From Escherichia phage vB_EcoM_FJ1: a DNA stretch of 64,000 bases. Positions 1 through 64,000 of the stretch are shown here, in pieces (positions within the stretch are counted from its first letter, which is position 1; each line of letters begins with the position of its first letter). The position numbers were made by a program, and so were the translations under genes. Under the pieces are notes generated by a model. It was given only the letters and a program-made list of their open reading frames with translations. It made no database searches and was not told the DNA's origin. The stretch is from the sequence record MZ170040.1; one strand, 5' to 3'.

Positions 1-1
1 A

Positions 2-253
2 TTAGAAAAAATTCTCGATGCAATGAATCCTATTAATTTAACATTACATATGTCATGTTGTAATAAGTATGTAAAAAAATACACTGATATAGTAGATGTG
101 TTTAAGCTATTAGTTAACCCAGATGAAATATTTACTTTTTATCAAATTAATCACACACTCGTAAAAAGTAATTATAGCTTAAATTCAATAATGAAAATGA
201 TTCCTGCTGAGCGCGGATTCGTATTAAAACTGATTGAGAAGGATAAACAATAA
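2..253 (+). CDS. 51: baseplate hub assembly protein gp51, 3' end (gene runs off window start)
   Basis: Frame open to window edge; TAATG stop/start overlap with gp27; position directly upstream of gp27 as in T4. Confidence 0.6.
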
Positions 254-1428
254 TGAGTATGTTGCAACGCCCAGGATATCCAAATCTCAGCGTTAAATTA
301 TTTGATAGCTACGACGCTTGGAGTAATAATAGATTTGTTGAATTAGCTGCTACTATTACCACATTAACTATGCGGGATTCTCTTTATGGCCGAAATGAAG
401 GAATGCTGCAGTTTTATGATTCTAAAAATATCCATACAAAAATGGATGGAAATGAAATAATTCAGATTTCTGTAGCTAATGCAAACGATATTAATAATGT
501 TAAAACAAGAATTTATGGATGTAAGCATTTTTCAGTGTCAGTAGATTCAAAGGGTGATAACATCATTGCTATTGAATTGGGAACTATTCATTCTATAGAA
601 AATCTTAAATTTGGCAGACCGTTTTTCCCTGATGCAGGTGAATCTATAAAAGAAATGCTTGGCGTCATTTATCAAGACCGCACATTATTAACTCCAGCAA
701 TAAATGCAATAAATGCTTATGTTCCTGATATTCCGTGGACTAGCACATTTGAAAACTATTTGTCGTATGTTAGAGAAGTTGCTCTAGCTGTAGGAAGTGA
801 CAAATTTGTATTTGTGTGGCAAGACATCATGGGAGTTAACATGATGGACTATGATATGATGATAAATCAAGAACCGTATCCAATGATTGTTGGTGAGCCA
901 TCTTTAATAGGTCAATTCATCCAAGAATTAAAATATCCATTAGCATATGATTTCGTTTGGTTGACTAAATCAAATCCTCACAAACGTGACCCAATGAAAA
1001 ACGCTACTATCTATGCGCATTCATTTTTAGATTCTTCATTGCCAATGATTACTACAGGAAAGGGTGAAAACTCTATTGTAGTGTCAAGGTCAGGTGCTTA
1101 TTCTGAAATGACTTATAGGAATGGATATGAAGAAGCTATTCGTCTTCAGACTATGGCGCAATATGATGGCTATGCTAAATGTTCTACTGTCGGTAATTTT
1201 AATTTGACTCCTGGCGTTAAAATTATTTTTAATGATAGTAAAAACCAATTTAAAACAGAATTTTACGTTGATGAAGTTATCCACGAATTATCCAATAATA
1301 ATTCAGTAACTCATCTATATATGTTCACTAATGCAACGAAACTGGAAACAATAGACCCAGTTAAGGTTAAAAATGAATTTAAATCTGATACTACCACTGA
1401 AGAAAGTAGTTCTTCCAATAAGCAATAA
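253..1428 (+). CDS. 27: baseplate hub subunit gp27
   Basis: 391 aa, same length as T4 gp27; synteny 51-27-28-29-48-54. Confidence 0.9.
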
Positions 1429-1909
1429 AGAAGTTTCTATTCCTAAAATGGGTCTTAAACATTATAACATTTTAAAAGATGTTAAAGGTCCTGATGAAAA
1501 TTTAAAACTTCTTATTGATTCTATTTGTCCGAATTTATCACCGGCAGAAGTTGATTTCGTTTCCATTCATTTATTGGAATTTAATGGAAAGATTAAATCT
1601 CGTAAAGAAATAGATGGTTATACTTATGACATTAATGATGTTTATGTATGCCAAAGATTGGAATTTCAATACCAAGGAAATACATTTTATTTTAGACCGC
1701 CTGGAAAATTTGAACAATTTTTAACTGTGAGCGATATGTTATCCAAATGCTTGCTTAAGGTCAATGATGATGAAGTTAAAGAAATTAATTTTCTTGAGAT
1801 GCCAGCATTCGTTTTAAAATGGGCAAATGATATTTTTACAACTTTAGCAATTCCTGGCCCTAATGGTCCAATAACCGGAATTGGCAATATTATTGGATTA
1901 TTTGAATGA
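1373..1909 (+). CDS. 28: baseplate hub distal subunit gp28
   Basis: 178 aa; ATG at 1373 overlaps 3' end of gene 27; synteny. Confidence 0.85.
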
Positions 1910-3678
1910 AAAAGCCACAAGAAATGCAAACGATGCGTAGAAAAGTTATTTCAGATAATAAACCAACACAGGAAGCGGCTAAATCCGCTTCTAATACTTT
2001 ATCTGGACTTAATGATATATCTACGAAATTGGATGATGCTCAAGCTGCCTCTGAATTAATAGCTCAAACTGTCGAAGAAAAATCGAATGAAATAATTGGA
2101 GCAATTGATAACGTAGAAAGCGCAGTGAGTGATACTACTGCTGGTTCTGAGTTAATTGCTGAAACTGTCGAAATTGGCAACAATATTAATAAAGAAATCG
2201 GTGAATCACTCGGAAGCAAATTAGATAAATTAACGAGTTTATTAGAACAAAAAATTCAGACAGCTGGAATTCAACAGACGGGAACTAGTTTAGCCACGGT
2301 TGAAAGCGCTATTCCTGTTAAAGTCGTTGAGGATGATACTGCCGAATCTGTGGGTCCTTTATTACCAGCTCCCGAAGCAGTTAATAATGATCCTGACGCT
2401 GATTTTTTCCCTACCCCTCAACCAGTTGAACCCAAACAAGAATCACCAGAAGAAAAACAGAAAAAAGAAGCATTTAACTTAAAATTATCTCAAGCTTTAG
2501 ATAAATTAACAAAGACAGTTGATTTTGGATTTAAGAAATCTATTTCAATTACTGATAAAATATCAAGCATGCTATTTAAGTACACCGTCAGTGCTGCTAT
2601 TGAAGCCGCTAAAATGACTGCAATGATATTGGCTGTTGTTGTTGGAATAGACCTGTTGATGGTTCATTTTAAATACTGGTCAGATAAATTTTCAAAAGCC
2701 TGGGATTTATATAGTACTGATTTTACTAAATTCTCTAGCGAAACCGGAACATGGGGTCCTTTATTACAGAGCATCTTTGATTCTATTGATAAAATTAAAC
2801 AACTTTGGGAAGCGGGAGATTGGGGTGGATTGACAACAGCTATCATAGAAGGACTTGGAAGTGTTCTTTTTAATTTAGGAGAGCTTATTCAATTAGGTAT
2901 GGCTAAATTATCTGCAGCAATTCTTCGAGTCATTCCTGGTATGAAAGATACCGCTGATGAAGTAGAAGGAAGAGCGCTGGAAAATTTCCAAAATACTACA
3001 AATGCTTCTCTTAGCAAAGAAGACCAAGAAAAAGTTGCAAATTATCAATATAAAAGAATGAACGGAGACCTTGGTCCAATAGCAAAAGGATTAGACAAAA
3101 TTGCGAACTGGAAAACTCGTGCATCTAACTGGATTCGTGGTGTAGATAATAAAGAAGCACTAACAACTGATGAAGAGAGAGCAGAGGAAGAAGAAAAATT
3201 AAAGCAGCTTTCACCAGAGGAAGCTAAAATTGCTTTAATGAAAGCTAATGAAGCTCGTGCTGCTATGAATCGTTTTGAAAAATATGCTGATTCAGCTGAT
3301 ATGAGTAAAGACTCAACGGTTAAATCTGTTGAATCTGCCTATGAAGACCTTAAAAAACGGATGGATGACCCGGATTTAAACAATTCACCGGCAGTTAAAA
3401 AAGAACTTGCTGCTAGATTTTCTAAAATTGATGCTACTTATCAAGAGCTCAAGAAAAATCAGCCTAATGCCAAACCTGAAACTTCTGCTAAATCGCCAGA
3501 AGCGAAACAGGTCCAGGTTATTGAAAAGAACAAAGCACAGCAAGCTCCTGTTCAGCAAGCATCTCCTTCAATCAATAATACTAATAATGTTATTAAGAAA
3601 AATACTGTCGTTCATAATATGACACCTGTCACAAGCACAACTGCTCCTGGTGTATTTGATGCGACTGGAGTTAATTAA
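1906..3678 (+). CDS. 29: baseplate hub subunit / tail length determinator gp29
   Basis: 590 aa as in T4 gp29; ATGA overlap with gene 28; Ala/Glu/Lys-rich low-complexity middle region. Confidence 0.9.
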   Translation: MKKPQEMQTMRRKVISDNKPTQEAAKSASNTLSGLNDISTKLDDAQAASELIAQTVEEKSNEIIGAIDNVESAVSDTTAGSELIAETVEIGNNINKEIGESLGSKLDKLTSLLEQKIQTAGIQQTGTSLATVESAIPVKVVEDDTAESVGPLLPAPEAVNNDPDADFFPTPQPVEPKQESPEEKQKKEAFNLKLSQALDKLTKTVDFGFKKSISITDKISSMLFKYTVSAAIEAAKMTAMILAVVVGIDLLMVHFKYWSDKFSKAWDLYSTDFTKFSSETGTWGPLLQSIFDSIDKIKQLWEAGDWGGLTTAIIEGLGSVLFNLGELIQLGMAKLSAAILRVIPGMKDTADEVEGRALENFQNTTNASLSKEDQEKVANYQYKRMNGDLGPIAKGLDKIANWKTRASNWIRGVDNKEALTTDEERAEEEEKLKQLSPEEAKIALMKANEARAAMNRFEKYADSADMSKDSTVKSVESAYEDLKKRMDDPDLNNSPAVKKELAARFSKIDATYQELKKNQPNAKPETSAKSPEAKQVQVIEKNKAQQAPVQQASPSINNTNNVIKKNTVVHNMTPVTSTTAPGVFDATGVN

Positions 3679-3686
3679 GGAATAAT

Positions 3687-4781
3687 ATGGCAATTGTTAA
3701 AGAAATAACTACTGATTTAATTAAAAAGTCCGGTGAGAAAATTTCAGCCGGACAGAGCACTAAATCAGAAGTAGTAACTAAAACATATACTGCCCAGTTT
3801 CCAACTGGGCGTGCTAGTGGTAATGACACTACAGGGGACTTCCAGGTAACAGATCTATATAAGAATGGATTATTATTTACTGCATACAATATGTCATCTA
3901 GGGATTCTGGAAGTCTTAGATCGATGAGATCTAACTACTCTTCTGCGTCTTCGGGTATTTTGAGTACAGCTAAAAACACTATTAGTAGTACAGTATCAAA
4001 ACTATCAAATGGATTAATATCAAATAATAATTCAGGAACAATAAGTAAAGCTCCTGTCGCAAACATTCTTTTACCGAGATCTAAATCTGATGTTGACACA
4101 TCATCACATAGATTTAATGATGTTCAAGAAAGCCTTATTAGTAGAGGCGGAGGTACTGCTACTGGTGTGCTAAGTAATATTGCTTCAACCGCAGTATTTG
4201 GGGCACTGGAAAGTATAACACAAGGTATAATGGCTGATAATAATGAGCAGATTTATACGACAGCCAGAAGTATGTACGGTGGCGCTGAAAATAGAACTAA
4301 AGTGTTTACATGGGATTTGACTCCACGTTCAACAGAAGATTTAATGGCTATTATTAATATCTATCAATATTTTAACTATTTTTCTTATGGTGAAACAGGT
4401 AAATCTCAATACACTGCTGAAATAAAGGCGTATTTAGATGATTGGTATCGTTCTACGTTAATTGAACCTTTATCTGCGGAAGACGCAGCTAAAAATAAAA
4501 CACTATTTGAGAAAATGACAGCAAGTTTAACGAACGTTCTAGTAGTTTCAAACCCGACAGTTTGGATGGTGAAAAACTTTGGTGCAACATCTAAGTTTGA
4601 TGGAAAAACGGAAATATTTGGTCCATGCCAAATACAGAGCATTAGATTTGATAAAACACCTAATGGTAACTTTAACGGATTAGCTATTGCTCCAAACCTC
4701 CCTAGTACATTTACTCTCGAGATTACTATGAGAGAAATTATCACGTTAAACCGTGCTTCTTTATATGCGGGGACTTTTTAA
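3687..4781 (+). CDS. 48: baseplate tail-tube junction protein gp48
   Basis: 364 aa as T4 gp48; synteny. Confidence 0.9.
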   Translation: MAIVKEITTDLIKKSGEKISAGQSTKSEVVTKTYTAQFPTGRASGNDTTGDFQVTDLYKNGLLFTAYNMSSRDSGSLRSMRSNYSSASSGILSTAKNTISSTVSKLSNGLISNNNSGTISKAPVANILLPRSKSDVDTSSHRFNDVQESLISRGGGTATGVLSNIASTAVFGALESITQGIMADNNEQIYTTARSMYGGAENRTKVFTWDLTPRSTEDLMAIINIYQYFNYFSYGETGKSQYTAEIKAYLDDWYRSTLIEPLSAEDAAKNKTLFEKMTASLTNVLVVSNPTVWMVKNFGATSKFDGKTEIFGPCQIQSIRFDKTPNGNFNGLAIAPNLPSTFTLEITMREIITLNRASLYAGTF

Positions 4782-5746
4782 TGTATTCTTTAGAGGAATT
4801 TAATAATCAAGCAATAAACGCAGATTTCCAACGTAATAATATGTTTAGCTGCGTTTTTGCAACAACTCCATCAACTAAAAGCTCTTCGTTGATAAGTTCA
4901 ATTAGCAACTTTTCTTATAATAACTTGGGCCTAAATTCAAATTGGTTAGGATTAACTCAAGGTGATATTAATCAGGGAATTACCACGCTAATTACAGCTG
5001 GCACACAAAAACTGATAAGAAAATCAGGGATTAGTAAATATCTTATTGGTGCCATGAGTCAACGTACAGTTCAAAGTTTATTAGGCTCATTTACAGTTGG
5101 TACATATTTAATTGACTTCTTTAACATGGCATATAACTCATCTGGATTGATGATATACTCTGTAAAAATGCCAGAGAATAGATTATCCTATGAAACTGAC
5201 TGGAACTATAATTCTCCTAATATTCGTATAACTGGGAGAGAATTAGACCCTTTGGTTATTTCATTTAGAATGGATTCAGAAGCTTGTAACTATCGTGCAA
5301 TGCAAGACTGGGTTAACGCTGTTCAAGACCCAGTAACTGGACTGCGTGCTTTGCCACAAGATGTCGAGGCAGATATTCAGGTTAATCTTCATTCTCGTAA
5401 TGGATTGCCTCATACTGCGGTGATGTTCACCGGATGCATTCCAGTGTCCGTAAGCGCTCCTGAACTATCATATGATGGAGATAACCAAATAACTACATTT
5501 GATGTTACTTTTGCGTACAGAGTGATGCAGGCTGGAGCAGTTGATAGGCAAGCTGCGCTTGAATGGCTTGAATCTGCTGCTATAAATGGTATTCAAAGCG
5601 TTCTCGGAAATAGTGGAGGTGTTACTGGACTATCTAATTCGCTTTCACGACTCAGTAGATTAGGGGGAACTGCAGGAAGCATTTCAAACATTAATACTAT
5701 GACAGGAATTGTCAATTCGCAAAGTAAAATATTAGGAGCAATATAA
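4781..5746 (+). CDS. 54: baseplate tail-tube initiator gp54
   Basis: 321 aa (T4 gp54 ~320); start overlaps gp48 stop; synteny. Confidence 0.9.
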   Translation: MYSLEEFNNQAINADFQRNNMFSCVFATTPSTKSSSLISSISNFSYNNLGLNSNWLGLTQGDINQGITTLITAGTQKLIRKSGISKYLIGAMSQRTVQSLLGSFTVGTYLIDFFNMAYNSSGLMIYSVKMPENRLSYETDWNYNSPNIRITGRELDPLVISFRMDSEACNYRAMQDWVNAVQDPVTGLRALPQDVEADIQVNLHSRNGLPHTAVMFTGCIPVSVSAPELSYDGDNQITTFDVTFAYRVMQAGAVDRQAALEWLESAAINGIQSVLGNSGGVTGLSNSLSRLSRLGGTAGSISNINTMTGIVNSQSKILGAI

Positions 5747-5750
5747 CAAC

Positions 5751-5768
5751 GGGGACCTTTCGGTCCCC
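5751..5768. terminator. bidirectional hairpin terminator between convergent gene 54 and the minus-strand early block
   Basis: GGGGACC-TTTC-GGTCCCC stem-loop followed by T-rich run; lies between two convergent stop codons. Confidence 0.75.
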
Positions 5769-5774
5769 ATATTT

Positions 5775-6065
5775 TTATTTACGGAATGAAATGAAAGCAG
5801 AAACTGAAGCAACTAAACTGTCTTCAATATAAACTTCAATTTTTACCGGAGCTTCTGACTCAAATTTACCTGTTACTACACCCTGAAAAATACTTTCAGT
5901 CTGTTCTGGCTTTGAAAAATTTTCAGAAGGAAAAATTCCGAACTTTTTATCTGTTCCAAAAATTTTAATAAATTCATCGTAAACCGCTTCGTTAAAAGCA
6001 TTATCAGCAGGAATAACGCCTTCAACTACAAGTTCTTGACCTAAAAAGCGTAAAGAAGATTTCAT
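5775..6065 (-). CDS. hypothetical protein (alt.-x position)
   Basis: 96-aa ORF; GAGGA Shine-Dalgarno and early promoter cassette immediately upstream. Confidence 0.6.
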   Translation of the reverse strand: MKSSLRFLGQELVVEGVIPADNAFNEAVYDEFIKIFGTDKKFGIFPSENFSKPEQTESIFQGVVTGKFESEAPVKIEVYIEDSLVASVSAFISFRK

Positions 6066-6072
6066 TTTGTGT

Positions 6073-6126
6073 TCCTCATGTTATGTCAGTAAGACTACTA
6101 TAACACAACACGAGGGACTTGTAAAC
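6073..6126 (-). promoter_or_regulatory. early promoter/leader cassette (GTTTAC -35, TATAGT -10, GAGGA SD), copy A of a 54-bp perfect repeat
   Basis: 54 nt identical to 20347-20400; minus strand reads GTTTAC-N18-TATAGT...CATAACATGAGGA. Confidence 0.7.
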
Positions 6127-6486
6127 TACATTTTGAACTTTTTAGTACGCGTAATAGGCATGCGTCGATTTTATACTGTTTCATTGTTTGAAGAGCAGTA
6201 TCAAAAACAGCATTAATGACGCCAATTGGATTTCCACCCAAGTTTTTAAGTTTAACTAATGATAGTTTCTCATTAACACCTATCATTACGATATGCATCA
6301 TTTTGTCGCCTGGTTTAACGTTTTATCTGTATCACCGCCAGAGGTGTATGTACAAAATCTAAATCCAGGAAGCACGCTTTCTTCGCCGGCTTGAATAGCA
6401 AAAATTTGTGGTATTTTATGCTTAGGATTTAAGTTAACAACCGGCGCCGAAGCGCCGTCAAATAATTATGTAATAAGTTCCATGAT
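6098..6486 (-). pseudogene. decayed duplicate of the alt 5' region (about 125 codons; stop at codon 6 plus a frameshift)
   Basis: DNA and protein similarity to alt codons 1 to ~125 (compare 6301-6486 with 8400-8583); ATG at 6483 followed by TAA after 5 codons; 67-aa ORF 6098-6301 matches Alt residues ~65-125 in another frame. Confidence 0.7.
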
Positions 6487-8583
6487 TTATCCTTGAACGA
6501 ACTTGTAAGGCATGTTTGCAATATCTATGCAAGACGCAATAATTCCAAGAGATGATTCTACTTTCTGTTTAACATTTGATGAAACAAATGATGCAAAGTC
6601 AACTCTGTCTTCTATTTCAATATCACCTGTCATTGCAACCAATTCACCAGTTTCCATTAAATGGTCTCCATCATAGATTACCGATTCGGTGAGCTCTTCC
6701 GTGGTCATAACTTCAGCTTGAATGAGTTTTGTATTATTAGATGTTGTTCCGTCATTATTAGAAGCATCAGTTATTTTATTAACTTTGACCATCAATCCAC
6801 GCGGTAGAATAACTTCAGCTTCTGTTGCTATTCCGAGACTTCCTGGATATACAACATTAACTTTATGAGCTCCATCAATTGCCCATCCTATTTGAACTTT
6901 AACGTATTCAGGATTTTCTTTATACGCTCTTATTTCGTTTGGATTAATAGTTATTCCTTCTTCATTTTTATCAACTGTTAATTCATTGCGAGCTTCTGGT
7001 TCTAAAAGACCAATACCAGCATGTGTAATTCCAAAACGTCCAAAAATGATAGGAGTTAAAGAAGTAGATACAAAATTTCTGAAATAGAATACTTTATTTT
7101 TAACTAGTGCTTCGTATATAGGAGCAGTCATACTTTGAGCACGATAAACTGTAATGCCTTCTGGTATACGATCACCATTTTCAAAAGCAGAATCTAAATT
7201 AGTTATAGCAGCTTCAATTTCTTTTTCACTCATTACTTCATAACGTTCTGGATCATAACGACCCAAAAGAAGATTATTGATGTCAGTATATCCTGAACCG
7301 CAATACTCTCTAATGCCACGCTTTTGTGATGGAGTATATTTAGAACCATCACGGGCAATAGTAATATCAATCATTGGACCTGCACCAATTCCAGAGAAAC
7401 TATAAATCATTCTTTTGAGGAATTTAGTTTTTGTCGCGTTCCAGGAATTTTTAGTTATTTCTTCCCAGACTTCATCTGGCTGTCCTTTACGGGTTTTATT
7501 ATGTTTATCAAGCCAAGTATCTTTATATTCTTCAAATAATTGATTAACAGCTGCTGCGTATTTCTCTAAACATTTTATTGAAGTAGTCGGTTCATTTTTA
7601 ATCGCATTAAGAATTACATCTTTAATTTTTTCAGAAACTTCATTAACCTCACTTTTTGAAAAGAATTTATAGTCATAATGAAGTTCATCTGCAGTTCCTT
7701 CGGCAATGATTTTTGCTGCCTTAGTTTTAGAAGCTAATGAATTAATTCCAATTTTCATTTCTTCTGCTTCGGGAATTAAAGGTGCAGTAGCTGGTTTATT
7801 AAAATTAGCTGCTGTAGATTCATACTTCTGGAATAATTCACTTTCAAATCTAGAAGACTCTAATGATTGACTTTGTGCAATTGCTCTACGGGAAATTTTA
7901 ACTTTAACGATTACAGCTTGATCAGAACGTTTATCATTTTCTTGTGCAATAGATGCTGCAATTGCCTCATTTTTAGTTACTTGAGCTCCGGTATCTTTAT
8001 TGATATAAACATCACCGACCTTCGATTCAACTTTAGTAAAGAGCTCGGTACTAATTTCCGGAACTCCTGGAATGTCTTCTAGTGATACATTTTTGCGATG
8101 TATAAGAATATATGCATACTTTTTATCATAATCCCAGAGTTCCTTAAGAAGGACGTATCTGCCACCTGAACGACTACGGATAAGTCTATCAACAATAACT
8201 TGAATTTGTCGAGCTTGACCAGCAGTTTTAGACTTAAGAATACGGAGCATACAGGCATCAATTTTATACTGACGCATTGTTTGCATTGCAACAGTAAAAA
8301 CCGAATTGATATAATTAATTGGGCTTGGACCAAGACCTTTCAATTTAGCAATTGAACCTTTAGCGGTTAATGTAAAAGGAACAATATGCATCATTTTATC
8401 GCCCATCTTTAAATCACGATTAGTATCACCTCCAGATGTATAGGTACATAAACGAAAGCCTGGTTGTTCAATTGCATCATCAACATGAACTGAAAAAATT
8501 TGTGGTATTTTCTTCTTTGGATTTAAGTTTGTAATCGGAAGAGTAGTATCTTCGTCAAATAATTCTGTAATTAGTTCCATCAT
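6487..8583 (-). CDS. alt: Alt ADP-ribosyltransferase (virion-packaged)
   Basis: 698 aa (T4 Alt 682); position between gene 54 and gene 30; late promoter upstream. Confidence 0.85.
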   Translation of the reverse strand: MMELITELFDEDTTLPITNLNPKKKIPQIFSVHVDDAIEQPGFRLCTYTSGGDTNRDLKMGDKMMHIVPFTLTAKGSIAKLKGLGPSPINYINSVFTVAMQTMRQYKIDACMLRILKSKTAGQARQIQVIVDRLIRSRSGGRYVLLKELWDYDKKYAYILIHRKNVSLEDIPGVPEISTELFTKVESKVGDVYINKDTGAQVTKNEAIAASIAQENDKRSDQAVIVKVKISRRAIAQSQSLESSRFESELFQKYESTAANFNKPATAPLIPEAEEMKIGINSLASKTKAAKIIAEGTADELHYDYKFFSKSEVNEVSEKIKDVILNAIKNEPTTSIKCLEKYAAAVNQLFEEYKDTWLDKHNKTRKGQPDEVWEEITKNSWNATKTKFLKRMIYSFSGIGAGPMIDITIARDGSKYTPSQKRGIREYCGSGYTDINNLLLGRYDPERYEVMSEKEIEAAITNLDSAFENGDRIPEGITVYRAQSMTAPIYEALVKNKVFYFRNFVSTSLTPIIFGRFGITHAGIGLLEPEARNELTVDKNEEGITINPNEIRAYKENPEYVKVQIGWAIDGAHKVNVVYPGSLGIATEAEVILPRGLMVKVNKITDASNNDGTTSNNTKLIQAEVMTTEELTESVIYDGDHLMETGELVAMTGDIEIEDRVDFASFVSSNVKQKVESSLGIIASCIDIANMPYKFVQG

Positions 8584-8603
8584 ATCCTCTCTAGTGTTTA
8601 TTC

Positions 8604-8611
8604 TATTTATA
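8604..8611 (-). promoter_or_regulatory. late promoter TATAAATA upstream of alt
   Basis: Minus-strand TATAAATA about 20 nt upstream of alt ATG, followed by AGAGAGGA SD. Confidence 0.6.
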
Positions 8612-8632
8612 AAATTAAAGGCCCGAAGGCCT

Positions 8633-8821
8633 TTAGTAATCTAGTGGTAAGAGAGTACGATATATTTCAAACTTTGGTCCTTTTTCATAGGCATCAAATG
8701 TTTCTGTAAATTTATTATAAGCGTATGCATCTACAAATTCGAGAATGACTTGTGATACAGAAGTAGAAACATCTCCACCTTCTTTTTGAGCAATGACAAT
8801 TGTTTCTAAGTAAGCTTTCAT
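8633..8821 (-). CDS. hypothetical small protein
   Basis: 62-aa ORF; ATGA start/stop overlap with gene 30; hairpin AAAGGCCCGAAGGCCTTT at its 3' end. Confidence 0.55.
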   Translation of the reverse strand: MKAYLETIVIAQKEGGDVSTSVSQVILEFVDAYAYNKFTETFDAYEKGPKFEIYRTLLPLDY

Positions 8822-10281
8822 AGACCAGTTACCTCATGAAAATCACCAAATACATCCTCGAATGTATTAGCTTTAGTTTTATCTTCACGTAAACGAATCG
8901 CAATCGGAAGAAATAATTTAACGTAATCAGTGCGGCCATCAGATTTTAACCAACCGTTGCATTCGCACTCTAGAATTTTTCCAATATAATAATTTTGGTT
9001 TTCCATAATGCGAGTACGGTCAAGTTCATGTGATTTTACACCGGCTTTATCTTTTAAGCCTGAACCAGCATTTACCTTAATTTTTCCACACTCTGACTCA
9101 AGAATAAATCCACCCGCTTTAGTAGGGTCTTTACGGTGAGGATAAATTCCTACAATTTTTAAATCAACATCAATTACTTCTTTAAATTTATAGAGATTTT
9201 TTGAACGAGCATTTTCCCATAATCCATCGATATTTTTGAGAATAATACCTTCAAGACCTTGGTCAATATACTTTTTATAAATTACCTTAGCTTCATCTAG
9301 GTTATTTACTACCTGGTTTTCAATTAAAATTACTTTATCATAGCCTGATGTCATTTGTTCTAGTTTAGAAAAACGTACATCATATTTCAAACGAAATGCA
9401 GGAAGACCGTATATTTCTACCAATGGAACATAATCCCAGACCTGAAACTTCATGCATTGAGCTTCTTTTTCAGAAATGGTTCCCTTTAAAGATTTATTAG
9501 CGATTCCATTAGAAGTAGTACGTGATTCAGCTACTTCGGCGAATTCTTTGGCTTTACTGTTTTCAGGATGAGCATCAAAAAGAAAATCTAGGTCTTCTGG
9601 CTCCTTTTTAACTTGCTCATGGTATACCAATTCGCCATCAATTAACACGCCTTCTGGATGAATCTGGCGGGCTTCAGCGGTCATTTTGATTAATTCTTCC
9701 TTAAGAAGATCTAATCCTAGATATTCATTACCGGCTCGTGATAAAAGACGAACATCATCTAATTCATCACCTCTGACTTCGGCAAAGCACCGAGCCCCAT
9801 CAGCTTTTAACTGGGCAAAGGCTGGAAATTTGATATTCTTATTAATGCCTTTTTCATCATAAGAACTTGCCAGCATTTGAGGTTGTTCAGGAATTAAACC
9901 TGGCCAAACTTTGTTTGCAATAGATACTGAAGCACCACATTCAAGGTCTCGCATCATCACTCGACGCAAAACTTCAACATCATCTTTTTTACCATCGGTG
10001 ATATATCCAGTTAATTCCTCAATTGCCGCATTTCCAGTCAATTTCCGAGTAGCTAACGTGAATTCAATGAAGTCAAGCATATCGGTAAGAGTCAACATTC
10101 CAAAACTCTGGGTAGCAATACCAGGTTTAGGCCATTTCTTGATATAATACTGTAACCCACGAGAATAAGTCAGACGATATACTCGTTTAAGCAATTCATT
10201 ATCTTTATTCTTTTCAAGAATTGCTTGCTTCTGCTTAGTTGAACCAATAGATGCTATTTCGTTCAGAATTTTAAGAATCAT
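8818..10281 (-). CDS. 30: ATP-dependent DNA ligase gp30
   Basis: 487 aa as T4 ligase; KADGAR adenylation motif. Confidence 0.95.
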   Translation of the reverse strand: MILKILNEIASIGSTKQKQAILEKNKDNELLKRVYRLTYSRGLQYYIKKWPKPGIATQSFGMLTLTDMLDFIEFTLATRKLTGNAAIEELTGYITDGKKDDVEVLRRVMMRDLECGASVSIANKVWPGLIPEQPQMLASSYDEKGINKNIKFPAFAQLKADGARCFAEVRGDELDDVRLLSRAGNEYLGLDLLKEELIKMTAEARQIHPEGVLIDGELVYHEQVKKEPEDLDFLFDAHPENSKAKEFAEVAESRTTSNGIANKSLKGTISEKEAQCMKFQVWDYVPLVEIYGLPAFRLKYDVRFSKLEQMTSGYDKVILIENQVVNNLDEAKVIYKKYIDQGLEGIILKNIDGLWENARSKNLYKFKEVIDVDLKIVGIYPHRKDPTKAGGFILESECGKIKVNAGSGLKDKAGVKSHELDRTRIMENQNYYIGKILECECNGWLKSDGRTDYVKLFLPIAIRLREDKTKANTFEDVFGDFHEVTGL

Positions 10282-10547
10282 TGTTCATCCTTCAGAGTTT
10301 GGTTTACAGCTCTATTATAAATCAATTCATCATTAAGCTCAGTCAAAGACTTATGATATGTGGTTCTAACTTTATTTCCTTGCATCCAGTGCTTGATATA
10401 AATGAAACCTTGCTCTACGCATTTTTTAAAAATTCGTTCGTCTTTTTGAGCTCGGAATTCTGGATTGCATCTAAAAAATTGATTTACGTGACCGTAATCA
10501 CGTGTAGTATTACCTTCATTTTCATAAATAGTGTGAACAACAAACAT
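10278..10547 (-). CDS. hypothetical protein (30.1 position)
   Basis: 89-aa ORF; ATGA overlap with gene 30. Confidence 0.7.
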   Translation of the reverse strand: MFVVHTIYENEGNTTRDYGHVNQFFRCNPEFRAQKDERIFKKCVEQGFIYIKHWMQGNKVRTTYHKSLTELNDELIYNRAVNQTLKDEQ

Positions 10548-11386
10548 TAGAATGCTCCTTGGAAAATATTATCACCACAAGTAGGTCTATTATACAAATA
10601 CTCTATACCGCCGGGTTTAATATAGTTCCATGTCTGAAACGGATGTGTCTGATATGGATGATATAGATGATTATAAGGATTAAATCCAGGAGTTCTCCAG
10701 GTAGTGTTCCAACGAAAAGAATCGTTTTTAATCATCTTTTCAATTACATCTTTTATAGCTTTTTCACTATCAAAACTTTCTTTATTTTCCTTTGGTGAAA
10801 AAAACTTATTCTCTACATCGTTCCATGTATAAACTCGCTGAGCAGTTTTTGGAATACTGTCACGTTCCCCTCGAGCCATCCAATAAACAGGAACACTTAA
10901 TATTTCACTCGCGTGATCGCAGTGGTGAGCGAGATCGTCAATATAACAAATTACGTTATATTTCTCTTTTGCCTTTTTGAACAACTCTTCTTTTGAAGAA
11001 TCATGACCACACATCAGTACTTCTGAGAAGGCACCAGGAAAAAGAGCATTCAAATTAAATTGACGATTCAGCAGAGCGTCAATAGAATCACCCAGCGCTG
11101 TAACAGCTACAAAATTATAATCTTCTTTTAATTTGTTAATTACACACAGAGCATCTTTATATGGAGACAAGTAACGAATAAAATCTGAACGATTGTATTT
11201 TTCAATTAACTTGACACCAAGTTCTTCATCACAATTAAAAAGTTTACCAGGAGAAATAAATTTTTCATCTTGGATCATTTTTAAAATATGTTCCAACGGA
11301 AGATTATATTTCTGAGCAAAATAAGGAAGGCCTGATTGCCAGCTTAAACACACTCCATCAATATCAGTTAAAATAGTAGGCTTCAT
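10547..11386 (-). CDS. HAD-superfamily hydrolase-like protein (30.2 position)
   Basis: 279 aa; N-terminal ILTDIDGV (DxDG motif I) and downstream YIDD acidic motif. Confidence 0.7.
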   Translation of the reverse strand: MKPTILTDIDGVCLSWQSGLPYFAQKYNLPLEHILKMIQDEKFISPGKLFNCDEELGVKLIEKYNRSDFIRYLSPYKDALCVINKLKEDYNFVAVTALGDSIDALLNRQFNLNALFPGAFSEVLMCGHDSSKEELFKKAKEKYNVICYIDDLAHHCDHASEILSVPVYWMARGERDSIPKTAQRVYTWNDVENKFFSPKENKESFDSEKAIKDVIEKMIKNDSFRWNTTWRTPGFNPYNHLYHPYQTHPFQTWNYIKPGGIEYLYNRPTCGDNIFQGAF

Positions 11387-11847
11387 AGAGAGTCTCTTAA
11401 TAGGTTTAACACATCAATAAATTCAGCTTCGGTTAGTATTGTATCATCTTTTGTTAGACCACTAGCCATGCTGTGCTTCAAAACTTTTCCTTTCGAGGCT
11501 TGTAATGCATCACGAAAGCCCTTGTTTTGGATCGCTGCTTCAAAATATGCATTTGTGTATAATTCTTTCCACGCCGGGGAGTATCTTGAAAATGGAACTC
11601 CAAGCCAGAAGAGGGTTCCACGGTCCTGAGCTCTTGCATAAGACCTTCCAGCTTGTTGGGCGGCAAGCCCGGATAACCCAAATATACGACGTTGTTGTTC
11701 AACGTTTTTCACCTTGCATCCTTGGAGGAATCCTTCAAGACCTCCAAATTGAATACCATCCATAACGAAAGGCCATTGGGCGAAATTACTTAATGCACAT
11801 GATGGCCACCTAAAATTGCTTCTAATCTCTAACTCAGACATTTTCAA
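11383..11847 (-). CDS. NADAR/YbiA-like domain protein (30.3 position)
   Basis: 154 aa; LSNFAQWPFVMDG...E.FLQGCK resembles the YbiA/NADAR core SNFa.WP..DG...E.yFQa.K. Confidence 0.65.
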   Translation of the reverse strand: MKMSELEIRSNFRWPSCALSNFAQWPFVMDGIQFGGLEGFLQGCKVKNVEQQRRIFGLSGLAAQQAGRSYARAQDRGTLFWLGVPFSRYSPAWKELYTNAYFEAAIQNKGFRDALQASKGKVLKHSMASGLTKDDTILTEAEFIDVLNLLRDSL

Positions 11848-12040
11848 TGCTTATAATTTCAACATCAGCCCAATGACCATAGCAAGGAAGACGAAATTCA
11901 ACTGGCCAGTTAGGGTCCTTTTCTAATATAATAGACTCAACTCGTGGTTCTTCACGTTCATCAGTATATGGATTTTTATCTGTTACTTTATATGTGACCT
12001 TAATGTACTGAATTCCAAAAATCTTATTAATTATATTCAT
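11834..12040 (-). CDS. hypothetical protein
   Basis: 68-aa ORF in operon-like array. Confidence 0.55.
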   Translation of the reverse strand: MNIINKIFGIQYIKVTYKVTDKNPYTDEREEPRVESIILEKDPNWPVEFRLPCYGHWADVEIISIENV

Positions 12041-12234
12041 ACTAATTCCTTTAATCCGTAGATAGGAGATAATTCATCACCCATACGAAGGTCTTCATTT
12101 CCATCTACCCAGGAAACAATATAAGCCTCTTTTATTTGAACACCGCTCCATTTAAATGGAGGTAGAACCTTAGAAATTAATCCAGGTATACCAACTCCCT
12201 TTAATTCAACAGTTTGACCTAAAAAGAATTTCAT
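12037..12234 (-). CDS. hypothetical protein
   Basis: 65-aa ORF, ATGA overlap. Confidence 0.55.
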   Translation of the reverse strand: MKFFLGQTVELKGVGIPGLISKVLPPFKWSGVQIKEAYIVSWVDGNEDLRMGDELSPIYGLKELV

Positions 12235-12521
12235 TAGAACCTCATCTGAAAACCGTGCGATTTAACATTACCGCCGCCAATATCAGAGATATTAATTTCG
12301 CGCGCAATTGAAGGGTCAATGTCAATTTCACGATTGAGTTTAGTGATAGCTAAAGTATCGCGCCCATTTACAGTACGAAACTCTAAAGGACAAACCACAT
12401 CAACGTAGTTTTTAATCGATTCACTGGTAGGCTGCAAATGAGCAGGAAGGTCTTTAGGCGCCTTTGAGAAAACAACTTCACAGAAATTTTTGCGGGTATC
12501 AAAATAAGTAGTCATAAACAT
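12234..12521 (-). CDS. hypothetical protein
   Basis: 95-aa ORF. Confidence 0.55.
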   Translation of the reverse strand: MFMTTYFDTRKNFCEVVFSKAPKDLPAHLQPTSESIKNYVDVVCPLEFRTVNGRDTLAITKLNREIDIDPSIAREINISDIGGGNVKSHGFQMRF

Positions 12522-12560
12522 AGTATTTTCCTCAATAGGGGCCGAAGCCCCTCATTTATT

Positions 12561-12938
12561 TTAAATATCAAATTCGTTAAGAACTACATCAAAGATTGCT
12601 TCCAAGTGCTCAGGTTTAGCTTTGTTACTCAGAATATGACGAATCCAAGTTTTAACTAAGAGTTTACGATTAGCACCATTCCAGCAAGGATGAGTCCCTA
12701 AATCACGTTGACGGAAATCATCATCCAGAGCGATTTTAAAGTTGGAACCTTCCATCGTGATTGAAACCGTGATACCGTTTTCAAATCGCATATAAACGTA
12801 GTTAGGAGTCATATACTGTTCAATTTCGCATACTGATCCATTTTGATGTTTCCAAAGGCAGATGGTATCAATAGAACCTGCAATACCATTAGAAACATAT
12901 TTACGTTCAAAGTTAATGTAGTTCATTTTATTCTCCAA
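12561..12938 (-). CDS. hypothetical protein
   Basis: 125-aa ORF; hairpin GGGGCCGAAGCCCC after stop. Confidence 0.6.
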   Translation of the reverse strand: MENKMNYINFERKYVSNGIAGSIDTICLWKHQNGSVCEIEQYMTPNYVYMRFENGITVSITMEGSNFKIALDDDFRQRDLGTHPCWNGANRKLLVKTWIRHILSNKAKPEHLEAIFDVVLNEFDI

Positions 12939-12993
12939 GATGTTTAATTGCGGTACAGGTATATAATATCATGTCCTGTACCAAAGTAAACAA

Positions 12994-13326
12994 TTATTTT
13001 ACTACTTTCCAATGCTGCATGTCAAGTTTACCAACTTTTTTCATCTTCTCAATTAAGCGTTCGGCACGTTGGCGAGCTGTAACATAATACCATTCACCTA
13101 ATTCATTTTGTTCAATTTTTCCAACGATTACTGTATTCAATTCATAAATCCAACCAGTAAAGAAATTATGAACTTGAATTGTAAAGGTGAAATCTGTTCC
13201 CATACCTTCTGTTGTTTCTACTTCAATAATATCACCTTCAACTGCCATTAAGAACCACATAGTTTCATCATATTTACCATTGAAGCATTTAGTTTTAACT
13301 GCAGCGTTCAGATTAATCGTTTTCAT
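12994..13326 (-). CDS. hypothetical protein
   Basis: 110-aa ORF preceded by early promoter with stem-loop in spacer. Confidence 0.6.
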   Translation of the reverse strand: MKTINLNAAVKTKCFNGKYDETMWFLMAVEGDIIEVETTEGMGTDFTFTIQVHNFFTGWIYELNTVIVGKIEQNELGEWYYVTARQRAERLIEKMKKVGKLDMQHWKVVK

Positions 13327-13436
13327 TTTATTCTCCTTTGTTTGTGTAAGATAATACTATCACAAAGGAACCATACTGTAAACAACTTTATGCAATCTTT
13401 GGAAAATAAAAAAGGACTCCCGAAGGAGTCCTCAAC

Positions 13437-13613
13437 TTATGCTTTCTGCTTACCAAAACGAGAAGCATCATCTCGAAGAACCGCACGTGCTCGGCGCATG
13501 ATCTTCTCAACAGTTTGATTGATACGAGAGTTCGACCCACGCTTGTAGCCAGCGCGTTTAGAATCACCAACTTTCTTTTCAACTGCTTTCTTTGCTTTAG
13601 CTTGTTTTGCCAT
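13437..13613 (-). CDS. hypothetical basic protein (Lys/Arg-rich)
   Basis: ORF track 13437-13655; likely start at internal ATG 13613 (MAKQAKAKK...), 58 aa; hairpin GGACTCCCGAAGGAGTCC downstream. Confidence 0.5.
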   Translation of the reverse strand: MAKQAKAKKAVEKKVGDSKRAGYKRGSNSRINQTVEKIMRRARAVLRDDASRFGKQKA

Positions 13614-14011
13614 TATAAATTCTCTTTTAAATGAAAATGCAGGACTTATTGGCATTGCCTGCGCAAGCCCTCAAGGGGAACATAGGTTTTTGGATATTTA
13701 ACGACCAGGATAACCATAAACCCGTCATCATACCTTATAGCTCTTATCTGTTGCACACCGTTAGCTTAAAGGTTCCGGGTTCGATTTCTCGAGGATAAGA
13801 TATATACTGATGGATATATAGGCCTTGAGGCGTACTCCCGATTGGCCATCACCTCGGGGTAGCATGCACTTGCCGCTATAAGAATAACATTCAAGAGGTA
13901 CACCGTAAAACTGCCGGGGTCTTAAAACTATAATGATTCGCAAATCATTAATCAGACAGTTCGACGGCTCCTCGATTTTAGCTCACACTAAGGCAGTGAA
14001 TCTCCAGTAAA

Positions 14012-14260
14012 TTACTTCAGTGTTACCACAAAGTGACGAACTGCTTTTCGTGCAGCAGAAGCCAGAGGCTTAGCATATTTAAGTTCATCTTTTTCCTGAA
14101 GCTCAGCAGCTAATGCAGTTTGAGCAGGATTCAGATGTTTGAAATAACGCAGGATTTCAAGAGCTTCGGCTTCAACATCAATAGATGCGCCATAGTTTTC
14201 GTGACCATTATTCCATGCGTTTCGTTGCAGTTCAAGAGCGTGTTGTAATTGTTTAATCAT
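14012..14260 (-). CDS. rIII: lysis inhibition accessory protein rIII
   Basis: 82 aa as T4 rIII; position between 30.x cluster and gene 31. Confidence 0.85.
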   Translation of the reverse strand: MIKQLQHALELQRNAWNNGHENYGASIDVEAEALEILRYFKHLNPAQTALAAELQEKDELKYAKPLASAARKAVRHFVVTLK

Positions 14261-14399
14261 TTAAAAATTCTCGTTAGAGATTAAAACTCGGTAGTCACGT
14301 TCTTCTGAATTTCATCTTCTTTCGACAGATCTCTCAGTTGTAGACTACCACATAGAATTGTTCGGTTAACTTATTATTCCGACACCCAATTCATATTAT

Positions 14400-14407
14400 T
14401 ATTTATA
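14400..14407 (-). promoter_or_regulatory. candidate late promoter TATAAATA upstream of rIII
   Basis: Minus-strand TATAAATA directly after gene 31 stop. Confidence 0.4.
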
Positions 14408-14743
14408 TCACTTATAAAGACACGGAATAGCTTTATAGTGACAGGTAACAAATTTTTGTTTAATTTCTTTTGGCTGCTTAAGACCCAGAGCTACAAAAGG
14501 ATGCGGAACATTTCGAATTTGACCAACTGGGAGAGAAGTCAAATCACCAACTTCGCAGAAACCTTCAGGAACATCAGGACCGACAGAGTGAATTACACAC
14601 AGTTCAGGAACTTCACCTTGAACACGTTTACCGATAATAAGTCCTGATTCTGTAACTTCTTCATCACCGGCTTGTGCAGGTTCAGAAACTAAAATAACAT
14701 ATTCACCGACAGCACGAATTGGTAGCTGTTGTACTTCAGACAT
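14408..14743 (-). CDS. 31: co-chaperonin gp31 (GroES analogue for capsid folding)
   Basis: 111 aa as T4 gp31; synteny. Confidence 0.85.
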
Positions 14744-14799
14744 CGTTTTTCCTTTTTGTTAACAGATGAGTTAATAATAACAAATAATTCTTAAAGCAT

Positions 14800-15108
14800 T
14801 TATTTACCAATAAATTGAAGCAAATGCTCAACTTTCATACCATTAACAGAAATCAATTTGTCAATAGAAAAACCTCGCCAAGCGCCAAGTTCAACATCAA
14901 ATACTGGAATCATATCCGTAGATTCTTTCCGAGTAGATTCAGTCAATTTACCGGTTTGCATGGTTGGCATAAAGTCTGCATCACGAGTACCTTTCATAGT
15001 ACGAATAGTACCATCAGACTTTTCAAAAACTACGTTTGAAACACCCATGGACAATTTAGTTTTCAAAATTTCACGAATTGCTACTTTCTGCTCAGTTGTT
15101 AGTTTCAT
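14800..15108 (-). CDS. hypothetical protein (31.1 position)
   Basis: 102-aa ORF. Confidence 0.6.
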   Translation of the reverse strand: MKLTTEQKVAIREILKTKLSMGVSNVVFEKSDGTIRTMKGTRDADFMPTMQTGKLTESTRKESTDMIPVFDVELGAWRGFSIDKLISVNGMKVEHLLQFIGK

Positions 15109-15345
15109 TTATTTACCTATCACAGTTTTAATATGAGTTGTTCCACGTTCTTTAAGGGTGGAAAGTAATTTTTGGCATTTTTCTAAATCAGATTTCCAAC
15201 TATATGGTTTATCAATACAAACCCAATTTGTCTTATAATACTGTTTCCATTTAGAGAAAAAATATTTCTTATACTCTACAGCAAATGAGATGTTCTCGTT
15301 AGAATAAGAACTAATTGCTGTGAGCTTTACCAAACGAAATTTCAT
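15109..15345 (-). CDS. hypothetical protein (31.2 position)
   Basis: 78-aa ORF. Confidence 0.55.
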   Translation of the reverse strand: MKFRLVKLTAISSYSNENISFAVEYKKYFFSKWKQYYKTNWVCIDKPYSWKSDLEKCQKLLSTLKERGTTHIKTVIGK

Positions 15346-15926
15346 TATTCACCGCAGAATTCGTTGATATTTTCCCAGTTTAACTTATTCAAGTTTTTCT
15401 TAGGAACATTAAACACTTCAATACCTGCATTTCGCAGAATATCATCCCAACCAGGTTTATTTTTGTCGTATGTTTCACAATAAACCAGCTTTTTAATACC
15501 AGATTGAGCTATCGCTTTTGCGCAATCTGGGCAAGGAGAAAGTGTTACATACATAGTAGCACCTTCAATAGAAGAACCATTTCGTGCAGCAAACAAAATT
15601 GCATTTAGTTCAGCATGAATTTCATTTTTAGATGACCATTCCGAGTGAGCACTACGATGTTCTTTCGCCAAAACAAAACGATCAGTTGAACCAAATGATA
15701 CGCATTCAGGCTTATGACCTTGAATGATAGTATGTTTAGGCTTATTCAACAACCAACCTTGCTCAGCAGCATAATCACAACAGTTCACACCCCCTGCGGG
15801 TGAACCATTATACCCAGTAGAAATAATACGTCCATTCTTTTCAATTACTGCTCCTACCTTCCAGGAGCAACATTTTGATTCCTGCGATACTAAATATGCA
15901 ATTTGAAGTACTGTACTCGCTTTCAT
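15345..15926 (-). CDS. cd: dCMP deaminase
   Basis: 193 aa; zinc-binding HAE...PCPDC deaminase motif. Confidence 0.9.
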   Translation of the reverse strand: MKASTVLQIAYLVSQESKCCSWKVGAVIEKNGRIISTGYNGSPAGGVNCCDYAAEQGWLLNKPKHTIIQGHKPECVSFGSTDRFVLAKEHRSAHSEWSSKNEIHAELNAILFAARNGSSIEGATMYVTLSPCPDCAKAIAQSGIKKLVYCETYDKNKPGWDDILRNAGIEVFNVPKKNLNKLNWENINEFCGE

Positions 15927-16261
15927 TTCATAATCACCAGATAAGCAGATTTAGCAGTTTCAACACGATAAATTTCGTGACGAAGTTTAGTTATACTTTT
16001 AATAACAGAACTAATTATATTCTGCCCATCTTTAAAGCGGTTTTTCTTATCAATAAAAACTACACCAGTCATCTTTTTGTGAAGCTCAACTGGATACTTC
16101 GTCACAATAATAGCATCATACACAGAAGGATGAATACTATTCACCAGAGTATCATTCATTAAAGTTATTCTAATGAACTTTGCTGTTTCAGAGTCAAGCG
16201 CTCTATGATCACCAGTATCATTTTCAAGACAATTATCAATTATATCAGTTAAATTCATCAT
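15923..16261 (-). CDS. hypothetical protein (cd.1 position)
   Basis: 112-aa ORF, ATGA overlap with cd. Confidence 0.6.
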   Translation of the reverse strand: MMNLTDIIDNCLENDTGDHRALDSETAKFIRITLMNDTLVNSIHPSVYDAIIVTKYPVELHKKMTGVVFIDKKNRFKDGQNIISSVIKSITKLRHEIYRVETAKSAYLVIMK

Positions 16262-16494
16262 AGTACGCCATACACCCTTTGTGCTTCAACTAATCCATCA
16301 AAATCCAGTTTAAGATGCGATATTTGATCGCCATCACCTGGATTCACAATTACTAATACTGAACGAGGAGTTTCGGTAATAACACGAACCGATGTTTCAG
16401 GAAATCGTTCAGAAACCTTATTTACCAATTCCTGCGCAAATAGTTTAACTTTTTCTTGGAATTCTTTAACAGTAATTGGTTTTTCACTTAGCAT
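16258..16494 (-). CDS. hypothetical protein
   Basis: 78-aa ORF, overlaps neighbours by 4-7 nt. Confidence 0.55.
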   Translation of the reverse strand: MLSEKPITVKEFQEKVKLFAQELVNKVSERFPETSVRVITETPRSVLVIVNPGDGDQISHLKLDFDGLVEAQRVYGVL

Positions 16495-17015
16495 GTTGAT
16501 CCCAGCTCCTTACTTTCAACGTTTTTAACTAATTTGACAGAAACTAATTCAGCATCTTGAGTAATCATTACCGGGCCTTCTTCATACTCTTCAAGATATT
16601 CTAGAGCTTTCTTTTTAGCTTCTTCCTTCGTATCAGTTTGAGCATAGATATAAAACATACAACCAGTAATACCTACTACTTTCCACTTAATTTCTTTATC
16701 AGTTTTAATTTCAAATTTACTGACAGAATCATCTTTTTGAACTTCTTCGAAAAAAGAATATTCTAACATATAAGCAATTGAAAATAACGGGCTAACTTTA
16801 TAAGATTCGCCCATTACATCAACAGCTTTATACCAACAATCATCAATTTCGCGTTTAATGCTAATAACATTTTTCGCAGGATCTATTTTTACTTTAAATG
16901 AATTTTCCCCAATAAACTGGGCAATTCGTTTATTAGCCCCGCAAGTTTCATTAAAAATATCTTTATATCCAGCTTTAAAGCGATAAACCTTATCTTCTTC
17001 AAACCATTCGCTCAT
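16488..17015 (-). CDS. hypothetical protein
   Basis: 175-aa ORF with SD; early promoter upstream. Confidence 0.6.
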   Translation of the reverse strand: MSEWFEEDKVYRFKAGYKDIFNETCGANKRIAQFIGENSFKVKIDPAKNVISIKREIDDCWYKAVDVMGESYKVSPLFSIAYMLEYSFFEEVQKDDSVSKFEIKTDKEIKWKVVGITGCMFYIYAQTDTKEEAKKKALEYLEEYEEGPVMITQDAELVSVKLVKNVESKELGSTC

Positions 17016-17045
17016 TTCAATTTCCTCATTTGTTTTGGTAGAGCT

Positions 17046-17075
17046 ATAATATCACAACTCTACCGTAAAGTAAAC
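17046..17075 (-). promoter_or_regulatory. early promoter (GTTTAC-N18-TATTAT)
   Basis: Minus strand GTTTACTTTACGGTAGAGTTGTGATATTAT upstream of ORF 16488-17015. Confidence 0.55.
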
Positions 17076-17077
17076 TA

Positions 17078-17383
17078 TTAAATTGCTTTGAATTCTGATG
17101 TCTGTGATTCAAAGCGAATATCGCCTTTGATGACTAGCTCAGCATCAAGACCGAATACAACAATGATATGCGCGGAACCTGGATACAACGTGATGGCAAC
17201 AGAATCCACCTGGTCTGGAAGCAAAGTATTCAATACATGAGTCACTTGAGCGTGGATTCGAAGTTCAGCTGCATTATCAAGCTTTTCAAACATGTTATTA
17301 GCGATAATTTGGCTAAACACTACTTCTACGATTTTAGAGTAAGTCGGAAACATATTTACCTCACATAATTTTCTTCGAGCCAA
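17078..17383 (-). CDS. hypothetical protein
   Basis: 101-aa ORF. Confidence 0.55.
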   Translation of the reverse strand: MARRKLCEVNMFPTYSKIVEVVFSQIIANNMFEKLDNAAELRIHAQVTHVLNTLLPDQVDSVAITLYPGSAHIIVVFGLDAELVIKGDIRFESQTSEFKAI

Positions 17384-17556
17384 TCAATAACATCCAAAGC
17401 GTTATCAAAAGTTGAACCATCTACTTTGTCTTCTGTTTCATAATCAAGAACATCTAGGCCTACTCTTCCGTCAACAATAGGCCATAAACAAAATAGATAT
17501 TTCTTTTCTTTTTCAATTTTATCACAAAGACGATAAATCTTTTCTATATTATTCAT
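17356..17556 (-). CDS. hypothetical protein
   Basis: 66-aa ORF. Confidence 0.5.
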   Translation of the reverse strand: MNNIEKIYRLCDKIEKEKKYLFCLWPIVDGRVGLDVLDYETEDKVDGSTFDNALDVIDWLEENYVR

Positions 17557-17745
17557 AAGTTTTCCATGGTAAAGGCAGTTTAGTTTTCTTTACTGTTAGT
17601 TCAATATCAGGATTCTTTTCTCTTAATTTAAGGCATTCCTCCCAAGCTCTGATTTCACTAGTGAATACACAAAATTGCCCATTACTAGTACCAACTAAAC
17701 CACTATTTACAATAACAATAGACCAAGTTTCATGATGCCACGCCA

Positions 17746-17746
<1 letters not shown>
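17549..17746 (-). CDS. hypothetical protein
   Basis: 65-aa ORF. Confidence 0.5.
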
Positions 17747-18971
<1,225 letters not shown>

Positions 18972-18974
18972 TTA

Positions 18975-19205
18975 TTATTTCTCAACCAATGATTGAATAT
19001 AATCATGCAGGTCTTTAGATGCTTTACCCCACTTATTTTGGTATTCATTTTTAAGATTAGCCCGAGATTGAGCTAATAAAACATCATTAGTTGGAGGTAA
19101 AGATTCTAACCGTTGAATCTGGCGTCCATAAATCATTGCAGCCATCTCGGATTCATAAATCAATCCTTTGAGATGTTCAAATTGATGCCATGAAATCATT
19201 TGCAT
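18975..19205 (-). CDS. hypothetical protein
   Basis: 76-aa ORF. Confidence 0.5.
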   Translation of the reverse strand: MQMISWHQFEHLKGLIYESEMAAMIYGRQIQRLESLPPTNDVLLAQSRANLKNEYQNKWGKASKDLHDYIQSLVEK

Positions 19206-19495
19206 TTATCCTCTTTTAGCTCTTGACGATAATAACATATCATAGTTTTTTGGTCATGTACATATCGTTTTACATCATTAAGCCAAATACGAAATTCCTG
19301 GGAATCTTCAAATGGCATACCGACCCAAGCTTTACCATCAATAACTTTAACTTGCCAAGATAGTTTAGCTTCATCATATGACTTTATTTGTACAGGCCAA
19401 TTAGGATGAACTGTTTCTTTCTTTACTTCTAGAGGCTTTGTCGAACAACCAACTAGAAGACCAATAGATAATATTACTGCTGATAGTTTAATCAT
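19196..19495 (-). CDS. o-spanin (outer-membrane lipoprotein)
   Basis: 99 aa; signal peptide with lipobox LLVGC; overlaps i-spanin gene by 4 nt; pseT.2 position. Confidence 0.75.
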   Translation of the reverse strand: MIKLSAVILSIGLLVGCSTKPLEVKKETVHPNWPVQIKSYDEAKLSWQVKVIDGKAWVGMPFEDSQEFRIWLNDVKRYVHDQKTMICYYRQELKEDKCK

Positions 19496-19845
19496 TTAGA
19501 AAGGTCCTGGATGTCTTCTGCGAACTTGTTGAAGGAGTTGTTGATTTGTTTTTCAACCAATCCTGGCTTATGAGCCACCACATCCGCCTTCTTTGCGTCT
19601 TTGCGCAGTTTTTCATTTTCACGCTCAATAGCAGCAATTGCCTCACGATTTTTATTATTCATCGCATCAATATAATTATACTGAATTCGCAAATTATTTA
19701 ATGCTAAGGCGTTTTCATTGGCCGTTTTTGTAATTTCTACAACAGACGTTTCTAATCTTTCAATTTTATTTTTTAAAATTAAAGAAGTTCCGCCCAATGC
19801 AATTACAATTAATAGCAAGCCTGCTGTCGTATTACTTAATTGCAT
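19492..19845 (-). CDS. i-spanin (N-terminal TM anchor plus periplasmic coiled coil)
   Basis: 117 aa; N-terminal hydrophobic segment then heptad-like coiled coil; pseT.3 position next to alc. Confidence 0.75.
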   Translation of the reverse strand: MQLSNTTAGLLLIVIALGGTSLILKNKIERLETSVVEITKTANENALALNNLRIQYNYIDAMNNKNREAIAAIERENEKLRKDAKKADVVAHKPGLVEKQINNSFNKFAEDIQDLSK

Positions 19846-20342
19846 AAAGTTTTAATAACCTCTATAATATCGTCTTGAGAAAGACCGTTAATTAAAATAT
19901 GATGTTCAGCCGGAGATTTAGAAATTTTAAAGCATGCCTCAACATCTTCTGCCATATCCGATGCGCTACGATTTGGATTACTAATCCCAAGGCGGTGTTT
20001 TCCCGTCAAAGGATTAACGATGATATAGCATTTACAACTATTGATATGAACATTAGGCTGAGTCTGATTAATGAACACTTCACAATCATACTTAGCGAGT
20101 TGATTTTCTAAAAAGACTTTCATCTCTTCAACCGCATCAGGAAGCATATCACGGGCTTGCTCAAGACGACGATTTCGATATTCTTTAATGGTCGTTTTCC
20201 GCTTGACTTGCTTAGCTAAATCTTTCTTAAGATCAGTGATATATCCAACTCGACGATTTCCTTTGAATACCGAAATCCCATCTGTAGTATCACCGTATGC
20301 TTCAACGACCATTTCAGTAGTAATAAGTTGTAAATCCATCAT
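19836..20342 (-). CDS. alc: Alc, inhibitor of host transcription on cytosine-containing DNA
   Basis: 168 aa (T4 Alc 167); position between pseT.3 and rnlA. Confidence 0.8.
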   Translation of the reverse strand: MMDLQLITTEMVVEAYGDTTDGISVFKGNRRVGYITDLKKDLAKQVKRKTTIKEYRNRRLEQARDMLPDAVEEMKVFLENQLAKYDCEVFINQTQPNVHINSCKCYIIVNPLTGKHRLGISNPNRSASDMAEDVEACFKISKSPAEHHILINGLSQDDIIEVIKTLCN

Positions 20343-20346
20343 AAAG

Positions 20347-20400
20347 TCCTCATGTTATGTCAGTAAGACTACTATAACACAACACGAGGGACTTGTAAAC
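20347..20400 (-). promoter_or_regulatory. early promoter/leader cassette, copy B of the 54-bp perfect repeat
   Basis: Identical to 6073-6126; immediately upstream of alc. Confidence 0.7.
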
Positions 20401-20403
20401 AGC

Positions 20404-21991
<1,588 letters not shown>

Positions 21992-22018
21992 AATAAAATG
22001 GGCCTTGCGGCCCACTCC

Positions 22019-23197
22019 TTAAAAATATTTTTTAAAACTCATCATAACTTTATCATCAACGTCATTATCAATCTGTGCAACAAGGTAAGATGACAGTTCT
22101 ACTTCTTGTGGCGCGGATTGAACATTATCAGAATTAAGATATTCACGAATCCAAGGATATGGATGTTTAACCGGAGCATCGGTAATTGGGCATGGAAGAC
22201 CACACTGTTTCATACGAGATACAGTTAAGTAATCAATAAAGCTCCACATGCTATTTGTATTTAATCCAGGAACATCGCCATCTTTAAATAAATGAACTGC
22301 CCAATCTTTTTCTTGGCGGTTAACTTCCATGAAAATATCAACTGCTTCTTGTTCACACTCTTGAGCAATTTTAACCCATTCATCACCATCAGTACCGGAT
22401 TGAAGCTGACGAATAATATATTGAGTGCCTTTAAGGTGAAGCTGCTCATCACGTGCAATGAACTTCATAATCTTGGCATTACCTTCCATGATTTCCATGT
22501 TCTTATGGAAGTTAAAGGTACATGCGAAAGATACATAAAAACGAATAGCTTCTAAGGCATTAATAACGTGCAAACAGAGGTAAAGAGATTTCATTAAAGC
22601 ACGTTTAGCTTCGGCTTCTTGTTTAATAGCTCGGTTTAAACGAAAGACAGCATCAGGAGATTCTTTAGCTAGTTCTACAAATTCTTTAGCATTTTCCCAT
22701 TCACGGGTTTTAATCAGAACATCATCATAATAACGCCCAATGGATTCAGCACGTTTCATAATAGCTTCATCTAATACAATCTCATCAAATACCTTCGATG
22801 GATCAGTATAAAGATTTCGCATGATATGTGTATATGAACGGCTGTGAATAGTTTCACTAAAAGTCCACGTAGCAACCCATGTATCAAGGCTTGGGTCTGA
22901 AATTAATGACATAAGTACAGCAGACGGCGCACGACCCTGAATGCTATCCAAAAGTGATTGATACTTCAAGTTGTTAGTAAAAATATTCTGCTGATACTGA
23001 GGAAGCTTATTAAACTGTGCAGCATCCATCATTAAGTTTACTTCTTCGGGACGCCAGAAAAATGATAAGGACTTCTCTGTAAGTTCTTCAAATACTCGAT
23101 GCCGTTGAATATCATAACGCGCAATACCAAGACCTGAACCAAAAAACATAGGTTCTTTTAAAACATCAACTGGATTTGTATTAAAAACTGTGCTCAT
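22019..23197 (-). CDS. nrdB: ribonucleotide reductase small subunit, intron-less
   Basis: 392-aa uninterrupted ORF; R2 ferritin-like size and position. Confidence 0.9.
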   Translation of the reverse strand: MSTVFNTNPVDVLKEPMFFGSGLGIARYDIQRHRVFEELTEKSLSFFWRPEEVNLMMDAAQFNKLPQYQQNIFTNNLKYQSLLDSIQGRAPSAVLMSLISDPSLDTWVATWTFSETIHSRSYTHIMRNLYTDPSKVFDEIVLDEAIMKRAESIGRYYDDVLIKTREWENAKEFVELAKESPDAVFRLNRAIKQEAEAKRALMKSLYLCLHVINALEAIRFYVSFACTFNFHKNMEIMEGNAKIMKFIARDEQLHLKGTQYIIRQLQSGTDGDEWVKIAQECEQEAVDIFMEVNRQEKDWAVHLFKDGDVPGLNTNSMWSFIDYLTVSRMKQCGLPCPITDAPVKHPYPWIREYLNSDNVQSAPQEVELSSYLVAQIDNDVDDKVMMSFKKYF

Positions 23198-23248
23198 AAA
23201 TTTTCCGCTTAGTTAATAGTTGGTGACTCGTCCATGAGTCAAATTATA

Positions 23249-25513
23249 TCATAATTTACAGGATGAACAATCTTCAGCTTTTGGAGTTTCTATTTCATAA
23301 TCATCAGTACCAGAACCATCGCGGGTATTATGATAATAGAAGTTTTTAATGCCATAATACCATCCGTATAGCATGTCATCAATCATTATTGACATTGGAA
23401 CCTTTCCTTTTGGAAAAATCTGCGGGTCATAATATGTATTCGCCGAAGCTGATTGACATACCCATTTCAGCATAATAGCTACCTGCGTAAGATAAGGTTT
23501 ATTACCTTTCTTAGCTAATTTCCATGTATAGTCGTAAAGGTCTATGTTATGCTCAATATTGGGCACGACTTGATTAAAGGAGCCCTCTTTTGATTCTTTA
23601 ACAGAGACTGGTCCACGTGGAGGCTCGATACCGTTTGTACTGTTAGAAACTTGGGAAGATGACTCACATGGCATAAGTGCTGATAATGTGCTATTACGGA
23701 TGCCAAAGAGCTTAAGGTCTTCCCGCAGCGCCGACCAGTCACAAACGTATTTTGGAGCTGCGATTTGGTCAATCTTTTTATTGTACCAGTCGATAGGTAA
23801 TTCGCCTCGAGACCAACGAGTGTCTGAATAATATTCGCAAGGTCCTTTTTCTTTGGCGAGCTTAATGGATGCTTTAATGAGTCCATACTGTAATCTCTCA
23901 AATAGTTCATGTGTTAAATCGTTAGCATCTTCATAAGAAGCAAAGTTACTTGCCAGCCAAGCTGCATAGTTAGTAACACCTACACCAAGGTTACGACGCT
24001 TTTTAGCTTTTTCTGCTTCAGGAACTGGATATCCTTGGTAATCCAACAGATTATCAAGAGCGCGAACTTGAACTTCTGCTAATTCATTAATTTTATCTTG
24101 GTCTTGCCAATCGAAGTTATCCAGCACAAATGCAGATAACGTGCACAATCCAATTTCAGCATCAGGGCTATTCACATCATTTGTTGGAATAGCAATTTCA
24201 CAGCACAAGTTACTCTGACGAATAGGTGCCTTTTCACGAATAAACGGAGTATAGTTATTCGTATTATCAATGAACTGCACATAAATCCTTGCTGTTCCTG
24301 AACGTTCAGTCATGAGCAATTCAAATAGTTCACGGGCTTTAATACGCTTTTTACGAATATTAGGGTCTTTTTCTGCTGCTTCGTATAATTCACGGAAACG
24401 GTCTTGATCTTTAAAATAAGAATAATAAAGCTCGCCACCCATTTCATGTGGACTGAACAAAGTAATGTAATCGTTCTTTCCGAATCGTTCCATCATTAGA
24501 TCATTCAGCTGAACACCATAATCCATGTGACGAATGCGGTTTTCTTCTACGCCTTTGTTATTTTTCAAAACGAGAAGATTTTCAACTTCCAAATGCCAAA
24601 TAGGATAATAAGCAGTAGCAGCGCCGCCACGAATTCCACCCTGTGAGCATGATTTAACAGCAGTCTGAAAATGTTTCCAAAAAGGAATAACACCAGTATG
24701 GCGTACTTCACCCATGCCAATCTTAGAACCTTCAGCACGAATCATACCAACGTTAATACCAATTCCAGCGCGTTTAGAGATATATTCAACAATTGAAGCG
24801 GAAGCCTTATTGATAGACTTTAATGAATCACCTGCCTCAATAACAACACATGAACTGAACTGTCGAGTCGGAGTACGACAACCAGCCATAATAGGAGTTG
24901 GCAATGAAATCTGTCGGGTTGATACTGCTTCATAAAAACGGATAACATGTTTTAATCTATCAACAGGTTCATCTTGATGCAATGCCATTCCAATAGCCAT
25001 AAATGCAAACTGTGGAGTTTCATAAATTTGACCAGTGGTTTTATCTTTAACTAGATATTTTTCTTTTAATTGCATCGCCCCGGAATAAGTAAATTCCATA
25101 TCCCGTTCGTGCTTAATTTTTGATTCTAAAAATGTAATTTCTTCTGCTGAATATTTTGACAATAATTCAGGGTCATATTTACCTTCATTTACACAATAAG
25201 AAATATGGTCAATAAATGAACGTGGTTCATACTGCCCATAAACATGCTTACGAAGAGCAAACATTAAACAGCGTGCAGCTACATATTGATAATCAGGTTC
25301 TTCAACCGAAATAGAATTCGCAGCGGCCTTAATGACAATAGTCTGAATATCATCAGTTGTCATTCCATCACGGAGATAAGATTTAATATTTTCATATAAT
25401 TCATAAGGATCTACTGATGTTCCTTCAGCTGCCCAAGATAAAACTTTAATAATTTTTTGCGGGTCAAAGCTCTGAGAAACACCACTACTTTTGATAACAT
25501 TAATTAATTGCAT
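23249..25513 (-). CDS. nrdA: ribonucleotide reductase large subunit
   Basis: 754 aa as T4 NrdA. Confidence 0.95.
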   Translation of the reverse strand: MQLINVIKSSGVSQSFDPQKIIKVLSWAAEGTSVDPYELYENIKSYLRDGMTTDDIQTIVIKAAANSISVEEPDYQYVAARCLMFALRKHVYGQYEPRSFIDHISYCVNEGKYDPELLSKYSAEEITFLESKIKHERDMEFTYSGAMQLKEKYLVKDKTTGQIYETPQFAFMAIGMALHQDEPVDRLKHVIRFYEAVSTRQISLPTPIMAGCRTPTRQFSSCVVIEAGDSLKSINKASASIVEYISKRAGIGINVGMIRAEGSKIGMGEVRHTGVIPFWKHFQTAVKSCSQGGIRGGAATAYYPIWHLEVENLLVLKNNKGVEENRIRHMDYGVQLNDLMMERFGKNDYITLFSPHEMGGELYYSYFKDQDRFRELYEAAEKDPNIRKKRIKARELFELLMTERSGTARIYVQFIDNTNNYTPFIREKAPIRQSNLCCEIAIPTNDVNSPDAEIGLCTLSAFVLDNFDWQDQDKINELAEVQVRALDNLLDYQGYPVPEAEKAKKRRNLGVGVTNYAAWLASNFASYEDANDLTHELFERLQYGLIKASIKLAKEKGPCEYYSDTRWSRGELPIDWYNKKIDQIAAPKYVCDWSALREDLKLFGIRNSTLSALMPCESSSQVSNSTNGIEPPRGPVSVKESKEGSFNQVVPNIEHNIDLYDYTWKLAKKGNKPYLTQVAIMLKWVCQSASANTYYDPQIFPKGKVPMSIMIDDMLYGWYYGIKNFYYHNTRDGSGTDDYEIETPKAEDCSSCKL

Positions 25514-25830
25514 AAGTCCTCAACTTGAAAATCGTCTTTAAACAATCGGTTAACTATATGAGCTATTATATCACCATGACACGGCTTTGGTTTACATGTG
25601 CATCCTAGCCTCATTCCACGTAAAGGCTCTAAATGTGCTTTAGTTATTTCTCCGGATTTAATTCGACGTATAAAATCTTTTTTGAATAATTCAATGGCAG
25701 CCTCCCGGCTGCCAGCATCTTTACCGACGTAATTTCCCCAAAATGTACCGCGGTGAATATTAACATCAAAGTCGGATTTGTATTTATTCACTACCCGGCA
25801 TAGACGGCCCACGCTGGAATAATTCGTCAT
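25504..25830 (-). CDS. DUF4326-like protein (HRGTxWGN and CxCxPxPCHGD motifs)
   Basis: 108 aa with RGTFWGNY and [14 protein letters not shown] signatures. Confidence 0.6.
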
Positions 25831-26047
25831 ATTGTTTTTCCGTTAATACAGTAATATCATAGTAACAATCGGAAGAAGTTTTAACTGTGGAAATTTTATT
25901 ATCAAAATACTCACGAGTCATTTTATGAGTATAGTATTTTTTACCATAAATGGTAATAGGCTGTTCTGGTCCTGGAACTTCTAACTCGCTTGGGTTAGGA
26001 AGTGTAAAAAGAACAACGCCAGAAGTATCTTTAAATCGTAAAATCAT
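25784..26047 (-). CDS. hypothetical protein
   Basis: 87-aa ORF; ATGA overlap with td. Confidence 0.55.
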
Positions 26048-26904
26048 ATTGCCATTTTCCCTTTAATTGCTGGATGCGATTCATAATTTTCAAGGATAAA
26101 ATCTTTCGGTTTCATGTATTCAGTTAACCAGTAAAGCTGTGTTTCGGTGTCACAATTTCCAAACTCTATAGGCCAATCAATTTTAAGTTCACACAGTTCT
26201 TTAGGCTCACGACGTAAAATTTCTTTACATTGCTCAGTATGATTCATATAGATGTGAGTATTACCACCAGAAAATATCAAATCTCCTGGGATAAGATTAC
26301 ACATCTTAGCCACAATATGCGTCAAGGCAGCGTACGAGGCAATGTTGAATGGCAAGCCCAAGAAAACATCTACACTTCTTTGGTACCATTGTAAATCAAG
26401 ATAACCATTACGCACATTAAACTGATAGAACATATGACAGGGCGGTAATGCCATTTGATTGATTTCAGCTGGATTCCATGCTGAAACGATTTGACGTCGA
26501 TCAGTTGGTAATTTTTTAATACGATCAATAGTTTCAACTAATTGATCCACACCACCGAAATCACGCCATTGTTTACCGTATATAGGACCAAGTTCACCAC
26601 TATGATATCCTAGGTCTTTAGCCTGGTTTTCATAGTTATCGTCCCAAATAGTTTTACCTTGAATAAGACTGCCATGAGTGCGAAGACGTAAATCATTAAC
26701 ATTGGTAGAACCGGAAATAAACCATAGAAGCTCAGCAATGCATGCATTCCAGGCGAGCTTCTTAGTTGTTACTGCAGGAAAACCTTTGGTTAAATCCCAA
26801 CGCAATTTAGTACCGAACAAAGCAATTGTTCCTGTGCCCGTTCGGTCATCGGTTTCATAGCCATTTTCAAAAATGTCTTTAATTAAATCTTGGTATTGTT
26901 TCAT
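26044..26904 (-). CDS. td: thymidylate synthase, intron-less
   Basis: 286-aa uninterrupted ORF; active-site region ALPPCH. Confidence 0.95.
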
Positions 26905-26949
26905 TTAGTACCTTATATAAATTATAATACATTTTATGAAGCTGAATAA

Positions 26950-27309
26950 TCAATACGGTTTAGCATCAAATTTTCTTTCAATTTCAGGCGTGAAATATAA
27001 TTCTTTACCACGTTTGGAAAAGCGACCAATAATATGATAATTATTCTTATCAAACGTAATATTACCAATATCCATAGCTTTCAACCAAATATCGATATTT
27101 CTATCCAGCTTTATGTCAAAATTCCAATACGGAGAACTATTACCGAAAATACTGCAAGCGGATTCAGTGAAACAGCTACTATAAATCTTGTCTTTAGGAA
27201 CTACTAATTGATAGACACCTTTAATAAACTGAGGACCTTGCCATTTTGGCTGTTTCGCGTCTTTTTCTAATAGAATAGGGTAATAATTAAAATTCATATT
27301 TTCCGCCAT
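26950..27309 (-). CDS. hypothetical protein inserted between frd and td
   Basis: 119-aa ORF; no recognisable motif. Confidence 0.5.
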   Translation of the reverse strand: MAENMNFNYYPILLEKDAKQPKWQGPQFIKGVYQLVVPKDKIYSSCFTESACSIFGNSSPYWNFDIKLDRNIDIWLKAMDIGNITFDKNNYHIIGRFSKRGKELYFTPEIERKFDAKPY

Positions 27310-27317
27310 GCGTTATT

Positions 27318-28144
<827 letters not shown>

Positions 28145-28155
28145 ATTATCTCCTA

Positions 28156-28488
28156 TTAAAAAGGATCAGGAACATATCCGCTAGCTTTAATCATTTTAAT
28201 TAACGTTAACATTCCTTTGTTAACTGCTCGTGAGATTTCATCAAAAACTTCATCACTAAAAAGTTCTAACACGCCCTTCTGAACTTTTAATTTACAGCCA
28301 ACAATTTCGTCATCGCCTATAGTAAATTCGTTTCCGCCAATTCCACCGAAAAACTTAATTACACCAGTTAACTGTCTTCCACGAGAATATGGGTCGTGTG
28401 ATAAAGTAATATGAGTCACCCCGGGTACAGTTTTAAATTGGCAGCGAATATTTACTTGTGAAATTCCAGTTACATGAATGTCAGACAT
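28156..28488 (-). CDS. hypothetical protein (frd.2 position)
   Basis: 110-aa ORF. Confidence 0.55.
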   Translation of the reverse strand: MSDIHVTGISQVNIRCQFKTVPGVTHITLSHDPYSRGRQLTGVIKFFGGIGGNEFTIGDDEIVGCKLKVQKGVLELFSDEVFDEISRAVNKGMLTLIKMIKASGYVPDPF

Positions 28489-28498
28489 AATATTTTCC

Positions 28499-28741
28499 TC
28501 AAATAGACTTTTTCACAATTTTCCAATCAGCTTTAAACTGATCGACGTCAGAGTGATAAATCCAAAATCCTGCGCTTTCACCGTCTTCATAAAGCGGACA
28601 CCCATCACATTCATCTTCCCATCCCATGCCACGTAAAAGGTGTTCAGCTTTTTCAACAAGTTCAGAATCTTTACCGATGATATTAAAATACCATTTACCT
28701 CTAACTTCTGAATCTTTGATGCTCTGGCGTTGTAATCTCAT
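28499..28741 (-). CDS. hypothetical protein (frd.3 position)
   Basis: 80-aa ORF with AAGGAGAA SD. Confidence 0.55.
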   Translation of the reverse strand: MRLQRQSIKDSEVRGKWYFNIIGKDSELVEKAEHLLRGMGWEDECDGCPLYEDGESAGFWIYHSDVDQFKADWKIVKKSI

Positions 28742-28750
28742 TTTATTCTC

Positions 28751-28819
28751 CTTAGCAAGCTTTAATCAAAAGATATAAACAGACCAACATAACTGCTGCC
28801 ATAATATAAGGTGCGAACA
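28751..28819 (-). CDS. candidate 22-aa hydrophobic peptide (MFAPYIMAAVMLVCLYLLIKAC)
   Basis: ATG with GGAG SD; its stop overlaps the SD of the downstream gene; promoter upstream. Confidence 0.35.
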
Positions 28820-28879
28820 TTTTCTTTTCTCCATTAGTTTTGATAGGGTAATAGTATCACACTACTACTCTTCTGTAAA

Positions 28880-29245
28880 CTACTTTTTGAAAGTTTTTCG
28901 CAAAAGTTCAATGATTTCATCTACATTGTTTTCGTCAACAATGCAGTGAATTTTTGTTACGCCAGAAACCTTGTCTTTGACTTCATCTTCTTCAGAAGTC
29001 GGTTCTTTATACTCACGAAAACAATGAAATTCATCTTCGCAGACGTTGAAGTAAAAATGCTTTCCATTGGCGCATTCTACGTGTTTTACTACTTTAAATC
29101 CATCAGCAAAGAAAACTTCTTTAACTTCAAACCATCCGCCATTTTCTTGAATAGCTTTAACTATTAATGAATTAGAACGCGGGCGATAATTAATAAATGT
29201 ATCAATAAGTCTTGGAACAAGTTCGTACTTTTTATCAATATACAT
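28880..29245 (-). CDS. hypothetical protein
   Basis: 121-aa ORF; hairpin AGGGGCT...AGCCCCT after stop. Confidence 0.55.
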   Translation of the reverse strand: MYIDKKYELVPRLIDTFINYRPRSNSLIVKAIQENGGWFEVKEVFFADGFKVVKHVECANGKHFYFNVCEDEFHCFREYKEPTSEEDEVKDKVSGVTKIHCIVDENNVDEIIELLRKTFKK

Positions 29246-29289
29246 TATGTTTTCCTCATTTTAATAGGGGCTTGATAGCCCCTCGATAA

Positions 29290-29541
29290 TTACTGTTCAA
29301 TCAATCCCATGTAAAATTCTGCATCTTCAGCATCCATACCATCACAGTATTCATTAGCCATAAATCGTTCAAGAACTTCTAAAGGACCTTCAATAACAAT
29401 AGAAAAATTGCAATAATTGGGATCATCATGAATACTTGTGATACTAAGTTCAGGATAACGATTACGAATAATTTCTTCAATATATTCAAAATCAACGATG
29501 TCAATATCAACTTTAGCCATATTGTTTTCCTCTTTAATCAT
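29290..29541 (-). CDS. hypothetical acidic protein
   Basis: 83-aa ORF downstream of promoter cassette. Confidence 0.55.
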
Positions 29542-29584
29542 CAGCAGTATTGCCGATAGTTGTATAGTACCATAAAGCTTTATG

Positions 29585-29623
29585 CTTGTAAACCGTTTTG
29601 TGAAAAAATTTTTGAAATAAAAA
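29585..29623 (-). promoter_or_regulatory. early promoter cassette with A/T-rich upstream element, member of a repeat family
   Basis: Near-identical to 47525-47565 and similar to 51165-51200; minus strand has the A/T-rich element then GTTTAC. Confidence 0.6.
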
Positions 29624-29624
29624 A

Positions 29625-29643
29625 GGGGACCTCTAGGGTCCCC
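29625..29643 (-). terminator. intrinsic terminator after gene 32
   Basis: GGGGACCCTAGAGGTCCCC hairpin followed by T-run on minus strand. Confidence 0.75.
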
Positions 29644-29665
29644 AATTAATTAGTAATATAATCTA

Positions 29666-30571
29666 TTAAAGGTCATTCAAAAGGTCATCCAGGTCCGTGT
29701 CATCAGCACTAGATGAACTGCCAGAGCTTGAGCTCATAAAATCATCTTCAGTTTTTGTATTGAAGTCATCAACATTGAATGCATCCAAATCATCAGCAAC
29801 TTTATCAGCTTTCTTAGCAGCAGTTGCTGCGGCACCACCCATAGCAGCAGTTCCCATAACTTGACTGAACTTAGTGCTCAGTTCTTCAAACGATTTGAAT
29901 TTATCTTTAGAAGTCATTTCAGAAAGGTCAACCATTTGTTCGAACAGTTCTTTCTGGAAAGATTCATCGTCAATATTTGGAATCGCAGATTGATTCAGGA
30001 ATTTAGATTCGTCGTAGTTACTAAATCCAGAAACCTGTTTAACTTTCAGTACAAAGTTAGCACCTTCCCACGGGCAAGTTACATCAACTGGAGTTTCACC
30101 CATTTCTACATCAACCGCAATCATTGCATTGATTTTATCCCAGATTTTCTTACCGAAACGGTATTTAAATACTTTACCTTCGTTTTCTGGAGCAGCTGGG
30201 TCTTTTACTACAAGAATGTTAGCCCAGTAAGAAGTTTTACGTTTAACAAGACTGTACTCTTTATTGTCAGTGTTGTACAGATCATTTTTACTGATGTACT
30301 GACATACTGGGCAAGAATCGTAATCACCATGGGTAGATGAACATGTTTCAATATACCATTTACCATTTTTCTTGAAACCGTGATTTACAAGAATTGCGAA
30401 TGGTGCTTGTTCATCATTTTTAGACGGAAGAAAACGAATTACTGCTTGACCGTTACCCGCATTATCGAGTTTCAGTTTCCACTCGCCTTTATCTTCAGAA
30501 GAAAAACCTTTATTGCCATTCAGTTTAGCCATTTGTGCAGCAAGTTCAGCAGTAGATTTACGTTTAAACAT
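29666..30571 (-). CDS. 32: single-stranded DNA-binding protein gp32
   Basis: 301 aa as T4 gp32; acidic C-terminal tail. Confidence 0.95.
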
Positions 30572-30625
30572 TTTATTTCCTTTTTAATTTAATTTAATTA
30601 ACAGTTGGTGCTATGACACTTTACC

Positions 30626-31258
30626 TCATAGCTGGCATAATTCGCAATACTCTGGGTCTTCGAGAGGTATCCAACCTGAGTTGAAATACTTTACCATCGA
30701 TTTAGCAGTTGTATCAGTTATATTTATATTACCTTTAACTCTTCGCCATCCAGGAGTTTTACCGTACAGATTAGAGGATAATAATAACACATAATTCTCG
30801 TAAGCAATATGAGATAATTTCCAAGACTCTATATTAGCTCGTGATGTTTTCCAAGGTCTAAAATCGTCACGGTTCATATAATTAGCCAATCTCATATGCT
30901 CTCTAACTTCCGGGTCTTTGGCTGGATGAGTTTCACCACTCACACCAAATCCACCACCAGCATATACCAGATTAAAATAGTCTGGATTATCTCTGGCATT
31001 TACTTCAAGTTGGTATTTTCGTTCTGCTTCAATAACATCCAAGTCATCATCAATTTGAATTATTTTAACGCTCGGTTTTTGAAGCATTAGCGCATTCAAA
31101 AATCTTTTTTGTTTACATGAGCTCCAGTATTCCTTTCCGGAAGAGTCATATATTATTCCGTTCTCAAATGAGCAATTTAATTTACTACCGATATAGTAGT
31201 ATGGCGGAGTCTTATTTTTGACACGGTCTTCAAATGTAAACCAATATACTATATTCAT
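30626..31258 (-). mobile_element. GIY-YIG homing endonuclease gene (seg-like) between genes 32 and 59
   Basis: 210 aa; N-terminal IVYWF...YYIGSK and THPAKDPEVREH resemble I-TevI/Seg GIY-YIG motifs; same site as T4 segG. Confidence 0.75.
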
Positions 31259-31259
31259 A

Positions 31260-31913
31260 TCAATACTTGCAAGATTTCACAGTTTCAATGAAAACACTTT
31301 TAGCTTTCTGTGAATCAATATTTAAAATTTTTCTATAAGCCTTTAACTTTATAGAATAATTATTCCAGACTAAATTATCAGTCTGTTCATCATGTTTATC
31401 AATTATATTTAAAAACGAATCAAGCAAGATAAACGTCTCAAACGAAATTATGTTCGATTGCAGAAGTTTAAAAATATAACTTGATTGAACTTTTGGATTA
31501 TACTCAAAGATTTCTTTAAAAGCAGAAACTTCAACTTTTTTACTAAAATAATAAATGTTGCGAATATCTTCTTCAAACTTAAATTTAATTTGCTTTAAGC
31601 GTCCGATATATTCACGATAAAACACAAGTGCATCAGCGTCAGAGATGTCACCAATCCAAGCATCTTGGTTAGCAACCAAATTACTTATAAAGATTAAAGC
31701 AAGTTCCTTTAATTTATATTTTTCTGATAACTTCTGGAAAAAATACTTATCCCTTCGCTTTTGATAAGCGGCATCAGACACCCGCATGCACCAATTATAC
31801 TTAATTACATCATACTTTCCATTCATATGTTGTTTTATCATTAAGTATAATTTATAAACTGATTTACCATCAATATATCTTTCACCACCAGCAGGCATGC
31901 GGAGTTTAATCAT
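31260..31913 (-). CDS. 59: helicase loader gp59
   Basis: 217 aa as T4 gp59. Confidence 0.9.
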   Translation of the reverse strand: MIKLRMPAGGERYIDGKSVYKLYLMIKQHMNGKYDVIKYNWCMRVSDAAYQKRRDKYFFQKLSEKYKLKELALIFISNLVANQDAWIGDISDADALVFYREYIGRLKQIKFKFEEDIRNIYYFSKKVEVSAFKEIFEYNPKVQSSYIFKLLQSNIISFETFILLDSFLNIIDKHDEQTDNLVWNNYSIKLKAYRKILNIDSQKAKSVFIETVKSCKY

Positions 31914-32257
31914 AGTAGAAAATCTAATGTATTAGTTTTTTCACAACGAACAACAGAAGGACGTAAAAGATTTTCGTCAATAGCTTCCGACTGAATTTTT
32001 TCAATTATACCCGAAGGAATAAATTTAGCAAATTGAGTTTCAGGAATAGAGTTTTCTTCCAAGAATGCTGTCGTAGCTTCAAGATAACTCATTCCAAACT
32101 CTTCTACCATTTTTTCAATAATAAATCCATTTTCTTGACGATCAAGAAGCTTTGCTATTTCATCCTTTTCTTTCTTAATTGAAAGTTCTTTTTCTGAAAG
32201 ACCGGTCTCATCGACCGGACGAATATCATTTAGAGAAAACTGTGTCATAAAGTTCAA
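31910..32257 (-). CDS. 33: late transcription co-activator gp33
   Basis: 115 aa; ATGA overlap with gene 59; synteny. Confidence 0.85.
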   Translation of the reverse strand: MNFMTQFSLNDIRPVDETGLSEKELSIKKEKDEIAKLLDRQENGFIIEKMVEEFGMSYLEATTAFLEENSIPETQFAKFIPSGIIEKIQSEAIDENLLRPSVVRCEKTNTLDFLL

Positions 32258-32495
32258 CTACCTCTTCAGTTTCAGCTTCAAACACATCACGGTTATCTTT
32301 ATGATACAAAGCTAATAGACGATTAAACATCTTACCATCAACGCCAAGTTCATCTTTGGCACGAATTCGAATATCTTTAATCAATTCATTATAACCAGAA
32401 ATTTTCAGTTTATGATCAGATGCTTCTTTAATAAATTTAGCCAAGTCTTCGCCGTGGATAGCTTCATCAAATTCAACCATTTCTTTTTTAGCCAT
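32226..32495 (-). CDS. dsbA: dsDNA-binding protein DsbA
   Basis: 89 aa as T4 DsbA; synteny. Confidence 0.8.
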   Translation of the reverse strand: MAKKEMVEFDEAIHGEDLAKFIKEASDHKLKISGYNELIKDIRIRAKDELGVDGKMFNRLLALYHKDNRDVFEAETEEVVELYDTVFSK

Positions 32496-32503
32496 TATTC
32501 ACC

Positions 32504-33421
32504 TCAAAATTCATTAATGCTATTAGTTAATTTAGAAAGACCCGCTTTTACAAAATATGAATAAATTTTGCCACGCGGTGGTAATTTATATGAATTATAG
32601 TAATTCACAATGTTTGAAGCAATATTATCAGGAATATAATCAAAATCAATTAGAACTAAATTTTCTTTATAACGATTATATTCAGATTCTGTGAGAAGCA
32701 CCTTAGCTTGCTCACGGTCATTAGCAATAGCTTCAACGATTGAAGTTTTCATTGAAGGAGTTCGTTCACCTTCAACTCTGGTAAACCAAAAGTCAGATCG
32801 TACTTTAACTGAAGCAACGTTATCCTTTTTGTCGCCTTTAAGGATTTTAGTCATACAGTCAATTTCAGCAGAACCGCTTTTAATTTTAACCCATTTCTTG
32901 TGCATCGGTGACCATTGCTTAACATTTGGGTATTTGTGAAGTTGAGTAAAGTCACCATCCGATGAAATGATTAAAATCTTGTGTCCTTCTAAAGAGAACT
33001 TTTTAACAAGAACAGCAATGTGGTCATCTGCTTCATACTTATCAATATCCATAACAATGTATGGCATATAAGCTTTCAATTCATCTATAACTTTATGGCT
33101 GGATTCAAAATAACCTTCCCAGTCCCAAGTCGATTCTTCTCGTGCCTTTCCACGGTTTTTCTTGTAATAATACGCGAAATCACGACGCCAATATCCAGAT
33201 TTCGCGTTATCAATACACAGTACAATTTTAGTGTATCCAAGAGCTTTTGCTTTTTTGACATTAAACTTAATTGAGTTCAATATCAAATGACGAACCATTG
33301 ATAAATTAATTTTTTCTTTATTTGGGAAGTTTACCAAAGCAGTTGAAAGCGCAATTTGACTAAAGTCAATTAAGCAGATTCCTTCTTTGTAATCTTCATC
33401 CAGCATCATTTCTAAATCCAT
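32504..33421 (-). CDS. rnh: RNase H (5'-3' exonuclease, FEN family)
   Basis: 305 aa from ATG 33421 (MDLEMML...); track start is a TTG extension; GAGG SD. Confidence 0.9.
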   Translation of the reverse strand: MDLEMMLDEDYKEGICLIDFSQIALSTALVNFPNKEKINLSMVRHLILNSIKFNVKKAKALGYTKIVLCIDNAKSGYWRRDFAYYYKKNRGKAREESTWDWEGYFESSHKVIDELKAYMPYIVMDIDKYEADDHIAVLVKKFSLEGHKILIISSDGDFTQLHKYPNVKQWSPMHKKWVKIKSGSAEIDCMTKILKGDKKDNVASVKVRSDFWFTRVEGERTPSMKTSIVEAIANDREQAKVLLTESEYNRYKENLVLIDFDYIPDNIASNIVNYYNSYKLPPRGKIYSYFVKAGLSKLTNSINEF

Positions 33422-33450
33422 ATGAACCTCGTTCAATTAGTGAGATTTCT

Positions 33451-33480
33451 ATTATATACCATCCGAATCTTAAAGTAAAC
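33451..33480 (-). promoter_or_regulatory. early promoter for rnh (GTTTAC-N18-TATAAT)
   Basis: Minus strand GTTTACTTTAAGATTCGGATGGTATATAAT. Confidence 0.6.
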
Positions 33481-33483
33481 AAG

Positions 33484-33491
33484 TATAAATA
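33484..33491 (+). promoter_or_regulatory. late promoter TATAAATA for gene 34
   Basis: Plus-strand TATAAATA about 35 nt upstream of gene 34 ATG. Confidence 0.7.
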
Positions 33492-33525
33492 CTTATTATT
33501 GAAAACACAATAGGAGCCCGGGAGA

Positions 33526-36500
33526 ATGGCCGAGATTAAAAGAAAGTTCAGAGCAGAAGATGGTCTGGACGCAGGTGGCGATAAAATAATCAACGTAGCT
33601 TTAGCTGATCGTACCGTAGGAACTGACGGTGTTAACGTTGATTACTTAATTCAAGAAAACACAGTTCAACAATACGATCCAACTCGTGGATATTTAAAAG
33701 ATTTTGTAATCATTTATGATAACCGCTTTTGGGCTGCTATAAATGATATTCCAAAACCGGCAGGAGCTTTTAATAGCGGACGCTGGAGAGCATTACGTAC
33801 CGATGCTAACTGGATTACAGTCTCATCTGGTTCATATCAATTAAAATCGGGTGAAGCAATTTCGGTTAACACCGCAGCTGGAAATGACATCACGTTTACT
33901 TTACCATCTTCTCCAATTGATGGTGATACTATCGTTCTCCAAGATATTGGAGGAAAACCTGGAGTTAACCAAGTTTTAATTGTAGCTCCAGTGCAAAGTA
34001 TTGTAAACTTTAGAGGTGAACAGGTACGTTCAGTACTAATGACTCATCCAAAGTCACAGCTAGTTTTAATTTTTAGTAATCGTCTGTGGCAAATGTATGT
34101 TGCTGATTATAGTAGAGAAGCTATAGTTGTAACACCAGCGAATACTTATCAAGCGCAATCCAACGATTTTATCGTGCGTAGATTTACTTCTGCTGCACCA
34201 ATTAATGTTAAACTTCCAAGATTTGCTAATCATGGCGATATTATTAATTTCGTCGATTTAGATAAACTGAATCCACTTTATCATACAATTGTTACTACAT
34301 ACGATGAAACGACTTCAGTACAAGAAGTTGGAACTCATTCCATTGAAGGCCGTACATCGATTGACGGTTTCTTGATGTTTGATGATAATGAGAAATTGTG
34401 GAGATTGTTTGACGGGGATAGTAAAGCACGTTTACGTATCATAACAACTAATTCAAACATTCGTCCAAATGAAGAAGTTATGGTATTTGGTGCGAATAAT
34501 GGAACAACTCAGACAATTGAGCTTAAGCTTCCAACTAATATTTCTGTTGGTGATACTGTTAAAATTTCCATGAATTACATGAGAAAAGGACAAACAGTTA
34601 AAATCAAAGCTGCTGATGAAGATAAAATTGCTTCTTCAGTTCAATTGCTGCAATTCCCAAAACGTTCAGAGTATCCACCTGAAGCTGAATGGGTGACTGT
34701 TCAAGAATTAATTTTTAACGGTGAAACTAATTATGTTCCAGTTTTGGAGCTTGCTTACATAGAAGATTCTGATGGAAAATACTGGGTTGTACAGCAAAAT
34801 GTTCCAACTGTAGAAAGAGTTGATTCTTTAAATGATTCTACTAGAGCGAGATTAGGCGTAATTGCTTTAGCTACACAAGCGCAAGCTAATGCCGATTTAG
34901 AAAATTCTCCACAAAAAGAATTAGCAATTACTCCAGAAACGTTAGCTAATCGTACTGCTACTGAAACTCGTAGAGGTATTGCAAGAATAGCAACTACTGC
35001 TCAAGTGAATCAGAACACCACATTCTCTTTTGCAGATGACCTTATCATTACTCCTAAAAAGCTGAATGAAAGAACTGCTACAGAAACTCGTAGAGGTGTT
35101 GCTGAAATTGCTACGCAGCAAGAAACTAATGCAGGTACTGATGATACTACAATCATTACTCCTAAAAAGCTTCAAGCTCGTCAAGGTTCTGAGTCATTAT
35201 CTGGTATTGTAACCTTTGTATCTACCGCAGGAGCTACTCCAGCTTCTAGTCGTGAATTAAATGGTACAAACGTTTATAATAAAAACACTAATAATTTAGT
35301 TGTTTCGCCTAAAGCTCTGGATCAGTATAAAGCTACTCCAACGCAACAAGGTGCAGTAATTTTAGCAGTTGAAAGTGAAGTAATTGCTGGGCAGAGTCAA
35401 GAAGGATGGGCAAATGCGGTTGTAACGCCAGAAACGTTACATAAAAAGACATCAACTGATGCAAGAATTGGTTTAATTGAAATTGCTACGCAAAGTGAAG
35501 TTAATACAGGAACTGATTATACTCGTGCAGTCACTCCTAAAACTTTAAATGACCGTAAAGCAACTGAAAGTTTAAGTGGTATAGCTGAAATTGCTACACA
35601 AGTTGAATTCGACGCAGGCGTCGACGATACTCGTATCTCTACACCATTAAAAATTAAAACTAGATTTAATAGTACTGATCGTACTTCTGTTGTTGCTCTA
35701 TCTGGATTAGTTGAATCAGGAACTCTCTGGGACCATTATACCCTTAATATTCTTGAAGCAAATGAGACACAGCGTGGTACACTTCGTGTAGCTACACAGG
35801 TTGAAGCTGCTGCAGGAACATTAGATAATGTTTTAATAACTCCTAAAAAGCTTTTAGGTACTAAATCTACCGAATCGCAGGAAGGTGTTATTAAAGTTGC
35901 AACTCAGTCTGAAACTGTGACTGGAACGTCAGCAAATACTGCTGTATCTCCAAAAAATTTAAAATGGATTGTGCAGAGTGAACCTACTTGGGCAGCTACT
36001 ACTGCGATAAGAGGCTTTGTTAAAACTTCATCTGGTTCAATTACATTCGTTGGTAATGATACAGCTGGTTCTACGCAGGACTTAGAGCTATACGAGAAAA
36101 ATAGCTATGCAGTATCACCATACGAATTAAACCGTGTACTCGCTAACTATTTGCCATTAAAAGCAAAAGCTGCTGACGCAAATTTATTAGATGGCCTAGA
36201 TTCATCTCAGTTCATTCGTAGGGACATTGCACAGACGGTTAATGGTTCACTAACCTTAACCCAGCAAACGAATCTGAGTGCCCCTCTTGTATCATCTAGT
36301 ACTGCTACGTTTGGTGGATCAGTTTCGGCAAATAGTACATTAACTATTTCTAATACTGGAACGGCAACTCGTCTGATTTTTGAGAAAGGACCTCAAACTG
36401 GAACTAACCCAGCACAGACGATGACTATCAGAGTTTGGGGAAATCAGTTTGGCGGCGGTTCAGATACAACACGTTCTACTGTATTTGAAGTTGGTGATGA

Positions 36501-37395
36501 AACATCTAATCACTTTTATTCTCAACGTAATAAAGCTGGGAATATAACGTTTAGTATCAATGGTACTATGATGCCAATAAATGTTAATGCTTCGGGTTCT
36601 TTGAATGCGAACGGCGTTGCAACATTTGGTAGTTCAGTTACAGCCAATGGCGAATTCATCAGCAAGTCTGCAAATGCTTTCAGAGCAATAAATGGCGACT
36701 ATGGATTCTTTATTCGCAATGATGCTGCTAACACCTATTTTATGCTTACTGCATCGGGTGATCAGACTGGCGGATTTAATGGATTACGTCCTTTAGCTAT
36801 TAACAATCAGTCCGGTCAAGTAACGATTGGTGAAAGCTTAATCATTGCCAAAGGTGCTACTATAAATTCAGGTGGTTTAACTGTTAACTCGAGAATTCGT
36901 TCTCAGGGCACTAAAACTTCTGACTTATATACCCGTGCGCCAACATCTGATACTGTAGGATTCTGGTCAATCGATATTAATGATTCAGCTACTTATAACC
37001 AATTCCCGGGTTATTTTAAAATGGTTGAAAAAACTAATGAAGTGACTGGACTTCCATACTTAGAACGTGGCGAAGAAGTTAAATCTCCTGGTACATTGAC
37101 TCAGTTTGGTAACACACTTGATTCGCTTTACCAAGATTGGATTACTTATCCAACGACGCCAGAAGCGCGTACCACTCGCTGGACACGTACCTGGCAGAAA
37201 ACCAAAAACTCTTGGTCAAGTTTTGTTCAGGTATTTGATGGAGGTAACCCTCCTCAACCATCTGATATCGGTGCTTTACCATCTGATAATGCTACAATGG
37301 GCAATCTTACTATTCGTGATTTCTTGCGAATTGGTAATGTTCGCATTATTCCTGACCCAGTGAATAAAACGGTTAAATTTGAATGGGTTGAATAA
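33526..37395 (+). CDS. 34: long tail fibre proximal subunit gp34
   Basis: 1289 aa as T4 gp34; internal repeats; conserved MAEIKR N-terminus. Confidence 0.95.
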   Translation: MAEIKRKFRAEDGLDAGGDKIINVALADRTVGTDGVNVDYLIQENTVQQYDPTRGYLKDFVIIYDNRFWAAINDIPKPAGAFNSGRWRALRTDANWITVSSGSYQLKSGEAISVNTAAGNDITFTLPSSPIDGDTIVLQDIGGKPGVNQVLIVAPVQSIVNFRGEQVRSVLMTHPKSQLVLIFSNRLWQMYVADYSREAIVVTPANTYQAQSNDFIVRRFTSAAPINVKLPRFANHGDIINFVDLDKLNPLYHTIVTTYDETTSVQEVGTHSIEGRTSIDGFLMFDDNEKLWRLFDGDSKARLRIITTNSNIRPNEEVMVFGANNGTTQTIELKLPTNISVGDTVKISMNYMRKGQTVKIKAADEDKIASSVQLLQFPKRSEYPPEAEWVTVQELIFNGETNYVPVLELAYIEDSDGKYWVVQQNVPTVERVDSLNDSTRARLGVIALATQAQANADLENSPQKELAITPETLANRTATETRRGIARIATTAQVNQNTTFSFADDLIITPKKLNERTATETRRGVAEIATQQETNAGTDDTTIITPKKLQARQGSESLSGIVTFVSTAGATPASSRELNGTNVYNKNTNNLVVSPKALDQYKATPTQQGAVILAVESEVIAGQSQEGWANAVVTPETLHKKTSTDARIGLIEIATQSEVNTGTDYTRAVTPKTLNDRKATESLSGIAEIATQVEFDAGVDDTRISTPLKIKTRFNSTDRTSVVALSGLVESGTLWDHYTLNILEANETQRGTLRVATQVEAAAGTLDNVLITPKKLLGTKSTESQEGVIKVATQSETVTGTSANTAVSPKNLKWIVQSEPTWAATTAIRGFVKTSSGSITFVGNDTAGSTQDLELYEKNSYAVSPYELNRVLANYLPLKAKAADANLLDGLDSSQFIRRDIAQTVNGSLTLTQQTNLSAPLVSSSTATFGGSVSANSTLTISNTGTATRLIFEKGPQTGTNPAQTMTIRVWGNQFGGGSDTTRSTVFEVGDETSNHFYSQRNKAGNITFSINGTMMPINVNASGSLNANGVATFGSSVTANGEFISKSANAFRAINGDYGFFIRNDAANTYFMLTASGDQTGGFNGLRPLAINNQSGQVTIGESLIIAKGATINSGGLTVNSRIRSQGTKTSDLYTRAPTSDTVGFWSIDINDSATYNQFPGYFKMVEKTNEVTGLPYLERGEEVKSPGTLTQFGNTLDSLYQDWITYPTTPEARTTRWTRTWQKTKNSWSSFVQVFDGGNPPQPSDIGALPSDNATMGNLTIRDFLRIGNVRIIPDPVNKTVKFEWVE

Positions 37396-37403
37396 GAGGT
37401 ATT

Positions 37404-38519
37404 ATGGAAAAATTTATGGCAGAGTTTGGACAAGGATATGTCCAAACGCCATTTTTATCGGAAAGCAATTCAGTAAGATACAAAATAAGTATAGCGGGTT
37501 CTTGCCCGCTTTCTACTGCAGGACCATACGTTAAATTTCAGGATAATCCTGTAGGAAGTCAAACATTTAGCGCAGGACTTCATTTAAGAGTTTTTGACCC
37601 TTCCACCGGAGCATTAGTTGATAGTAAGTCATATGCTTTTTCGACTTCAAATGATACTACATCAGCTGCTTTTGTTAGCTTCATGAATTCTTTGACAAAT
37701 AATAGAATTGTTGCTATATTAACTAACGGAAAGGTTAATTTTCCTCCTGAAGTAGTATCTTGGCTAAGAACTGCAGGAACGTCTGCTTTTCCATCTGATT
37801 CTATATTGTCAAGATTCGACGTATCATATGCTGCTTTTTATACTTCTTCTAAAAGAGCTATCGCATTAGAGCATGTTAAATTAAGTAATAGAAAAAGCAC
37901 AGATGATTATCAAACTATTTTAGATGTTGTATTTGACAGTTTAGAAGACGTCGGAGCTACCGGGTTTCCAAGAAGAACGTATGAAAGCGTTGAGCAATTT
38001 ATGTCAGCGGTTGGTGGAACTAATAACGAAATTGCGCGTCTACCAACTTCGGCTGCAATAAGTAAACTCTCTGATTATAATTTAATTCCTGGTGATGTTC
38101 TTTATCTTAAAACACAGCTATACGCCGATGCTGATTTACTTGCTCTTGGAACTACAAATATATCTATCCGTTTTTATAATGCATCAAATGGATATATTTC
38201 CTCGACACAAGCTGAATTTACTGGGCAAGCTGGGTCATGGGAATTAAAGGAAGATTATGTAGTTGTTCCAGAAAACGCAGTAGGATTTACGATATACGCA
38301 CAGAGAACTGCACAAGCAGGTCAAGGTGGCATGAGAAATTTAAGCTTTTCTGAAGTGTCAAGAAATGGTGGTATTTCGAAACCTGCTGAATTTGGTGTCA
38401 ATGGTATTCGTGTTAATTATATCTGTGAATCTGCTTCACCTCCGGATATAATGGTACTTCCTACGCAAGCATCGTCTAAAGCTGGTAAAGTGTTTGGACA
38501 AGAATTTAGAGAAGTTTAA
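37404..38519 (+). CDS. 35: long tail fibre hinge connector gp35
   Basis: 371 aa; synteny. Confidence 0.9.
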   Translation: MEKFMAEFGQGYVQTPFLSESNSVRYKISIAGSCPLSTAGPYVKFQDNPVGSQTFSAGLHLRVFDPSTGALVDSKSYAFSTSNDTTSAAFVSFMNSLTNNRIVAILTNGKVNFPPEVVSWLRTAGTSAFPSDSILSRFDVSYAAFYTSSKRAIALEHVKLSNRKSTDDYQTILDVVFDSLEDVGATGFPRRTYESVEQFMSAVGGTNNEIARLPTSAAISKLSDYNLIPGDVLYLKTQLYADADLLALGTTNISIRFYNASNGYISSTQAEFTGQAGSWELKEDYVVVPENAVGFTIYAQRTAQAGQGGMRNLSFSEVSRNGGISKPAEFGVNGIRVNYICESASPPDIMVLPTQASSKAGKVFGQEFREV

Positions 38520-38524
38520 ATTGA

Positions 38525-38548
38525 GGGAGCCTTCGGGTTCCCTTTTTC
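38525..38548 (+). terminator. hairpin with UUCG tetraloop and T-run after gene 35
   Basis: GGGAGCC-TTCG-GGTTCCC then TTTTTC. Confidence 0.6.
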
Positions 38549-38550
38549 TT

Positions 38551-38558
38551 TATAAATA
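38551..38558 (+). promoter_or_regulatory. late promoter TATAAATA for gene 36
   Basis: TATAAATA about 24 nt upstream of gene 36 ATG. Confidence 0.75.
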
Positions 38559-38581
38559 CTATTAAAATAAAGGGGCATACA

Positions 38582-39244
38582 ATGGCTGATTTAAAAGTAG
38601 GTTCAACAACCGGAGGCTCTGTCATTTGGCATCAAGGAAATTTTCCATTGAATCCAGCCGGTGACGATGTACTCTATAAATCATTTAAAATATATTCAGA
38701 ATATAATAAACCACAAGCTGCTGATAACGATTTCGTTTCTAAAGCTAATGGTGGTACTTACGCCGCGACTGTTCGATTTAATGGAGGAGTACATGTTCCT
38801 ACTATAGGTAGTAGTCAACCGTGCGGTGTTTATCCAGGTAACGGTGATGCAGCTACTTTTGCTATGGCAAATATTGACATCGTTTCGTGGAATGGTATTG
38901 GTTTTAAATCATCACAAGGTTCAGCAGACCGAACTGTTGTTATTAACGCTCGTACCGGTGATATCAGCACTAAGGGCGGTTTTTATGCAACTGGTCCTGT
39001 CCGTTCTAACGCTGCTGCTCCTATAGCAGCGAATGACCTTACTAGAAAGGACTATGTTGATGGAGCAATAAATACTGTTACGGCAAATGCGAACTCTAGA
39101 GTGTTACGATCTGGTGACACCATGACAGGTAATTTAACCGCACCAAACTTTTTCTCGCAGAATCCTGCATCTCAACCTTCACATGTTCCACGATTTGACC
39201 AAATCGTAATTAAGGATTCTGTTCAAGATTTCGGCTATTATTAA
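38582..39244 (+). CDS. 36: long tail fibre distal connector gp36
   Basis: 220 aa; synteny. Confidence 0.9.
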
Positions 39245-39252
39245 GAGGACTT

Positions 39253-42200
39253 ATGGCTACTTTAAAACAAATACAATTTAAAAGAAGCAAAACCGCAGGT
39301 GCACGTCCTGCTGCTTCAGTATTAGCCGAAGGTGAATTGGCTATAAACTTAAAAGATAGAACAATTTTTACTAAAGACGATTCAGGAACTATCATTGATC
39401 TAGGTATTGCTAAAGGCGGTCAAATTGATGGAAATGTGACTATCAATGGTCTTTTAAGATTAAATGGGGATTATACACAAACTGGTGGAATGACCGTAAA
39501 TGGACCTATTGGTTCTACTGAAGGCGTATCCGCCTTAGTTTTTAGATCTATGCGAGGGTCATTTTACGCAAGAGCAACAAATGATACTTCCAATGCCCAT
39601 CTTTGGTTTGAAAATACAGATGGATCGGAGAGAGGTGTTTTATATTCAAAACCACAGTCTGAAAATGAAGGCGTAATTACAATGCGTGTTCGCCAAGGAA
39701 CCGCAGCAGGGGCTCAAAATTCAGAATTTCATTTCATTTCGACTGATGGTGGTATTTTCCAGGCACGTAAATTAACTGCTTTAACTTCTATTAGTACACC
39801 AACTATTAGTGTTAATTTAATTAATCATGATTCTAAAGCCTTTGGGCAATACGATTCACAATCATTGGTTCAGTATGTTTATCCTGGAACCGGTGAAACT
39901 AACGGAGTAAACTATCTTCGTAAAGTTCGTGCTAAATCTGGCGGCACTATATGGCATGAAATCTGTACAGCTCAGACTGGACAAGCTGATGAAATGTCAT
40001 GGTGGACTGGTAAAACACCATTATTTAAACTATACGGTATTCGTAACGACGGTAGAATGATTATCCGCAATAGCTTGGCCATTGGTACTGTGACTGAAGG
40101 ATACCCGTCAAGCGATTATGGAAATACCGGGGTAATGGGAGATAGGTATTTAGCTCTTGGCGATAATGCTTCTGGACTTAAATGGGTTCGTACTGGCGTT
40201 ATTGACTTAATGGCTAACGGTATTTCTGCGGCGACTATTATTAATAATGGTATTAATAGTACTAAAAAATTGATGGTCGGTTATAGCCGCGATTCTGGTA
40301 CTACATGGGATTTTCCAAATAACAACCAAGCAATGTTTACTGCGCGTACCGATATTGATGGTAATAATAACGGTGATGGGCAAACTCATATCGGTTATAA
40401 CAGTAATTCTAAAATGCATCACTATTTCCGTGGTACAGGTCGTATGGCTGTTGGTATGTCCCAAGGTCTCCTTGTTGAACCAGGAATTTTAGATATTAAC
40501 ACTGGTTCTAATAGAGTTGCTATTAGAGCAGATGGTACATTTGACTCAACCCGACGTATTTCAATGCGTACTGGATTATTTTTATCAGGTGATGATAATA
40601 CCAATGCTTTGTCATTTAAAGCTCCTACCGGTGTTGACGGAACCAAAACCATTAACTGGGATGCAGGCACTCGTAACGGACAGAATAAAAATACTGTTTC
40701 AATTAAAGCATGGGGTAATGCCTTTAACTCAGTTCCCGGTATTAGAGAAACTGTATTTGAAGTATATGATTCACAAGGTTATTATTTTTATTCACAACGC
40801 CAGCGCCCAGAAGGTTCTGAAACTGTTGGGCCCGTTGTAACCCAGTTCAATGGACCAGTTAATGCTAACGGCTCTATTAGCACTGCAGGAAATCTTAAAG
40901 TTGATGGTTTAAGCACTTTAAACGGTAATGTTACAATGAAGAACGGCTTGTTTTTACAAGGTGGTTCTTCTATTACCGGCCAAGTTAAAATCGGCGGAAC
41001 AACAAATGCATTGAGAATTTGGAACGCCGAATACGGTGCTATTTTCCGCCGTTCGGAAAGTAATCTTTATATTATTCCAACCAATCAAAATGAAGGCGAA
41101 AGTGGAGACATTCACAGCTCTTTGAGACCTGTGAGAATAGGATTAAACGATGGCATGGTTGGGTTAGGAAGAGATTCTTTTATAGTAGATCAAAATAATG
41201 CTTTAACTACTATAAACAGTAACTCTCGCATTAATGCCAACTTTAGAATGCAATTAGGACAAAATGCTTATATAGACATTGAGGCTTCTGATGGAGTTCG
41301 CCCAACAGGTTGTGGTTCCTTTGCATCTCAGAATGACGTAAACGTCAGAGCTCCAATTTATATGAATATAGAGCGTACTGCTACTTCTGAATACATTCCT
41401 ATTGTTAAACAACGGTATGTAAAGGGCGATAGTACTTATTCTATTGGTACCTTGATTTCTCAGGGAGACTTTCGCGTTCATTATCACCAGGGAACTAGCA
41501 CCAATGGCGTAGATTTGAGTTGGGAATTCCGTCGCACAGGCGATTTCCGCGCGGCAGGTAAAATTATTGCCGGTGCTGCTACTCTTGGCACTGATGGTAA
41601 TATCACGGGCGGTTCAGGAAACTTTGCTAACTTGAATACAACTTTAAACCGTAAAGTGAATTCTGGTTTTATTACTTATGGAGCAACTGCAGGTTGGTAC
41701 AAGTTTGCAACAGTAACAATGCCTCAAGCTACATCAACCGTTTCAATTACAGTCACTGGCGGAAATGGATTTAATTCTGGATCATTTAATCAGTGCGCAA
41801 TTTCTGAAATTGTTCTTCGTACAGGAAACAATACTCCTAAAGGATTAAATGCTGTTCTATATAGAAGAGGACTAAATTCATTTAGAGATATTGCTTGGGT
41901 TAATACATCTGGTGATACATATGACATTTATGTTAATATGGGAACATATGCTAATCAGTTGATATTTAACTATAGTTCTGTTGATAACGCTACAGTTCAA
42001 ATTATTGGCGCATTCAGTTCAGCCCAAAATCCTGTTGATGCATTGCCAGAAACATATATTAAAGGTCAGGTAGCAGATGTATTGACTAACTTAGTTGATT
42101 CTGGAAAAACGAAGCGTTTTGTTGCTGAATCTGAAATAGCTGTTAATAATCAAACTGGATTACGTATTACGAGTAATGGTGATAAATCTGGTTCAAATTC

Positions 42201-43209
42201 AGTATTATTTAGAAATGACGGTGGAAGCTTCTATATTTTACTGACCGACAAAAACTCTTCAGACGGCGATAATAAAGCAACTGAAGGTGATTGGAATGGA
42301 AAACGACCGTTTTCAATTGATATGACTGCTGGTACTGTTCGTCTTGGCGAAAATACTTCTTTTGATAAAGATATTGTTATTAATGGAAACATTAATTCAC
42401 GAGTTAAAGTTGCTGGACAGTGGAACGTCAGCTTTTCTTCTATTTCAGATGTGACTCGCGACAATTCTGCATTCTTAGCGAATACTGGTGGCATTTCCAA
42501 GACAAGTCAAGCTTATTACCCGCTATTTTCTGGATACAGTTTTTTAACTGACGCAGGTTATCGCCAATCGTTTGAATTTGGATGGTTAGGTGTTTCTGGT
42601 ACTTGGCGTCAAGGCATTATTCGCATGCGTGGTAACAACCCATCGGGGCAACAGGCTCGTTGGACTTTTGATATGGACGGAACATTTTATGCTCCTATAC
42701 TATCATGTGGGTCTGCGAGAGCATTCGGTGTCAATACAACAAATGGATGGGGTGGTAACTCAATTGCGATAGGTGATAGTGATACTGGTTTTAGACAAGT
42801 AGGCGATGGGCTTTTAGAAACATGGGCAAACAACGTTAAGGTCGTTCGTTATACTTCAAGTGAAGTTTATTCCGAGAAAAACGTCAACGCTCCTAACGTT
42901 TATATTCGTTCTGATATTCGTTTGAAATCTAATTTCAAGCCTATTGAAAACGCGCTCGAAAAGGTTGAACAACTTGATGGTTTAATCTATGACAAAGCTG
43001 AATATATAGGCGGTGAACCTGTCCAAACAGAAGCGGGTATTATAGCTCAAACGTTGCAAGACGTTTTACCAGAAGCTGTCCATGAAACAGAAGACAGTAA
43101 GGGTAATAAAATACTCACTGTTTCTTCTCAAGCCCAGATTGCTCTTCTGGTTGAAGCTGTGAAAACACTTTCTGCTCGTGTAAAAGAACTTGAATCTAAA
43201 CTTATGTAA
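39253..43209 (+). CDS. 37: long tail fibre distal subunit gp37 (T2-type, with C-terminal intramolecular chaperone-like domain)
   Basis: 1318 aa; conserved N-terminus [13 protein letters not shown]; C-terminal SDIRLK...GIIAQ...LPEAV motif. Confidence 0.9.
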
Positions 43210-43210
43210 A

Positions 43211-43228
43211 AGAGGGCTTCGGCCCTCT
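43211..43228 (+). other. intergenic RNA hairpin between genes 37 and 38
   Basis: AGAGGGC-TTCG-GCCCTCT stem-loop. Confidence 0.5.
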
Positions 43229-43239
43229 AAGGATTTTTA

Positions 43240-44046
43240 ATGGCAATTGTAGGTGTTCCTGGCTGGATTGGCGAATCTGCCGTGAATGAAACTGGACAAC
43301 GTTGGATGGATGCTGCGATGAGAGCAGTTCGTGTTTCAGTTCCCGGTTGGATGAGTTCAATGGCAGGAAAGTCAGTTGAAAAAGCTTATTCAATTGGCTC
43401 AAATCATTCATATAATAAAGATACTTTAATTAATTGGCTTAAATCAATTGGAACAGCTCCTGCTGTTGTAACAATAACAGGAGATATTGTTTCTAGTTCT
43501 TCAACTATTCCGTGCTTAGATTTTCCTAGTTCATTAACTAATGAATATGTGACATTGATTATTAACTCTGGCGTTACTGTTTATGGCCGAGGAGGTAATG
43601 GATCTGGATCTAGTGGAGGTTCTGGAGATGCTTTAGTTCGAGCAACTGCTGGTGGTACAGCGATTAATAATGGTATTGGTACACGCTTACGTATTACGAA
43701 TAATGGCGCAATTGCTGGCGGCGGTGGTGGCGGCGGTGGTTGGTCCGTAGATTATAACTTCACATTAGGTAATGTTGCTGGTGGTGGAGGCGGACGTCCT
43801 TTCGGTACTGGTGGTCGAGGTGGTCGAGGTAATGGTGGTAATGCATCGTTAACCGCCGCAGGTGGTAAAGTAACTGTTGATGGTAATAACATGAGTGGTG
43901 CGGGTGGTAATGTTGGCTCAGCTGGTGGCGCTGCTGTTCGTACATCAAACTTTCAAACTAGTGGCGCTGGCGCTGCGGGTAAAGCTGTTACCGGAAATGC
44001 CCCAACATGGACTAAGGTTGGTACAATATACGGTTCAAGAGTATAA
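43240..44046 (+). CDS. 38: tail fibre tip adhesin gp38 (T2-type, glycine-rich motifs)
   Basis: 268 aa; conserved N-terminal region then poly-Gly blocks separating variable segments. Confidence 0.85.
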   Translation: MAIVGVPGWIGESAVNETGQRWMDAAMRAVRVSVPGWMSSMAGKSVEKAYSIGSNHSYNKDTLINWLKSIGTAPAVVTITGDIVSSSSTIPCLDFPSSLTNEYVTLIINSGVTVYGRGGNGSGSSGGSGDALVRATAGGTAINNGIGTRLRITNNGAIAGGGGGGGGWSVDYNFTLGNVAGGGGGRPFGTGGRGGRGNGGNASLTAAGGKVTVDGNNMSGAGGNVGSAGGAAVRTSNFQTSGAGAAGKAVTGNAPTWTKVGTIYGSRV

Positions 44047-44077
44047 TTTTGAATAAATATCCTTAAAAGGAGGGTCT

Positions 44078-44734
44078 ATGGCAGCACCTAGAATATCATT
44101 TTCGCCCTCTGATATTCTATTTGGTGTTCTAGATCGCTTGTTCAAAGATAACGCTACCGGGAAAGTTCTTGCTTCCCGGGTAGCTGTCGTAATTCTTTTA
44201 TTTATGATGGCGATTGTTTGGTATAGGGGAGATAGTTTCTTTGAGTACTATAAGCAATCAAAGTATGAAACATACAGTGAAATTATTGAAAAGGAAAGAA
44301 ATGCACGCTTTGAATCTGTCGCCCTGGAACAACTCCAGATAGTTCATATATCATCTGAGGCAGACTTTAGTGCGGTGTATTCTTTCCGCCCTAAAAACTT
44401 AAACTATTTTGTTGATATTATAGCATATGAAGGAAAATTACCTTCAACAATAAGTGAAAAATCACTTGGAGGATATCCTGTTGATAAAACTATGGATGAA
44501 TATGCAGTTCATTTAAATGGACGTCATTATTATTCCAACTCAAAATTTGCTTTTTTACCAACTAAAAAGCCTACTCCCGAAATAAACTACATGTACAGTT
44601 GTCCATATTTTAATTTGGATAATATCTATGCTGGAACGATAACCATGTACTGGTATAGAAATGATCATATAAGTAATGACCGCCTTGAATCAATATGTGC
44701 TCAGGCGGCCAGAATATTAGGAAGGGCTAAATAA
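44078..44734 (+). CDS. t: holin T
   Basis: 218 aa as T4 T; single N-terminal TM segment and large periplasmic domain. Confidence 0.9.
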   Translation: MAAPRISFSPSDILFGVLDRLFKDNATGKVLASRVAVVILLFMMAIVWYRGDSFFEYYKQSKYETYSEIIEKERNARFESVALEQLQIVHISSEADFSAVYSFRPKNLNYFVDIIAYEGKLPSTISEKSLGGYPVDKTMDEYAVHLNGRHYYSNSKFAFLPTKKPTPEINYMYSCPYFNLDNIYAGTITMYWYRNDHISNDRLESICAQAARILGRAK

Positions 44735-45007
44735 TTATTTGTTCGTATACATCTCTAGATATCGATATACACCCTCAAAACCCTCGTTGAATTCGTCGAT
44801 GAGGGTTTTCTTATCTTCTTGAGTTAATTCAGAAACAATTTTACGGAATGAATTCTGATTTAATTTTCTACCTTCATGCGTTACTCCAATCTCATTCAGA
44901 AATGCAATAAAATTAGCACGATTCTCAACAATATCTTCTCTGGAAAATTTAATCAAAATAGACGCAACAGTAATAATTTCACGAACTGTATCAATATTTT
45001 TATTCAT
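44735..45007 (-). CDS. asiA: anti-sigma-70 factor AsiA
   Basis: 90 aa as T4 AsiA. Confidence 0.9.
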   Translation of the reverse strand: MNKNIDTVREIITVASILIKFSREDIVENRANFIAFLNEIGVTHEGRKLNQNSFRKIVSELTQEDKKTLIDEFNEGFEGVYRYLEMYTNK

Positions 45008-45019
45008 TAACTATACCAC

Positions 45020-45172
45020 TCAATTAGTTGACTTTGTTATAATATCATCAGACGCTTGATTTGTAAACCGGTCTGTGTTATTTTCTTCAAAAATTTTTTC
45101 TACGAATTCCTTGAACGACTCACGTTCCTGAGCTGCATTATGCTCGATTACCTTTTCAAGATTATGACTCAT
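45020..45172 (-). CDS. hypothetical small protein (asiA.1 position), 50 aa
   Basis: ATG overlaps arn stop (ATGA); below the 60-aa track cut-off. Confidence 0.45.
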   Translation of the reverse strand: MSHNLEKVIEHNAAQERESFKEFVEKIFEENNTDRFTNQASDDIITKSTN

Positions 45173-45447
45173 TCGAAATAATCTTCAATTTCATAATCAT
45201 GGACATAAATCATTATAGTTTTTAATACATCATCAATACTTTTTCCTGGAGCTGGAATTACGTAGAAATATCCTGCTTTTGAGAGGTCTTTATAAGTTCC
45301 AATCAAGAAATCATTATTCTCAAGATGTAGTTCTTCAACTAATTCATTAACAATTGAATGGTATAGGTTTGGTAGAAACTTATATAGCTTTTCTAGAATA
45401 TCAATTTTGATTGTGTATTGAACCACAGACTGAGAATCAATAATCAT
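45169..45447 (-). CDS. arn: Arn anti-restriction protein (McrBC inhibitor) candidate
   Basis: 92 aa as T4 Arn; position between asiA and motA. Confidence 0.7.
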   Translation of the reverse strand: MIIDSQSVVQYTIKIDILEKLYKFLPNLYHSIVNELVEELHLENNDFLIGTYKDLSKAGYFYVIPAPGKSIDDVLKTIMIYVHDYEIEDYFE

Positions 45448-45530
45448 AGACCTTCCCCTTATGTTTCTGTTTGCGATTAGATTCTTTAAACGCTTTCTTC
45501 TTATCCTTATGAACAGAAGCTTTATTAAAA

Positions 45531-45749
45531 TTATGTTTTGCGACTAAATTGTTCATAGTGCTGAATTACCTCTCTTAAACATTTGCATGTGAATGAAAAC
45601 TTTTTAGCTACACCACATTCAAATATATGTTCTCTTAAATCGCGTGTATCAGTATATCCCATCTCAACAATAAAATGCCGTATTAGATTTTTATCTTTAT
45701 CATTGAGAGAGTTAAAATAGTCAGATTTTGAATTAATTTCCCTGGCCAA
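45531..45749 (-). CDS. hypothetical protein
   Basis: 72-aa ORF. Confidence 0.5.
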   Translation of the reverse strand: MAREINSKSDYFNSLNDKDKNLIRHFIVEMGYTDTRDLREHIFECGVAKKFSFTCKCLREVIQHYEQFSRKT

Positions 45750-46029
45750 ATTGAATCACCTTCAGTTGACGTTTTAACTCTTTTATCATTTCTTCGTTCA
45801 TCGCAATATAAAGATCACGTAAAGCAGGTTTTAGCGTTCCATTTATTGGAGAACTAAATGGACATACATAATCTTTTCCTACAAGCTTTTTGGTGAATTC
45901 CATATCGCAGAACTTAAATCCCGGCTCATTGGTATAAATTCCCCAATTAGTTGACATCATTTTATTGGCATATTCTAGTGCCTGGATTTGATTCATAATT
46001 CCATCAATTTGAAACTTTTTAATATTCAT
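45733..46029 (-). CDS. hypothetical protein
   Basis: 98-aa ORF. Confidence 0.55.
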   Translation of the reverse strand: MNIKKFQIDGIMNQIQALEYANKMMSTNWGIYTNEPGFKFCDMEFTKKLVGKDYVCPFSSPINGTLKPALRDLYIAMNEEMIKELKRQLKVIQFGQGN

Positions 46030-46490
46030 TAGTAAAGGTCCTCAGAGTAAAGTTCTTTTTCATTACCACCACGTTCAATACGTACTTGTCCAGCGTAAGT
46101 TGCAATAATCATTGCTTCTTCACGTGTCCAATAATTACTATATTGGTCAATAAACCCTTGGTCATCATTACAAACTTGTTGAGTAACTAATTGAGGTTTA
46201 ACTACATCTAAAACTTCTGCCATATCTTTAGAATAATGACGAGCACCTGGAATAATAAGAGTTCGTCCATCTTTTAATTTAAAACGGTTGGCTGCACAGA
46301 CAATTCGTCGTTGATACTTTTGGTTTTCATCCCAATACACAGTCTGCCAACAGATTTCAGGAACTTCATCTAAAACATTTTGTTCTGTATATTCACCACC
46401 GTAAGAAGCTAATTTAGCAGCCAGACTTTCCGGAGTCTCACGAGATAAAGCTTTATCTAACAGAGCTAAACGTTCTTTAAAAGTTTTCAT
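46029..46490 (-). CDS. hypothetical protein
   Basis: 153-aa ORF. Confidence 0.6.
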
Positions 46491-46816
46491 TTAAACCATC
46501 CTTTAATACGTTGCCACAAAGTTTTCTGCTGAGCTTTGTTAACACCAATTGAGCGAATAACCGGTTGAGATTCCTGGAATTCTTTATAATCAGCAAGGTA
46601 AATTTCGTAAGCTGCATCTGTAAATGAACTTATCGCTGCCATAAAATTATTGCGAATACCTACTGGAGCATCTTTACTTTCACGAATAATCATGTATTTA
46701 CCAGTCTTAATCTTTACGATAGTTCCAAGATAAGCTCCATGGTACCAAATATCCCAACCCTCTTGAGTAGGTTCTGCGCAACGACGAAGTTCATTAACAA
46801 TTTCTAACTTGTTCAT
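46487..46816 (-). CDS. hypothetical protein
   Basis: 109-aa ORF, ATGA overlap. Confidence 0.55.
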
Positions 46817-46826
46817 TATTTATTCC

Positions 46827-47462
46827 TCACAGTTCAGATGCTACAGTGATTACAGCTTCAATGTTTTCTGCCGAGCGTTTAATGTCAAGATACACATTAC
46901 CGTTTTTAGCGATTTTACATGACATTCCGATATCAGTAAATTTCTGAATATGATGTTCCATCATTTTGTATCCAAAAATTCGCATATTTCCATTGTTGTT
47001 AATTTCAAAATTACGAATTCCGTGAGTGCGTTTTTCTAAAATGGCAAGATAATTACTACGATAAGTTTCAACCTTTTTAAGAACAAATCCATTTTCATCT
47101 AAAAGTTTTAACATGAGGTCTTTATCTTCTTCCATATCAGAAGTAATCTCACGAGCTTTACGAGTTGCTCGTTTTTTCAGCAGTTCTGGAGCATTTTCTT
47201 GTGCGTATAAAGTTGCTGCATTTGAAATAATATCCTGAGCTTCACCAGTAATGATTAATCCATCACCAGATTTCTCCACCAGGCCTTTTTTAATCAATAC
47301 CCCAATATTACTATTAACTACTGCGTTACCTAAATCTGGATGCACCTCACGAACTTCTGCAGCTGTAATGAAATCTTTCTTAGCAATGGTAATTAAAATC
47401 GCAGCAGTTTTTTCATTCAGAACATCGTTAGAAGCTTTGATGATGTAAGTTACTTTAGACAT
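46827..47462 (-). CDS. motA: middle-transcription activator MotA
   Basis: 211 aa as T4 MotA. Confidence 0.9.
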   Translation of the reverse strand: MSKVTYIIKASNDVLNEKTAAILITIAKKDFITAAEVREVHPDLGNAVVNSNIGVLIKKGLVEKSGDGLIITGEAQDIISNAATLYAQENAPELLKKRATRKAREITSDMEEDKDLMLKLLDENGFVLKKVETYRSNYLAILEKRTHGIRNFEINNNGNMRIFGYKMMEHHIQKFTDIGMSCKIAKNGNVYLDIKRSAENIEAVITVASEL

Positions 47463-47524
47463 TTTCTAATCTCCGTAATTCTGTATCAGTAGTTGATAGT
47501 TGTATAGTACCACAGTATGCTTTG

Positions 47525-47565
47525 GTTGTAAACCGTTTTGTGAAAAAATTTTTGAAATAAAAAAA
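47525..47565 (-). promoter_or_regulatory. early promoter cassette upstream of motA, member of a repeat family
   Basis: Near-identical to 29585-29623. Confidence 0.6.
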
Positions 47566-47566
47566 G

Positions 47567-47584
47567 GGGAGCCGAAGCTCCCCA
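47567..47584 (-). terminator. intrinsic terminator hairpin
   Basis: GGGGAGC-TTCG-GCTCCCC followed by T-run on minus strand. Confidence 0.7.
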
Positions 47585-47588
47585 AAAA

Positions 47589-47735
47589 TTACTGTTCAAA
47601 CGCGATAACTATCGTGATAACACGCTGAATACCAAAAGCAAGAAGACCTCCTGCTACGGCTGGAACAACACCTACCCCCGCTAGTAAAATGCCGCCAGAT
47701 ACTAATGCTGCGCTTGTAATACCTACGAATGGGAC
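47589..47735 (-). CDS. candidate transmembrane peptide frame in-frame after the gene 52 stop, no canonical start
   Basis: 48 sense codons VPFVGITSAALVSGGILLAGVGVVPAVAGGLLAFGIQRVITIVIAFEQ immediately after gp52 TGA; good codon usage; ends 4 nt before terminator hairpin. Confidence 0.35.
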   Translation of the reverse strand, partial: VPFVGITSAALVSGGILLAGVGVVPAVAGGLLAFGIQRVITIVIAFEQ

Positions 47736-49064
47736 TCATTTGATTTCCTCTAAATCTTTGGTGTATTCTGTAACTACATCAGTAGTTTTCCAATATTCGT
47801 TTTCTTCTTTCTTAGCTTTAGCTTCTTCAGCAAGTTTCTTTGCTTCGTCGGAAGTCATATGAAAAATATTCATTCCGACTAGTTTATCAACATAAGAAGA
47901 ATACATATCGATTTTCGAAAGTTCTTCGGTCAGTTCTTTACGAGTTTTACCCTGCACAACGATTTCACCTGAAATTACTTTCTTAATGAAATGCGCCTTG
48001 GCAAAGGCTAAACGAAAAGCTGATTCAGTTTCTTTAATTTTGTTATCAATTCGTTTTTGAACATAAGTTTTACGAACTTCAACAAAGTCTTTAATTAAAT
48101 CAACTACGTTATCGTAAACTTGTAGTTTTCCTTTCTCATTAATAACCGTAATATTCTGAGAACGACGCTCAATCAACCCGAAGTCTTTCATGATTTTTGC
48201 ATGGCGTTCTTCTTCATTATCACTCAAAGAGTATTCTTTGCGGAATTTAATTTTAAAGCCAAAACCATGCTCACCACAAGCATCATCCCATGTAATGAAG
48301 CCTTTATCTTCAAGCGGGTCTAAGATTTTACTCACGTAAGTTTCACGATCATACTTATACGGAATCTCAGTGATATTCATTTGAGTTCGTGAAGTAAACT
48401 TGTACGTTCCACGAATTTCATATTGACCGTCAATTTCAACGACTTCACCGCGAAATTCTGGGAATTCTACCTTCGGTTTAGTTACTTTCTTTCCTTGAAG
48501 AGCTTGTAGTACAGCTTTCTTGACAGAAGAAACACTATGAGGAAGAATGTAAGTTGCATAACCAGTTGCAATACCGGAAACACCATTAAGAAGAACAGTA
48601 GGAATAATAGGCAAATAGAAAGCAGGCGGAATGTGTTCTTTATCTTGATGTACTGGAGCATATTCAGTATCTTTATACACGTTATAGAAATTTTTACTTA
48701 CACGAGCAAAAATATAACGACTTGCCGCTGCCTTTTGGACAGTACGAGAACCAAAGTTTCCTTGACCATCTAACAGAGGAAAGTTATTATTCCAAGTGTT
48801 AGCCATCAAAGCGCCCGCATCTTGTGCAGAGTTTTCGCCATGGTGATATCCAAGGTCCGCTACACCACCTGCAATAGAAGCAAGTTTGTGAAACTTATCT
48901 TTATTTCCTCGTGCTAAATCAAGGGCTCGAGCAATAACAAATCGTTGAACTGGCTTAAATCCATCAATCATATTTGGAATAGCACGATTTTCAACCGTGT
49001 ACATAGCATAAGCCAATGCTTCATTATCAATGATACTTTTTAAATCACGATTATTCAGTTGCAT
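47736..49064 (-). CDS. 52: DNA topoisomerase II medium subunit gp52
   Basis: 442 aa as T4 gp52; GyrA-like. Confidence 0.95.
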   Translation of the reverse strand: MQLNNRDLKSIIDNEALAYAMYTVENRAIPNMIDGFKPVQRFVIARALDLARGNKDKFHKLASIAGGVADLGYHHGENSAQDAGALMANTWNNNFPLLDGQGNFGSRTVQKAAASRYIFARVSKNFYNVYKDTEYAPVHQDKEHIPPAFYLPIIPTVLLNGVSGIATGYATYILPHSVSSVKKAVLQALQGKKVTKPKVEFPEFRGEVVEIDGQYEIRGTYKFTSRTQMNITEIPYKYDRETYVSKILDPLEDKGFITWDDACGEHGFGFKIKFRKEYSLSDNEEERHAKIMKDFGLIERRSQNITVINEKGKLQVYDNVVDLIKDFVEVRKTYVQKRIDNKIKETESAFRLAFAKAHFIKKVISGEIVVQGKTRKELTEELSKIDMYSSYVDKLVGMNIFHMTSDEAKKLAEEAKAKKEENEYWKTTDVVTEYTKDLEEIK

Positions 49065-49068
49065 AAAT

Positions 49069-49209
49069 TTACCATACTAGTGAATGTAGTGCCATAATAA
49101 CATCAGAAATGAAAAGCACGACTTGAATTAATCCGAACATTACTCCATAATATAGTGCTACCAATAAAGTAGCAAGGGCTAATGAATAGCCCAAGATTTT
49201 CTTAATCAT
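49069..49209 (-). CDS. small membrane peptide (52.1 position), 46 aa
   Basis: MIKKILGYSLALATLLVALYYGVMFGLIQVVLFISDVIMALHSLVW; hydrophobic. Confidence 0.45.
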   Translation of the reverse strand: MIKKILGYSLALATLLVALYYGVMFGLIQVVLFISDVIMALHSLVW

Positions 49210-49360
49210 TAGTAGATAACAACACAAATGTTAAATATGCACACATACCCTGGGCTAAAGCTTGTGAAAACACACTGCTAGCATCGATACAGATAGTTAA
49301 AACACATGCTACTATCCAACAAATAAATGAAATAACTCCTAATAATTTTGCAATATTCAT
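49202..49360 (-). CDS. ac: small membrane protein at the ac (acriflavine sensitivity) position, 52 aa
   Basis: Hydrophobic 52-aa ORF with TGAGGA SD; position between 52 and stp. Confidence 0.5.
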   Translation of the reverse strand: MNIAKLLGVISFICWIVACVLTICIDASSVFSQALAQGMCAYLTFVLLSTND

Positions 49361-49367
49361 ATTTTCC

Positions 49368-49448
49368 TCACTGGCGTCCGAAGACGCCTTTAGTTTTAAG
49401 ATTGTTACGATAGAACTGCATCACGTGTTCGTTATGGAAATTACTCAT
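49368..49448 (-). CDS. stp: Stp peptide (activator of host PrrC anticodon nuclease / EcoprrI inhibitor)
   Basis: Translation [26 protein letters not shown], matching the 26-aa T4 Stp as recalled from memory (not database-checked); ATG overlaps ndd stop. Confidence 0.85.
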
Positions 49449-49906
49449 TAATATGCCTGCAAAACAAATTTAAAGTTATCAGCCAACATACGGTTCATTT
49501 CTTCAAGTGTTTGATACTCAGAATGATGATTACGAGTAAACGCTAAAGCTAACTGACCCTTTCCAAATCCCGTCGTCAGAGGTTTCATCTTAGAAGCAGG
49601 CAAATAAAATACCGTGTATGGAACATTGTTATTTGCAATAGTACGCGCAAGCTGAGACCGACGTTGACGAATATGACTTAAAACCGCACTGAATCCTTGC
49701 TTAGAACGCTGATTACCTACATAAAATCGTGCAGACACACATGGATTACTAAATGGACGACCATCTAATTTACTTACTAAAAAGTAAAATCCAGGTTTAG
49801 ATAAAATATCTTTATGTGGAACTCCCAAAAACCATTCACCGTTCTTGATTGTACCAATAACAGTAGCGCCTGCGTTGTTCAGATCAGTAACAGTCATATA
49901 TTTCAT
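49448..49906 (-). CDS. ndd: nucleoid disruption protein Ndd
   Basis: 152 aa from ATG 49906 (MKYMTVTDL...); track ORF has a 16-codon upstream extension. Confidence 0.8.
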
Positions 49907-49966
49907 ATTAATTTCCTCTAAATTATTTTCTACTCCAAGGCCGCATGAATACACGCGGCCATTAAA

Positions 49967-50182
49967 TTAATCGTCGCAGTCGACGCTCAATTCCCAAAAC
50001 TCTTCTACGGTATAAGTTTCAGTATCATTTTCAATACAGAAACGTTCATTACTGTTATTTGCTAAAGTAGCGTTAACTGTCATTTTCTCGCTGGTGCTCT
50101 TAAGAGGTGAAATACGAATTAACTGATCACCACTATCCAAGCAAAAAATTTCACCAACTTTTACATCTTTAAAACTTTTCAT
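49967..50182 (-). CDS. hypothetical protein (ndd.1 position)
   Basis: 71-aa ORF with GGTG SD. Confidence 0.55.
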   Translation of the reverse strand: MKSFKDVKVGEIFCLDSGDQLIRISPLKSTSEKMTVNATLANNSNERFCIENDTETYTVEEFWELSVDCDD

Positions 50183-50190
50183 AATTCACC

Positions 50191-50298
50191 TCAAGGAGTA
50201 TAAAATCCAAATGCAGTTGTTGACCATCCCATCCAATATGGAAAATTTGCGCCAATGTAAAACATAAGAATATAAAACCAAATGTTTAGTAAATTCAT
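50191..50298 (-). CDS. small membrane peptide, 35 aa
   Basis: MNLLNIWFYILMFYIGANFPYWMGWSTTAFGFYTP; ATGA overlap with upstream gene. Confidence 0.45.
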   Translation of the reverse strand: MNLLNIWFYILMFYIGANFPYWMGWSTTAFGFYTP

Positions 50299-50495
50299 CA
50301 TTTTACACCATTCCAAATTGTTTCAACCACAGATTTTAAACCATTTTGATGAATGTCCATTCCGACTACCGCCATCAAATAGATTCCAACTACAACTGAA
50401 CCTAAGGCAAAAATCAGCATGAAAATGAATAAAGCCGGAAAAATATTATCGAAAAACCATTCAATAAATGTAAAAGCACTGCGTTTACGCTTCAT
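50298..50495 (-). CDS. small membrane protein, 65 aa
   Basis: Track ORF starts at an upstream TTG; likely ATG 50495 (MKRKRSAF...) with GAGGAAAAT SD; one TM helix. Confidence 0.55.
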   Translation of the reverse strand: MKRKRSAFTFIEWFFDNIFPALFIFMLIFALGSVVVGIYLMAVVGMDIHQNGLKSVVETIWNGVK

Positions 50496-50502
50496 ATTTT
50501 CC

Positions 50503-50616
50503 TCACATAAATCCAAAGTAAGCGTTTAATACATCAATCATTAAAACGATTGGGAATATACTCAAAACTACTAGTATTATAACTACATTCCATATAGCTT
50601 TAACAATCTTTTTCAT
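50503..50616 (-). CDS. small membrane peptide, 37 aa
   Basis: MKKIVKAIWNVVIILVVLSIFPIVLMIDVLNAYFGFM; GGAGGAACA SD and early promoter upstream; track ORF is an upstream extension. Confidence 0.5.
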   Translation of the reverse strand: MKKIVKAIWNVVIILVVLSIFPIVLMIDVLNAYFGFM

Positions 50617-50681
50617 TTTCTGTTCCTCCGTAGTTGATAGGGTAATAATACCACAGAGGAACAGTCTTGTAAACAACTTTT

Positions 50682-50780
50682 TTAAAAATATTCGTAATAA
50701 ATGTGAATACCAACTACTACCGCTGAAACTTGTGCAACCCACCACGCACAAGCAATAAGTACAGAATTCAAAATTTTCAT
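50682..50780 (-). CDS. small membrane peptide, 32 aa
   Basis: MKILNSVLIACAWWVAQVSAVVVGIHIYYEYF; ATGA overlap. Confidence 0.4.
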   Translation of the reverse strand: MKILNSVLIACAWWVAQVSAVVVGIHIYYEYF

Positions 50781-50863
50781 AATAACCTCATCACAAAAGT
50801 AAATGTTAAACAAATTAATGGAATACTAATTAACCAAACAAAACACCACCATAATGAACTCAT
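50777..50863 (-). CDS. small membrane peptide, 28 aa
   Basis: MSSLWWCFVWLISIPLICLTFTFVMRLL; ATGA overlap with upstream ORF. Confidence 0.4.
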   Translation of the reverse strand: MSSLWWCFVWLISIPLICLTFTFVMRLL

Positions 50864-51123
50864 AGTTCAATCTCAATGATTTCAAGATTATTTTCTTTAA
50901 TAGCTTTCTTTAAATCATCGTAAATAAGAACTTCCCAAGAATTGTTTAAATCACCATTCAACAAACGCTCTTGTTGCAATTTATCAGTAAGATATGGTTG
51001 ATCTGATTCATATTTAGACAATCCCAATGAAATAAATGATGTTGCATCATCAATTTCAGAATATTGTACATAAACAAATTCACCTGTGATTTTATGTTTA
51101 ACATAAAAGAATTTAAATTTCAT
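50860..51123 (-). CDS. hypothetical protein
   Basis: 87-aa ORF; promoter cassette upstream at about 51130-51190. Confidence 0.55.
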   Translation of the reverse strand: MKFKFFYVKHKITGEFVYVQYSEIDDATSFISLGLSKYESDQPYLTDKLQQERLLNGDLNNSWEVLIYDDLKKAIKENNLEIIEIEL

Positions 51124-51199
51124 TTTTGTTCCTCCGTAGTTGATAGGGTAATAGTACCACGGTCCTTGTGGTATGTAAACCGTTTTGTGAAAAATTTTT

Positions 51200-51757
51200 T
51201 TAAATGGAAAGATACCATCCGTTGTAGTTGCTTTTTCTTACAACTTTACGAAGGTCTTCTCTGTCACCGATGAACTTCGGAGTGTACTGGATGACACCTG
51301 GATGAATTTCTTTAGTGTTGAATATAATTATACAGTCAGCGACCTGATGATTCAGAATGGGCCCTAGATTTATTCCAGAACCATATGGATACTCTCCGCT
51401 GCATCCTGTTGTAACCGAAATCCAACGTGAGTCAGTTTGATGTGTCTTAACTTCTACACGAAGCCCACAGTATTTTGGATGCGCCAATACATCCCATGCA
51501 TATGTGTACGGATCATCGACATCTTCTTGACCTTTGTTAACATACCCGCTTAGCCAATCTGCTACAAAAAATTCTGCGTACACAGCGATACGACATCTTT
51601 CAATAACTTCTGCTTTATCCTGGTTCGGGTTTTGTTTTAAAGAGTATCTTGCTGTATCAGCAATTTTGACCTTCATTTCACTAGTCAAGTCACTGTTCGA
51701 TAGGGTAAATGTCGGAATCTGAAATAGTCTCTGTAAACCCGGATTCGTTTTCTGCAT
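51200..51757 (-). CDS. denB: endonuclease IV
   Basis: 185 aa as T4 DenB; position before rIIB. Confidence 0.8.
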   Translation of the reverse strand: MQKTNPGLQRLFQIPTFTLSNSDLTSEMKVKIADTARYSLKQNPNQDKAEVIERCRIAVYAEFFVADWLSGYVNKGQEDVDDPYTYAWDVLAHPKYCGLRVEVKTHQTDSRWISVTTGCSGEYPYGSGINLGPILNHQVADCIIIFNTKEIHPGVIQYTPKFIGDREDLRKVVRKSNYNGWYLSI

Positions 51758-52019
51758 TTAGACTTTCCTTTTTACCACTGAGATAGGCGTTATATACTTT
51801 AAGAGTGCCGTAATAAATTCGGTCATTTTCATCTAAAGACTCGCGGTCAAGTTCATCGAGCTCCTTTTTATCCATGACTATAACATTATTACAGTAAAGA
51901 AACCCAAGTTTTTCGTGACCAAACTCAAATTTATTACAGTACACAATATTAGCGTGATGATTTCCGTGTAGTTTAATCTCTTTTATGTCGGAATCACCGA
52001 TATTCATACAATAAATCAT
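51690..52019 (-). CDS. hypothetical protein (denB.1 position)
   Basis: 109-aa ORF overlapping denB 5' end in another frame. Confidence 0.5.
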   Translation of the reverse strand: MIYCMNIGDSDIKEIKLHGNHHANIVYCNKFEFGHEKLGFLYCNNVIVMDKKELDELDRESLDENDRIYYGTLKVYNAYLSGKKESLNAENESGFTETISDSDIYPIEQ

Positions 52020-52057
52020 AATTTTTCCTTAAAACAAAAGGGCCGAAGCCCTTTATT

Positions 52058-52279
52058 TTACTTGAATTGTGCAATTCTTTTCTCTAAACAATCTGCGTAA
52101 GATTTCATTGAGATAAACTGTGAAAGCAGCAGTTCTTGCTCAACTGCACTAACTGTTAAAAACTTTGCGCTTTCTAAAAATTTGCTCAGTGCATTAATTT
52201 TGAGCATTAATTGATCGTATTCTTCTTTTACTCGTGCTTGATAACCTAACATAATTTTCCTTAATGCGATAAGGGCCAA
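52058..52279 (-). CDS. hypothetical protein
   Basis: 73-aa ORF flanked by GGGCCGAAGCCC-type hairpins. Confidence 0.55.
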   Translation of the reverse strand: MALIALRKIMLGYQARVKEEYDQLMLKINALSKFLESAKFLTVSAVEQELLLSQFISMKSYADCLEKRIAQFK

Positions 52280-52284
52280 AGCCC

Positions 52285-53223
52285 TTATTTAAATTGTTCA
52301 GTAACGTCTTCAACTACTTCGTATTGGCAGGTACGCATTTTAGCGTCGTTGTAATCAATCGGAATTGATACTACATCGCGAGGATGTACTTTAACTTTTA
52401 CAACTCGGCTGGTTGAACTACCAAAGTGACGAATATAAGATTTAGAACACACATGCAGACCACGAGAACAAGTTTGTGTATCATCGTCGTTCACACGAGT
52501 ACGTGGCATTTTAACTACTTTACCCGGACTGTTATCAAAGGTATTTGAGTGACAGTCAAAGTAATTGCTACGAACTACTTTCCAAGCATAGAAGTAACCA
52601 TCTTCTGTAATTTCAATATCGTTTGCTACCAAGAAATCAAAGAGTCGAGATACCGCTTTTTGGTTTGGGTTTTCCAACAGATTTTCCAAGAACGGAAAAT
52701 AAAATTCAAAGTTTTCGCCTTTTTCCATCGAGTCAAGAATACGACCAACCAAACCAGACCGCAATTCAATATTTTGATAGAACAAGCTTCCACCTTCAAT
52801 TCGAACATCGCCGGAAATATATTTTTCAACAGCGCGACGAACATTAATTTTTTGTGCCGCTTCTTCTAACTTATCCGCTACAAGCAGATTAAGAATTTCC
52901 TGGAAGTTTGAATGAGTATTAGGAGTTGCGTTATAAGTTACACCGTCAACAGTAATTGAAATGAATTTTTTAGATGCATTCCAAATAATATCAGATTTAG
53001 CAACCGGAGCAATAACTGCATCGCTATTAACTTTAACTGTAATATCACCTCTAATAGTAACTTTAGGGCGTTTAGCTTCTTCAGCATTTTTCAAAACACG
53101 ACGGATTGTGTCAACCGATACATCCTTCCAATAAGCCAATTCCTGTTGAGTGTAATTACCGCTTGAATACAGTTTAACAATTTCAGCTTGTTCGTTTTTG
53201 GTCAGGCATTTAATATTGTACAT
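52285..53223 (-). CDS. rIIB: rIIB protector-from-prophage-exclusion protein
   Basis: 312 aa as T4 rIIB. Confidence 0.95.
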   Translation of the reverse strand: MYNIKCLTKNEQAEIVKLYSSGNYTQQELAYWKDVSVDTIRRVLKNAEEAKRPKVTIRGDITVKVNSDAVIAPVAKSDIIWNASKKFISITVDGVTYNATPNTHSNFQEILNLLVADKLEEAAQKINVRRAVEKYISGDVRIEGGSLFYQNIELRSGLVGRILDSMEKGENFEFYFPFLENLLENPNQKAVSRLFDFLVANDIEITEDGYFYAWKVVRSNYFDCHSNTFDNSPGKVVKMPRTRVNDDDTQTCSRGLHVCSKSYIRHFGSSTSRVVKVKVHPRDVVSIPIDYNDAKMRTCQYEVVEDVTEQFK

Positions 53224-53234
53224 AATTTTCCTTA

Positions 53235-55412
53235 TTAGGCCGCAAGGGCCTTCATAGTTTTAGCGATTTGGGAAACTTCATCATCACTTAAAGAGTTGCG
53301 ATAACCGATGAAGTCGGAAACAATACGGAATTTCTTGGTAAACTCAGCAACCATTTTATCACTATTTTTTGAAGCATTACGTGATAATTCATCAAAGAGA
53401 TTAGTTACTGTCCAGATGTCATGACCGATGGTATCTTTTCCACCATTAAAATATACACCCTGTAATGAACTAACCATATTACCAAGTCGTGTATATTCTT
53501 CAGAAACTTCATCTGTACTGAAGTACTTCATCATAAAATCTAGTTCAGGATACTTGATAATTTTATCAATATATCGTTTAGCTGAACTTGAATAACCTAC
53601 ATACTTATCATAATCTACAGCATCAAAAGCATCTACATATAAATCACGCAAAGCTTCAAAAATACATTGGCACTGACCGAGTTCTTTTACCTTTTTCTGT
53701 AAAAGCGGACGAATAACATAAAATTCATTAATGCCAATAAGATTAGCCATACGAATCAAAATATTCATAGATGGATGACAAAGAGATGTAGTACCATCCA
53801 TAGAGAAAATATCAGAACGATGCATATACGCTACATAACCAGTAATTTCATCTGCTTCTGACGTGAGTGTAAATAGTTCCTCTTTTTCCCAGCGCCCATC
53901 TTTAATTTCAAACTTAAATGCTGTAGCAGCTTTAGGACGAGGAGCTTTACTTTTAACTACCTTTGGAATATAGCTTTTAACTAAAGCTTCAATTTCTGAC
54001 AAATAATGAATGTTAACTTCATCACTTTCAAACATTGCCATAATATCAGGAAGTAAATCAATCTGCGATTCTACTTCTGGATTAATAAACAGAAGACGCT
54101 CATTATGATGAATATTCAAAGTGTTATTAAATTCACTATCATCTAACGCTCGTGCTAATCCACGAACAATATTAACACGATTTTTAATATTATCAATAAC
54201 GATATTAATTTTTGTTGTATTAATACCAAACAGACGATAACTTGATGCAACGGCTGAAGTTTCATGACTTTGCTTAATACGTTTCAGTCGAGGGTCAAGA
54301 TTTACTTCATACACAACTCCTGCATTGCATAACTTACTATCAGGTTCAAACATGCTTTGCATCTTCTTATATGACAGATTTTTAGTCGTGAATTTGACTG
54401 AATTACTAATCATATAATCTCGAGCAGAATATCCCATCTTCATCAATTCACGATATGTGTGACGAGGAGATGTAGATTCTTTAAATCGTTTTACATCTTC
54501 ATTAAATGCTTTCTCACTGAGTTCTTTAACTCGTTCAATAATATTTTTACGAGTACGATCATCCAGTGAAAGAGCCTCGCGAGATGGAGCAATATCAAGT
54601 GAACCCATTGGAAACTTAATGTAATTCACTTCATTGCGAATGCTTAGCCAGTTACGGTCTCTAATAACACCATCGATAGGATAAACAATACCGCCATAGA
54701 TAGCATATAATCCACCACGATCAGGCCAGTATCTTTCTGGATTTACGCCGTAATAGTCATCGAAATTCGGAAAATAATCAATTTCGCGGTCAAGACCATT
54801 AATGATAGCCAAATCTTTGAACGGTCGCATGATATAAGAAACTTCATAAGCAAAGTTTCTAAAGTCTTTTTCTTCAACTGGAACTACGATTTCAATACCA
54901 GTTTTATCATCTGGACCCATTTCTTTTACGAATGTAGGTTTAATCTGTGGACCATCACCATCCATGTAAGCTACATAACCGCGAATTTCACCTTTATGAT
55001 ACGAAGTAATACTAAATGTATCAGTATAACTAAATGGAGATTTAGAACCTAAACCAAATCCGCCAATGAAATCGTTAGATTCAGCCTTAGATGAACTGAA
55101 GTATGAATTATACAGCCCAGGAGAATTATCATCACCCTGAATATCAAAATCACTCATACCCGGACCAAAATCTCGGCAAACAAATCGTGGATCTAAACGT
55201 CCAGGAACTTGAATGATAAATTTTTCAGGATTTCCATTGAGAGCATGAGCATCAATCATGTTAGTAATTAATTCACGGACTACTGCGCGAATTTTGTTTG
55301 TATACAAATCAGATGACAGAATTTTAAATACTTTAGGAGATGCTGTGATGCTAAATGCTTTTGATTTAGAACCATTACCAAGAATTGTTTCTTTTTCAGT
55401 GGTGATAATCAT
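53235..55412 (-). CDS. rIIA: rIIA protein
   Basis: 725 aa as T4 rIIA; N-terminal GHKL-like ATPase motifs. Confidence 0.95.
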
Positions 55413-55422
55413 AATTTCCTCA

Positions 55423-55626
55423 TTAATTCATATTACGCTTAATAACTTCAGCAACTTCTAGTAGTTCATCTTTAGTTGCGGTGTCGGATTGAATTTTATC
55501 TCTAATATCTTTAAAGCGGTTTTTAAATTCTTCGGCTTCTCCCATATCGAAAAAGCGTTGAATGATTCTATATTCTCGATGAACTGCTTTATCAAAAAGT
55601 TCTAAATTTACTTTATATGATTTCAT
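55423..55626 (-). CDS. hypothetical protein (rIIA.1 position)
   Basis: 67-aa ORF. Confidence 0.6.
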
Positions 55627-55651
55627 TTCAATATCCTCATTTGCCCAATTA

Positions 55652-55681
55652 ATTATACCACATCCTTGTGGTAAAGTAAAC
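55652..55681 (-). promoter_or_regulatory. early promoter (GTTTAC-N18-TATAAT) with CCAC...GTGG stem-loop in spacer
   Basis: Minus strand GTTTACTTTACCACAAGGATGTGGTATAAT; -35 overlaps gene 39 stop. Confidence 0.6.
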
Positions 55682-57501
55682 TACTGACTCATCCATTCTT
55701 TGCGAAGGTCAGCATTATCTCCCATGAGCATTTCAAAAAGCTCTTTCCAATTCTCAGGAAGTTTAACAACATCATATACTGGGTTTTGAATCATCTCACG
55801 ATATTCAGATTTTTCCAAAGAGCCAAGTCCCTTAATATAACGGATGCTATGTTTAGGTAGAGCATCTTTAGCACTCTCATATTCAGCGACTGTATAAAAC
55901 CATTCTTGTTTTTTACCGACCTGAGCGATGATTACAGGAGTTTTGACAAAGCGAATTCGTCCTTGCTCAAACAATTCTGGCCAATTACTAAAAAACCCGA
56001 GCAGAGAAGGATAAATGCTTCCTAAACCATCATGGTCAGCATCAGTCATAATAGCAATATTATGATAATTCAAGTTTTCAGCTTTTTCACCAAGAACTAG
56101 ACCAGTGATTGCGCAAATATCAAATAGTTCTTTGTTTTTAAGCATATCAGCATATGACATACCCCAACTGTTGAGAACTTTACCGCGCAATGGATAACCA
56201 CCATGAAGTTCTTTATCACGAACATCAATAAGATATCCGATAGCAGAATCACCCTCAGTCAAGAAAAGAGTAGTGTCAGCATCTTTACCGCAAAGATTCG
56301 CTTTGATATGTTTATGAACTTTAGCTTTAGAAGCCTTTTTAGCTGCTTTAGTTTCAGCTGCTTTTTCTGCTGCCAATTTACGGGCCAAGGCAGCTTCAAT
56401 AATTGGCATCAAAATAGCTTCATTATTTAGAATAGCGCGTGAAATCTTTTTAGCATCAAGCTGAATATGACTACGAATTTCGCCAAATGGAGAAGTCAAA
56501 CGCTCTTTAGTTTGAGAATCAAATCGCATGTTTTTCATATCACGAACAAACATAACGATAGTCAAACATTCTTTAACACGTGCTTTAGTTACATCAATTT
56601 TGAATTTACGTTTGATTTGTGGAATAAGGTCTTCACAAATATCATCCATCACGCAGTCAATGTGATGGCCACCATTCTTAGTATGAATGTTATTGACGTA
56701 CGTCAACTGACGAAAACCATCAGGTGAACGACCAACCGCAATAGAACAATTTTCTTGTTCTTGAACGATAGCATGTTCATCATACTGTCGTGCATATTTC
56801 TTAAAATTGCCCTGAACCTTTTTACCATTAAAGGTAAATTGAATATCAGGATAAACAACAGCAAGTGTCTGGAGACGATCTAATGTAATGTCAAGATAAA
56901 CTTGGGACAGCTCATTAGTTTCAAATGACATAAAATCAGGAATGAAAGTAACACGAGTTCCTTTCCATTTTCCTGGAATAGTTTCCCATGATTTATTTTC
57001 CATGCCGTTTGAACAACGAACTACAATATTATTTTGACCATCGCCAGTTTCACCGACAAACATCACAGAAAAAATGTTTGTCAAACTAGAACCAACACCA
57101 TTCATACCGCCAGTGACGCGTTCTTTATCATCACCGAAGTTACCACCTGCTTTTGGAATAGTCCATGCAGCAACAGGACCAGGAATTTCTTCACCGGTAG
57201 GTGTTTTAACCATCGCCTGTGGAATACCGCGACCGTTATCTTCAACTGTTACTTGATTGTTTTTAATAGTAACATTAATTTTATTTGCGAATTTAAACTT
57301 AGTACGAATACCTTCATCTACTGAGTTATCGATAATTTCATCAATAAGCTTAACAAGACCAGGTACATACTGAACACTTTCCCATTTACCAAACAGAAAG
57401 CGCTCATGCATTTCATTAGCAGAAGAACCAATGTACATGCCGCTACGCTTTTTGATATGTTCAATATCGCTCAGAATTTTAATTTCATTCTTAATCATCA
57501 C
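55681..57501 (-). CDS. 39: DNA topoisomerase II large subunit gp39 (GyrB-like), unsplit 39+60 form
   Basis: 606-aa continuous ORF spanning ATPase and Toprim regions; no separate gene 60 and no intervening mobE/bypass gap. Confidence 0.9.
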   Translation of the reverse strand: MMIKNEIKILSDIEHIKKRSGMYIGSSANEMHERFLFGKWESVQYVPGLVKLIDEIIDNSVDEGIRTKFKFANKINVTIKNNQVTVEDNGRGIPQAMVKTPTGEEIPGPVAAWTIPKAGGNFGDDKERVTGGMNGVGSSLTNIFSVMFVGETGDGQNNIVVRCSNGMENKSWETIPGKWKGTRVTFIPDFMSFETNELSQVYLDITLDRLQTLAVVYPDIQFTFNGKKVQGNFKKYARQYDEHAIVQEQENCSIAVGRSPDGFRQLTYVNNIHTKNGGHHIDCVMDDICEDLIPQIKRKFKIDVTKARVKECLTIVMFVRDMKNMRFDSQTKERLTSPFGEIRSHIQLDAKKISRAILNNEAILMPIIEAALARKLAAEKAAETKAAKKASKAKVHKHIKANLCGKDADTTLFLTEGDSAIGYLIDVRDKELHGGYPLRGKVLNSWGMSYADMLKNKELFDICAITGLVLGEKAENLNYHNIAIMTDADHDGLGSIYPSLLGFFSNWPELFEQGRIRFVKTPVIIAQVGKKQEWFYTVAEYESAKDALPKHSIRYIKGLGSLEKSEYREMIQNPVYDVVKLPENWKELFEMLMGDNADLRKEWMSQ

Positions 57502-57550
57502 TTATCCTCGTTTGGTTTCGGGAATATTATACTCCGGTAATCATAAAGCT

Positions 57551-57568
57551 AAAGGCCCGAAGGCCTTT
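57551..57568 (-). terminator. hairpin AAAGGCC-CGAA-GGCCTTT overlapping stop of lipoprotein gene
   Basis: GC stem with tetraloop followed by A/T-rich sequence. Confidence 0.5.
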
Positions 57569-57828
57569 TATTTAAAACGAATAGTTGAATCCTTAAAGAA
57601 CAGCCCAGAACATACTGTTCCTTCTACTTTCTGCCCAGTAGGTCCAATAGCACGAAATCCAGTATGCTGGAAATCATTTTCAGAGCAACCGAACCAGTTA
57701 TATCCAGTGATTTCAATATTAGTAAAACCACTTGAAGACAAAACTTTGGTTGCATTATCAGCATCAGTACATCCTATTAAAGACACTGCTAATACTAATG
57801 CTGCGATAGAACGATTAATATATTTCAT
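57568..57828 (-). CDS. putative lipoprotein
   Basis: 86 aa; signal peptide ending in lipobox LIGC. Confidence 0.6.
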   Translation of the reverse strand: MKYINRSIAALVLAVSLIGCTDADNATKVLSSSGFTNIEITGYNWFGCSENDFQHTGFRAIGPTGQKVEGTVCSGLFFKDSTIRFK

Positions 57829-57830
57829 AA

Positions 57831-58007
57831 TTACCCTTTAAGCAAGTCGTAAAATCCACCATTCACATGCTTAGGGGCAGAGACTAACCGAATAGCAATC
57901 CGATGACAATCAGGACATACATCAGTATCTCTTTCAGAAATTTTCTTGATTTTTTCGTATTCTTTTGCGCAGTCTTTGGATTGACATTTATAATCATAAA
58001 GCGGCAT
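57831..58007 (-). CDS. FmdB-like zinc-ribbon protein, 58 aa
   Basis: MPLYDYKCQSKDCAKEYE...CPDCH; two Cys pairs; tightly packed between neighbours; below track cut-off. Confidence 0.55.
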   Translation of the reverse strand: MPLYDYKCQSKDCAKEYEKIKKISERDTDVCPDCHRIAIRLVSAPKHVNGGFYDLLKG

Positions 58008-58009
58008 AA

Positions 58010-58429
58010 TTATTCCTTAAAGTGAGCTTTCAACATCTGATACAAGGACCATGCTTGTTCATTATTTTCAATAGTAATTTTCATGACTGGGAATTCTGTG
58101 AAATCTTCTATTTGTTCTTGCTCTTCCTGCTCTTGTTCTTCAGCTGCCTGGTATGGATTTTCAACTTCATTAAAGAACCCAGCTTCGTTAGTAGAAAGCC
58201 AGATAAAGTTTTCGCCAAGGATATCACCATATGTTGAATATCCAACTGTGCCAGTAGATGTCACAATTTTAGTAGGACGCCCGTAATAGTCAACATCTAA
58301 AATTTTAAAAGGTTCCATACCTAAACGGCGCGCATAGATTCCGTTATAAGTATGGTCTTTAATAAAAGCTTCTTGAGCTTGTTTATTTTTAAATTGATAC
58401 CATTTATTAACTTCAAATTTAATAGCCAT
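58010..58429 (-). CDS. hypothetical acidic protein (goF position)
   Basis: 139-aa ORF with [10 protein letters not shown] tract. Confidence 0.55.
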
Positions 58430-58647
58430 TAATAAATTTCCTTCCAGTAAGTTGTGCCATCTTCAGTAATTTCACGAAATACACCGTAAATTGGTTGTTT
58501 ATCACTGACTTTCTCATACACATAAACCAAAGTCAAGTGAGTAAACTTGCTAGTATGTTCCTTTTGAACTACTACCAAATCTGGATCGAATAATACATCT
58601 TCAAATTCATCATTAGTGCAATTCTGAACAATTTTACGTTTCATCAT
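58429..58647 (-). CDS. hypothetical protein (cef position)
   Basis: 72-aa ORF. Confidence 0.5.
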
Positions 58648-58742
58648 AATTTCCTCATTAATTGAACATTGGAGAGATGCGTTTCAGAAGAGTATCAGCA
58701 CCTTTGGCGAATTATCCATTTTATTCTTCAAGTTGTTTTCTG

Positions 58743-58797
58743 TATCAGTAGTTGATATTGATATAGTACCATAATCAACTACTGATGTATATAGTTT
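58743..58797 (-). promoter_or_regulatory. promoter cassette with 13-bp inverted repeat (ATCAGTAGTTGAT/ATCAACTACTGAT)
   Basis: Stem-loop encloses a TATAGT/TACTAT -10-like element; left arm shared with cassette at 47481-47500. Confidence 0.5.
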
Positions 58798-58816
58798 TAT
58801 GAAAAAATTTTAAACT

Positions 58817-59308
58817 TTATGCATAGCGAGCTTTGCTGTAGTGTTTAATCCAACTTTCAGGAATGACTTTGTATGTTCCTAAAAATACCACATTGTACAG
58901 CTTAACGCCATCTTCTACCCATTGATCAGTAATGTATGCACACATAGCGCGAGTACGCTGAGGAAGTGGTTGTCCACCTTCGGTAAATTCAAACTCATAA
59001 GGAGCAATGAACTTGATAGCTTGACCAAGTTTCCACTTAAAGTCTACACCTACATGTGAAGTATCAATCGTTTCAATTCCTTTAGCAGGAACAGCTTTCA
59101 AAAACGCAGATTCAAGAAATTTCGCGCGAACATAACCAAACTGAGGTTTAGACTTTCCATCTTTAGGAATGATACGCACTTTTACTTCAGAATCTTCATC
59201 TTTAACGCCATGTTTAAGCTGAATGCTTACAATTTCGACCAATTTTCCTGCTGCTTTAGAACGGGATTTATCAGATACACGAGCAATTTCACCAATATTA
59301 ATAATCAT
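58817..59308 (-). CDS. motB: MotB-like protein
   Basis: 163 aa (T4 MotB 162); position between cef-like gene and dexA. Confidence 0.6.
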   Translation of the reverse strand: MIINIGEIARVSDKSRSKAAGKLVEIVSIQLKHGVKDEDSEVKVRIIPKDGKSKPQFGYVRAKFLESAFLKAVPAKGIETIDTSHVGVDFKWKLGQAIKFIAPYEFEFTEGGQPLPQRTRAMCAYITDQWVEDGVKLYNVVFLGTYKVIPESWIKHYSKARYA

Positions 59309-59384
59309 AGTTATCTCTCACTTGTTAAAAAGATTTTATACTCCACAGGACCATTATACTCTGGTCCCAAGAGTTTGTAAACTA

Positions 59385-59927
59385 TTAATTCAAAATAGCT
59401 ACCACTGCACTACGAGGTACTACGCTAAAATCACCTGCATGAACAACGTTCAGAAGTTCAACACCATCTTCAATCCATTGGTCTGTTACCCAACCACAGA
59501 CCGAAATAAATGGAGTCTTGATAGCTACCGCATGAGTTAGAAGGTCGGTAGGGTCTTGTTCTTCAACTTCTTGGAACAGGATGAACTCATCTTCATAAAC
59601 CAGGTTTTTCTTTATTTTGTTATTATCTAACCGGCGACCGTGGATGACGTAAGATTTGTCAAACCACTCACTTTTGGCAAATTCTTCAACAATAAATTCG
59701 CCTTCGCCAAAAACATCAGTCAGAGTTTTATGACCGGAAATCAAGGCATTAGTTTTAATTTTAGGTTCAACCAGTTTGTAGGTTTTGCCGATTTCAATAG
59801 CGGTAGTCATAGTAGGTTCCTTAATTTCCAGCGGTTTAACAGGGCATACATAAGTGCTTACAACATCAAAATCAATCAGTTTAGCTACCGGATTTGGTAT
59901 GTATTCAGGATTATAATTAAATTTCAT
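59385..59927 (-). CDS. hypothetical protein sharing a C-terminal domain with the MotB-like protein
   Basis: 180 aa; C-terminal motif VTDQWIEDGVELLNVV matches ITDQWVEDGVKLYNVV of neighbour. Confidence 0.6.
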   Translation of the reverse strand: MKFNYNPEYIPNPVAKLIDFDVVSTYVCPVKPLEIKEPTMTTAIEIGKTYKLVEPKIKTNALISGHKTLTDVFGEGEFIVEEFAKSEWFDKSYVIHGRRLDNNKIKKNLVYEDEFILFQEVEEQDPTDLLTHAVAIKTPFISVCGWVTDQWIEDGVELLNVVHAGDFSVVPRSAVVAILN

Positions 59928-59929
59928 AA

Positions 59930-60469
59930 TTATCTCATTTCAATAAAATCTACGAGTTCAGCATGCGATTTGCGGAACATTACTTGGTGCCCACCAATGA
60001 TAACTTCATCTTCAGGAACTTCGTATACAGCGAGATAAAATCCTTTAGAAGATAATTCTTCCCGCTCTTCTCGCGTGAACCATCTCATCATATCATATTC
60101 GCTAGCGAAAGCAAAATGATAAAGACCTATAAACCATCCTGGAATATGATATTCTACTCCAACATAATCTTTCTTGAACTTAGTATTAATTACTTTATTA
60201 GCGTTTTTAACTAATAGTTTATCTTCGTGTGGTAAAGGAATTCTTTTATTATTATCGCTATGATGCATAAAATTAGGTCTGTCATAACCTACGTGTAATA
60301 ACCACTCTTCGCTCCATGAATCTATTATACTCCTGTATGGCGTTATTTGAACACAAAGATTTCGACGTATTGTTATAGCATCTTCATAATCAAGAATACT
60401 AAACGATGATTCAACGCGATAAATTTTCATTTTATTATCCTCAGTAGCTATGATGTTATAATACCACAA
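59930..60469 (-). CDS. hypothetical protein
   Basis: 179-aa ORF. Confidence 0.6.
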   Translation of the reverse strand: MWYYNIIATEDNKMKIYRVESSFSILDYEDAITIRRNLCVQITPYRSIIDSWSEEWLLHVGYDRPNFMHHSDNNKRIPLPHEDKLLVKNANKVINTKFKKDYVGVEYHIPGWFIGLYHFAFASEYDMMRWFTREEREELSSKGFYLAVYEVPEDEVIIGGHQVMFRKSHAELVDFIEMR

Positions 60470-60493
60470 CTAACCGAGGAAGTAAACAACTTT

Positions 60494-61177
60494 TTATCGT
60501 TTTGTTGGAAGAGACAGAGGATCGCACTCTTCCTCTGACGGGGCATCTTCAAGACCCATAGCATATCGCAAAGCATACTTCATCATCAGGATGTCTTTCG
60601 CACAGTCATGAATAGAATCATGTGCAACGAATCCATCTAAGGTTCCCTTTGGAAGAGGACATGTGGTCATATCACGAACAAGCAGAAGTGCTTCAATTCT
60701 GGTACGAATATCACGCTGATTCCAAAATTTACAAGGTTCTAACTTAAATGTATCAAGCTCATTCTCGGAAACACCATTAAGACGTTGAATATCGCGAATG
60801 AGATCGACTAAAATTGGAAAATCAAACGACATTCCACGGCACCAGCCCTGAGATTTCCAAGGATCGATGTTATGTGCATTGATGTAATCATTAAATTTTG
60901 CAATACCATCGATAGTGCTTACATCTTCATCTGATGGCGCAATATTTTTTCGAGCTTCGGGAGACTGATTTTTCCACCATTCGATAGTGCTTTTAGTAAA
61001 AAGACGATGTCCTTTTTGGCTTTTTAAATCAAACTTGATTTTAATGCCACGTGAAACTAATTCATCAAATGTTTCAACGACTTCTGGATTAGGGTCAAAA
61101 GCAATTACAGCCAAATCAATAACAGCTGCTTTTTCACCACTTCCCATTGTTTCAAAATCTATAATAAAATCAAACAT
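60494..61177 (-). CDS. dexA: exonuclease A (DEDD 3'-5' exonuclease)
   Basis: 227 aa as T4 DexA; N-terminal DFETMG motif. Confidence 0.9.
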   Translation of the reverse strand: MFDFIIDFETMGSGEKAAVIDLAVIAFDPNPEVVETFDELVSRGIKIKFDLKSQKGHRLFTKSTIEWWKNQSPEARKNIAPSDEDVSTIDGIAKFNDYINAHNIDPWKSQGWCRGMSFDFPILVDLIRDIQRLNGVSENELDTFKLEPCKFWNQRDIRTRIEALLLVRDMTTCPLPKGTLDGFVAHDSIHDCAKDILMMKYALRYAMGLEDAPSEEECDPLSLPTKR

Positions 61178-61434
61178 TAAATTTTCCTTGCTAAATCACG
61201 AATTTGACCTACAGTATAATCTTGAATATAAACTTTATTAATAGGCTCATCAATAAATTTTGCCATAGATTCAATATCTTTTTGCATCTCTTCAAGACTG
61301 TATACTATCTTTAAAGCTTTTTCGCGAATAGTAATATTTTCAGGACCCGAATTTTTCTCAATGACAGCTTTAACATTTGTCATAAGAGATTTAAACTGGT
61401 ACCAACTTAATTCAATCATTAATAATCGCCTCAT
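61177..61434 (-). CDS. hypothetical protein, tandem paralogue 1
   Basis: 85 aa; similar to product of 61412-61672. Confidence 0.6.
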   Translation of the reverse strand: MRRLLMIELSWYQFKSLMTNVKAVIEKNSGPENITIREKALKIVYSLEEMQKDIESMAKFIDEPINKVYIQDYTVGQIRDLARKI

Positions 61435-61672
61435 AAAGATAGCTAATTTCGCCTAAAACGTAATCATTGATTGTAACAGTTTTCACTTCACCACAAAAGA
61501 ATTCTAACGCAATTAAATCTCGTTCAATTTCTTCTAATTGAAGCATCAACTTACTAGATTCAATTTTTACAGTTTCACGATTTTTACCATGAGCAATTTC
61601 ATAAATTTCGCTCACTTTATCTTGAAGCAGATAAAACTGATCTTTAGTTATTTCCACGAATAGCTTCCTCAA
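61412..61672 (-). CDS. hypothetical protein, tandem paralogue 2
   Basis: 86 aa; shares MR.L...QF..L...V...E...I...L....E...D....F..E...V.I.DY.VG.I pattern. Confidence 0.6.
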   Translation of the reverse strand: MRKLFVEITKDQFYLLQDKVSEIYEIAHGKNRETVKIESSKLMLQLEEIERDLIALEFFCGEVKTVTINDYVLGEISYLYEAIIND

Positions 61673-61904
61673 ATTTAATTAGTAATTTACAGACACTTTC
61701 ATCTAGTGTAATTACCGTATCTGTATTACTGTGATATGATTGTTTTTCAATTCGTTTAATTGCTAATATAGTATCACTTATAAGATAAAGCTTATGAAGG
61801 AGCTCAGCTCCTGTTACCATAACATTAAGATTATCTTGCTTATTAGTATGCTTCCTTATACCATCTATTAGACGATTTAAATATTTTGAATTGATGTTAA
61901 TCAT
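61644..61904 (-). CDS. hypothetical protein
   Basis: 86-aa ORF. Confidence 0.55.
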   Translation of the reverse strand: MININSKYLNRLIDGIRKHTNKQDNLNVMVTGAELLHKLYLISDTILAIKRIEKQSYHSNTDTVITLDESVCKLLIKFEEAIRGNN

Positions 61905-61910
61905 ATAGCC

Positions 61911-63230
61911 TCACACATAAAACACATCATAACGACCACGGGTAACACCAACATAAAGAAGTTGTTGGGCCAATTCAGCATCTGCATAATGAATACAAGG
62001 CGTATAAATGAAAGCACGGTCTACAGACATACCCTGAGCTTTATGGAATGTTGATGCAGGAAGTGCTTTCACTTTACTGAACTGTGATTTAGCATCCCAA
62101 AAATCACTCCATGGAGCTTTTCCGCCTTTGTTCCAATTTTTATAAGTTTCTGCCGTTTTACCTAAAAATAGGTTAAACTTATATAGCTCTTCATCAGATG
62201 AAATTATTTTAATCTTTTCACGATAATATTCATCATCGCCGTAAGTTTCTACTGTTAAATCCCAATGACGAATTAAGTATTCTCCAGGAACACCACGAGC
62301 TTTAACAAACGTTGATGTATACTCTGCTTCTATAATACGAACTAATTGTCCGTTATTAAAAATAATTTCTGACACAGGCTTTCCATCAATTTTATATGTT
62401 TTAATTAATGGTTCCTGCATTACAATAATTTCACCGACAATAAAATCTTTATCAGTTTCAAAAATCTTTTTGCGAATAATGCTATTTAACTTGTCAACAG
62501 ATTTATTCGTAAATGCCATTACGCGATTTTCAAACAAATCATCTAATGATTTTACGATTGAAAAATAATTTACCATAAAATCGCGTAAAGCGGTATCACC
62601 AGTAAATCCACGTACTCCATGCCCGTCAACAACTTTATCATAAATCCACTTACCGTTGCGAACATCAGTAGCTACATCAATAATAGGAGCATTACTGCGT
62701 TTAACTTCAGTAAGTTCACACTGATAAAAATCTTTGTGTGTAAAGAATGGACTGATATAAGCAGTATTTTCTCCTGGATCAACAGGTCTAATTTGCTTAT
62801 TATCGCCTATTCCAATTATAGTACACCACGGCGGGATAGTTGAAAGCAGAATTTTGAATAGCTTTCTATCATACATTGACACTTCGTCGCAGATTAATAC
62901 TCTGCATTTAGCTAAATCCGGTACTTCCTTCTGTTCAAAAAGAACGTTTTCTTCATATGTTACCGGGTTAATTTTGAGAATACTGTGAATAGTACTCGCT
63001 TCTTTCCCTGACAGTTTTGAAAGAATCTTTTTAGCTGCATGAGTAGGAGCTGCTAAAATAATGCCAGTTTCGCCCGTAGATATTAAGGCTTCAATGATGA
63101 ACTTAGTAAGAGTAGTCTTACCAGTACCAGCAGGTCCATTAATAGTTACATGATGTTTCTTTTCTTTAATAGCCTTCATAACAATGTTAAAGGCATTTTT
63201 CTGGCCTTCGGTCAAATCATCAAATGTCAT
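61911..63230 (-). CDS. dda: Dda DNA helicase (SF1B)
   Basis: 439 aa as T4 Dda; Walker A GPAGTGKT. Confidence 0.95.
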   Translation of the reverse strand: MTFDDLTEGQKNAFNIVMKAIKEKKHHVTINGPAGTGKTTLTKFIIEALISTGETGIILAAPTHAAKKILSKLSGKEASTIHSILKINPVTYEENVLFEQKEVPDLAKCRVLICDEVSMYDRKLFKILLSTIPPWCTIIGIGDNKQIRPVDPGENTAYISPFFTHKDFYQCELTEVKRSNAPIIDVATDVRNGKWIYDKVVDGHGVRGFTGDTALRDFMVNYFSIVKSLDDLFENRVMAFTNKSVDKLNSIIRKKIFETDKDFIVGEIIVMQEPLIKTYKIDGKPVSEIIFNNGQLVRIIEAEYTSTFVKARGVPGEYLIRHWDLTVETYGDDEYYREKIKIISSDEELYKFNLFLGKTAETYKNWNKGGKAPWSDFWDAKSQFSKVKALPASTFHKAQGMSVDRAFIYTPCIHYADAELAQQLLYVGVTRGRYDVFYV

Positions 63231-63538
63231 CGTAAATTCCCTGCAATTGGAATACTAACAATACGCCCAGTATCTAGAATTCGCTGATATAATCTTTGTG
63301 TGTCTACATCAGGCTTAACATGTTTAACTTCTATTTTATTAAACCAAAATTTACGTGGAGTCTCAACTAATCTTGGAATTCCCTTGCCTAAAGCTAGTTG
63401 ATACTGCTCTTTGAGAGTAGTAAAAACTCTATCAGCAATCTCTCTTTCAAAAAACACAGCAGGACGATGTTCATCAAGTGGAACTGGCGCCGTAAATCCG
63501 TCTTTGTCTCGGTAAACTATCGCATATACATAAACCAT
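63227..63538 (-). CDS. hypothetical protein (dda.1 position)
   Basis: 103-aa ORF, ATGA overlap with dda. Confidence 0.6.
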   Translation of the reverse strand: MVYVYAIVYRDKDGFTAPVPLDEHRPAVFFEREIADRVFTTLKEQYQLALGKGIPRLVETPRKFWFNKIEVKHVKPDVDTQRLYQRILDTGRIVSIPIAGNLR

Positions 63539-63539
63539 A

Positions 63540-64000
63540 TTATCCTCGGATAAGTTTAAAAATTGAACAATTTAGCGGGTATCCTCTTTTCAGTTTAAGT
63601 TTATCAATAAAAGACAAGTTTTGATACCGCTCTACACCTTGAATAATTTTATCACACATATCATATTGCATTTCTGCTTCTGACAACTTTTTCACAGTTT
63701 TCCAATCCGAGCCTTTAAGAAGAACGTTCAGTTTAACAACTTCAGCGCCTTCTGCTATGCGAGAACCATCAATACGAGCTTTAAGTGCTATAATCATCAG
63801 CTTAATGTCAGAGGTCTGTTTTGATTTAGAAAGCTGAGAAATGTGCTCAATTCGGTTTTCACGTTTTTTCTGTATAGCTTTAATTTGATTATAAGTCTTT
63901 TTGATTTTAGCCCATTTCTTTTCATCTAAATTTAGTTTATGAACTTTTTTCGCAGATGAACGACCAATTCGCAAAGCAAACAAATCACGCTTTTCAATCA
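63540..64000 (-). CDS. hypothetical protein, 5' end beyond window (srd position)
   Basis: Open frame continues to window edge; Lys-rich. Confidence 0.5.
   Translation of the reverse strand, partial: IEKRDLFALRIGRSSAKKVHKLNLDEKKWAKIKKTYNQIKAIQKKRENRIEHISQLSKSKQTSDIKLMIIALKARIDGSRIAEGAEVVKLNVLLKGSDWKTVKKLSEAEMQYDMCDKIIQGVERYQNLSFIDKLKLKRGYPLNCSIFKLIRG

Follow-up and report, generated by a model that had tools for sequence, protein, structure and literature searches.

A 1699-bp deletion between 9-bp direct repeats as the probable origin of the alt.-2 remnant in a T4-like phage, with an early promoter as probable bystander

Organization of the alt.-3–alt and alc regions

The window, a 64,000-nt stretch of DNA from Escherichia phage vB_EcoM_FJ1 (MZ170040.1), is a segment of a T4-like Tequatrovirus genome whose closest database match over positions 5700-8700 is phage vB_EcoM_Lutter (99.5%). 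The gene order 54/alt.-3/remnant/alt/alt.1/30 matches that of T4, with alt.1 and the DNA ligase gene 30 also carried on the minus strand beyond alt. The features of this region, and of the alc region in which one of its elements recurs, are as follows.

ends at 5746, plus strand: gene 54
5749-5770, both strands: bidirectional intrinsic terminator hairpin shared by gene 54 (plus) and alt.-3 (minus), with terminator-like sites on both strands and an annotated terminator in Lutter and fPS-90
5775-6065, minus strand: alt.-3, an ORF of 96 aa with DUF5498 (PF17602, E = 5e-64), annotated as alt.-3 in T4 and RB3
6073-6126, minus strand: copy 1 of an exactly repeated 54-bp unit, serving alt.-3; a "promoter" is annotated at the equivalent place in Lutter
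6126-6136, minus strand: surviving 3′ terminus of alt.-2, the final 11 nt, in which the TAG stop occupies 6126-6128, collinear with positions 927-937 of the RB3 locus (L002)
6137-6145: deletion junction, the sole surviving copy of the 9-bp direct repeat ACTTTTTAG; RB3 has two copies (L002 938-946 and 2637-2645), 1699 bp apart
6146-6483, minus strand: 5′ remnant of alt.-2, ~113 codons, ATG at 6481-6483 (347 nt when the 9-mer is included)
6098-6301, minus strand: 67-aa ORF from the ORF list, equivalent to the T4 "alt.-2" (204 nt, same length)
6324-6325, minus strand: 1-nt loss from an A-run (frameshift), present in T4 and Lutter and absent from FL23, fPS-90 and the intact genes
6466-6468, minus strand: nonsense codon 6, GAA to TAA (T at 6468), present in Lutter and fPS-90 and absent from T4, FL23 and the intact genes
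6487-8583, minus strand: alt, an ORF encoding a 698-aa ADP-ribosyltransferase (PF03496, E = 2e-36), the intact paralogue
19836-20342, minus strand: alc, inhibitor of host transcription (PF17527, E = 8e-92; annotations in relatives)
20347-20400, minus strand: copy 2 of the 54-bp unit, an exact repeat serving alc, between the rnlA stop and the alc start
20404-21564, minus strand: rnlA, stop at 20404-20406, beside alc and ~14 kb beyond the alt region

Alt.-3 is uncharacterised, apart from C-terminally extended variants that lead to T4 escape from the CmdTAC defence system (PMC11618068). The alc frame opens with ATGATG (20337-20342); the ORF finder gives 168 aa, and in the T4 and RB3 annotations the gene starts at the second ATG and has 167 aa (504 nt). 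Two ORFs on the plus strand (6067-6216 and 6216-6362) are mechanical, running antisense within alt.-2-derived sequence, and carry no annotation in the relatives examined. Screening of the whole window against known RNA families returned no match (Rfam, gathering thresholds).

Within the interval from alt.-3 to alc, three window segments are missing from T4 (13732-13886, 16494-17020, and 18652-18964), the latter two matching by position the extra small RB3 genes RB3_214 and RB3_217; an early-like promoter (GTTTAC at 17075) adjoins segment 16494-17020. The central part of alt (6817-7773) has no T4 match at the megablast level. Elsewhere in the window, direct repeats of 30-70 nt at spacings of 108/120 nt occur inside 34927-35852, and a 50-nt similarity links 36478-36527 to 40750-40799, 4.3 kb apart; both probably represent repeated motifs of long-tail-fibre genes.

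Intact alt.-2 in relatives and the 1699-bp deletion

Alignment of minus-strand positions 6159-6493 with the alt 5′ end at 8252-8588 reveals 67.5% nucleotide identity over 348 columns, with a local score of 116 compared with 20.7 ± 2.2 for shuffled sequences. An earlier note on this DNA, made from the sequence, had called the interval a decayed tandem duplicate of alt; this is right, and T4 annotation already says so. Homology to ~125 codons of alt had been placed at 6127-6486; the homology holds up, and its extent is shorter, the retained 5′ part comprising ~116 codons. The similarity to the alt 5′ end also does not run exactly up to the 54-bp unit, as had been stated, and ends ~20-33 nt earlier, at the deletion junction (6137-6145).

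With the 5′ end of an intact gene, alt.-2, in RB3, T2, and Shfl2, the remnant shares 95-97% identity, against only 66% with alt of the window, indicating that its divergence from alt is mostly old paralogue divergence rather than decay. Identity to the T4 alt.-1/alt.-2 region is 97% (337/347). In RB3, Shfl2, and T2, an intact 685-aa alt.-2 lies between alt and alt.-3, and a full-length alt.-2 is present in RB14 too; the annotation reads alt.-2 (RB14, RB3, and Shfl2) or "Alt-like RNA polymerase ADP-ribosyltransferase". Of the 502 records, 402 (~80%) cover alt.-2 to 80% or more, and in many relatives the 3-kb query aligns in two parts that together extend over 4.7 kb. Full-length comparison of Alt.-2 with Alt gives 42% identity, the first ~235 residues being much closer, and Alt.-2 possesses its own PF03496 (ADPrib_exo_Tox) domain at residues 416-620.

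Comparison of the remnant with the intact gene shows the same start context 3 nt past the alt stop, the same 5′ ~347-348 nt (95-97%), the same 3′ end, and a stop codon that overlaps the alt.-3 promoter in both. It differs in being without 1699 bp, including the PF03496 catalytic domain, which is absent from the remnant since residues 416-620 fall within the deleted segment. The earlier note had named an intact independent gene at this place in related phages as the observation that would speak against its own account, and intact alt.-2 is such a gene in ~80% of records.

Superimposing the window on the RB3 locus defines the missing segment precisely. Window positions 5200-6145 are collinear with L002 positions 1-946, and positions 6137-9200 with 2637-5701 (~97% each), which leaves the window without 1699 bp of alt.-2. 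A 90-nt junction-spanning query (megablast) recovers the exact junction in 89 of 472 records; in the remaining records the match breaks into query positions 1-45 and 37-90, overlapping by exactly the 9-mer. In silico deletion of RB3 between its two 9-mers yields a 128-aa ORF that is actually present in FL23. The change thus ran from long to short, as indicated by the intact domain-bearing ORF in ~80% of records, the two 9-mers of the long form versus the one of the short, and the correspondence between the RB3 in silico product and the FL23 ORF.

In the lineage of T4 and the window, a single 1699-bp deletion between the two ACTTTTTAG repeats inside the alt.-2 coding sequence would have removed codons ~117 to near the end, the catalytic domain included. 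The junction is read directly from the sequences, and its anatomy points to slipped mispairing or illegitimate recombination at microhomology as the process. Microhomology-mediated deletions occur in T4, the rII deletions between short direct repeats being an example. The alt.-2 deletion resembles these in having its end points at a short direct repeat, here of 9 bp, with one copy kept, and differs in being natural, lineage-fixed, and recognized by comparison rather than experimentally selected. A plus-strand terminator-like hairpin at 6147-6165 adjoins the junction; RB3 has it too, within its intact alt.-2, and it is probably fortuitous.

Taken as a whole, positions 6126-6483 are, with high probability, best explained as an alt.-2 pseudogene remnant with a 1699-bp deletion in its history and a promoter that stood by as a bystander.

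The 54-bp promoter unit and its two contexts

The 54-bp unit, GTTTACAAGTCCCTCGTGTTGTGTTATAGTAGTCTTACTGACATAACATGAGGA when read on the minus strand, comprises in copy 1 a -35 element GTTTAC (6126-6121), a TG-extended -10 element TATAGT (6102-6097), a leader, and the SD sequence GAGGA (6077-6073). A sigma-70-type scan reads both copies as TTTACA-17-TATAGT, with 10/12 matches and TG present, and both carry the sequence features of an early (sigma-70) promoter (GTTTAC-type -35, 17-nt spacer, TATAAT-like -10, and TG). On this evidence the unit appears to be an ordinary T4 early sigma-70 promoter combined with the 5′ leader and ribosome-binding site of alt.-3. It overlaps the alt.-2 reading frame by one base, the final G of the TAG stop (6126-6128) doubling as the first base of the -35 GTTTAC.

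The two copies, direct repeats 14.3 kb apart, are identical at 54/54 positions, exactly as the earlier note had described; the match extends not one base further on either side, and the gene downstream of copy 2 is indeed alc, as its PF17527 match attests. Fourteen other GTTTAC-type early-like promoters in the window have merely 16-30 of the 54 positions in common with the unit, so its identity far exceeds promoter-consensus similarity; within 12 mismatches, the window contains no further copy. A 65-nt blastn query against 50,697 phage records found two places per Tequatrovirus genome and no third context, and an exact-pattern scan of IMG/VR returned only 6 loci, every one in an alt.-3 or alc context. 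The unit is restricted to these two fixed contexts across ~500 genomes, every inspected copy conforming; the mobility ascribed to it in the earlier note is accordingly not demonstrable.

Within genomes, the two copies show 0 nt of difference in the window, Lutter, and one IMG/VR contig, 1 nt in T4, 2 in RB3, 3 in Shfl2, and 5 each in T2 and KAW1E185. Among the seven genomes or contigs with both copies, the substitutions mostly differ between copies, the alt.-3 copy is the more variable, and the window sequence is the consensus of both loci. T2 has one substitution common to its two copies. This spectrum bears on a possible concerted evolution of the alt.-3 and alc promoters, in which gene conversion, recent or still under way, would account for the 54/54 identity; we consider this unlikely. 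The perfect identity in the window, Lutter, and the IMG/VR contig and the common T2 substitution would fit conversion, but the copies of T4, RB3, Shfl2, KAW1E185, and T2 differ mostly at different sites, and a window sequence equal to the consensus of both loci also argues against it. Concerted evolution of the copies is not supported by the mostly independent substitutions in the seven genomes or contigs; occasional conversion between copies is possible, given the common substitution of T2.

Sister genera place equivalent early promoters at the same two positions. At alc, one lies directly past the rnlA stop in Mosigvirus AV114; at alt.-3, one lies beside the alt stop in Mosigvirus HY126 and Gaprivervirus VR20, and in HY126 the TAG stop overlaps the -35 element too (TAGTTTAC). 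These promoters resemble the 54-bp unit solely at the consensus elements GTTTACAA and ACA(T/C)GAGGA. The 54/54 identity fits an old promoter duplication or conversion that predates diversification of the genus and was followed by conservation, and not a recent mobile insertion; differences of 0-5 nt, mostly through independent substitutions, argue for this history over recent transfer or strong ongoing homogenisation. In the Tequatrovirus ancestor, judging from the sister genera, one resident early promoter may have been overwritten by the other through an exchange anchored in the common -35 and SD motifs, which are the exact limits of the identity. The module would then have been conserved, with occasional substitutions arising mostly independently in its two copies. 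Either alt.-3 or alc may have been the donor locus.

A related module occurs in Mosigvirus ST0 (L007 ~1500-1560), where 43 nt of alt.-3-type -10, leader, SD, and spacer (86%), including the alt.-3-specific GAGGAACACAAAATG, lie between ndd-like and denB-like genes and precede an unrelated 66-aa hypothetical gene. Leader modules of this type thus seem to have passed, at some time, from gene to gene and across genera.

The unit invites comparison with the PeSL (promoter-early stem-loop) cassettes of T4-type phages (Arbiol et al. 2010, PMC2839356; Comeau et al. 2014, PMC4122927). As in PeSLs, a strong early sigma-70-type promoter module is near-identical at more than one locus, and the identity is bounded by the -35 and SD elements, where PeSL crossovers have been mapped. 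In contrast to PeSLs, neither 54-bp copy flanks ORFans, and each lies directly against a conserved gene's stop codon. No minus-strand terminator-like hairpin corresponding to the PeSL stem-loop lies upstream of either copy, where coding sequence continues up to the stop, and no PeSL-type gene shuffling is seen around the unit, which occupies the same two contexts in all genomes sampled and lies outside the deletion ends. By its sequence, the unit appears to resemble the promoter half of a PeSL while failing the defining features of these cassettes. Near-identical early-promoter modules are common in such genomes, and the unit is one of them.

Other minus-strand families of closely similar units in the window combine an early promoter with an upstream terminator hairpin (29546-29645 versus 47486-47585 and 50627-50704 versus 51133-51210; also 28840-28903 and 58745-58822), and two of these units are 81% identical over 91 nt including the G+C-rich hairpin. 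These units look like PeSL-type promoter-terminator cassettes.

Reading-frame decay and instability of the alt/alt.-2 pair

The remnant of the window has three lesions: the 1699-bp out-of-frame deletion, the 1-nt A-run loss, and the GAA-to-TAA change at codon 6. The stop at codon 6 claimed in the earlier note is present (TAA, 6466-6468), with the translation starting MELIT followed by the stop, and so is the claimed frameshift, one A being lost from the A-run between 6325 and 6324. An uninterrupted ADP-ribosyltransferase frame is therefore absent from the window remnant, broken as it is three times. Five deletion carriers have one identical junction and differing point lesions, as follows.

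FL23: 1699-bp deletion, yes; codon-6 nonsense, no; 1-nt frameshift, no
fPS-90: 1699-bp deletion, yes; codon-6 nonsense, yes; 1-nt frameshift, no
T4: 1699-bp deletion, yes; codon-6 nonsense, no; 1-nt frameshift, yes
window and Lutter: 1699-bp deletion, yes; codon-6 nonsense, yes; 1-nt frameshift, yes

The A-run loss and the codon-6 change would have followed the deletion, and the window has both. Since all four combinations exist, the order of lesions is not a simple line, and either recombination between lineages or recurrent A-run slippage is needed to account for them. In T4 the frameshift alone creates the annotated split into the alt.-1 and alt.-2 ORFs. These ORFs (T4p199/T4p198), likewise situated between alt and alt.-3, are orthologous to the window remnant and have both the 1699-bp junction and the 1-nt frameshift in common with it; the window, Lutter, and fPS-90 differ from T4 in the extra codon-6 nonsense, through which the 61-aa alt.-1 ORF of T4 is gone.

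The 67-aa ORF (6098-6301) has an internal Met-Met start, crosses the junction out of frame, and has its stop within the promoter. All deletion carriers examined retain it, and it is an annotated gene in T4; no Pfam match was found for it, and no SD is evident at its start. That the remnant is not dead, its ORFs (67 aa in the window, 61 + 67 aa in T4, and 128 aa in FL23) encoding useful small proteins derived from the Alt N terminus, could coexist with the deletion history but is improbable. The window, Lutter, and T4 keep the ORF intact, FL23 and fPS-90 contain it within a longer ORF, and the remnant persists in 89 records; against this, close relatives display four reading-frame states, as relaxed constraint predicts, the alt.-1 part is down to 5 codons in the window, and the 67-aa ORF combines an internal Met with a missing SD, an out-of-frame end in the promoter, and the lack of a Pfam match. 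A slightly smaller probability still attaches to a specific role, whether a functional Alt-like N-terminal peptide (67 aa, or 128 aa in FL23) acting, for example, in capsid targeting or Alt interference and thereby accounting for the retention of truncated alt.-2, or a deliberate coupling of alc and alt.-3 expression, as a regulatory pair, by the 54-bp unit; variants of Alt.-3 can block CmdTAC (PMC11618068).

The remnant would now be a ~360-nt spacer between alt and the alt.-3 promoter, probably non-coding. Transcription reading through from alt presumably includes it, the next terminator on the minus strand past alt being the hairpin at 5749-5770, beyond alt.-3, and the promoter in 6073-6126 would restart transcription for alt.-3.

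The remnant is an already known, annotated, and ordinary feature. In the T4 RefSeq entry (NC_000866), alt.-1/alt.-2 together are read as an "old duplication" of the beginning of alt with a stop codon inside; Nolan et al. 2006 (PMC1524935) list alt.-1 and alt.-2 among the paralogous duplications of alt, and the fPS-2 record labels its remnant "similar to N-terminal of ... Alt". The T4 entry thus describes a partial duplication, whereas the present comparison yields a deletion from a full-length paralogue. Duplication of only the first part of alt, followed by divergence and acquisition of a stop codon, is very improbable: besides the T4 wording, it would explain why the remnant spans just the 5′ part of a gene, but not its far greater identity to a full-length paralogue kept by ~80% of relatives (95-97%) than to alt (66%), its retention of the 3′ terminal nucleotides and stop codon of that paralogue, or the long-to-short polarity given by one 9-mer in the short form and two in the long. 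The T4 wording for alt.-1/alt.-2 is corrected accordingly: the two ORFs derive by deletion from a second, full-length Alt-like ADP-ribosyltransferase gene that most T-even relatives keep. To this known feature the present analysis adds the exact junction and the microhomology there, the direction of change from long to short, the series of decay states, and the chimeras described below, which may be of use in phage ADP-ribosyltransferase studies and to users of T4 as "the" reference, and otherwise means little beyond annotation.

The 54-bp unit is equally hard to credit with the truncation. In RB3, Shfl2, and T2 it occupies, with 1-5 substitutions, the same position overlapping the intact alt.-2 stop codon, so the promoter is older than the truncation and unconnected with it; the earlier proposal that a mobile promoter cassette truncated the alt duplicate fails on this point. 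Comparison of the gene 54-alt junction among relatives likewise removes the unit from the breakpoint, at which it had been placed: the 1699-bp deletion is wholly within the alt.-2 coding sequence, its end points sitting 10 nt and ~1.7 kb from the unit. Insertion of, or recombination at, a mobile 54-bp cassette that cut off a tandem alt duplicate and marks its breakpoint is scarcely tenable, for although the unit lies 10 nt from the junction and has an exact copy at another locus, and early-promoter cassettes of near-identical sequence are known to serve as recombination substrates in T4-type phages (PeSLs; PMC2839356), both end points fall at a 9-bp repeat unrelated to the unit, the last 11 nt of alt.-2 including the stop survive between the junction and the unit, and the unit stands at the identical position beside the intact gene. 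The cassette as cause of the truncation is rejected on the last of these grounds. In the deletion history preferred here, the unit would have stood beside the alt.-2 stop before the deletion and played no part in it.

The tandem pair is also found in recombined form. A single chimeric alt::alt.-2 gene replaces it in KAW1E185 (L009 3061-5118), with the crossover at ~nt 1800, and in SCS4 (L010 1561-3621), with the crossover at ~nt 450; these chimeras represent two independent unequal exchanges between the tandem paralogues. The alt/alt.-2 pair is structurally unstable, existing as an intact pair, as a microhomology deletion with or without point lesions, and as at least two independent chimeras. 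Mosigvirus HY126 and Gaprivervirus VR20 carry only one alt upstream of alt.-3.

Follow-up and report, generated by a model that had tools for sequence, protein, structure and literature searches.

Does a phage enzyme predicted to remove ADP-ribose undo a modification imposed by the host, or does it adjust the ADP-ribosylation carried out by the phage itself? This question is raised by a short gene of Escherichia phage vB_EcoM_FJ1 (FJ1; sequence record MZ170040.1), of which we analyzed a stretch of 64,000 nucleotides (the window). A sequence-only reading had assigned a minus-strand open reading frame (ORF) at 11383..11847 to a 154-residue protein with a NADAR/YbiA-like domain, placed it beside an ADP-ribosyltransferase (ART)-rich neighborhood, and offered both roles as possibilities. 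The ORF is there (TTG start, 154 codons, stop included in the coordinates), and its product contains the motif strings LSNFAQWPFVMDG and EGFLQGCK exactly. The start codon had to be revised. The length of 154 residues stems from a mechanical call from the first TTG and counts two additional codons, TTG AAA (11842..11847, minus strand), that probably lie outside the translated protein; translation almost certainly begins two codons further in, with the ATG at 11841, yielding 152 residues. This start is preferred because the ATG shares bases with the stop codon of 30.4, the gene upstream, in the overlap ATGTCTGA (11834..11841, minus strand; from the sequence and the ORF table), because the annotation of phage T4 gene 30.3 uses the equivalent ATG (459 nt, 152 aa), and because E36 and K43, as numbered in the literature, fit solely this start. 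The coding sequence, backed by the ORF, the T4 match, and Pfam family PF08010, thus runs over 11383..11841 on the minus strand (152 codons plus stop). Through the ATGTCTGA overlap, its translation is likely coupled to that of 30.4, and at its other end the stop codon forms an ATGA overlap with the start of the downstream gene 30.2 (11383..11386, minus strand; same sources).

The product is identical to T4 gp30.3 at 151 of 152 residues (99.3%), the sole difference being M125 in place of the I125 of T4. At the nucleotide level, nine of 459 positions differ, eight synonymously and one producing I125M, and the ORF is collinear with gene 30.3, with no indels; the excess of synonymous changes (8/9), together with the match to T4, indicates that the gene is real and under purifying selection. 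The synteny 30.4-30.3-30.2-30.1-ligase-alt.1-alt is shared with T4, and the wider gene order is likewise that of T4 (31, rIII, 30.9 to 30.4, 30.3, 30.2, 30.1, DNA ligase (30), alt.1, alt). Near identity and a location flanked by 30.4 and 30.2, on the upstream side of the ligase gene, establish orthology with T4 gene 30.3, which has been renamed adfN, for anti-DarT factor NADAR (Johannesman et al., bioRxiv 2024; Nat Commun 2025;16:1598). Length, start, gene order, the residues E36, K43, and H123, and an intact C-terminal helix are all common to the FJ1 and T4 proteins, which differ in I125M alone and come from different phages of one genus. Megablast of the 2.1-kb segment 10500..12600 matched 682 phage records, nearly all Tequatrovirus-like and with Escherichia, Shigella, or Yersinia as hosts, and the closest were Yersinia phage fPS-90 and Escherichia phage VEc20 (99.5–99.6% DNA identity); judged by these sequence matches, the source phage is a T4-like Tequatrovirus. 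More broadly, tblastn detected gp30.3 homologues at 35–100% identity in 1510 of 50,697 phage records, a spread far beyond chance. The M125 form recurs, 100% identical, in the protein of Escherichia phage teqskov, and the adfN coding DNA of fPS-90 is identical to that of FJ1. Residue 125 lies two residues past H123, and both methionine and isoleucine are common there in an alignment of 60 family members; we infer that the M125 variant would act like the T4 protein.

Evidence for the fold was gathered at the levels of the single sequence, the family profile, and the structural model, with the NADAR superfamily taken as in de Souza and Aravind (2012) and as Pfam PF08719/DUF1768. The FJ1 protein matched PF08010 (Phage_30_3, "Bacteriophage protein GP30.3") at 235.2 bits (cutoff 36; E 2.3e-70), covering profile positions 1–138 in full, while neither a direct match to PF08719 at E<=1 nor a relevant match in a single-sequence search of the PDB was obtained. 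The sequence-only reading had proposed the Pfam NADAR search as its own check, and on that result alone a correct reading would have been wrongly rejected: PF08719 is not matched because Pfam places the phage clade in the separate family PF08010, and the missing match is not evidence against NADAR homology. The alignment of 60 homologues, which reaches down to 35% identity, gave a family profile that found E. coli YbiA in the PDB (2b3w, E 0.0053), the match running across the SNF...DG...E..FQ..K motif. When the family was compared by hhalign with the YbiA sequence of E. coli K-12, the probability was 94% over 91 columns (E 1.3e-7), and eight of the 60 family members matched PF08719 themselves (best E 1.5e-7). 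An AlphaFold2 model built on the family alignment (pLDDT 93, pTM 0.88) displays the alpha+beta NADAR fold, with a helical core flanked by small beta-hairpins. The top three Foldseek matches of this model were YbiA (2b3w), the Phytophthora NADAR PnNADAR with ADP-ribose bound (8bau), and the Geobacter lovleyi NADAR (8bat), all with probability 0.99–1.00, and all remaining PDB matches had probability <=0.07. Collectively, the profile, transitive, and structural evidence confirms that FJ1 gp30.3 belongs to the NADAR superfamily; the domain assignment of the earlier reading holds, as does the structural comparison with YbiA that it had suggested.

The residues on which catalysis depends in NADARs are all present, the absence of which that reading had named as grounds for abandoning it. 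The N-terminal signature, residues 17–43 (LSNFAQWPFVMDGIQFGGLEGFLQGCK; 11713..11793, minus strand), was delimited by conservation and the YbiA alignment and contains the catalytic E36 (11734..11736) and K43 (11713..11715), the Glu and Lys of the NADAR motif. S18, N19, F20, E36, G37, F38, and Q40 are invariant among the 60 homologues, K43 is conserved in at least 90% of them, and in both the profile match and hhalign the stretch aligns with the FSNFAAWPIKVDG...SEHYFQAQKF motif of YbiA. A further catalytic residue lies in the last beta-strand, where YbiA-type enzymes carry Glu, the DarG1/BC4488 type carries Asp, and phage NADARs carry His. FJ1 has the phage type, H123 (11473..11475, minus strand), which is invariant in 60 of 60 homologues and sits in model strand 120–123. 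The hhalign alignment stops one residue short of H123, opposite ...KLV of YbiA, and we infer that the residue just after it in YbiA is the Glu equivalent to H123. Finally, the C-terminal helix, residues 138–152 (11386..11430, minus strand), is intact, as judged from the high-confidence model helix at 138–151 and from full-length identity with T4 and no indel relative to it. The integrity of this end matters: the RB69 allele has lost its last 15 residues through a frameshift, which goes with sensitivity to DarTG1, and truncation of the T4 allele lowers activity (Johannesman et al.).

Given this near identity, the function of the FJ1 gene can be read from work on its T4 counterpart. Schuller et al. 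2023 (Mol Cell) reported that NADARs undo the guanine ADP-ribosylation introduced by DarT1 and noted a His-bearing phage group. In a 2024 Toxins paper, in which T4 gp30.3 was expressed, all characterized E. coli and phage NADARs were catalytically active on guanosine-linked ADP-ribose, while the phage NADAR gave cells no protection against DarT1; a 2026 Toxins paper added that the T4 NADAR acts on guanine-linked ADP-ribose (G-ADPr) and not on the cytidine-linked form (C-ADPr). Genetic evidence came from Johannesman et al., who mapped T-even resistance to DarTG1 to 30.3 by phage crosses and found that deletion of adfN in T2 and T4 reduces plaquing on DarTG1 hosts by about four logs, that ectopic AdfN rescues RB69, and that purified AdfN strips ADP-ribose from DarT1-modified DNA. 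In the same study, T4 AdfN was impaired by E36A and K43A, with partial activity left according to the published version; a two-hybrid assay detected no association between AdfN and DarT1; and thymidine-modifying DarTG2 was not countered. A 2025 transposon-sequencing preprint on T4 likewise reports 30.3/adfN insertions as specifically lost on a DarTG1 host. The proposal that such an enzyme could reverse ADP-ribosylation of DNA by a host defense is therefore demonstrated experimentally for a protein 99.3% identical to that of FJ1. Because of this identity to a protein assayed in three papers, we assign guanine-ADPr hydrolysis to the FJ1 product, and by sequence we hold with high confidence that the gene is adfN and that its product would remove ADP-ribose from guanines in phage DNA against DarTG1.

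According to this model, DarT1 of a host DarTG1 system ADP-ribosylates guanines in the DNA of the infecting phage and blocks its replication; AdfN, probably made early from a transcription unit running from 30.7 to alt.1, would use E36, K43, and H123 to cut the N-glycosidic linkage that joins ADP-ribose to guanine, allowing replication to resume. It would work as an enzyme on DNA and not through binding of the toxin. AdfN is a minimal, single-domain NADAR ADP-ribosylglycohydrolase, in effect an orphan copy of DarG1 carried by a phage.

This mechanism is incomplete, and a T-even-specific factor may be needed as well. The Nat Commun version of Johannesman et al. describes AdfN(T4) as barely rescuing T5 or Bas25 and, unlike DarG1, as unable to serve as the antitoxin in uninfected cells; DNA modification is not the reason for this T-even restriction, since T4-GT7 is still protected, and the authors suspect that AdfN(T4) needs a further T-even protein. 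We surveyed 80 gp30.3-family loci together with 5 kb on either side, by phmmer searches with the neighbors from the window and by all-against-all clustering, and found no conserved AdfN partner gene among them; beyond close T-even relatives, 30.2, ligase, or dCMP deaminase lay nearby in just seven of 66 loci. One widely shared "cluster" at the 80 loci was discarded as a spurious antisense ORF within 30.3 itself. We consider it very improbable that the coupled downstream product gp30.2 is the missing T-even partner, a role in which it could, for example, process the ADP-ribose or nucleotides set free by AdfN or bring AdfN to replicating DNA. Adjacency, the ATGA overlap, and the retention of 30.2 near 30.3 in only seven of the 66 distant loci speak weakly for it, whereas the T4 transposon screen on DarTG1, as far as the accessible part of the preprint extends, names adfN alone. 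Across the phage records, 30.2 and 30.3 have nearly identical genus distributions (1452 versus 1510 records), a co-occurrence that is uninformative about partnership, both genes being widespread in T4-like phages.

The other role offered for AdfN, that of tuning or reversing the ADP-ribosylation performed by the phage's own Alt, ModA, or ModB, for instance on host RNA polymerase or other proteins, turns on the neighborhood and on the substrate. Alt is encoded at 6487..8583 on the minus strand and carries a bona fide ART domain (PF03496, E 1.9e-36), 2.8 kb from adfN on the same strand, and Iyer et al. 2022 described NADAR genes of T4-like phages as expressed early together with ARTs. An ART-rich neighborhood is nevertheless an overstatement. 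Searching the 64-kb window by tblastn with Alt yielded, besides Alt, just duplications of the Alt N-terminus; these are the small ORFs beyond alt, which are devoid of an ART domain, in agreement with the T4 annotation. The far end of the window appears by gene order to lie in srd, which we take from the T4 map to be ahead of modA and modB. Alt, the sole ART found, is separated from adfN by 30.2, 30.1, ligase, and alt.1, and it stands behind a terminator-like hairpin between alt.1 and alt (8616..8635, minus strand; hairpin scan) at a place equivalent to that of a terminator in fPS-90. This hairpin is the probable end of the transcription unit and would part adfN from alt. Upstream of 30.7, a consensus scan located a sigma-70-like promoter, TTGACA-18-TAAAAT, that matches at 11 of 12 positions (12996..13025, minus strand), the same position at which fPS-90 is annotated with a "predicted early promoter"; it probably drives early transcription of adfN as part of the 30.7-to-alt.1 unit. 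Because the total number of promoter-like sites in the region is no higher than chance, this call rests on position and on the fPS-90 annotation. The timing of adfN expression and the boundaries of its unit are read from these elements.

Comparative data add to this picture: alt lies within 5 kb at 15 of the 80 gp30.3-family loci, all 15 of them T-even-like, so adfN and alt lie near each other as part of the conserved gene order of T4, which is not evidence of a functional module. Beyond the four intervening genes, the hairpin, and the small share of loci with alt nearby, the substrate argues against action on the phage's own modifications: the T4 enzyme acts on guanine- and not cytidine-linked ADP-ribose, and AdfN fails against DarTG2. 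The target of Alt is arginine in proteins. We found no assay of the T4 NADAR on protein-linked ADP-ribose in the literature. The Nat Commun paper makes no mention of Alt, ModA, or ModB, and the DarTG1 phenotype accounts fully for the gene. Tuning of the phage's own ADP-ribosylation is thus unsupported rather than formally disproved, and we assign it a very slight chance. A separate trace of a relationship between gp30.3 and Alt, a 28-bit local match by tblastn/blastp (Alt 390–462 against gp30.3 50–106) with a score reached by none of 200 shuffles, was rejected as a chance match; hhalign of the family against Alt gave 0.08% probability, with gaps over DINNLLLG of Alt.

Just as improbable is the idea that the protein is a YbiA-type metabolic N-glycosidase acting on intermediates of the riboflavin pathway, or a hydrolase of soluble immune signals derived from ADP-ribose. 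The Glu that defines the YbiA subfamily is replaced in AdfN by a His invariant across the family, and direct genetic and biochemical work on the T4 protein shows hydrolysis of G-ADPr in DNA and a phenotype specific to DarTG1, although a secondary activity on small molecules may exist. AdfN and E. coli YbiA share about 18–24% identity, YbiA also removes ADP-ribose from cytidine whereas the T4 NADAR does not, and ybiA lies beside dinG, rhlE, and ybiB, a genomic context unlike that of adfN.

Reversal of DarT1 modification by AdfN can further be set beside the systems known to oppose DarT toxins. DarG1, the DarTG1 antitoxin (E. coli C7; Geobacter lovleyi, 8bat), has the catalytic Asp in its last strand where AdfN has His, and it carries an extra N-terminal helix and beta-sheets where AdfN consists of the core alone. 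In contrast to DarG1, FJ1 adfN is an orphan with no adjacent DarT gene and does not form a toxin–antitoxin module, its neighbors being 30.4 and 30.2 and the only ART found, Alt, being of the PF03496 exoenzyme type. NADAR(Bas32) and NADAR(Bas60), from T5-like phages and Vequintavirinae, resemble AdfN in being phage-borne and directed against DarTG1, whereas they belong to other NADAR clades, were acquired independently, and neutralize DarT1 without infection and rescue unrelated phages, AdfN(T4) being fully active only in T-even infections. Two other T-even counter-defenses against DarT toxins also differ from AdfN: AdfM (T4 tk.4) adopts a macrodomain fold and is directed against DarTG2, which modifies thymidine, and AdfA (a homologue of T4 61.2), in its R164H form, is non-enzymatic and associates with DarT1. 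On the T4 map, the genes of AdfM and AdfA presumably fall beyond the window.

That the ORF is a non-functional remnant, as with the frameshift-truncated RB69 protein, was refuted by its full-length, intact sequence: truncated or fragmentary 30.3 products of 86–109 aa do occur in public phage genomes and the closest RefSeq relative, fPS-90, is annotated at just 126 aa, but the FJ1 ORF has no indels relative to T4 and retains the catalytic residues and the C-terminal helix, and fPS-90 has the same DNA across the gene as FJ1, so that its 126-aa annotation reflects a choice in gene calling and no lesion.

Publications from 2023 to 2025 already describe the gene and its fold, the catalytic residues, the substrate, and the part that the enzyme plays against DarTG1, and the function is in this sense already known. 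Since adfN is intact in FJ1, resistance of this phage to DarTG1 is predicted, which bears on host-range prediction and on phage therapy. Annotation trails the literature: T4 RefSeq labels gene 30.3 a "hypothetical protein", and the 126-aa product annotated in fPS-90 would be devoid of the SNF motif. Moreover, scans that use only PF08719 overlook the phage clade, and surveys of phage enzymes that remove ADP-ribose need PF08010 as well.

Apart from AdfN, the downstream gene product gp30.2 itself yielded a minor observation. No Pfam match was obtained for it, and a literature search on it returned no papers. Within the alignment of its family, D8, D10, G11, K132, and D150-D151 are invariant and T96 is nearly so, a pattern that we read as putative HAD motifs. 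The family profile reaches a 5'(3')-deoxyribonucleotidase in the PDB (2jao, E 0.016), and the structural model, confident over residues 1–200, matches HAD hydrolases, deoxyribonucleotidases among them. From the sequence family and the model, we find gp30.2 to be a predicted, previously unannotated phosphatase of the HAD superfamily that resembles 5'(3')-deoxyribonucleotidases.

Public annotation of 30.3, the gene encoding the ADP-ribosylglycohydrolase AdfN, lags behind the literature. The RefSeq entry for T4 (NC_000866, 10308-10766) still carries the label 'hypothetical protein', and the gene in the near relative Yersinia phage fPS-90 (NC_055723, 9884-10264) is annotated with a product of only 126 aa starting at Met27, which would be devoid of the SNF motif, despite whole-gene DNA identity between fPS-90 and the window. 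Furthermore, only gp30.3 fragments of 86-109 aa are listed in the deposited genomes of the T4-like phages SV76, vB_Eco_NR1, UGJNEcP4 and vB_EcoM-RPN226. These entries may represent natural frameshifted alleles analogous to that of RB69, in which the last 15 residues are lost; alternatively, artefacts of sequencing or annotation may account for them. If the short alleles are natural, all four phages are predicted to be sensitive to the ADP-ribosylating defense DarTG1. At the family level, gp30.3 belongs to phrog_652, and because the window protein spans only positions 126-272 of the 296-position profile, some members may possess an additional N-terminal region or domain.

T4 annotation also places an internal out-of-frame gene, 30.3', within 30.3, corresponding to 11478..11705 (minus strand) in the window. 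In the window, the ATG start codon of T4 30.3' is replaced by ACG, leaving a TTG one codon further on as the sole remaining start, and the differences from T4 that are silent in the 30.3 frame change five residues when read as 30.3'. The loss of the ATG, together with these five substitutions, suggests that 30.3' is not under constraint at the protein level.

Directly downstream of adfN, and overlapping it at an ATGA, lies the gene for gp30.2 (10547..11386, minus strand), which is annotated as 'hypothetical'. A Pfam search with gp30.2 returned no match, and a literature search on the protein found no papers. Alignment of the gp30.2 family revealed invariant residues at D8, D10, G11, K132 and D150-D151, with T96 nearly invariant, and the family profile weakly matched the 5'(3')-deoxyribonucleotidase 2jao (E 0.016). 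The AF2 model was confident across residues 1-200, and its structural matches included HAD hydrolases and deoxyribonucleotidases; the C-terminal stretch of approximately 80 residues was variable and modelled with low confidence. Judged by these conserved positions and the predicted fold, gp30.2 looks like a HAD-superfamily phosphatase.

A weak local similarity connected gp30.3 residues 50-106 (11524..11694, minus strand) with residues 390-462 of Alt (7198..7416, minus strand), at a score of 28 bits that was reached by 0 of 200 shuffles. Profile comparison of the gp30.3 family with Alt did not support this similarity (probability 0.08%), and we treated the relationship as chance. Downstream of alt (6487..8583, minus strand), two short duplications of the Alt N-terminus occupy 6098..6486 (minus strand), with matches of 61% to Alt residues 57-118 and of 56% to residues 1-63. 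Neither contains the ART domain, and their T4 counterparts are alt.-1 and alt.-2.

Follow-up and report, generated by a model that had tools for sequence, protein, structure and literature searches.

The manA, wcaG and PhotoRC motifs, together with the larger GOLLD and ROOL RNAs, are orphan structured RNAs of phages, including T4-like cyanophages. The element described here resembles them in being an intergenic fold supported by covariation, with a patchy distribution and no established function. It differs in having no match in Rfam 15, in residing in enterobacterial phages and in its architecture (149 nt, with a four-way junction and a kissing loop). SAM-I (S-box) and cobalamin aptamers share with the element a closing P1, a four-way junction and a bent-back arm with long-range pairing. 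In the element, however, this pairing is loop–loop with the adjacent hairpin rather than loop–junction, an expression platform is lacking and in one subfamily no credible gene follows. The CUUAUC/GAUAAG of P5 resembles a typical S-box P1, which we treat as a lead only, and the Rfam SAM, SAM-IV, cobalamin and AdoCbl-variant models give no match on the element at E up to 10.

Among T-even RNAs, T4 rnaC and rnaD (species 1 and 2 RNAs) are likewise small (119–139 nt), non-coding, contained within a longer transcript and of no established function, whereas their locus is the tRNA cluster, their 3' domains are tRNA-like and T4 lacks the present element. Our covariance model of the element (R1), run with filters off against the tRNA/rnaC/rnaD region of T4 (69500–74500), scores 3.5 bits at best (E 2.8). 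Hairpin, twister-sister, hammerhead and Varkud satellite ribozymes are comparable in size range and in combining a junction, a conserved internal loop and a tertiary loop contact, although the element matches no such model and no catalytic core signature is recognised in it. PeSL cassettes (promoter-early plus stem-loop), in which a terminator hairpin is followed by a TTTACW-N17-TAYWAT promoter (PMC4122927), mediate module shuffling in T4-type genomes (PMC2839356, PMC4122927). Like them, the element behaves as a shuffled module in a plastic region: of phages that are nearly identical, some have it and others lack it, and genera vary in the order of the element and an adjacent hairpin module. 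Unlike a PeSL, it holds neither a terminator nor an early promoter.

The window, that is, the whole 64 kb stretch analysed, derives from the Tequatrovirus vB_EcoM_FJ1 and is 100% identical to vB_EcoM_SP1 across 13400–14300. The locus is arranged as follows.

14012..14260, minus strand: gene rIII (phrog_1457)
13931..13950, minus strand: AT-rich 8-bp hairpin downstream of rIII, TAATGATT / AATCATTA; context, outside the element
13734..13882, minus strand, co-oriented with rIII and 30.9: the structured RNA element in its entirety, 149 nt, CUUAUAGCGGCAAGUGCAUGCUACCCCGAGGUGAUGGCCAAUCGGGAGUACGCCUCAAGGCCUAUAUAUCCAUCAGUAUAUAUCUUAUCCUCGAGAAAUCGAACCCGGAACCUUUAAGCUAACGGUGUGCAACAGAUAAGAGCUAUAAG
13685..13715, minus strand: imperfect conserved hairpin with loop CGUUAAAUAU (GGUUAUCC..CGUUAAAUAUCC.AAAACC), drawn by eye; context
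13437..13613, minus strand: gene 30.9 (phrog_1427)
13412..13433, minus strand: strong intrinsic terminator after 30.9 (consensus scan); context
13382..13354, minus strand: early-promoter-like TTTACA-17-TAGTAT following the 30.9 terminator (consensus scan)

The gap between rIII and 30.9 proper is 13614–14011, or 398 nt. The original prediction had described a 355-bp non-coding island at 13656–14011; the interval is indeed non-coding, but the extent was too short, its start having been taken from an N-terminally extended ORF that is unused in the T4 annotation. The accompanying remark that other gaps stay below 100 nt is only roughly right, as shown by the gaps between 30.8 and 30.9 (110 nt) and between rIII and 31 (147 nt). 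The GC-rich core, put at about 64% GC, is located at 13822–13876 (63.6% GC versus 35.9% for the window). This 55-mer is the GC maximum of the 64 kb window and of its non-coding sequence; the only others of at least 63% GC lie inside the ORF 43240..44046. The product of 30.9 is a very basic protein of 58 aa with no assigned function, no Pfam family and a PHROG of unknown function.

An 8-bp hairpin had also been paired with the GC-rich core. Its stem is present at 13931–13950, but the loop comprises 4 nt (CGCA on the plus strand, UGCG on the minus strand) rather than the 5 nt TGCGA, in which one stem base was counted twice. The hairpin is moreover separate from the core; T4 carries an identical hairpin without the element, and the consensus scan calls no terminator there. 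The imperfect hairpin at 13685..13715, where no promoter is called, lies 3' of the element in the window and 5' of it in Klebsiella phages (by eye).

The consensus scan reveals no promoter-like or terminator-like sites in 13614–14011, and no sigma-70-type promoter or intrinsic terminator is called beside the element in the window, JC221 or one Klebsiella phage; the promoter scan covers sigma-70-type sites, and T4 middle or late promoters may exist there. A late-promoter-like CATAAATA is found by eye just 5' of the JC221 copy. Since no called promoter or terminator adjoins it, the element appears to sit in the transcribed rIII–30.9 spacer, upstream of the terminator after 30.9. That terminator and the promoter-like site behind it mark the end of the rIII–element–30.9 transcription unit, and the two constitute the PeSL of the locus (13433..13354), which follows 30.9 and fits the TTTACW-N17-TAYWAT consensus (PMC4122927). 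We infer the expression, ends and stability of the element from position alone.

Model R1 makes a single match in the 64 kb window, at 13734..13882 and over its full length (180.6 bits, E 3e-38). Comparative modelling shows this segment to encode what is predicted to be an autonomously folding, 149-nt minus-strand RNA of a previously undescribed family. In the modelled fold, the closing stem P1 leads into a four-way junction without unpaired bases. The parts are listed below; RNA index i corresponds to window position 13883-i.

13875..13882, minus strand: 5' strand of P1, CUUAUAGC, pairing with 13734–13741
13734..13741, minus strand: 3' strand of P1, GCUAUAAG, pairing with 13875–13882
13821..13874, minus strand: hinged arm P2–P3 (model and covariation)
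13872–13874 and 13821–13823, minus strand: P2, GGC with GCC
13864–13871 facing 13824–13829, minus strand: conserved internal loop of the hinged arm, AAGUGCAU facing CUCAAG
13854–13863 with 13830–13841, minus strand: P3, with two bulges
13842–13853, minus strand: L3, a 12-nt loop
13846..13851, minus strand: kissing-loop strand UGAUGG in L3, pairing with 13808–13813
13801..13820, minus strand: P4 hairpin, stem 13815–13820 with 13801–13806
13807–13814, minus strand: L4, an 8-nt loop whose CCAUCA (13808–13813) kisses L3 over 6 bp
13742..13800, minus strand: P5 arm, which splits into P5a and P5b
13794–13800 and 13742–13748, minus strand: P5, UCUUAUC with GAUAAGA
13781–13792, minus strand: P5a hairpin with the GNRA loop GAAA (13785–13788)
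13776–13779 and 13756–13760, minus strand: P5b, with a 15-nt loop (13761–13775)
13749–13755, minus strand: junction strand UGCAACA, near-invariant (sole substitution U128A in Cronus)

The R1 family is defined by P1 and the four-way junction, the hinged P2–P3 arm, the 6-bp L3:L4 kiss and the P5/P5a/P5b three-way junction, and its conserved blocks are GGCAAGKGCAUG, CCYGGAMCC and GCUAACRGUGWGCAACRG. All of the helices and the kissing pair are found in the window element. The purine-rich internal loop of the P2–P3 arm presumably serves as the hinge, although a K-turn at this position was rejected by eye, the sequence being off consensus. The folding energy of the single sequence is unremarkable (z = -1.6).

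Across 31 distinct sequences, pairing is kept in 97.2% of 1424 cells, and both partners vary in 28 of 46 pairs, compared with 5–8 in slid controls; these pair counts are biased towards the model structure, to which alignment A4 was fitted, and the MAFFT alignments A2 and A3 contain the same compensations. The observed pairing values were reached in none of 500 shuffles, a control that ignores kinship, and all members belong to one narrow group of related phages. Shared ancestry explains part of the element's sequence conservation.

The compensations are distributed over most of the fold. All seven counted pairs of P1 change on both sides, and the sequences of this stem are wholly different between genera (CUUAUAGC/GCUAUAAG, AUAAAC/GUUUA, AUUGUAG/CUACGAU and others). 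P3 pairs in 99.7% of cells with both-sided changes at 8 of 10 pairs, P4 pairs in 100% of cells (3/6 pairs change both sides), and covariation is seen at five of seven P5 pairs and three of four P5a pairs. Most members of the rIII type have GAAA, GUAA or UAAA as their P5a loop, and one locus (L023) has UAAU. P5b is invariant in the rIII type and covaries between JC221 and Olmo (CCCG/CGG versus CCUG/CAG). The L3:L4 kiss occurs in seven complementary versions across members, including UGAUGG:CCAUCA, CGAUGG:CCAUCG, CUAUGG:CCAUAG, CAAUGA:UCAUUG, UUGUAUU:AAUACAA and UGCAUU:AAUGCA. P2 is invariant except for one G.U, the internal-loop bases of the hinged arm are nearly so, and the most conserved bases of the element are the unpaired ones of the junction and internal loop. 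A search of covarying columns for further tertiary pairs yielded only the sixth pair of the kissing loop. A candidate UGCA:UGCA contact of the internal loop with the junction strand is unsupported, since it is disrupted in Cronus, EcS1 and JC221 with no compensating change. The original prediction had listed a structured RNA among its readings and proposed folding both strands; the conserved structure is there, its helices and kissing loop kept by compensatory changes across genera.

RNAalifold folds both strands. The non-Watson–Crick cells of the minus-strand reading comprise 26 G.U and 1 A.C, and this asymmetry, together with the GNRA loops, points to a minus-strand transcript. On the plus strand, the variable non-Watson–Crick cells in good helices are all C.A and the hairpin loop is UUUC; reading the minus strand turns these cells into G.U and the loop into a GNRA, and a plus-strand RNA was rejected. 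A small plus-strand helix drawn at first (P2b) was dropped because it relies on plus-strand G.U pairs.

The element matches no known family in the covariance search that had been called for. Rfam 15 (4227 covariance models) gives no match in the whole window at gathering thresholds, and at E up to 10, with 1.1 kb or 186 nt scanned, nothing overlaps 13734–13882. Likewise, nothing is found on the element in JC221, Olmo, Cronus, EcS1, EnC15 or KLB31. Weak Atu_C8 and Phe_leader matches at 13398–13481 are merely the terminator after 30.9. ARAGORN predicts no tRNA or tmRNA gene in the window; the tRNA-like T-arm string GGTTCGATT is on the plus strand, the wrong one, and is not conserved, other genera showing GGGTCCGATT. 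Searching 5,426 E. coli genomes with the element, and 185,579 species genomes with a 20-nt pattern of it, gave no match. Full-text searches of the literature found no description of this RNA, though a prior one is possible.

A total of 407 phage records carry the element, and the carriers (~400) are T4-like phages of enterobacteria, among them vB_EcoM_SP1, JS10, the BASEL phage 'Paracelsus', Klebsiella JD18 and the Pseudotevenvirus Olmo. Metagenome matches are all to T4-like contigs except for one chance match (L039); two further candidates (L024 and L025) were also rejected as chance matches, and a relaxed-pattern search of IMG/VR gained only Cronus as a member. In the main subfamily, the element always lies between rIII and 30.9 across genera. 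T4 and one further locus (L050) have a clean empty site at the rIII–30.9 gap, which in T4 reads AATGT-GA-ATGATG, and a BLAST search of the element against T4 aligns the flanks only. The comparison with T4 and other T-even phages that had been suggested thus reveals an empty site in T4 and filled sites in relatives. In IMG/VR, 25 of 40 rIII loci lack the element, including five with a 100% identical RIII.

Where present, the element is well conserved. Comparing the window with phages of Klebsiella or Edwardsiella gives identities of 89–91% for the element, 72–78% for rIII, 69–74% for gp31 and 78–89% for 30.9, so that the element's conservation exceeds that of rIII and gp31 and, by a small margin, that of 30.9. 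Its flanks differ between genera, and the distance to the start of 30.9 varies from 67 to ~180 nt with different intervening modules. A second subfamily is located after the uvsY operon in Pseudotevenvirus-type phages. In JC221 and Olmo, the element is flanked by uvsY.-2 and the convergent uvsW.1 and is followed by no credible ORF, and no 30.9-like ORF was found near the JC221 copy. The element is an accessory module able to relocate. The suggestion of a foreign insertion remnant survives only as an insertion/deletion polymorphism relative to T4; in place of a decaying remnant there is a conserved functional module.

Our best guess is a self-contained accessory RNA with either a binding partner or a catalytic activity. 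It presumably acts as a folded RNA by itself, because its unpaired bases are the most conserved whereas its surroundings and locus are not, and it is unlikely to be a dedicated leader of 30.9 because the second-locus copies lack a credible downstream gene. Taken together, it is probable that this is a folded RNA in its own right, of a new family, which forms a movable accessory that binds a partner or processes itself and is not dedicated to 30.9. Such an RNA would offer a specific pocket or surface to its partner, which may be a small ligand or a protein of host or phage; alternatively, it may carry out self-processing. It could be released from the 3' portion of the preceding message or be active inside it. 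For a patchy, dispensable and strongly constrained module, host takeover or counter-defence would be the most likely role.

More tentatively, the element may be the founding member of a new RNA class, either a self-cleaving ribozyme or a stand-alone aptamer that captures a host molecule for counter-defence or takeover. The captured molecule could be, for instance, an immune signalling nucleotide or a protein of defence or RNA metabolism. If true, this would explain the constraint alongside the dispensability, patchiness and mobility between loci.

Among the narrower alternatives, a putative new class of self-cleaving or self-processing ribozyme would cut the polycistronic transcript after rIII or the uvsY operon and thereby separate or destabilise its segments. 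Hammerhead, twister, twister-sister, hatchet and pistol ribozymes are common in phage intergenic regions. The element has a compact multi-junction fold with a tertiary loop–loop contact, a concentration of its most conserved bases in the internal loop and junction, an intergenic position with no consistent downstream gene, and a patchy distribution. However, no Rfam 15 ribozyme model matches even at E up to 10, the hammerhead CUGANGA/GAAA core is not visible by eye on the RNA strand and no cleavage site can be named, making this specific version unlikely.

Somewhat more doubtful is a leader that, as a riboswitch or as an operator bound by a protein, would act in cis on transcriptional read-through into 30.9 or on its translation. 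The architecture is aptamer-like, with a four-way junction and fold-back loop contact broadly similar to SAM-I or cobalamin riboswitches, and members of the main subfamily always precede 30.9, sharing its strand and transcription unit. Of 42 fetched distinct instances, 40 have 30.9 downstream of them in matching orientation, so that acting in cis on 30.9 may apply to the main subfamily, although inherited synteny could equally explain the arrangement. Against a leader stand the JC221 and Olmo copies, which occupy a convergent intergenic region with neither a 30.9 homologue nor a credible downstream ORF. The distance to 30.9 is variable, there is no conserved expression platform, no terminator or ribosome-binding-site pairing adjoins P1 as in the generic definition of a riboswitch, and no riboswitch family matches. 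Moreover, 30.9 is expressed in phages that lack the element, namely T4 and those whose flanks are identical.

An element acting at the DNA level is very improbable, whether it would serve as an origin of replication, as a signal for recombination or packaging, or as a structured single strand. The site is an insertion/deletion hotspot between conserved genes, and G.T pairs also form in DNA, so a single-stranded DNA fold is compatible with the pairing data. The excess of G.U over A.C would not be expected of duplex DNA, however, and GNRA loops, bulges and a compensated 6-bp loop–loop pairing are needless in a double-stranded molecule. T4 replicates and packages its genome without the element, and nothing was found in support of the origin-like element proposed originally.

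The remaining possibility is a small-protein gene, or a decaying remnant of a protein gene or foreign insertion, with no RNA function. Short ORFs are called over the element in several GenBank records (for example U115_218, of 60 aa with a TTG start, COW86c_228 and PhiKpNIH-6), and two distant rIII loci (L079 and L084) have a 120-aa ORF at the equivalent position after rIII. As originally predicted, though, there is no credible ORF on either strand: no frame is open across members, all six having stops in at least 30 of 31 sequences (0–1 of 31 stop-free in any frame), and members differ by indels of +1, -3, +5, +7 and +9 nt, some of them frame-breaking. Nor is the island an intact gene of its relatives degraded here, as the 120-aa ORF shows no tblastn similarity to it even at E up to 100. 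With conservation above that of its neighbours and paired compensatory change, which is the opposite of decay, this remnant or coding reading is largely refuted and is the least credible of all.

T4-like phages are the most intensively studied bacterial viruses, yet the element has never been annotated as an RNA. Among the GenBank matches listed (~220 of ~400 carriers), it is either unannotated or mis-called as small 'hypothetical proteins'; at a minimum, annotation pipelines should cease to call ORFs over it. Complex folds built on junctions and loop–loop contacts, with invariant unpaired bases, characterise riboswitches, ribozymes and RNAs that bind proteins specifically, and to our knowledge new classes of such RNAs are rare. 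Since near-isogenic natural phages exist, with T4 empty and close relatives filled (including members of the BASEL collection), the function is directly testable by a 157-bp swap. If a counter-defence or takeover role proves true, an RNA-only factor would join the T-even repertoire, and such a factor could bear on the choice and engineering of therapy phages against E. coli, Klebsiella, Shigella and Enterobacter.

The gap between rIII and 30.9 belongs to a Tequatrovirus, a T4-like phage; the stretch around it (13400-14300) matches Escherichia phage vB_EcoM_SP1 at 100% identity and many other phages at >99%. The surrounding genes are on the minus strand throughout:

12994..13326, minus, 30.8
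13354-13433, minus, terminator and promoter between 30.9 and 30.8
13433..13412, minus, strong intrinsic terminator (GAGGACTCCTTCGGGAGTCCTT plus a T-run), 3' of 30.9
13437..13613, minus, 30.9 (58 aa)
13734..13882, minus, the element, a 149-nt structured RNA
14012..14260, minus, rIII
14408..14743, minus, gene 31

The 30.9 terminator is followed, toward 30.8, by an early-promoter-like TTTACA-17-TAGTAT. Such a terminator-promoter 'PeSL' arrangement is known from T4-type phages (PMC4122927), and 13354-13433 is a textbook PeSL cassette; weak Rfam matches to Atu_C8 and Phe_leader there are merely the 30.9 terminator.

The original prediction of a non-coding island is sound, except that its start at 13656 was taken from an extended ORF that the T4 annotation does not use (an alternative 72-aa 30.9 with its start at 13655, 13437-13655, minus, appears in the ORF list). 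The T4 annotation and the conserved N terminus MAKQAKAKK make 30.9 a 58-aa protein starting at 13613, so the gap grows to 398 nt (13614-14011). Its GC-rich segment was also correctly described: the 55-mer at 13822-13876 has 63.6% GC against 35.9% for the window and is the window's GC maximum, equalled only inside one 268-aa ORF. The only other 55-mers with at least 63% GC, at 43696-43831 (plus), are coding and lie in this ORF (43240..44046). The predicted hairpin exists at 13931-13950 with a 4-nt loop, but it is not part of the element: it belongs to the 3' region of rIII, and T4 has it as well.

The element folds as follows (RNA index i = window position 13883-i):

RNA 1-8/142-149, P1, closing helix; sequence wholly different between genera, complementarity always kept
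RNA 9-11/60-62, P2
between P2 and P3, internal loop AAGUGCAU / CUCAAG, nearly invariant
RNA 20-29/42-53, P3, with two bulges
RNA 63-68/77-82, P4
RNA 83-89/135-141, P5
P5a, 4-bp hairpin capped by GAAA (GUAA or UAAA in most other members located between rIII and 30.9)
P5b, 4-bp stem with a 15-nt loop of conserved flanks and variable centre
P5 junction strand, UGCAACA, near-invariant, with a single substitution, in Cronus

P1, P2, P4 and P5 form a perfect four-way junction with zero unpaired bases, and P5 leads to a three-way junction of P5a, P5b and the junction strand. UGAUGG in the 12-nt P3 loop (L3) pairs with CCAUCA in the 8-nt P4 loop (L4) as a kissing loop. Since L3 must reach L4, the geometry suggests that the P2-P3 internal loop would be a sharp hinge. 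Seven mutually complementary versions of the kissing loop occur among members, including (L3:L4):

UGAUGG:CCAUCA, window and T4-type relatives
CGAUGG:CCAUCG, Klebsiella, Edwardsiella, Enterobacter and Citrobacter phages
CUAUGG:CCAUAG, Muldoon type
CAAUGA:UCAUUG, Cronus and EcS1
UUGUAUU:AAUACAA, JC221
UGCAUU:AAUGCA, Olmo

Substitutions between genera come in pairs and the helices are kept across members, in agreement with one of the originally proposed readings, a structured RNA. The structure was drawn from compensations seen by eye on A3, an alignment of distinct sequences, and the covariance model R1 was then built; 41 matches, 31 of them distinct, were re-aligned to R1 as A4. In A4, which is biased toward the structure by its fit to R1, standard pairs fill 97.2% of 1424 cells, kissing loop included, whereas only 30-42% of cells pair when partner columns are slid by 1-3. 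Both sides have changed in 28 of the 46 pairs, compared with 5-8 in the slid controls, and none of 500 shuffles matched the observed values. Plain MAFFT alignments show identical compensations. We consider the structured RNA itself highly probable.

Read on the minus strand, the helix cells contain 26 G.U against 1 A.C, the latter being what G.U on the plus strand would become, and the GNRA tetraloop exists on the minus strand only. The G.U excess and the tetraloop indicate an RNA in gene sense, running from rIII toward 30.9. A sigma-70-type scan of the window and one Klebsiella phage found neither a promoter of that type nor an intrinsic terminator beside the element, and the nearest terminator past it is the one 3' of 30.9; the element thus appears to lie inside the rIII-30.9 transcription unit.

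Comparison with T4 and other relatives reveals that T4 and the window are collinear on either flank, but the T4 gap is shorter, lacking a block of ~157 nt. The empty site AATGT-GA-ATGATGACG is found in T4 and in one IMG/VR phage with an RIII protein 100% identical to that of the window, whereas the filled site reads AATGT-[157 nt]-ATGATGACG. From this clean junction, the block is an insertion/deletion polymorphism among near-identical phages. Among rIII loci in IMG/VR, 25 of 40 lack the element, five of them with RIII 100% identical to the window's. The core, always flanked by rIII and 30.9, is 94-96% identical in Klebsiella (Jiaodavirus), Edwardsiella/Klebsiella (Kanagawavirus), Enterobacter (Karamvirus) and Citrobacter phages; identity is 70-85% in Muldoon (a Serratia phage), in the Erwinia phages Cronus and COW86c, and in EcS1, a phage of E. 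coli. When the window is compared with Klebsiella or Edwardsiella phages, the element shows 89-91% identity, rIII 72-78%, gene 31 69-74% and 30.9 78-89%.

The flanks are not conserved between genera. The distance from the rIII stop to P1 is 4-26 nt in Citrobacter phages, Cronus and EcS1 and 112-129 nt in the window and Klebsiella phages, and 67 to about 180 nt separate the element from the 30.9 start. An imperfect hairpin (13685-13715, minus; GGUUAUCC..AAAACC) with the conserved loop CGUUAAAUAU recurs between rIII and 30.9 in several genera; relative to the element it is 3' in the window and 5' in Klebsiella phages, and no promoter was called there. A small hairpin, CCC-(UUGA/UUUGA/UAUG)-GGG (13668-13677, minus), adjoins the element on either side in many genera, including the relatives' loci L003, L004, L020, L021 and L045 (JC221); it is usually followed by UAC on the plus strand and has no U-tract after it.

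A divergent subfamily of this RNA occupies a different locus, after uvsY.-2 in the gap facing convergent uvsW.1, in Yersinia phage JC221 and Klebsiella phage Olmo (Pseudotevenvirus):

L045 1187-1342, minus, JC221 copy, 109 bits with R1
L092 1485-1638, minus, Olmo copy, 99 bits with R1

Both copies keep every helix, and the difference between them supplies covariation otherwise missing from P5b (CCCG/CGG versus CCUG/CAG). At this locus a 30.9 homologue is missing, and no ORF downstream is credible. Immediately 5' of the JC221 copy is a late-promoter-like CATAAATA, and GenBank calls short ORFs across the RNA of this subfamily.

The Rfam search proposed originally yielded no known family: Rfam 15 matched nothing on the element, whether the window was scanned at gathering thresholds, 1.1 kb and 186 nt at E up to 10, or six divergent members. 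ARAGORN found no tRNA or tmRNA. R1 with filters off matched neither the T4 rIII locus nor the T4 tRNA/rnaC/rnaD region, and the element had no match in E. coli genomes or 185,579 species genomes; metagenome matches are T4-like contigs. It is present in 407 phage records. None of the rows listed, which cover about 220 of the roughly 400 records, annotates it as an RNA, and we found no description in the literature searched. Closest in kind are the orphan phage RNA motifs manA, wcaG and PhotoRC, together with rnaC and rnaD, the still unexplained stable RNAs of T4; closest in architecture are the SAM-I and cobalamin aptamers, with a four-way junction and fold-back contact. As every membership test that could be run came out negative, the element belongs to none of these and is new at the level of the RNA family, which refers to family and not to mechanism.

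What the minus strand carries is a new RNA fold, complex and strongly constrained, which is dispensable, patchily distributed and able to move between loci. The bases of the element that do not vary are unpaired and lie in the hinge loop and junction, whereas its neighbours and locus vary, which argues for a self-contained folded RNA. It would offer a ligand or protein a putative pocket or surface to bind, or else act as a catalytic centre; a catalytic role, as a new self-cleaving ribozyme, seems unlikely. A cis leader for 30.9 would suit the shared transcription unit, but the variable neighbours and locus speak against the leader of any one gene, and we regard this as distinctly unlikely. A function at the DNA level, where the G.U/A.C asymmetry speaks against a duplex, is hardly credible.

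Equally hard to credit is the foreign-insertion or gene remnant originally considered, as no frame is kept open: 0-1 of 31 members are stop-free in any of the six frames, and lengths differ by +1, -3, +5, +7 and +9 nt. Two distant IMG/VR rIII loci, L079 (1755-2117) and L084, carry a 120-aa and then a 157-aa ORF in place of the RNA and 30.9, marking the site downstream of rIII as a hotspot of gene-content change; a search as permissive as E = 100 found no resemblance between the 120-aa ORF and the island. Several GenBank records annotate short 'hypothetical proteins' across the element, and because their frames are not conserved these automated calls are probably spurious (examples are window 13761-13943, minus, and the homologous U115_218, COW86c_228, VASOGTKW_CDS0048 and Olmo_15-17).

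Most likely, then, judging from sequence comparison, the element works as a self-contained folded RNA and not as the leader of one gene; we consider this interpretation, taken together with the structured RNA, reasonably probable. Within it, an RNA that acts in trans or binds a partner is somewhat favoured over the other mechanisms, and by analogy with the patchy accessory modules of T-even phages its role may be in host takeover or counter-defence.

Follow-up and report, generated by a model that had tools for sequence, protein, structure and literature searches.

Our analysis makes it probable that the repeated cassettes found along a 64,000-nt stretch of Escherichia phage vB_EcoM_FJ1 DNA (record MZ170040.1; the whole stretch is called the window below) are sigma-70 early promoters of a Tequatrovirus, about half of them with a hairpin, and that the alc-type pair among them has been homogenised by gene conversion together with selection. 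The cassettes themselves are real and ordinary, and elements of this kind are already known. A preliminary description of the window had recognised them correctly, and its reading of them as early promoters joined to a stem-loop, of the promoter-early-stem-loop (PeSL) kind, is the published one (PMC2839356, PMC4122927). For the most part the results confirm textbook T4 biology, that is, early promoters and the published PeSL idea. Two points are modestly new. In a panel of genomes, the promoter units of alc and alt.-3, which lie 14 kb apart, show signs of concerted evolution. In addition, the hairpins of many early promoters straddle the -10 and the start site, and some are paired with the Shine-Dalgarno sequence, which suggests that they mask ribosome-binding sites on read-through RNA and do not act as terminators; this would refine the PeSL model. 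What the sequences show directly is the anatomy, conservation, fold statistics and population pattern of the cassettes; their activity as promoters (judged from the T4 literature), the start site, the role of the hairpins in RNA and the mechanism of conversion are inferred.

The cassettes have the anatomy of T4 early promoters

By its matches the window is Tequatrovirus DNA. Samples of 2 kb match ~500 T4-like phage records at 95-99%, and the window is 92.5-98.7% identical to T4 over long collinear blocks and ~83-87% identical over two short ones. Collinearity with T4 extends from gene 29 through rIIB and on into rIIA-dda.

A search with the pattern GTTTAC-N17-19-TANNNT gave 16 matches, all on the minus strand, compared with 2.45 expected on both strands; none of 100 shuffled sequences reached 16. 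A weight matrix trained on these sites found one extra site, at 58792, with the degenerate -35 ATATAC, and found no site on the plus strand of the 64-kb window. The consensus of the sites (16 pattern matches and the degenerate one) is GTTTACA...TGTGnTAnnAT. Each of the near-identical or related cassettes named in the preliminary description coincides with one of these promoter sites. Most of them also emerged as repeats: families D1, D2, D5 and D6 recover 29546-29645, 47486-47585, 50627-50704, 51133-51210 and 58745-58822, together with 13343-13406, 17046-17077, 28840-28903, 55652-55683 and 60458-60489. The frd.3 and motA cassettes share ~38 identical nt (29585-29623 versus 47525-47563).

In the sites, a -35 GTTTAC(A/T) and a -10 TAnnAT, often with TGn before it, are separated by 17 nt, counted from TTTACA. 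Runs of A and T resembling UP elements lie upstream of the -35, e.g. TTTCAAAAATTTTTTCACAAAACG at 29593 and 47533. The sites are located upstream of early genes, in the same orientation and at the positions of their T4 counterparts: 17 of 17 have a positional orthologue in T4, with a core identity of 0.9-1.0. The genes behind them are alt.-3, 30.7, 30.8, cd.2, alc, frd.1, frd.3, rnh, asiA, motA, ndd.4, ndd.6, rIIA.1, cef, motB and motB.2. The T4 record names an early promoter, Pe133295, at the orthologue of 17075, and the Lutter record has promoters at 6097-6126, 12966-12994, 13357-13386, 17049-17078 and 20374-20403. A literature search for a usable T4 start-site map found none. The anatomy agrees with that of T4 early promoters, a UP/-35/TGn/-10 class with an extended consensus that serves the host polymerase (Hinton 2010, PMC2988021). 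Motifs, spacing, strand and downstream early genes are the same here and nothing essential differs; relative to T4 there are a few substitutions, and a different small ORF stands behind some promoters in FJ1. By analogy with the T4 literature, the sites would be transcribed immediately after infection by unmodified host polymerase.

All of the sites described here are on the minus strand. The early promoter and leader of gene 30.7 occupy 12923-12991. At 13323-13433 the gene 30.8 early promoter (-35 at 13383) lies 29 nt beyond an intrinsic terminator (13412-13433). The gene 32 terminator (29625-29643), an A/T-rich UP-like stretch and the frd.3 early promoter (-35 at 29593) make up 29517-29643; similarly, a terminator (47566-47583), an A/T-rich UP-like stretch and the motA early promoter (-35 at 47533) make up 47459-47583. 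Other early promoters precede a small ORF and frd.1 (28817-28880), ndd.4 (50613-50674), rIIA.1 (55623-55681), motB (59305-59382) and motB.2 (60427-60487; T4 position ~8.2 kb), and those upstream of rnh (33418-33480) and asiA (45004-45068) are pattern matches with a T4 orthologue. The promoter at 51120-51180 precedes an ORF at ~50900-51122, which in T4 is cut to 8 codons before ndd.6, and the early-type promoter with the degenerate -35 lies upstream of the cef region (58710-58792). One pattern match, antisense inside gene 34 (33979-34008), has the lowest matrix score (18.4) and no TGn; its status as a promoter is doubtful, and the match may be due to chance.

The orthologue of T4 Pe133295, a misc_feature of the T4 record between cd.2 and cd.3, is found at 17012-17075, where it would drive an ORF at 16488-17015. 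That ORF and another variably present one (18651-18971) had no match in Pfam; both are annotated, so far without confirmation, as putative homing endonucleases in phage Bas41.

Identical 54-bp cassettes precede alc and alt.-3

As the preliminary description had reported, 6073-6126 and 20347-20400 form a perfect repeat: the two copies are identical at 54 of 54 nt (family D9 of the repeat search), and their homology stops at both ends of the repeat. An exact repeat of 54 nt would be vanishingly unlikely to arise by chance in 64 kb of ~35% G+C. On the minus strand the 54-mer reads GTTTAC AAGTCCCTCGTGTTGTGT TATAGT AGTCTTACTGACATAACAT GAGGA and contains, in order, the -35, a 17-nt spacer (counted from TTTACA), TGn, the -10, a short leader and the Shine-Dalgarno sequence. 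The two copies lead into different genes, whose start codons are 4-8 nt further on.

The copy at 20347-20400 lies upstream of an ORF that Pfam identifies as ALC. Its -35 GTTTAC is at 20395-20400, its -10 TATAGT at 20371-20376 and its probable start near 20364; the arms of a hairpin described below are at 20376-20389 (5′) and 20348-20361 (3′), the latter including the Shine-Dalgarno GAGG at 20348-20351. The Lutter record annotates a promoter here, and the T4 counterpart is 136283-136336. The copy at 6073-6126 lies upstream of alt.-3 (Pfam DUF5498) and has its -35 at 6121-6126, overlapped by the stop codon of the alt.-2 remnant, its -10 at 6097-6102 and hairpin arms at 6102-6115 and 6074-6087; the T4 counterpart is 123040-123093.

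In T4 the copy at 123040-123093 has one mismatch to the 54-mer and that at 136283-136336 has none. In total the 54-mer matched 740 places in 448 phage records, with a perfect copy in 257 records. In IMG/VR and JGI metagenomes, exact and degenerate searches with the 54-mer gave only 6-8 loci each, with both copies on one contig in few cases, and for this reason GenBank phage records were used as the comparison panel. An assembly artefact or a very recent duplication is ruled out by the presence of the pair in T4 and in hundreds of records. Since the pair is in T4 and these 448 records, the duplication is old. The proposal of ‘recent copying or gene conversion’ made in the preliminary description therefore fails as to recency; its second half is supported by the variants that the two copies share (p ~0.006), as described below.

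Two kinds of stem-loop accompany the promoters

The stem-loops are of two kinds. At three cassettes (13383, 29593 and 47533) a G+C-rich hairpin with a T-run is located 29, 32 and 33 nt upstream of the -35, respectively; these are terminators that end the preceding transcription unit. Hairpins of the other kind straddle the -10: spacer sequence forms the 5′ arm, the first transcribed bases form the 3′ arm, and the loop contains the -10. RNA folding of 16 cassettes, each from its -35 as far as the start codon, gave such a hairpin with a z-score of -3 or lower in 8 of the 16: the 54-mer copies (-4.7 and -5.5), 12991 (-3.0), 17075 (-3.6), 50674 (-4.9), 58792 (-5.7), 59382 (-3.2) and 60487 (-4.9). 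When only 36 nt were folded, beginning at the -35 and ending past the -10, the hairpins were mostly weak, and z was ~-0.1 for the 54-mer. An interim reading of ‘no stem-loop’, drawn from folding the spacer only, was dropped, as folding from the -35 to the start codon places the 3′ arms in the leader. The stem-loops of the preliminary description are thus real, but they are seen only when this longer stretch is folded.

In the 54-mer the sense RNA forms a hairpin of 18 bp (-22.0 kcal/mol), in which the spacer is paired with the leader and the Shine-Dalgarno sequence. Positions 12-25 pair with 40-53 and positions 28-31 with 36-39, giving 18 pairs of which 3 are G.U, and the Shine-Dalgarno GAGG (50-53) is paired in silico with CCTC in the spacer (12-15). 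From the -35 to the start codon the two copies fold as RNA with -23 and -24.4 kcal/mol; folded as DNA, the 54-mer gives -9.6 kcal/mol (z -4.3). The Shine-Dalgarno sequence is contained in the 3′ arm of five hairpins, namely both 54-mer copies, 50674 (15 bp, spacer paired with GGAGG), 60487 (spacer paired with GAGGA) and, weakly, 13383, by pairing of its spacer with the Shine-Dalgarno sequence. Among the others, the -10 is straddled at 12991, where the hairpin is conserved in HX01, at 59382 and, by a 12-bp hairpin, at 17075; at 58792 it is enclosed by a 13-bp inverted repeat. The hairpin at 55681 lies inside the spacer (TACCACA/TGTGGTA, z -2.9).

We found no U-run behind the -10-straddling hairpins, and they are therefore not ordinary intrinsic terminators. 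For the 54-mer hairpin this candidate role was ruled out, as neither copy is followed by a proper U-run. A search of the window against Rfam gave no family at gathering thresholds, and no described RNA family overlaps the cassettes.

The hairpins look selected at the level of sense RNA

The 54-mer folds much better as sense than as antisense RNA (-22.0 versus -12.8 kcal/mol), and all 17 natural haplotypes of the panel keep a fold of -19 to -24 kcal/mol. The 12 substitutions observed are less destabilising than random ones (p 0.006 for all, 0.05 with transitions only and 0.0002 outside the two hexamers). In the alignment of haplotypes 99.3% of the cells are paired. Four pairs have changed on one side with pairing kept (C-G to U.G twice, G.U to A-U twice), and two haplotypes lack one inner pair (29-38); no two-sided compensatory change was present among the Tequatrovirus haplotypes aligned.

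The evidence for selection is stronger across genera than within Tequatrovirus. In the hairpin at 17075, pairing is 97.6% across Tequatrovirus, Mosigvirus HX01 and Dhakavirus JS98, and two pairs have changed in a compensatory manner (A-U to G-C and G-C to A-U). A motB-type promoter is present at another locus in HX01 and JS98, and there its hairpin carries compensatory changes, GGGACC/GGTCC having become GGGAGC/GCTCC. At alc, the promoter of JS98 keeps the pairing with the Shine-Dalgarno sequence using a different sequence (CTCCTCAT/ATGAGGAG), and the promoter of HX01 is without such pairing. Taken together, the hairpins look selected, and selection appears to act on the sense RNA.

A possible function in masking ribosome-binding sites

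Transcription from the 54-mer is expected to start ~7 nt after the -10, at position 37, a position within the hairpin. A transcript of the promoter itself would lack the 5′ arm, leaving the ribosome-binding site free, and the hairpin would therefore form only in read-through transcripts from upstream. Read-through RNA arriving from rnlA, or from the late gene alt plus alt.-2, would fold and its ribosome-binding site would be masked. In that case alc and alt.-3 would need their own early promoter in order to be translated. The function of the hairpin may be this masking, or it may otherwise mark or attenuate read-through RNA.

A precedent for masking combined with a promoter inside the hairpin is known from T4 genes e, soc, 49 and I-TevI (PMC3014915). 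There, as in the 54-mer, the Shine-Dalgarno sequence lies in a helix whose 5′ arm is upstream of the start of the internal promoter. Only transcripts from the internal promoter have a free ribosome-binding site in those genes, and the same is predicted here. Pairing of the Shine-Dalgarno sequence in upstream-initiated RNA was found in silico for the 54-mer, Pe50674, Pe60487 and Pe13383. The two arrangements differ in timing: in the known genes the internal promoter is late (TATAAATA) and the masked RNA is early or middle, whereas the internal promoter here is of the early sigma-70 type. By analogy, hairpins of the 54-mer type are predicted to block translation of the long transcript; if this is true, they would be the early-promoter counterpart of the late-promoter switch of e, soc, 49 and I-TevI.

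The idea can be put more generally: many T4-type early promoters would sit in an RNA hairpin that pairs spacer with leader and Shine-Dalgarno sequence, translation would occur only from transcripts of the own promoter and be blocked on early, middle or late read-through RNA, and such units would be copied and homogenised between loci, as at alc and alt.-3. In this general form we would sooner doubt the proposal than endorse it. The Shine-Dalgarno sequence is in only five of the hairpins, and one function may not fit all; for hairpins that fall short of it, attenuation, processing or stability of read-through RNA are candidate roles.

PeSLs were defined in RB49 and phi1, where one RB49 stem-loop lowers expression of a downstream reporter (Arbiol 2010, PMC2839356), and were extended to T4 and PST with the consensus TTTACW-N17-TAYWAT and the example of ndd.4/.5 (Comeau 2014, PMC4122927). 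The cassettes of FJ1 are the same composite of AT-rich region, strong early promoter, stem-loop, Shine-Dalgarno sequence and start codon, a promoter with a stable stem-loop in a unit of ~100 bp that ends with the Shine-Dalgarno sequence and start codon. They too occur in variable early regions, with occasional crossovers within cassettes, and the T4/PST consensus fits them. The differences concern the stem-loops. The published ones of PST and T4 are just upstream of the promoter, whereas most of the significant hairpins here straddle the -10 and the start site; an upstream terminator is present at only three cassettes. As to a terminator or attenuator role of the stem-loop, T-runs are present at those three upstream hairpins, and no U-runs come after the -10-straddling ones. 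The stems in RB49 PeSLs are of the G-run/C-run type; those in FJ1 are not. In addition, the association of cassettes with indels is modest in the FJ1 window.

Signs of concerted evolution in the alc and alt.-3 cassettes

JS98 and HX01, which belong to other genera, do not carry the repeat at the two loci. They have early promoters at both positions, of different sequence, and orthologues are slightly more alike than paralogues. At alc, the JS98 promoter is similar to the 54-mer; at alt.-3, both phages have promoters of another type, like Pe55681 and Pe51180, which argues that in the Tequatrovirus lineage the resident alt.-3 promoter was replaced by an alc-type unit of promoter, hairpin and Shine-Dalgarno sequence. 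The copies would have been kept alike from then on by ectopic homologous recombination (gene conversion) and by selection on promoter and hairpin.

We compared both copies in 19 Tequatrovirus genomes, in which both loci are polymorphic. Variants of the alc copy are 10C, 13T, 16A, 27C, 29A, 32A and 33A; those of the alt.-3 copy are 11T, 15T, 16A, 29A, 32A, 33A/C, 34T and 40A. The two loci have four variants in common, and these co-occur in the same genome in T2 (32A), SYGD1 (33A), G28 (29A and 32A) and SHFML-11 (16A). Both copies thus share derived variants, 5 in all, in 4 of the 19 genomes, which are related and not phylogenetically independent (permutation p ~0.006; p 0.011 for the number of sharing genomes). 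The copies differ by 1.44 nt within a genome compared with 1.88 nt between genomes (p 0.003), and no fixed difference between the alc and alt.-3 copies was found in the 19 genomes. This within-genome closeness, the absence of fixed differences and the other promoters of JS98 and HX01 support the gene conversion put forward in the preliminary description.

The preliminary description had also named a competing account, in which the identity reflects constraint on a shared leader. Diversity in the element is 0.021 (alc) and 0.042 (alt.-3), and that of flanking coding sequence is 0.0185-0.047 at alc and 0.031 downstream of alt.-3. The element is not less diverse than its flanks, and the identity is therefore not explained by constraint alone. 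These sequence comparisons support ongoing gene conversion, over ~54 bp of homology, as the process that keeps the copies alike; in such a phage, recombination needs only ~50 bp of homology (as cited in Arbiol 2010, PMC2839356). Selection could have favoured some of the shared variants more than once, in parallel: with 29A the -10 becomes the consensus TATAAT, and with 16A a G.U pair becomes A-U. The alc/alt.-3 pair offers a natural read-out of ectopic recombination over ~50-bp homologies in T4-like phages.

Alternative explanations and gene-content differences

If every base of the 54-mer were constrained by an extended consensus, the copies could be identical by functional convergence with no exchange of DNA. 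T4 early promoters do share an extended consensus beyond the -35 and -10, and both promoter and hairpin are under selection, but other pairs of cassettes share far less than 54 of 54 nt, different sequences serve at both loci in JS98 and HX01, and the polymorphism of the element equals that of its flanks. Convergence also has to account for loop variants (32A, 33A) that appear in both copies of the same genome, and we regard it as very unlikely. We give a similarly low probability to the idea that the inverted repeats act as DNA, as cruciforms or as protein sites that open the promoter or target a recombinase. The -10 is in the loop of an inverted repeat in many cassettes, and a DNA-binding protein at the stem-loops was speculated on by Arbiol et al. 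(PMC2839356). Against action as DNA are the G.U-type pairs, which exist in the sense strand only (3 of 18 pairs in the 54-mer, 3 of 12 in Pe17075), an antisense fold that is 9 kcal/mol worse, and natural substitutions (C-to-U, G.U-to-A-U) that preserve pairing only in RNA.

A broader alternative, that gene-content differences in these regions are driven mainly by mobile PeSL cassettes, whose recombination would excise or insert small genes, possibly via mini-circles, is conceivable, though we lean against it. Such shuffling is published and was experimentally tested for RB49 and phi1, and it has been proposed for T4 and PST, including the ndd.4/.5 region. When the window was compared with T4, Lutter and NIC06P2/BCH953P2 over most of its length and with 10 further genomes over 2.5-21 kb, we counted ~29 indel or replacement events; ~7 of them have an edge inside a cassette, although cassettes cover ~3% of the window. 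This excess speaks only partly for shuffling: small accessory ORFs stand directly behind the promoters anyway, so that proximity of indels to cassettes is expected without causation. Only two events resemble a crossover between cassettes. In T2, gene 30.8 and Pe12991 are missing and the junction is in GGAGAATAAAATGAA, common to the two leaders; in T4, the orthologue of Pe51180 (the ndd.6 promoter) has the same core with a swapped leader of the Pe47533 type. Most of the indels are introns, mobE, segG, a tail-fibre replacement, the microhomology deletion in alt.-2 and in-frame ORF deletions, and none of the ~29 events is an insertion flanked by two intact cassettes. The alc copy has conserved surroundings: of 504 records, 496 cover 80% or more of the 2 kb around it. 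Next to the alt.-3 copy is the variable alt.-2 region (91/542). The suggestion in the preliminary description that cassettes mark synteny breakpoints thus holds for the ~7 events with an edge in a cassette, two of them crossover-like, and not for most indels, which have other causes. In the reading that we favour, the repeated leader and Shine-Dalgarno sequences serve as occasional crossover points at which small early genes are removed or swapped.

The remaining events are diverse. The nrdB and td introns, mobE, segG, the gene 60/mobA insertion and replacements in the 37/38 tail fibre account for several. A 1690-bp deletion in the alt.-2 paralogue ends 11-19 nt upstream of the -35 and has 9 bp of microhomology. 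Near cassettes, in-frame internal deletions of the first ORF, with its start and end kept, are seen in T4 before ndd.6 and in the FJ1 window after Pe58792, and at 28755-28827 a deletion has occurred between two Shine-Dalgarno sequences. Further deletions are unrelated to promoters, and internal ORF deletions lie at microhomologies of 7-16 bp.

Promoter types and their loci

Like promoter types were found at different loci in different genera, at 2020 in the Mosigvirus HX01, at 17596 and 2984 in the Dhakavirus JS98, and at 59382, 55681 and 51180 in the window. The motB-type core of the window lies near pseT.1 in both HX01 and JS98, and the alt.-3 promoter of JS98 is similar to two early promoters of the window, Pe55681 and Pe51180 (named by the position of the -35 element). 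This distribution suggests repeated movement of promoter units from one locus to another.

The early promoter Pe58792 (58745-58792) carries ATATAC instead of GTTTAC, and its spacer repeats the leader of the same promoter in inverted orientation (CATCAGTAGTTGAT and a sequence like ATCAACTACTGATG). The result is a 13-bp hairpin around the -10 element. Near-identical hairpins of the type AAAGGCC(C/T)GAAGGCCTTT, which make up repeat family D10, were located at 52037-52054, 8616-8635 and 57552-57567; the one at 52037 is terminator-like when read on either strand. An additional early-promoter-like match is found on the minus strand at 33979-34008, antisense within tail-fibre gene 34 and ∼1.6 kb from the annotated position of oriG. 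This match is conserved in T4 (0.97), yet it has the lowest score among the sites and is without TGn. Gene 34 also contains internal direct repeats of ∼30-70 nt at 34927-35852 (families D3, D7 and D12); the proximal tail-fibre protein is known to be repetitive, and these repeats are that structure.

Duplications and deletions near the promoters

In phage G28, 352 bp are duplicated in tandem (17848-18252, equivalent to 20199-20550 of the window). The duplicated unit includes the alc promoter cassette, with alc represented by its 5′ end and rnlA by its 3′ end, and all three G28 copies of the 54-mer, the 54-bp early-promoter cassette, carry the derived variants 29A and 32A. A second alt gene is represented in the window by the remnant alt.-2/alt.-1 at 6098-6486 and 8423-8583. 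Most Tequatroviruses have a full alt paralogue of 2058 bp at this locus; an internal deletion of 1690 bp is present in the window, T4, Lutter and SYGD1, with a 9-bp overlap at the junction (6137-6145). The duplicated 5′ end of alt corresponds to repeat families D4 and D20.

Downstream of Pe51180 lies an ORF of ∼74 codons (50896-51132). Only 8 codons are left of its T4 counterpart (48029-48040), which retains the initial codons as well as the final five and overlaps the ndd.6 start. In the window itself, the first ORF after Pe58792 has collapsed in-frame in a similar way relative to NIC06P2 (window 58712-58719).

Introns and mobile genes

Differences in introns and mobile genes map to 22521, 23197-23253, 26352, 30635-31259 and 56029-56081. 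Four elements present in T4 are missing from the window, namely the nrdB intron, mobE, the I-TevI-bearing td intron and the gene 60/mobA insertion. An Rfam search of the window returned no intron and no other RNA family. The segG gene is kept in the window and is absent from Lutter, NIC06P2 and BCH953P2. Two ORFs, at 16488-17015 and 18651-18971, are variably present across Tequatroviruses, T4 having neither; a Pfam search matched neither of the two, and both are annotated in phage Bas41 as putative homing endonucleases.

Follow-up and report, generated by a model that had tools for sequence, protein, structure and literature searches.

The window analyzed here, a stretch of 64,000 nucleotides from Escherichia phage vB_EcoM_FJ1 (MZ170040.1), carries an open reading frame between the genes for dihydrofolate reductase (DHFR; frd) and thymidylate synthase (TS; td). 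Our results suggest that this ORF, hereafter termed O1 (26950..27309, minus strand), is a real family gene that is ancestral in the frd–td slot and was lost in T4, and that it may encode a co-expressed but dispensable binding protein. We consider this overall account likely. The genes that occupy the slot are probably ancestral, with T4 being a deletion derivative rather than this phage being an insertion derivative.

The genes that flank O1 are readily identified. The frd gene (27318..27899, minus strand) encodes 193 amino acids, matches Pfam DHFR_1 at 3e-19, and is 98% identical to T4 Frd. Its longest ORF (202 aa, start at 27926) over-extends, since T4 and its relatives start at the ATG at 27899, and this ATG overlaps the stop codon of an upstream 81-aa gene (27899..28144). 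The td gene (26044..26904, minus strand; 286 aa) matches Pfam Thymidylat_synt over its full length at 7e-96. An initial annotation, made from the letters of the window, had placed the two genes 413 bp apart with an intact 119-aa ORF between them, and both statements are correct (frd stop to td ATG, 26905..27317). It had also cited a reported overlap of frd and td in T4. The sequence confirms this overlap: in NC_000866, frd spans 145109-145690 and the end of td exon 1 is at 145112, which yields a 4-nt ATGA overlap.

The absence of introns from td and nrdB was likewise described correctly, because each ORF is contiguous in the window, td as one 286-aa ORF and nrdB as one of 392 aa (22019..23197, minus strand). 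In T4, td is joined from two pieces around I-TevI, and nrdB is joined from two pieces around I-TevIII. The gap between nrdA and nrdB is only 51 bp in the window (23198-23248), so mobE and nrdB.1 of T4 are missing as well. At least four mobile or optional elements of T4 (the I-TevI intron, mobE, nrdB.1, and the I-TevIII intron) are missing from this 6-kb stretch.

The window belongs to the genus Tequatrovirus, where the closest sequences reach 96-98% identity and no exact match exists. Three alleles of the frd–td slot are found in this genus. The arrangement frd–O1–td, as in the window, is present in about 362 records, including T2, RB10, RB14-type slur phages, RB18, RB51, Shfl2, wV7, and ime09; in T6, too, the two genes are separated by one for a hypothetical protein. 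About 135 records carry the arrangement frd–O3–td, in which a 205-bp insert holds an unrelated ORF of 68 aa (PHROG 9550). Phages with this allele include ACG-C40, Paracelsus (Bas36), fPS-90, fFiEco06, and pSs-1, among others. O3 (MSNKLKVKDVPNAMALFICRQMHQG...) is tightly coupled to its neighbors, overlapping the frd stop through ATGA and the td start through TAATG (L013:601-807 in ACG-C40, JN986846; L014:601-807 in Paracelsus/Bas36, MZ501096), and it has no counterpart in the window. The third allele, with direct overlap of frd and td, is represented by about 26-30 records (T4 laboratory strains, RB55, RB59, vB_EcoM_112, G2133, FL12, FL18, SG1, JEP6, and HY03). Overall, ∼95% of Tequatrovirus records hold a gene in the slot, and the T4-type empty junction accounts for ∼5%.

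Several annotations of O3 differ from this gene model. The ACG-C40 record starts the gene at an internal ATG and gives it 42 aa, and in Paracelsus it is unannotated. It is also unannotated in Shigella phage SH7 (NC_054942, L021:1452-1658), where its reading frame, compared with that of ACG-C40, is shifted by +1 within an A8 run. The shift marks a pseudogene or, alternatively, an error in sequencing the homopolymer. Homologues of O3 with ∼42% identity are present in coliphages of ∼150 kb (ukendt, Schickermooser).

Homologues of O1 occupy the same position well beyond Tequatrovirus. Members of its family, PHROG 1928, are found in at least eight other Tevenvirinae genera and in metagenomic T4-like contigs, in the slot after frd. 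In seven phages (Enterobacter phage MY742, Jiaodavirus ValerieMcCarty04, Gelderlandvirus CGG4-1, Marfavirus R3_1, Moonvirus Moon, Winklervirus CHI14, and Kagamiyamavirus EcS1), diverged homologues with 26-48% identity to O1 lie directly after frd and mostly overlap its last codons. A second ORF of 115-124 aa, termed O2, then follows in most of these phages. Tandem pairs of O1 and O2, which belong to one PHROG, are located at L003:2513-3191, L005:2501-3156, L006:2474-3143, L007:2480-3134, L008:2492-3188, L009:2492-3185, and L010:4001-4673. Three tandem copies lie between the DHFR and TS genes of one metagenomic T4-like contig (L018:3041-4102). O3, here of 68-69 aa, is found just before td in three lineages (L003, L006, and L010), and therefore the fullest arrangement of the slot is frd–O1–O2–O3–td. 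Adjacent slot genes in the other genera are joined by stop/start overlaps of ATGA, TAATG, or 8-20 nt.

Linkage to the DHFR gene is a consistent feature of the family. One to three tandem copies lie directly downstream from this gene at 17 of the 18 loci examined, which represent at least 10 lineages; a member stands right after the DHFR gene in L001, L003-L011, L015-L018, L020, and the window. When the context of six of the most divergent members was checked, five proved to be immediate downstream neighbors of a DHFR gene, present singly or as two or three tandem copies, and the TS gene follows the slot on every one of these contigs that is long enough. The linkage is kept even where the DHFR is barely recognizable (E=1e-14) and frd.1-3 are gone (L015-L018 and L020). 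The exception is a member of 139 aa (P0036) on a Logan SRR22022328 contig (L019:3501-3920) that has no DHFR gene upstream. Among the genes upstream of it is one resembling NMN transporters, and the family member itself is the last gene before the contig end.

Comparison of the slot alleles reveals the boundaries of the segment that T4 lacks. A repeat search identified one copy of a direct repeat, TAAATGAAA(C)AA, at the start of td (26896..26907, minus strand). The other copy, TAAATGAAA(T)AA, is at the end of frd (27313..27324, minus strand), where it holds the frd stop codon and a vestigial ATG-AAA-TAA. The two TAAATGAAA(C/T)AA copies are identical at 11 of 12 nt and have a spacing of 417. A comparison of the frd–td junctions, of the kind proposed in the initial annotation, shows that removing the 417 bp between the TAAATGAAA copies from the window reproduces the T4 and RB69 junction, TATAAATGAAACAATACC, exactly. 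Whichever of the three slot alleles is considered, the flanking sequence is the same as far as the junction. The T4 locus, whose flanking genes are 96-98% identical to those of the window, matches it up to the junction, but T4 lacks the 417 bp holding O1 and has the I-TevI group I intron in td, whereas the window shows the reverse.

Formally, this difference could have arisen by insertion or by deletion. The initial annotation favored the former by calling the ORF inserted, and the comparative data argue against this part of its reading. Deletion is the favored direction because the family is syntenic across genera, because O1 has diverged from its nearest outgroup (L010/L011; 63-66% identity) as gp32 has (65%), and because the empty junction is rare in Tequatrovirus. 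Two further observations point the same way: No nuclease is associated with O1, and its presence is independent of the td intron. This independence is evident since the two occur both together and apart. O1 and the intron are found together in T6, PST, NBG2, and ECML-134; the window has O1 alone, and T4 has the intron alone. The same combinations exclude loss of O1 as a hitchhiker of the td intron by I-TevI co-conversion.

According to this reading, members of PHROG 1928 would have been the ancestral occupants of the space between frd and td, and Tequatroviruses would have kept O1 only, O3 only, or neither. The ATGA overlap of frd and td in T4 would be a derived state, generated by a precise 417-bp deletion between the TAAATGAAA copies that left the stop codon of frd and the start codon of td in place. 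Losses of this kind may have occurred repeatedly, through precise deletions between short repeats located where one slot gene stops and the next starts. Their precision would be expected, because only such deletions leave frd and td intact.

Some data do not fit a single loss. The direct junction is also present in RB69, in ∼147 Mosigvirus records, and in phages of the PSD2001/RZ/TH44 type, and vertical descent therefore requires several independent precise losses. In addition, the junctions of the O1 allele are loose (8-20 nt and 45-nt spacers) and non-overlapping, unlike the tight ATGA couplings of other genera, and the 12-nt quasi-repeat TAAATGAAA(Y)AA that bounds the O1 segment could be read as an insertion footprint. 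These features would be explained if the direct junction, identical in T4, RB69, and other Mosigvirus members, were ancestral to the T-even core clade (T4, RB69, and Dhakavirus-like phages), through a single loss of the slot genes, and if Tequatrovirus had regained O1 and, separately, O3. This alternative appears unlikely to us. It would involve illegitimate, microhomology-based insertion from a more distant T4-like phage, which would make the ORF an insertion but not a selfish element. Deletion is preferred because regain demands two independent illegitimate insertions, of O1 and of O3, each placing a slot-native gene into its exact native slot, without donor-like sequence in the frd and td flanks and without a closer donor. 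No donor closer than 66% to O1 was found among 5.8e9 proteins, and the match between O1 and gp32 divergence to the same outgroup also speaks against regain. Moreover, the ATGA overlaps at slot gene boundaries offer microhomology for recurrent precise deletions that spare frd and td.

Insertion could also have been driven by a selfish element. The initial annotation had interpreted the locus as different from T4 in mobile-element content, which is true for the missing td and nrdB introns but does not appear to extend to O1, whose family shows no nuclease motif or fold and whose presence is independent of the td intron. Nevertheless, there are reasons to consider O1 as a free-standing homing endonuclease or selfish cassette that entered between frd and td in the manner of T4 segG or mobE. 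Like the free-standing homing endonuclease genes of T-even phages (segA-G, mobA-E), O1 is an optional ORF between conserved genes that is polymorphic among close relatives within one genus. The corresponding region of T4 is rich in such genes (I-TevI, mobE, I-TevIII, and segG), a direct repeat of 9-12 nt is found on both sides of the 417-bp segment, and two GenBank records even carry the label “putative homing endonuclease.” We nonetheless judge this explanation very improbable. No match to GIY-YIG, HNH, LAGLIDADG, PD-(D/E)xK, or any other entry of Pfam, NCBIfam, or PADLOC was obtained at E≤1 with 17 family members, and no PDB sequence match was obtained. These searches, made with up to 17 members, were equally empty for defense-related domains. 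The 115-aa product yields a confident model of a probable β-barrel that has no nuclease neighbor, it is much smaller than Seg proteins, and its gene is under strong purifying selection (see below). Furthermore, O1 is polymorphic in Tequatrovirus but is confined to a single locus across at least eight genera rather than spread sporadically and without synteny, and its gp32-like divergence indicates vertical descent, not hopping.

The two labeled records are those of the orthologue in Bas39/FriedrichMiescher (MZ501066, L001:3950-4297) and of the homologue in Jiaodavirus ValerieMcCarty04 (OR271596, L004:2504-2821). The label looks like an annotation artifact, and it is unsupported because no nuclease domain, motif, or fold was found.

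The longest ORF for O1 begins with an ATG and encodes 119 aa (MAENMNFNYY...), but the gene product probably has 115 aa, because the start codon at M5 of the long ORF is conserved in homologues. This ATG, at 27297, is almost invariant in family alignments, and the start sequence ATGAATTTTAATTAT is identical in metagenomic contig L010, where it overlaps the frd stop. Many GenBank records use this short form. The long ORF is therefore probably over-extended by four codons, and 26950..27297 (minus strand) is the probable true coding sequence. Downstream of the frd stop codon TGA (27318-27320), the first ATG of O1 follows at a distance of 8 nt and the conserved one at 20 nt.

Several lines of evidence indicate that O1 is a genuine protein-coding gene of the early region. 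A tblastn search matched 580 phage records, and the ORF is intact (at least 80% covered) in 579 of these. Identity is at least 90% in 362 of the 580 records, and it falls between 95% and 99% at the amino acid level in 340 records. Relative to phage Bas39, the gene exhibits seven synonymous differences and one non-synonymous difference (dN/dS 0.03). When compared with the 63-66% identical orthologues of metagenomic contigs L010 and L011, dN/dS is ∼0.09, with dS saturated. Judged by these substitution patterns, O1 is under purifying selection, with dN/dS of about 0.03-0.1. The initial annotation would have withdrawn its claim had the ORF been absent or disrupted in all close relatives and devoid of a coding signature; instead, most relatives carry it intact and its coding signature is clear. 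Although O1 lacks an assigned function, domain, or characterized homologue, T4 and RB69 manage without it, and AT-rich sequence of this kind yields several overlapping spurious ORFs on the opposite strand, the idea that it is a non-functional relic or a chance ORF in spacer DNA is effectively refuted by this conservation pattern, by family motifs that are kept down to 20% identity, and by an AlphaFold pLDDT of 91.

O1 is not a new gene. Hundreds of GenBank genomes already list it as a “hypothetical protein,” a PHROG is devoted to it, and the initial annotation had therefore observed a known polymorphism. By sequence identity and location, O1 is the orthologue of the protein annotated in this way in T2, T6, RB14, RB18, RB32/51, Shfl2, and hundreds more Tequatroviruses. 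The GenBank entries between frd and td of RB51 (RB32ORF229c), Shfl2 (Shfl2p237), T2, T6, RB14, RB18, wV7, and ime09 share its position and orientation and are 92-99% identical to it in amino acid sequence. The window copy is one to four residues removed from the commonest variants and 98-99% identical to published copies. A full-text literature search on the frd–td ORF and phrog_1928 found nothing specific.

A profile search, in line with the homology search that the initial annotation had proposed for the 119-aa product, identifies it as a member of PHROG 1928. The match has E=3.1e-35 and aligns residues 8-115 with positions 2-125 of the 126 in the profile. O2 paralogues match the same PHROG (1e-36), as does the Jiaodavirus O1. 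An exhaustive HMM search of 1.84e9 representative proteins recovered only 51 clusters. Four of these are weak multi-stretch matches on CarboxypepD_reg/PEGA repeat proteins, and the others are stand-alone proteins of 95-148 aa. On the evidence of these profile searches, PHROG 1928 is a small family restricted to T4-like phages. Its motifs are Q/K-K-W after β1, (H)G-x-Y at β2, and a G-R-F-x-K-x-G hairpin near the C terminus. All of these are present in O1, whose residues W23, G31, Y33, G95, R96, F97, K99, and G101 are invariant or nearly so in alignments.

Sequence relationships likewise identify O1 and O2 as tandem paralogues. They share the PHROG, the motifs QKKW, HGxY, and GRFxKxG, and the slot, and their joint alignment has invariant Q20, W23, G31, G95, F97, K99, and G101. 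O2 proteins (115-124 aa), found in Karamvirus-like phages, Marfavirus, Moonvirus, Winklervirus, Kagamiyamavirus, and Gelderlandvirus, differ from O1 by an insert of ∼20 residues (ALVxxGxxPTIxxYKRxPxxY) after the conserved W. Neither the window nor any Tequatrovirus locus examined carries O2, and a family HMM run against all six-frame ORFs found no further O1 paralogues in the 64-kb window.

O1 would be co-transcribed with frd and td, because it is on the same strand, begins 8-20 nt after frd, and is separated from neither gene by a predicted terminator. A scan of the region for promoters and terminators gave counts no higher than those for shuffled sequence; for promoter-like matches, 12 were found versus 11.0 ± 3.3 expected. 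Similarly, an Rfam search of the frd–td slot for structured RNA at E≤1 returned only two sub-threshold chance matches. A non-coding spacer of 45 bp extends from the O1 stop to the td start (26905..26949, minus strand). It contains a σ70-like −35/−10 match, TTGATT-18-TATTAT, in addition to TATAAT, and may hold a candidate promoter for td that is possibly specific to the O1 allele. Alternatively or additionally, the spacer may be a scar of lost O2 or O3 genes. Upstream of the promoter-like match (window 26905-26953) is AGCTTCA, which bears a loose resemblance to a MotA box.

The O1 product is a protein of ∼13 kDa that is mildly basic; O1-type members have a median pI of 8.6 and a net charge of about +2. 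Two AlphaFold2 models were generated, one from 27 sequences (pLDDT 78) and one from the conserved start with 63 sequences (pLDDT 91.3, pTM 0.83). Both depict a β-rich domain with one helix in the order β1-β2-β3-α-β4-β5. DSSP assigns the elements of the pLDDT-91 model as E6-12, E27-34, E62-64, H68-77, (E80-82), E86-96, and E99-104, an order that is compatible with an OB fold. The model topology and the mildly basic pI lead us to describe the product as OB-like. A compact small β-barrel of this type is, on balance, the better description of the predicted structure, short of established membership in the OB fold.

The nucleic-acid-binding domains with an OB fold (SSB/PriB, RPA, HIN, S1, and the RecO N-domain) are among the closest known systems to O1. 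No structural neighbor was found for the confident model. Weak sequence signals to transthyretin-like domains (E=0.03) count against an OB-like fold; no significant sequence or structure match links O1 to the transthyretin-like, CarboxypepD_reg, or PEGA β-sandwich. Aromatic, basic, and glycine residues make up the invariant set (W23, Y33, and the hairpin G95-R96-F97-x-K99-x-G101), and no catalytic motif is present. The invariant residues fall in the β1–β2 region and the β4–β5 hairpin. In OB-like barrels, the face formed by β1–β2 and β4–β5 is the one that binds ligand.

What might such a protein do? The frd and td genes of T4 are early/middle genes of a cluster for deoxynucleotide synthesis. 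O1 could be an accessory binding or adaptor protein that has nucleic acid or protein as its ligand and works alongside DHFR and thymidylate synthase in dNTP supply. A link to these enzymes is suggested because the family persists beside frd across the T4-like radiation while nearby small ORFs turn over. Any such role would be dispensable, because T4 and RB69 lack O1, and both phages grow well without it. We offer this binding role only tentatively, as it is drawn from gene context and a predicted structure. Against it stand the lack of homology to any characterized protein and the member on L019 that has no DHFR gene before it.

A more specific, and in our view quite doubtful, proposal is that PHROG 1928 proteins (O1 and O2) are dedicated partners of the thymidylate cycle, namely, small OB-like adaptors made in fixed proportion with DHFR and TS. 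If this were true, the adaptors would tether DHFR to TS, or would tether both to the replisome or to gp32-coated ssDNA. Protozoan DHFR-TS is a bifunctional protein, and tethering by O1 would be its non-covalent analogue. Such adaptors would also explain why one to three copies are kept between frd and td across the T4-like radiation.

Whatever its function, the distribution of this gene alters the view of a familiar locus. T4 is atypical of its own genus, since the textbook overlap of frd and td is present in only ∼5% of Tequatrovirus records, and the remaining records have one of two alternative small genes, O1 or O3, in the slot. By-products of the analysis include the three-allele structure of this slot, the paralogy of O1 and O2 together with their linkage to frd, and a confident protein model that has no structural neighbor. 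Annotation also gains, in that an unsupported “putative homing endonuclease” label can be removed and an O3 allele that several records mis-annotate or omit has been identified. More broadly, a tiny family that T4-like phages retain beside the DHFR gene despite their great divergence is a candidate for the study of phage nucleotide metabolism.

One of the direct-overlap records has an unusual annotation of its own. The genes of the frd/td region are named “putative prohead core protein / portal vertex protein” in the original HY03 entry (KR269718.1), whereas the RefSeq copy lists them as thymidylate synthase and dihydrofolate reductase. An annotation shift thus appears to have affected the original record.
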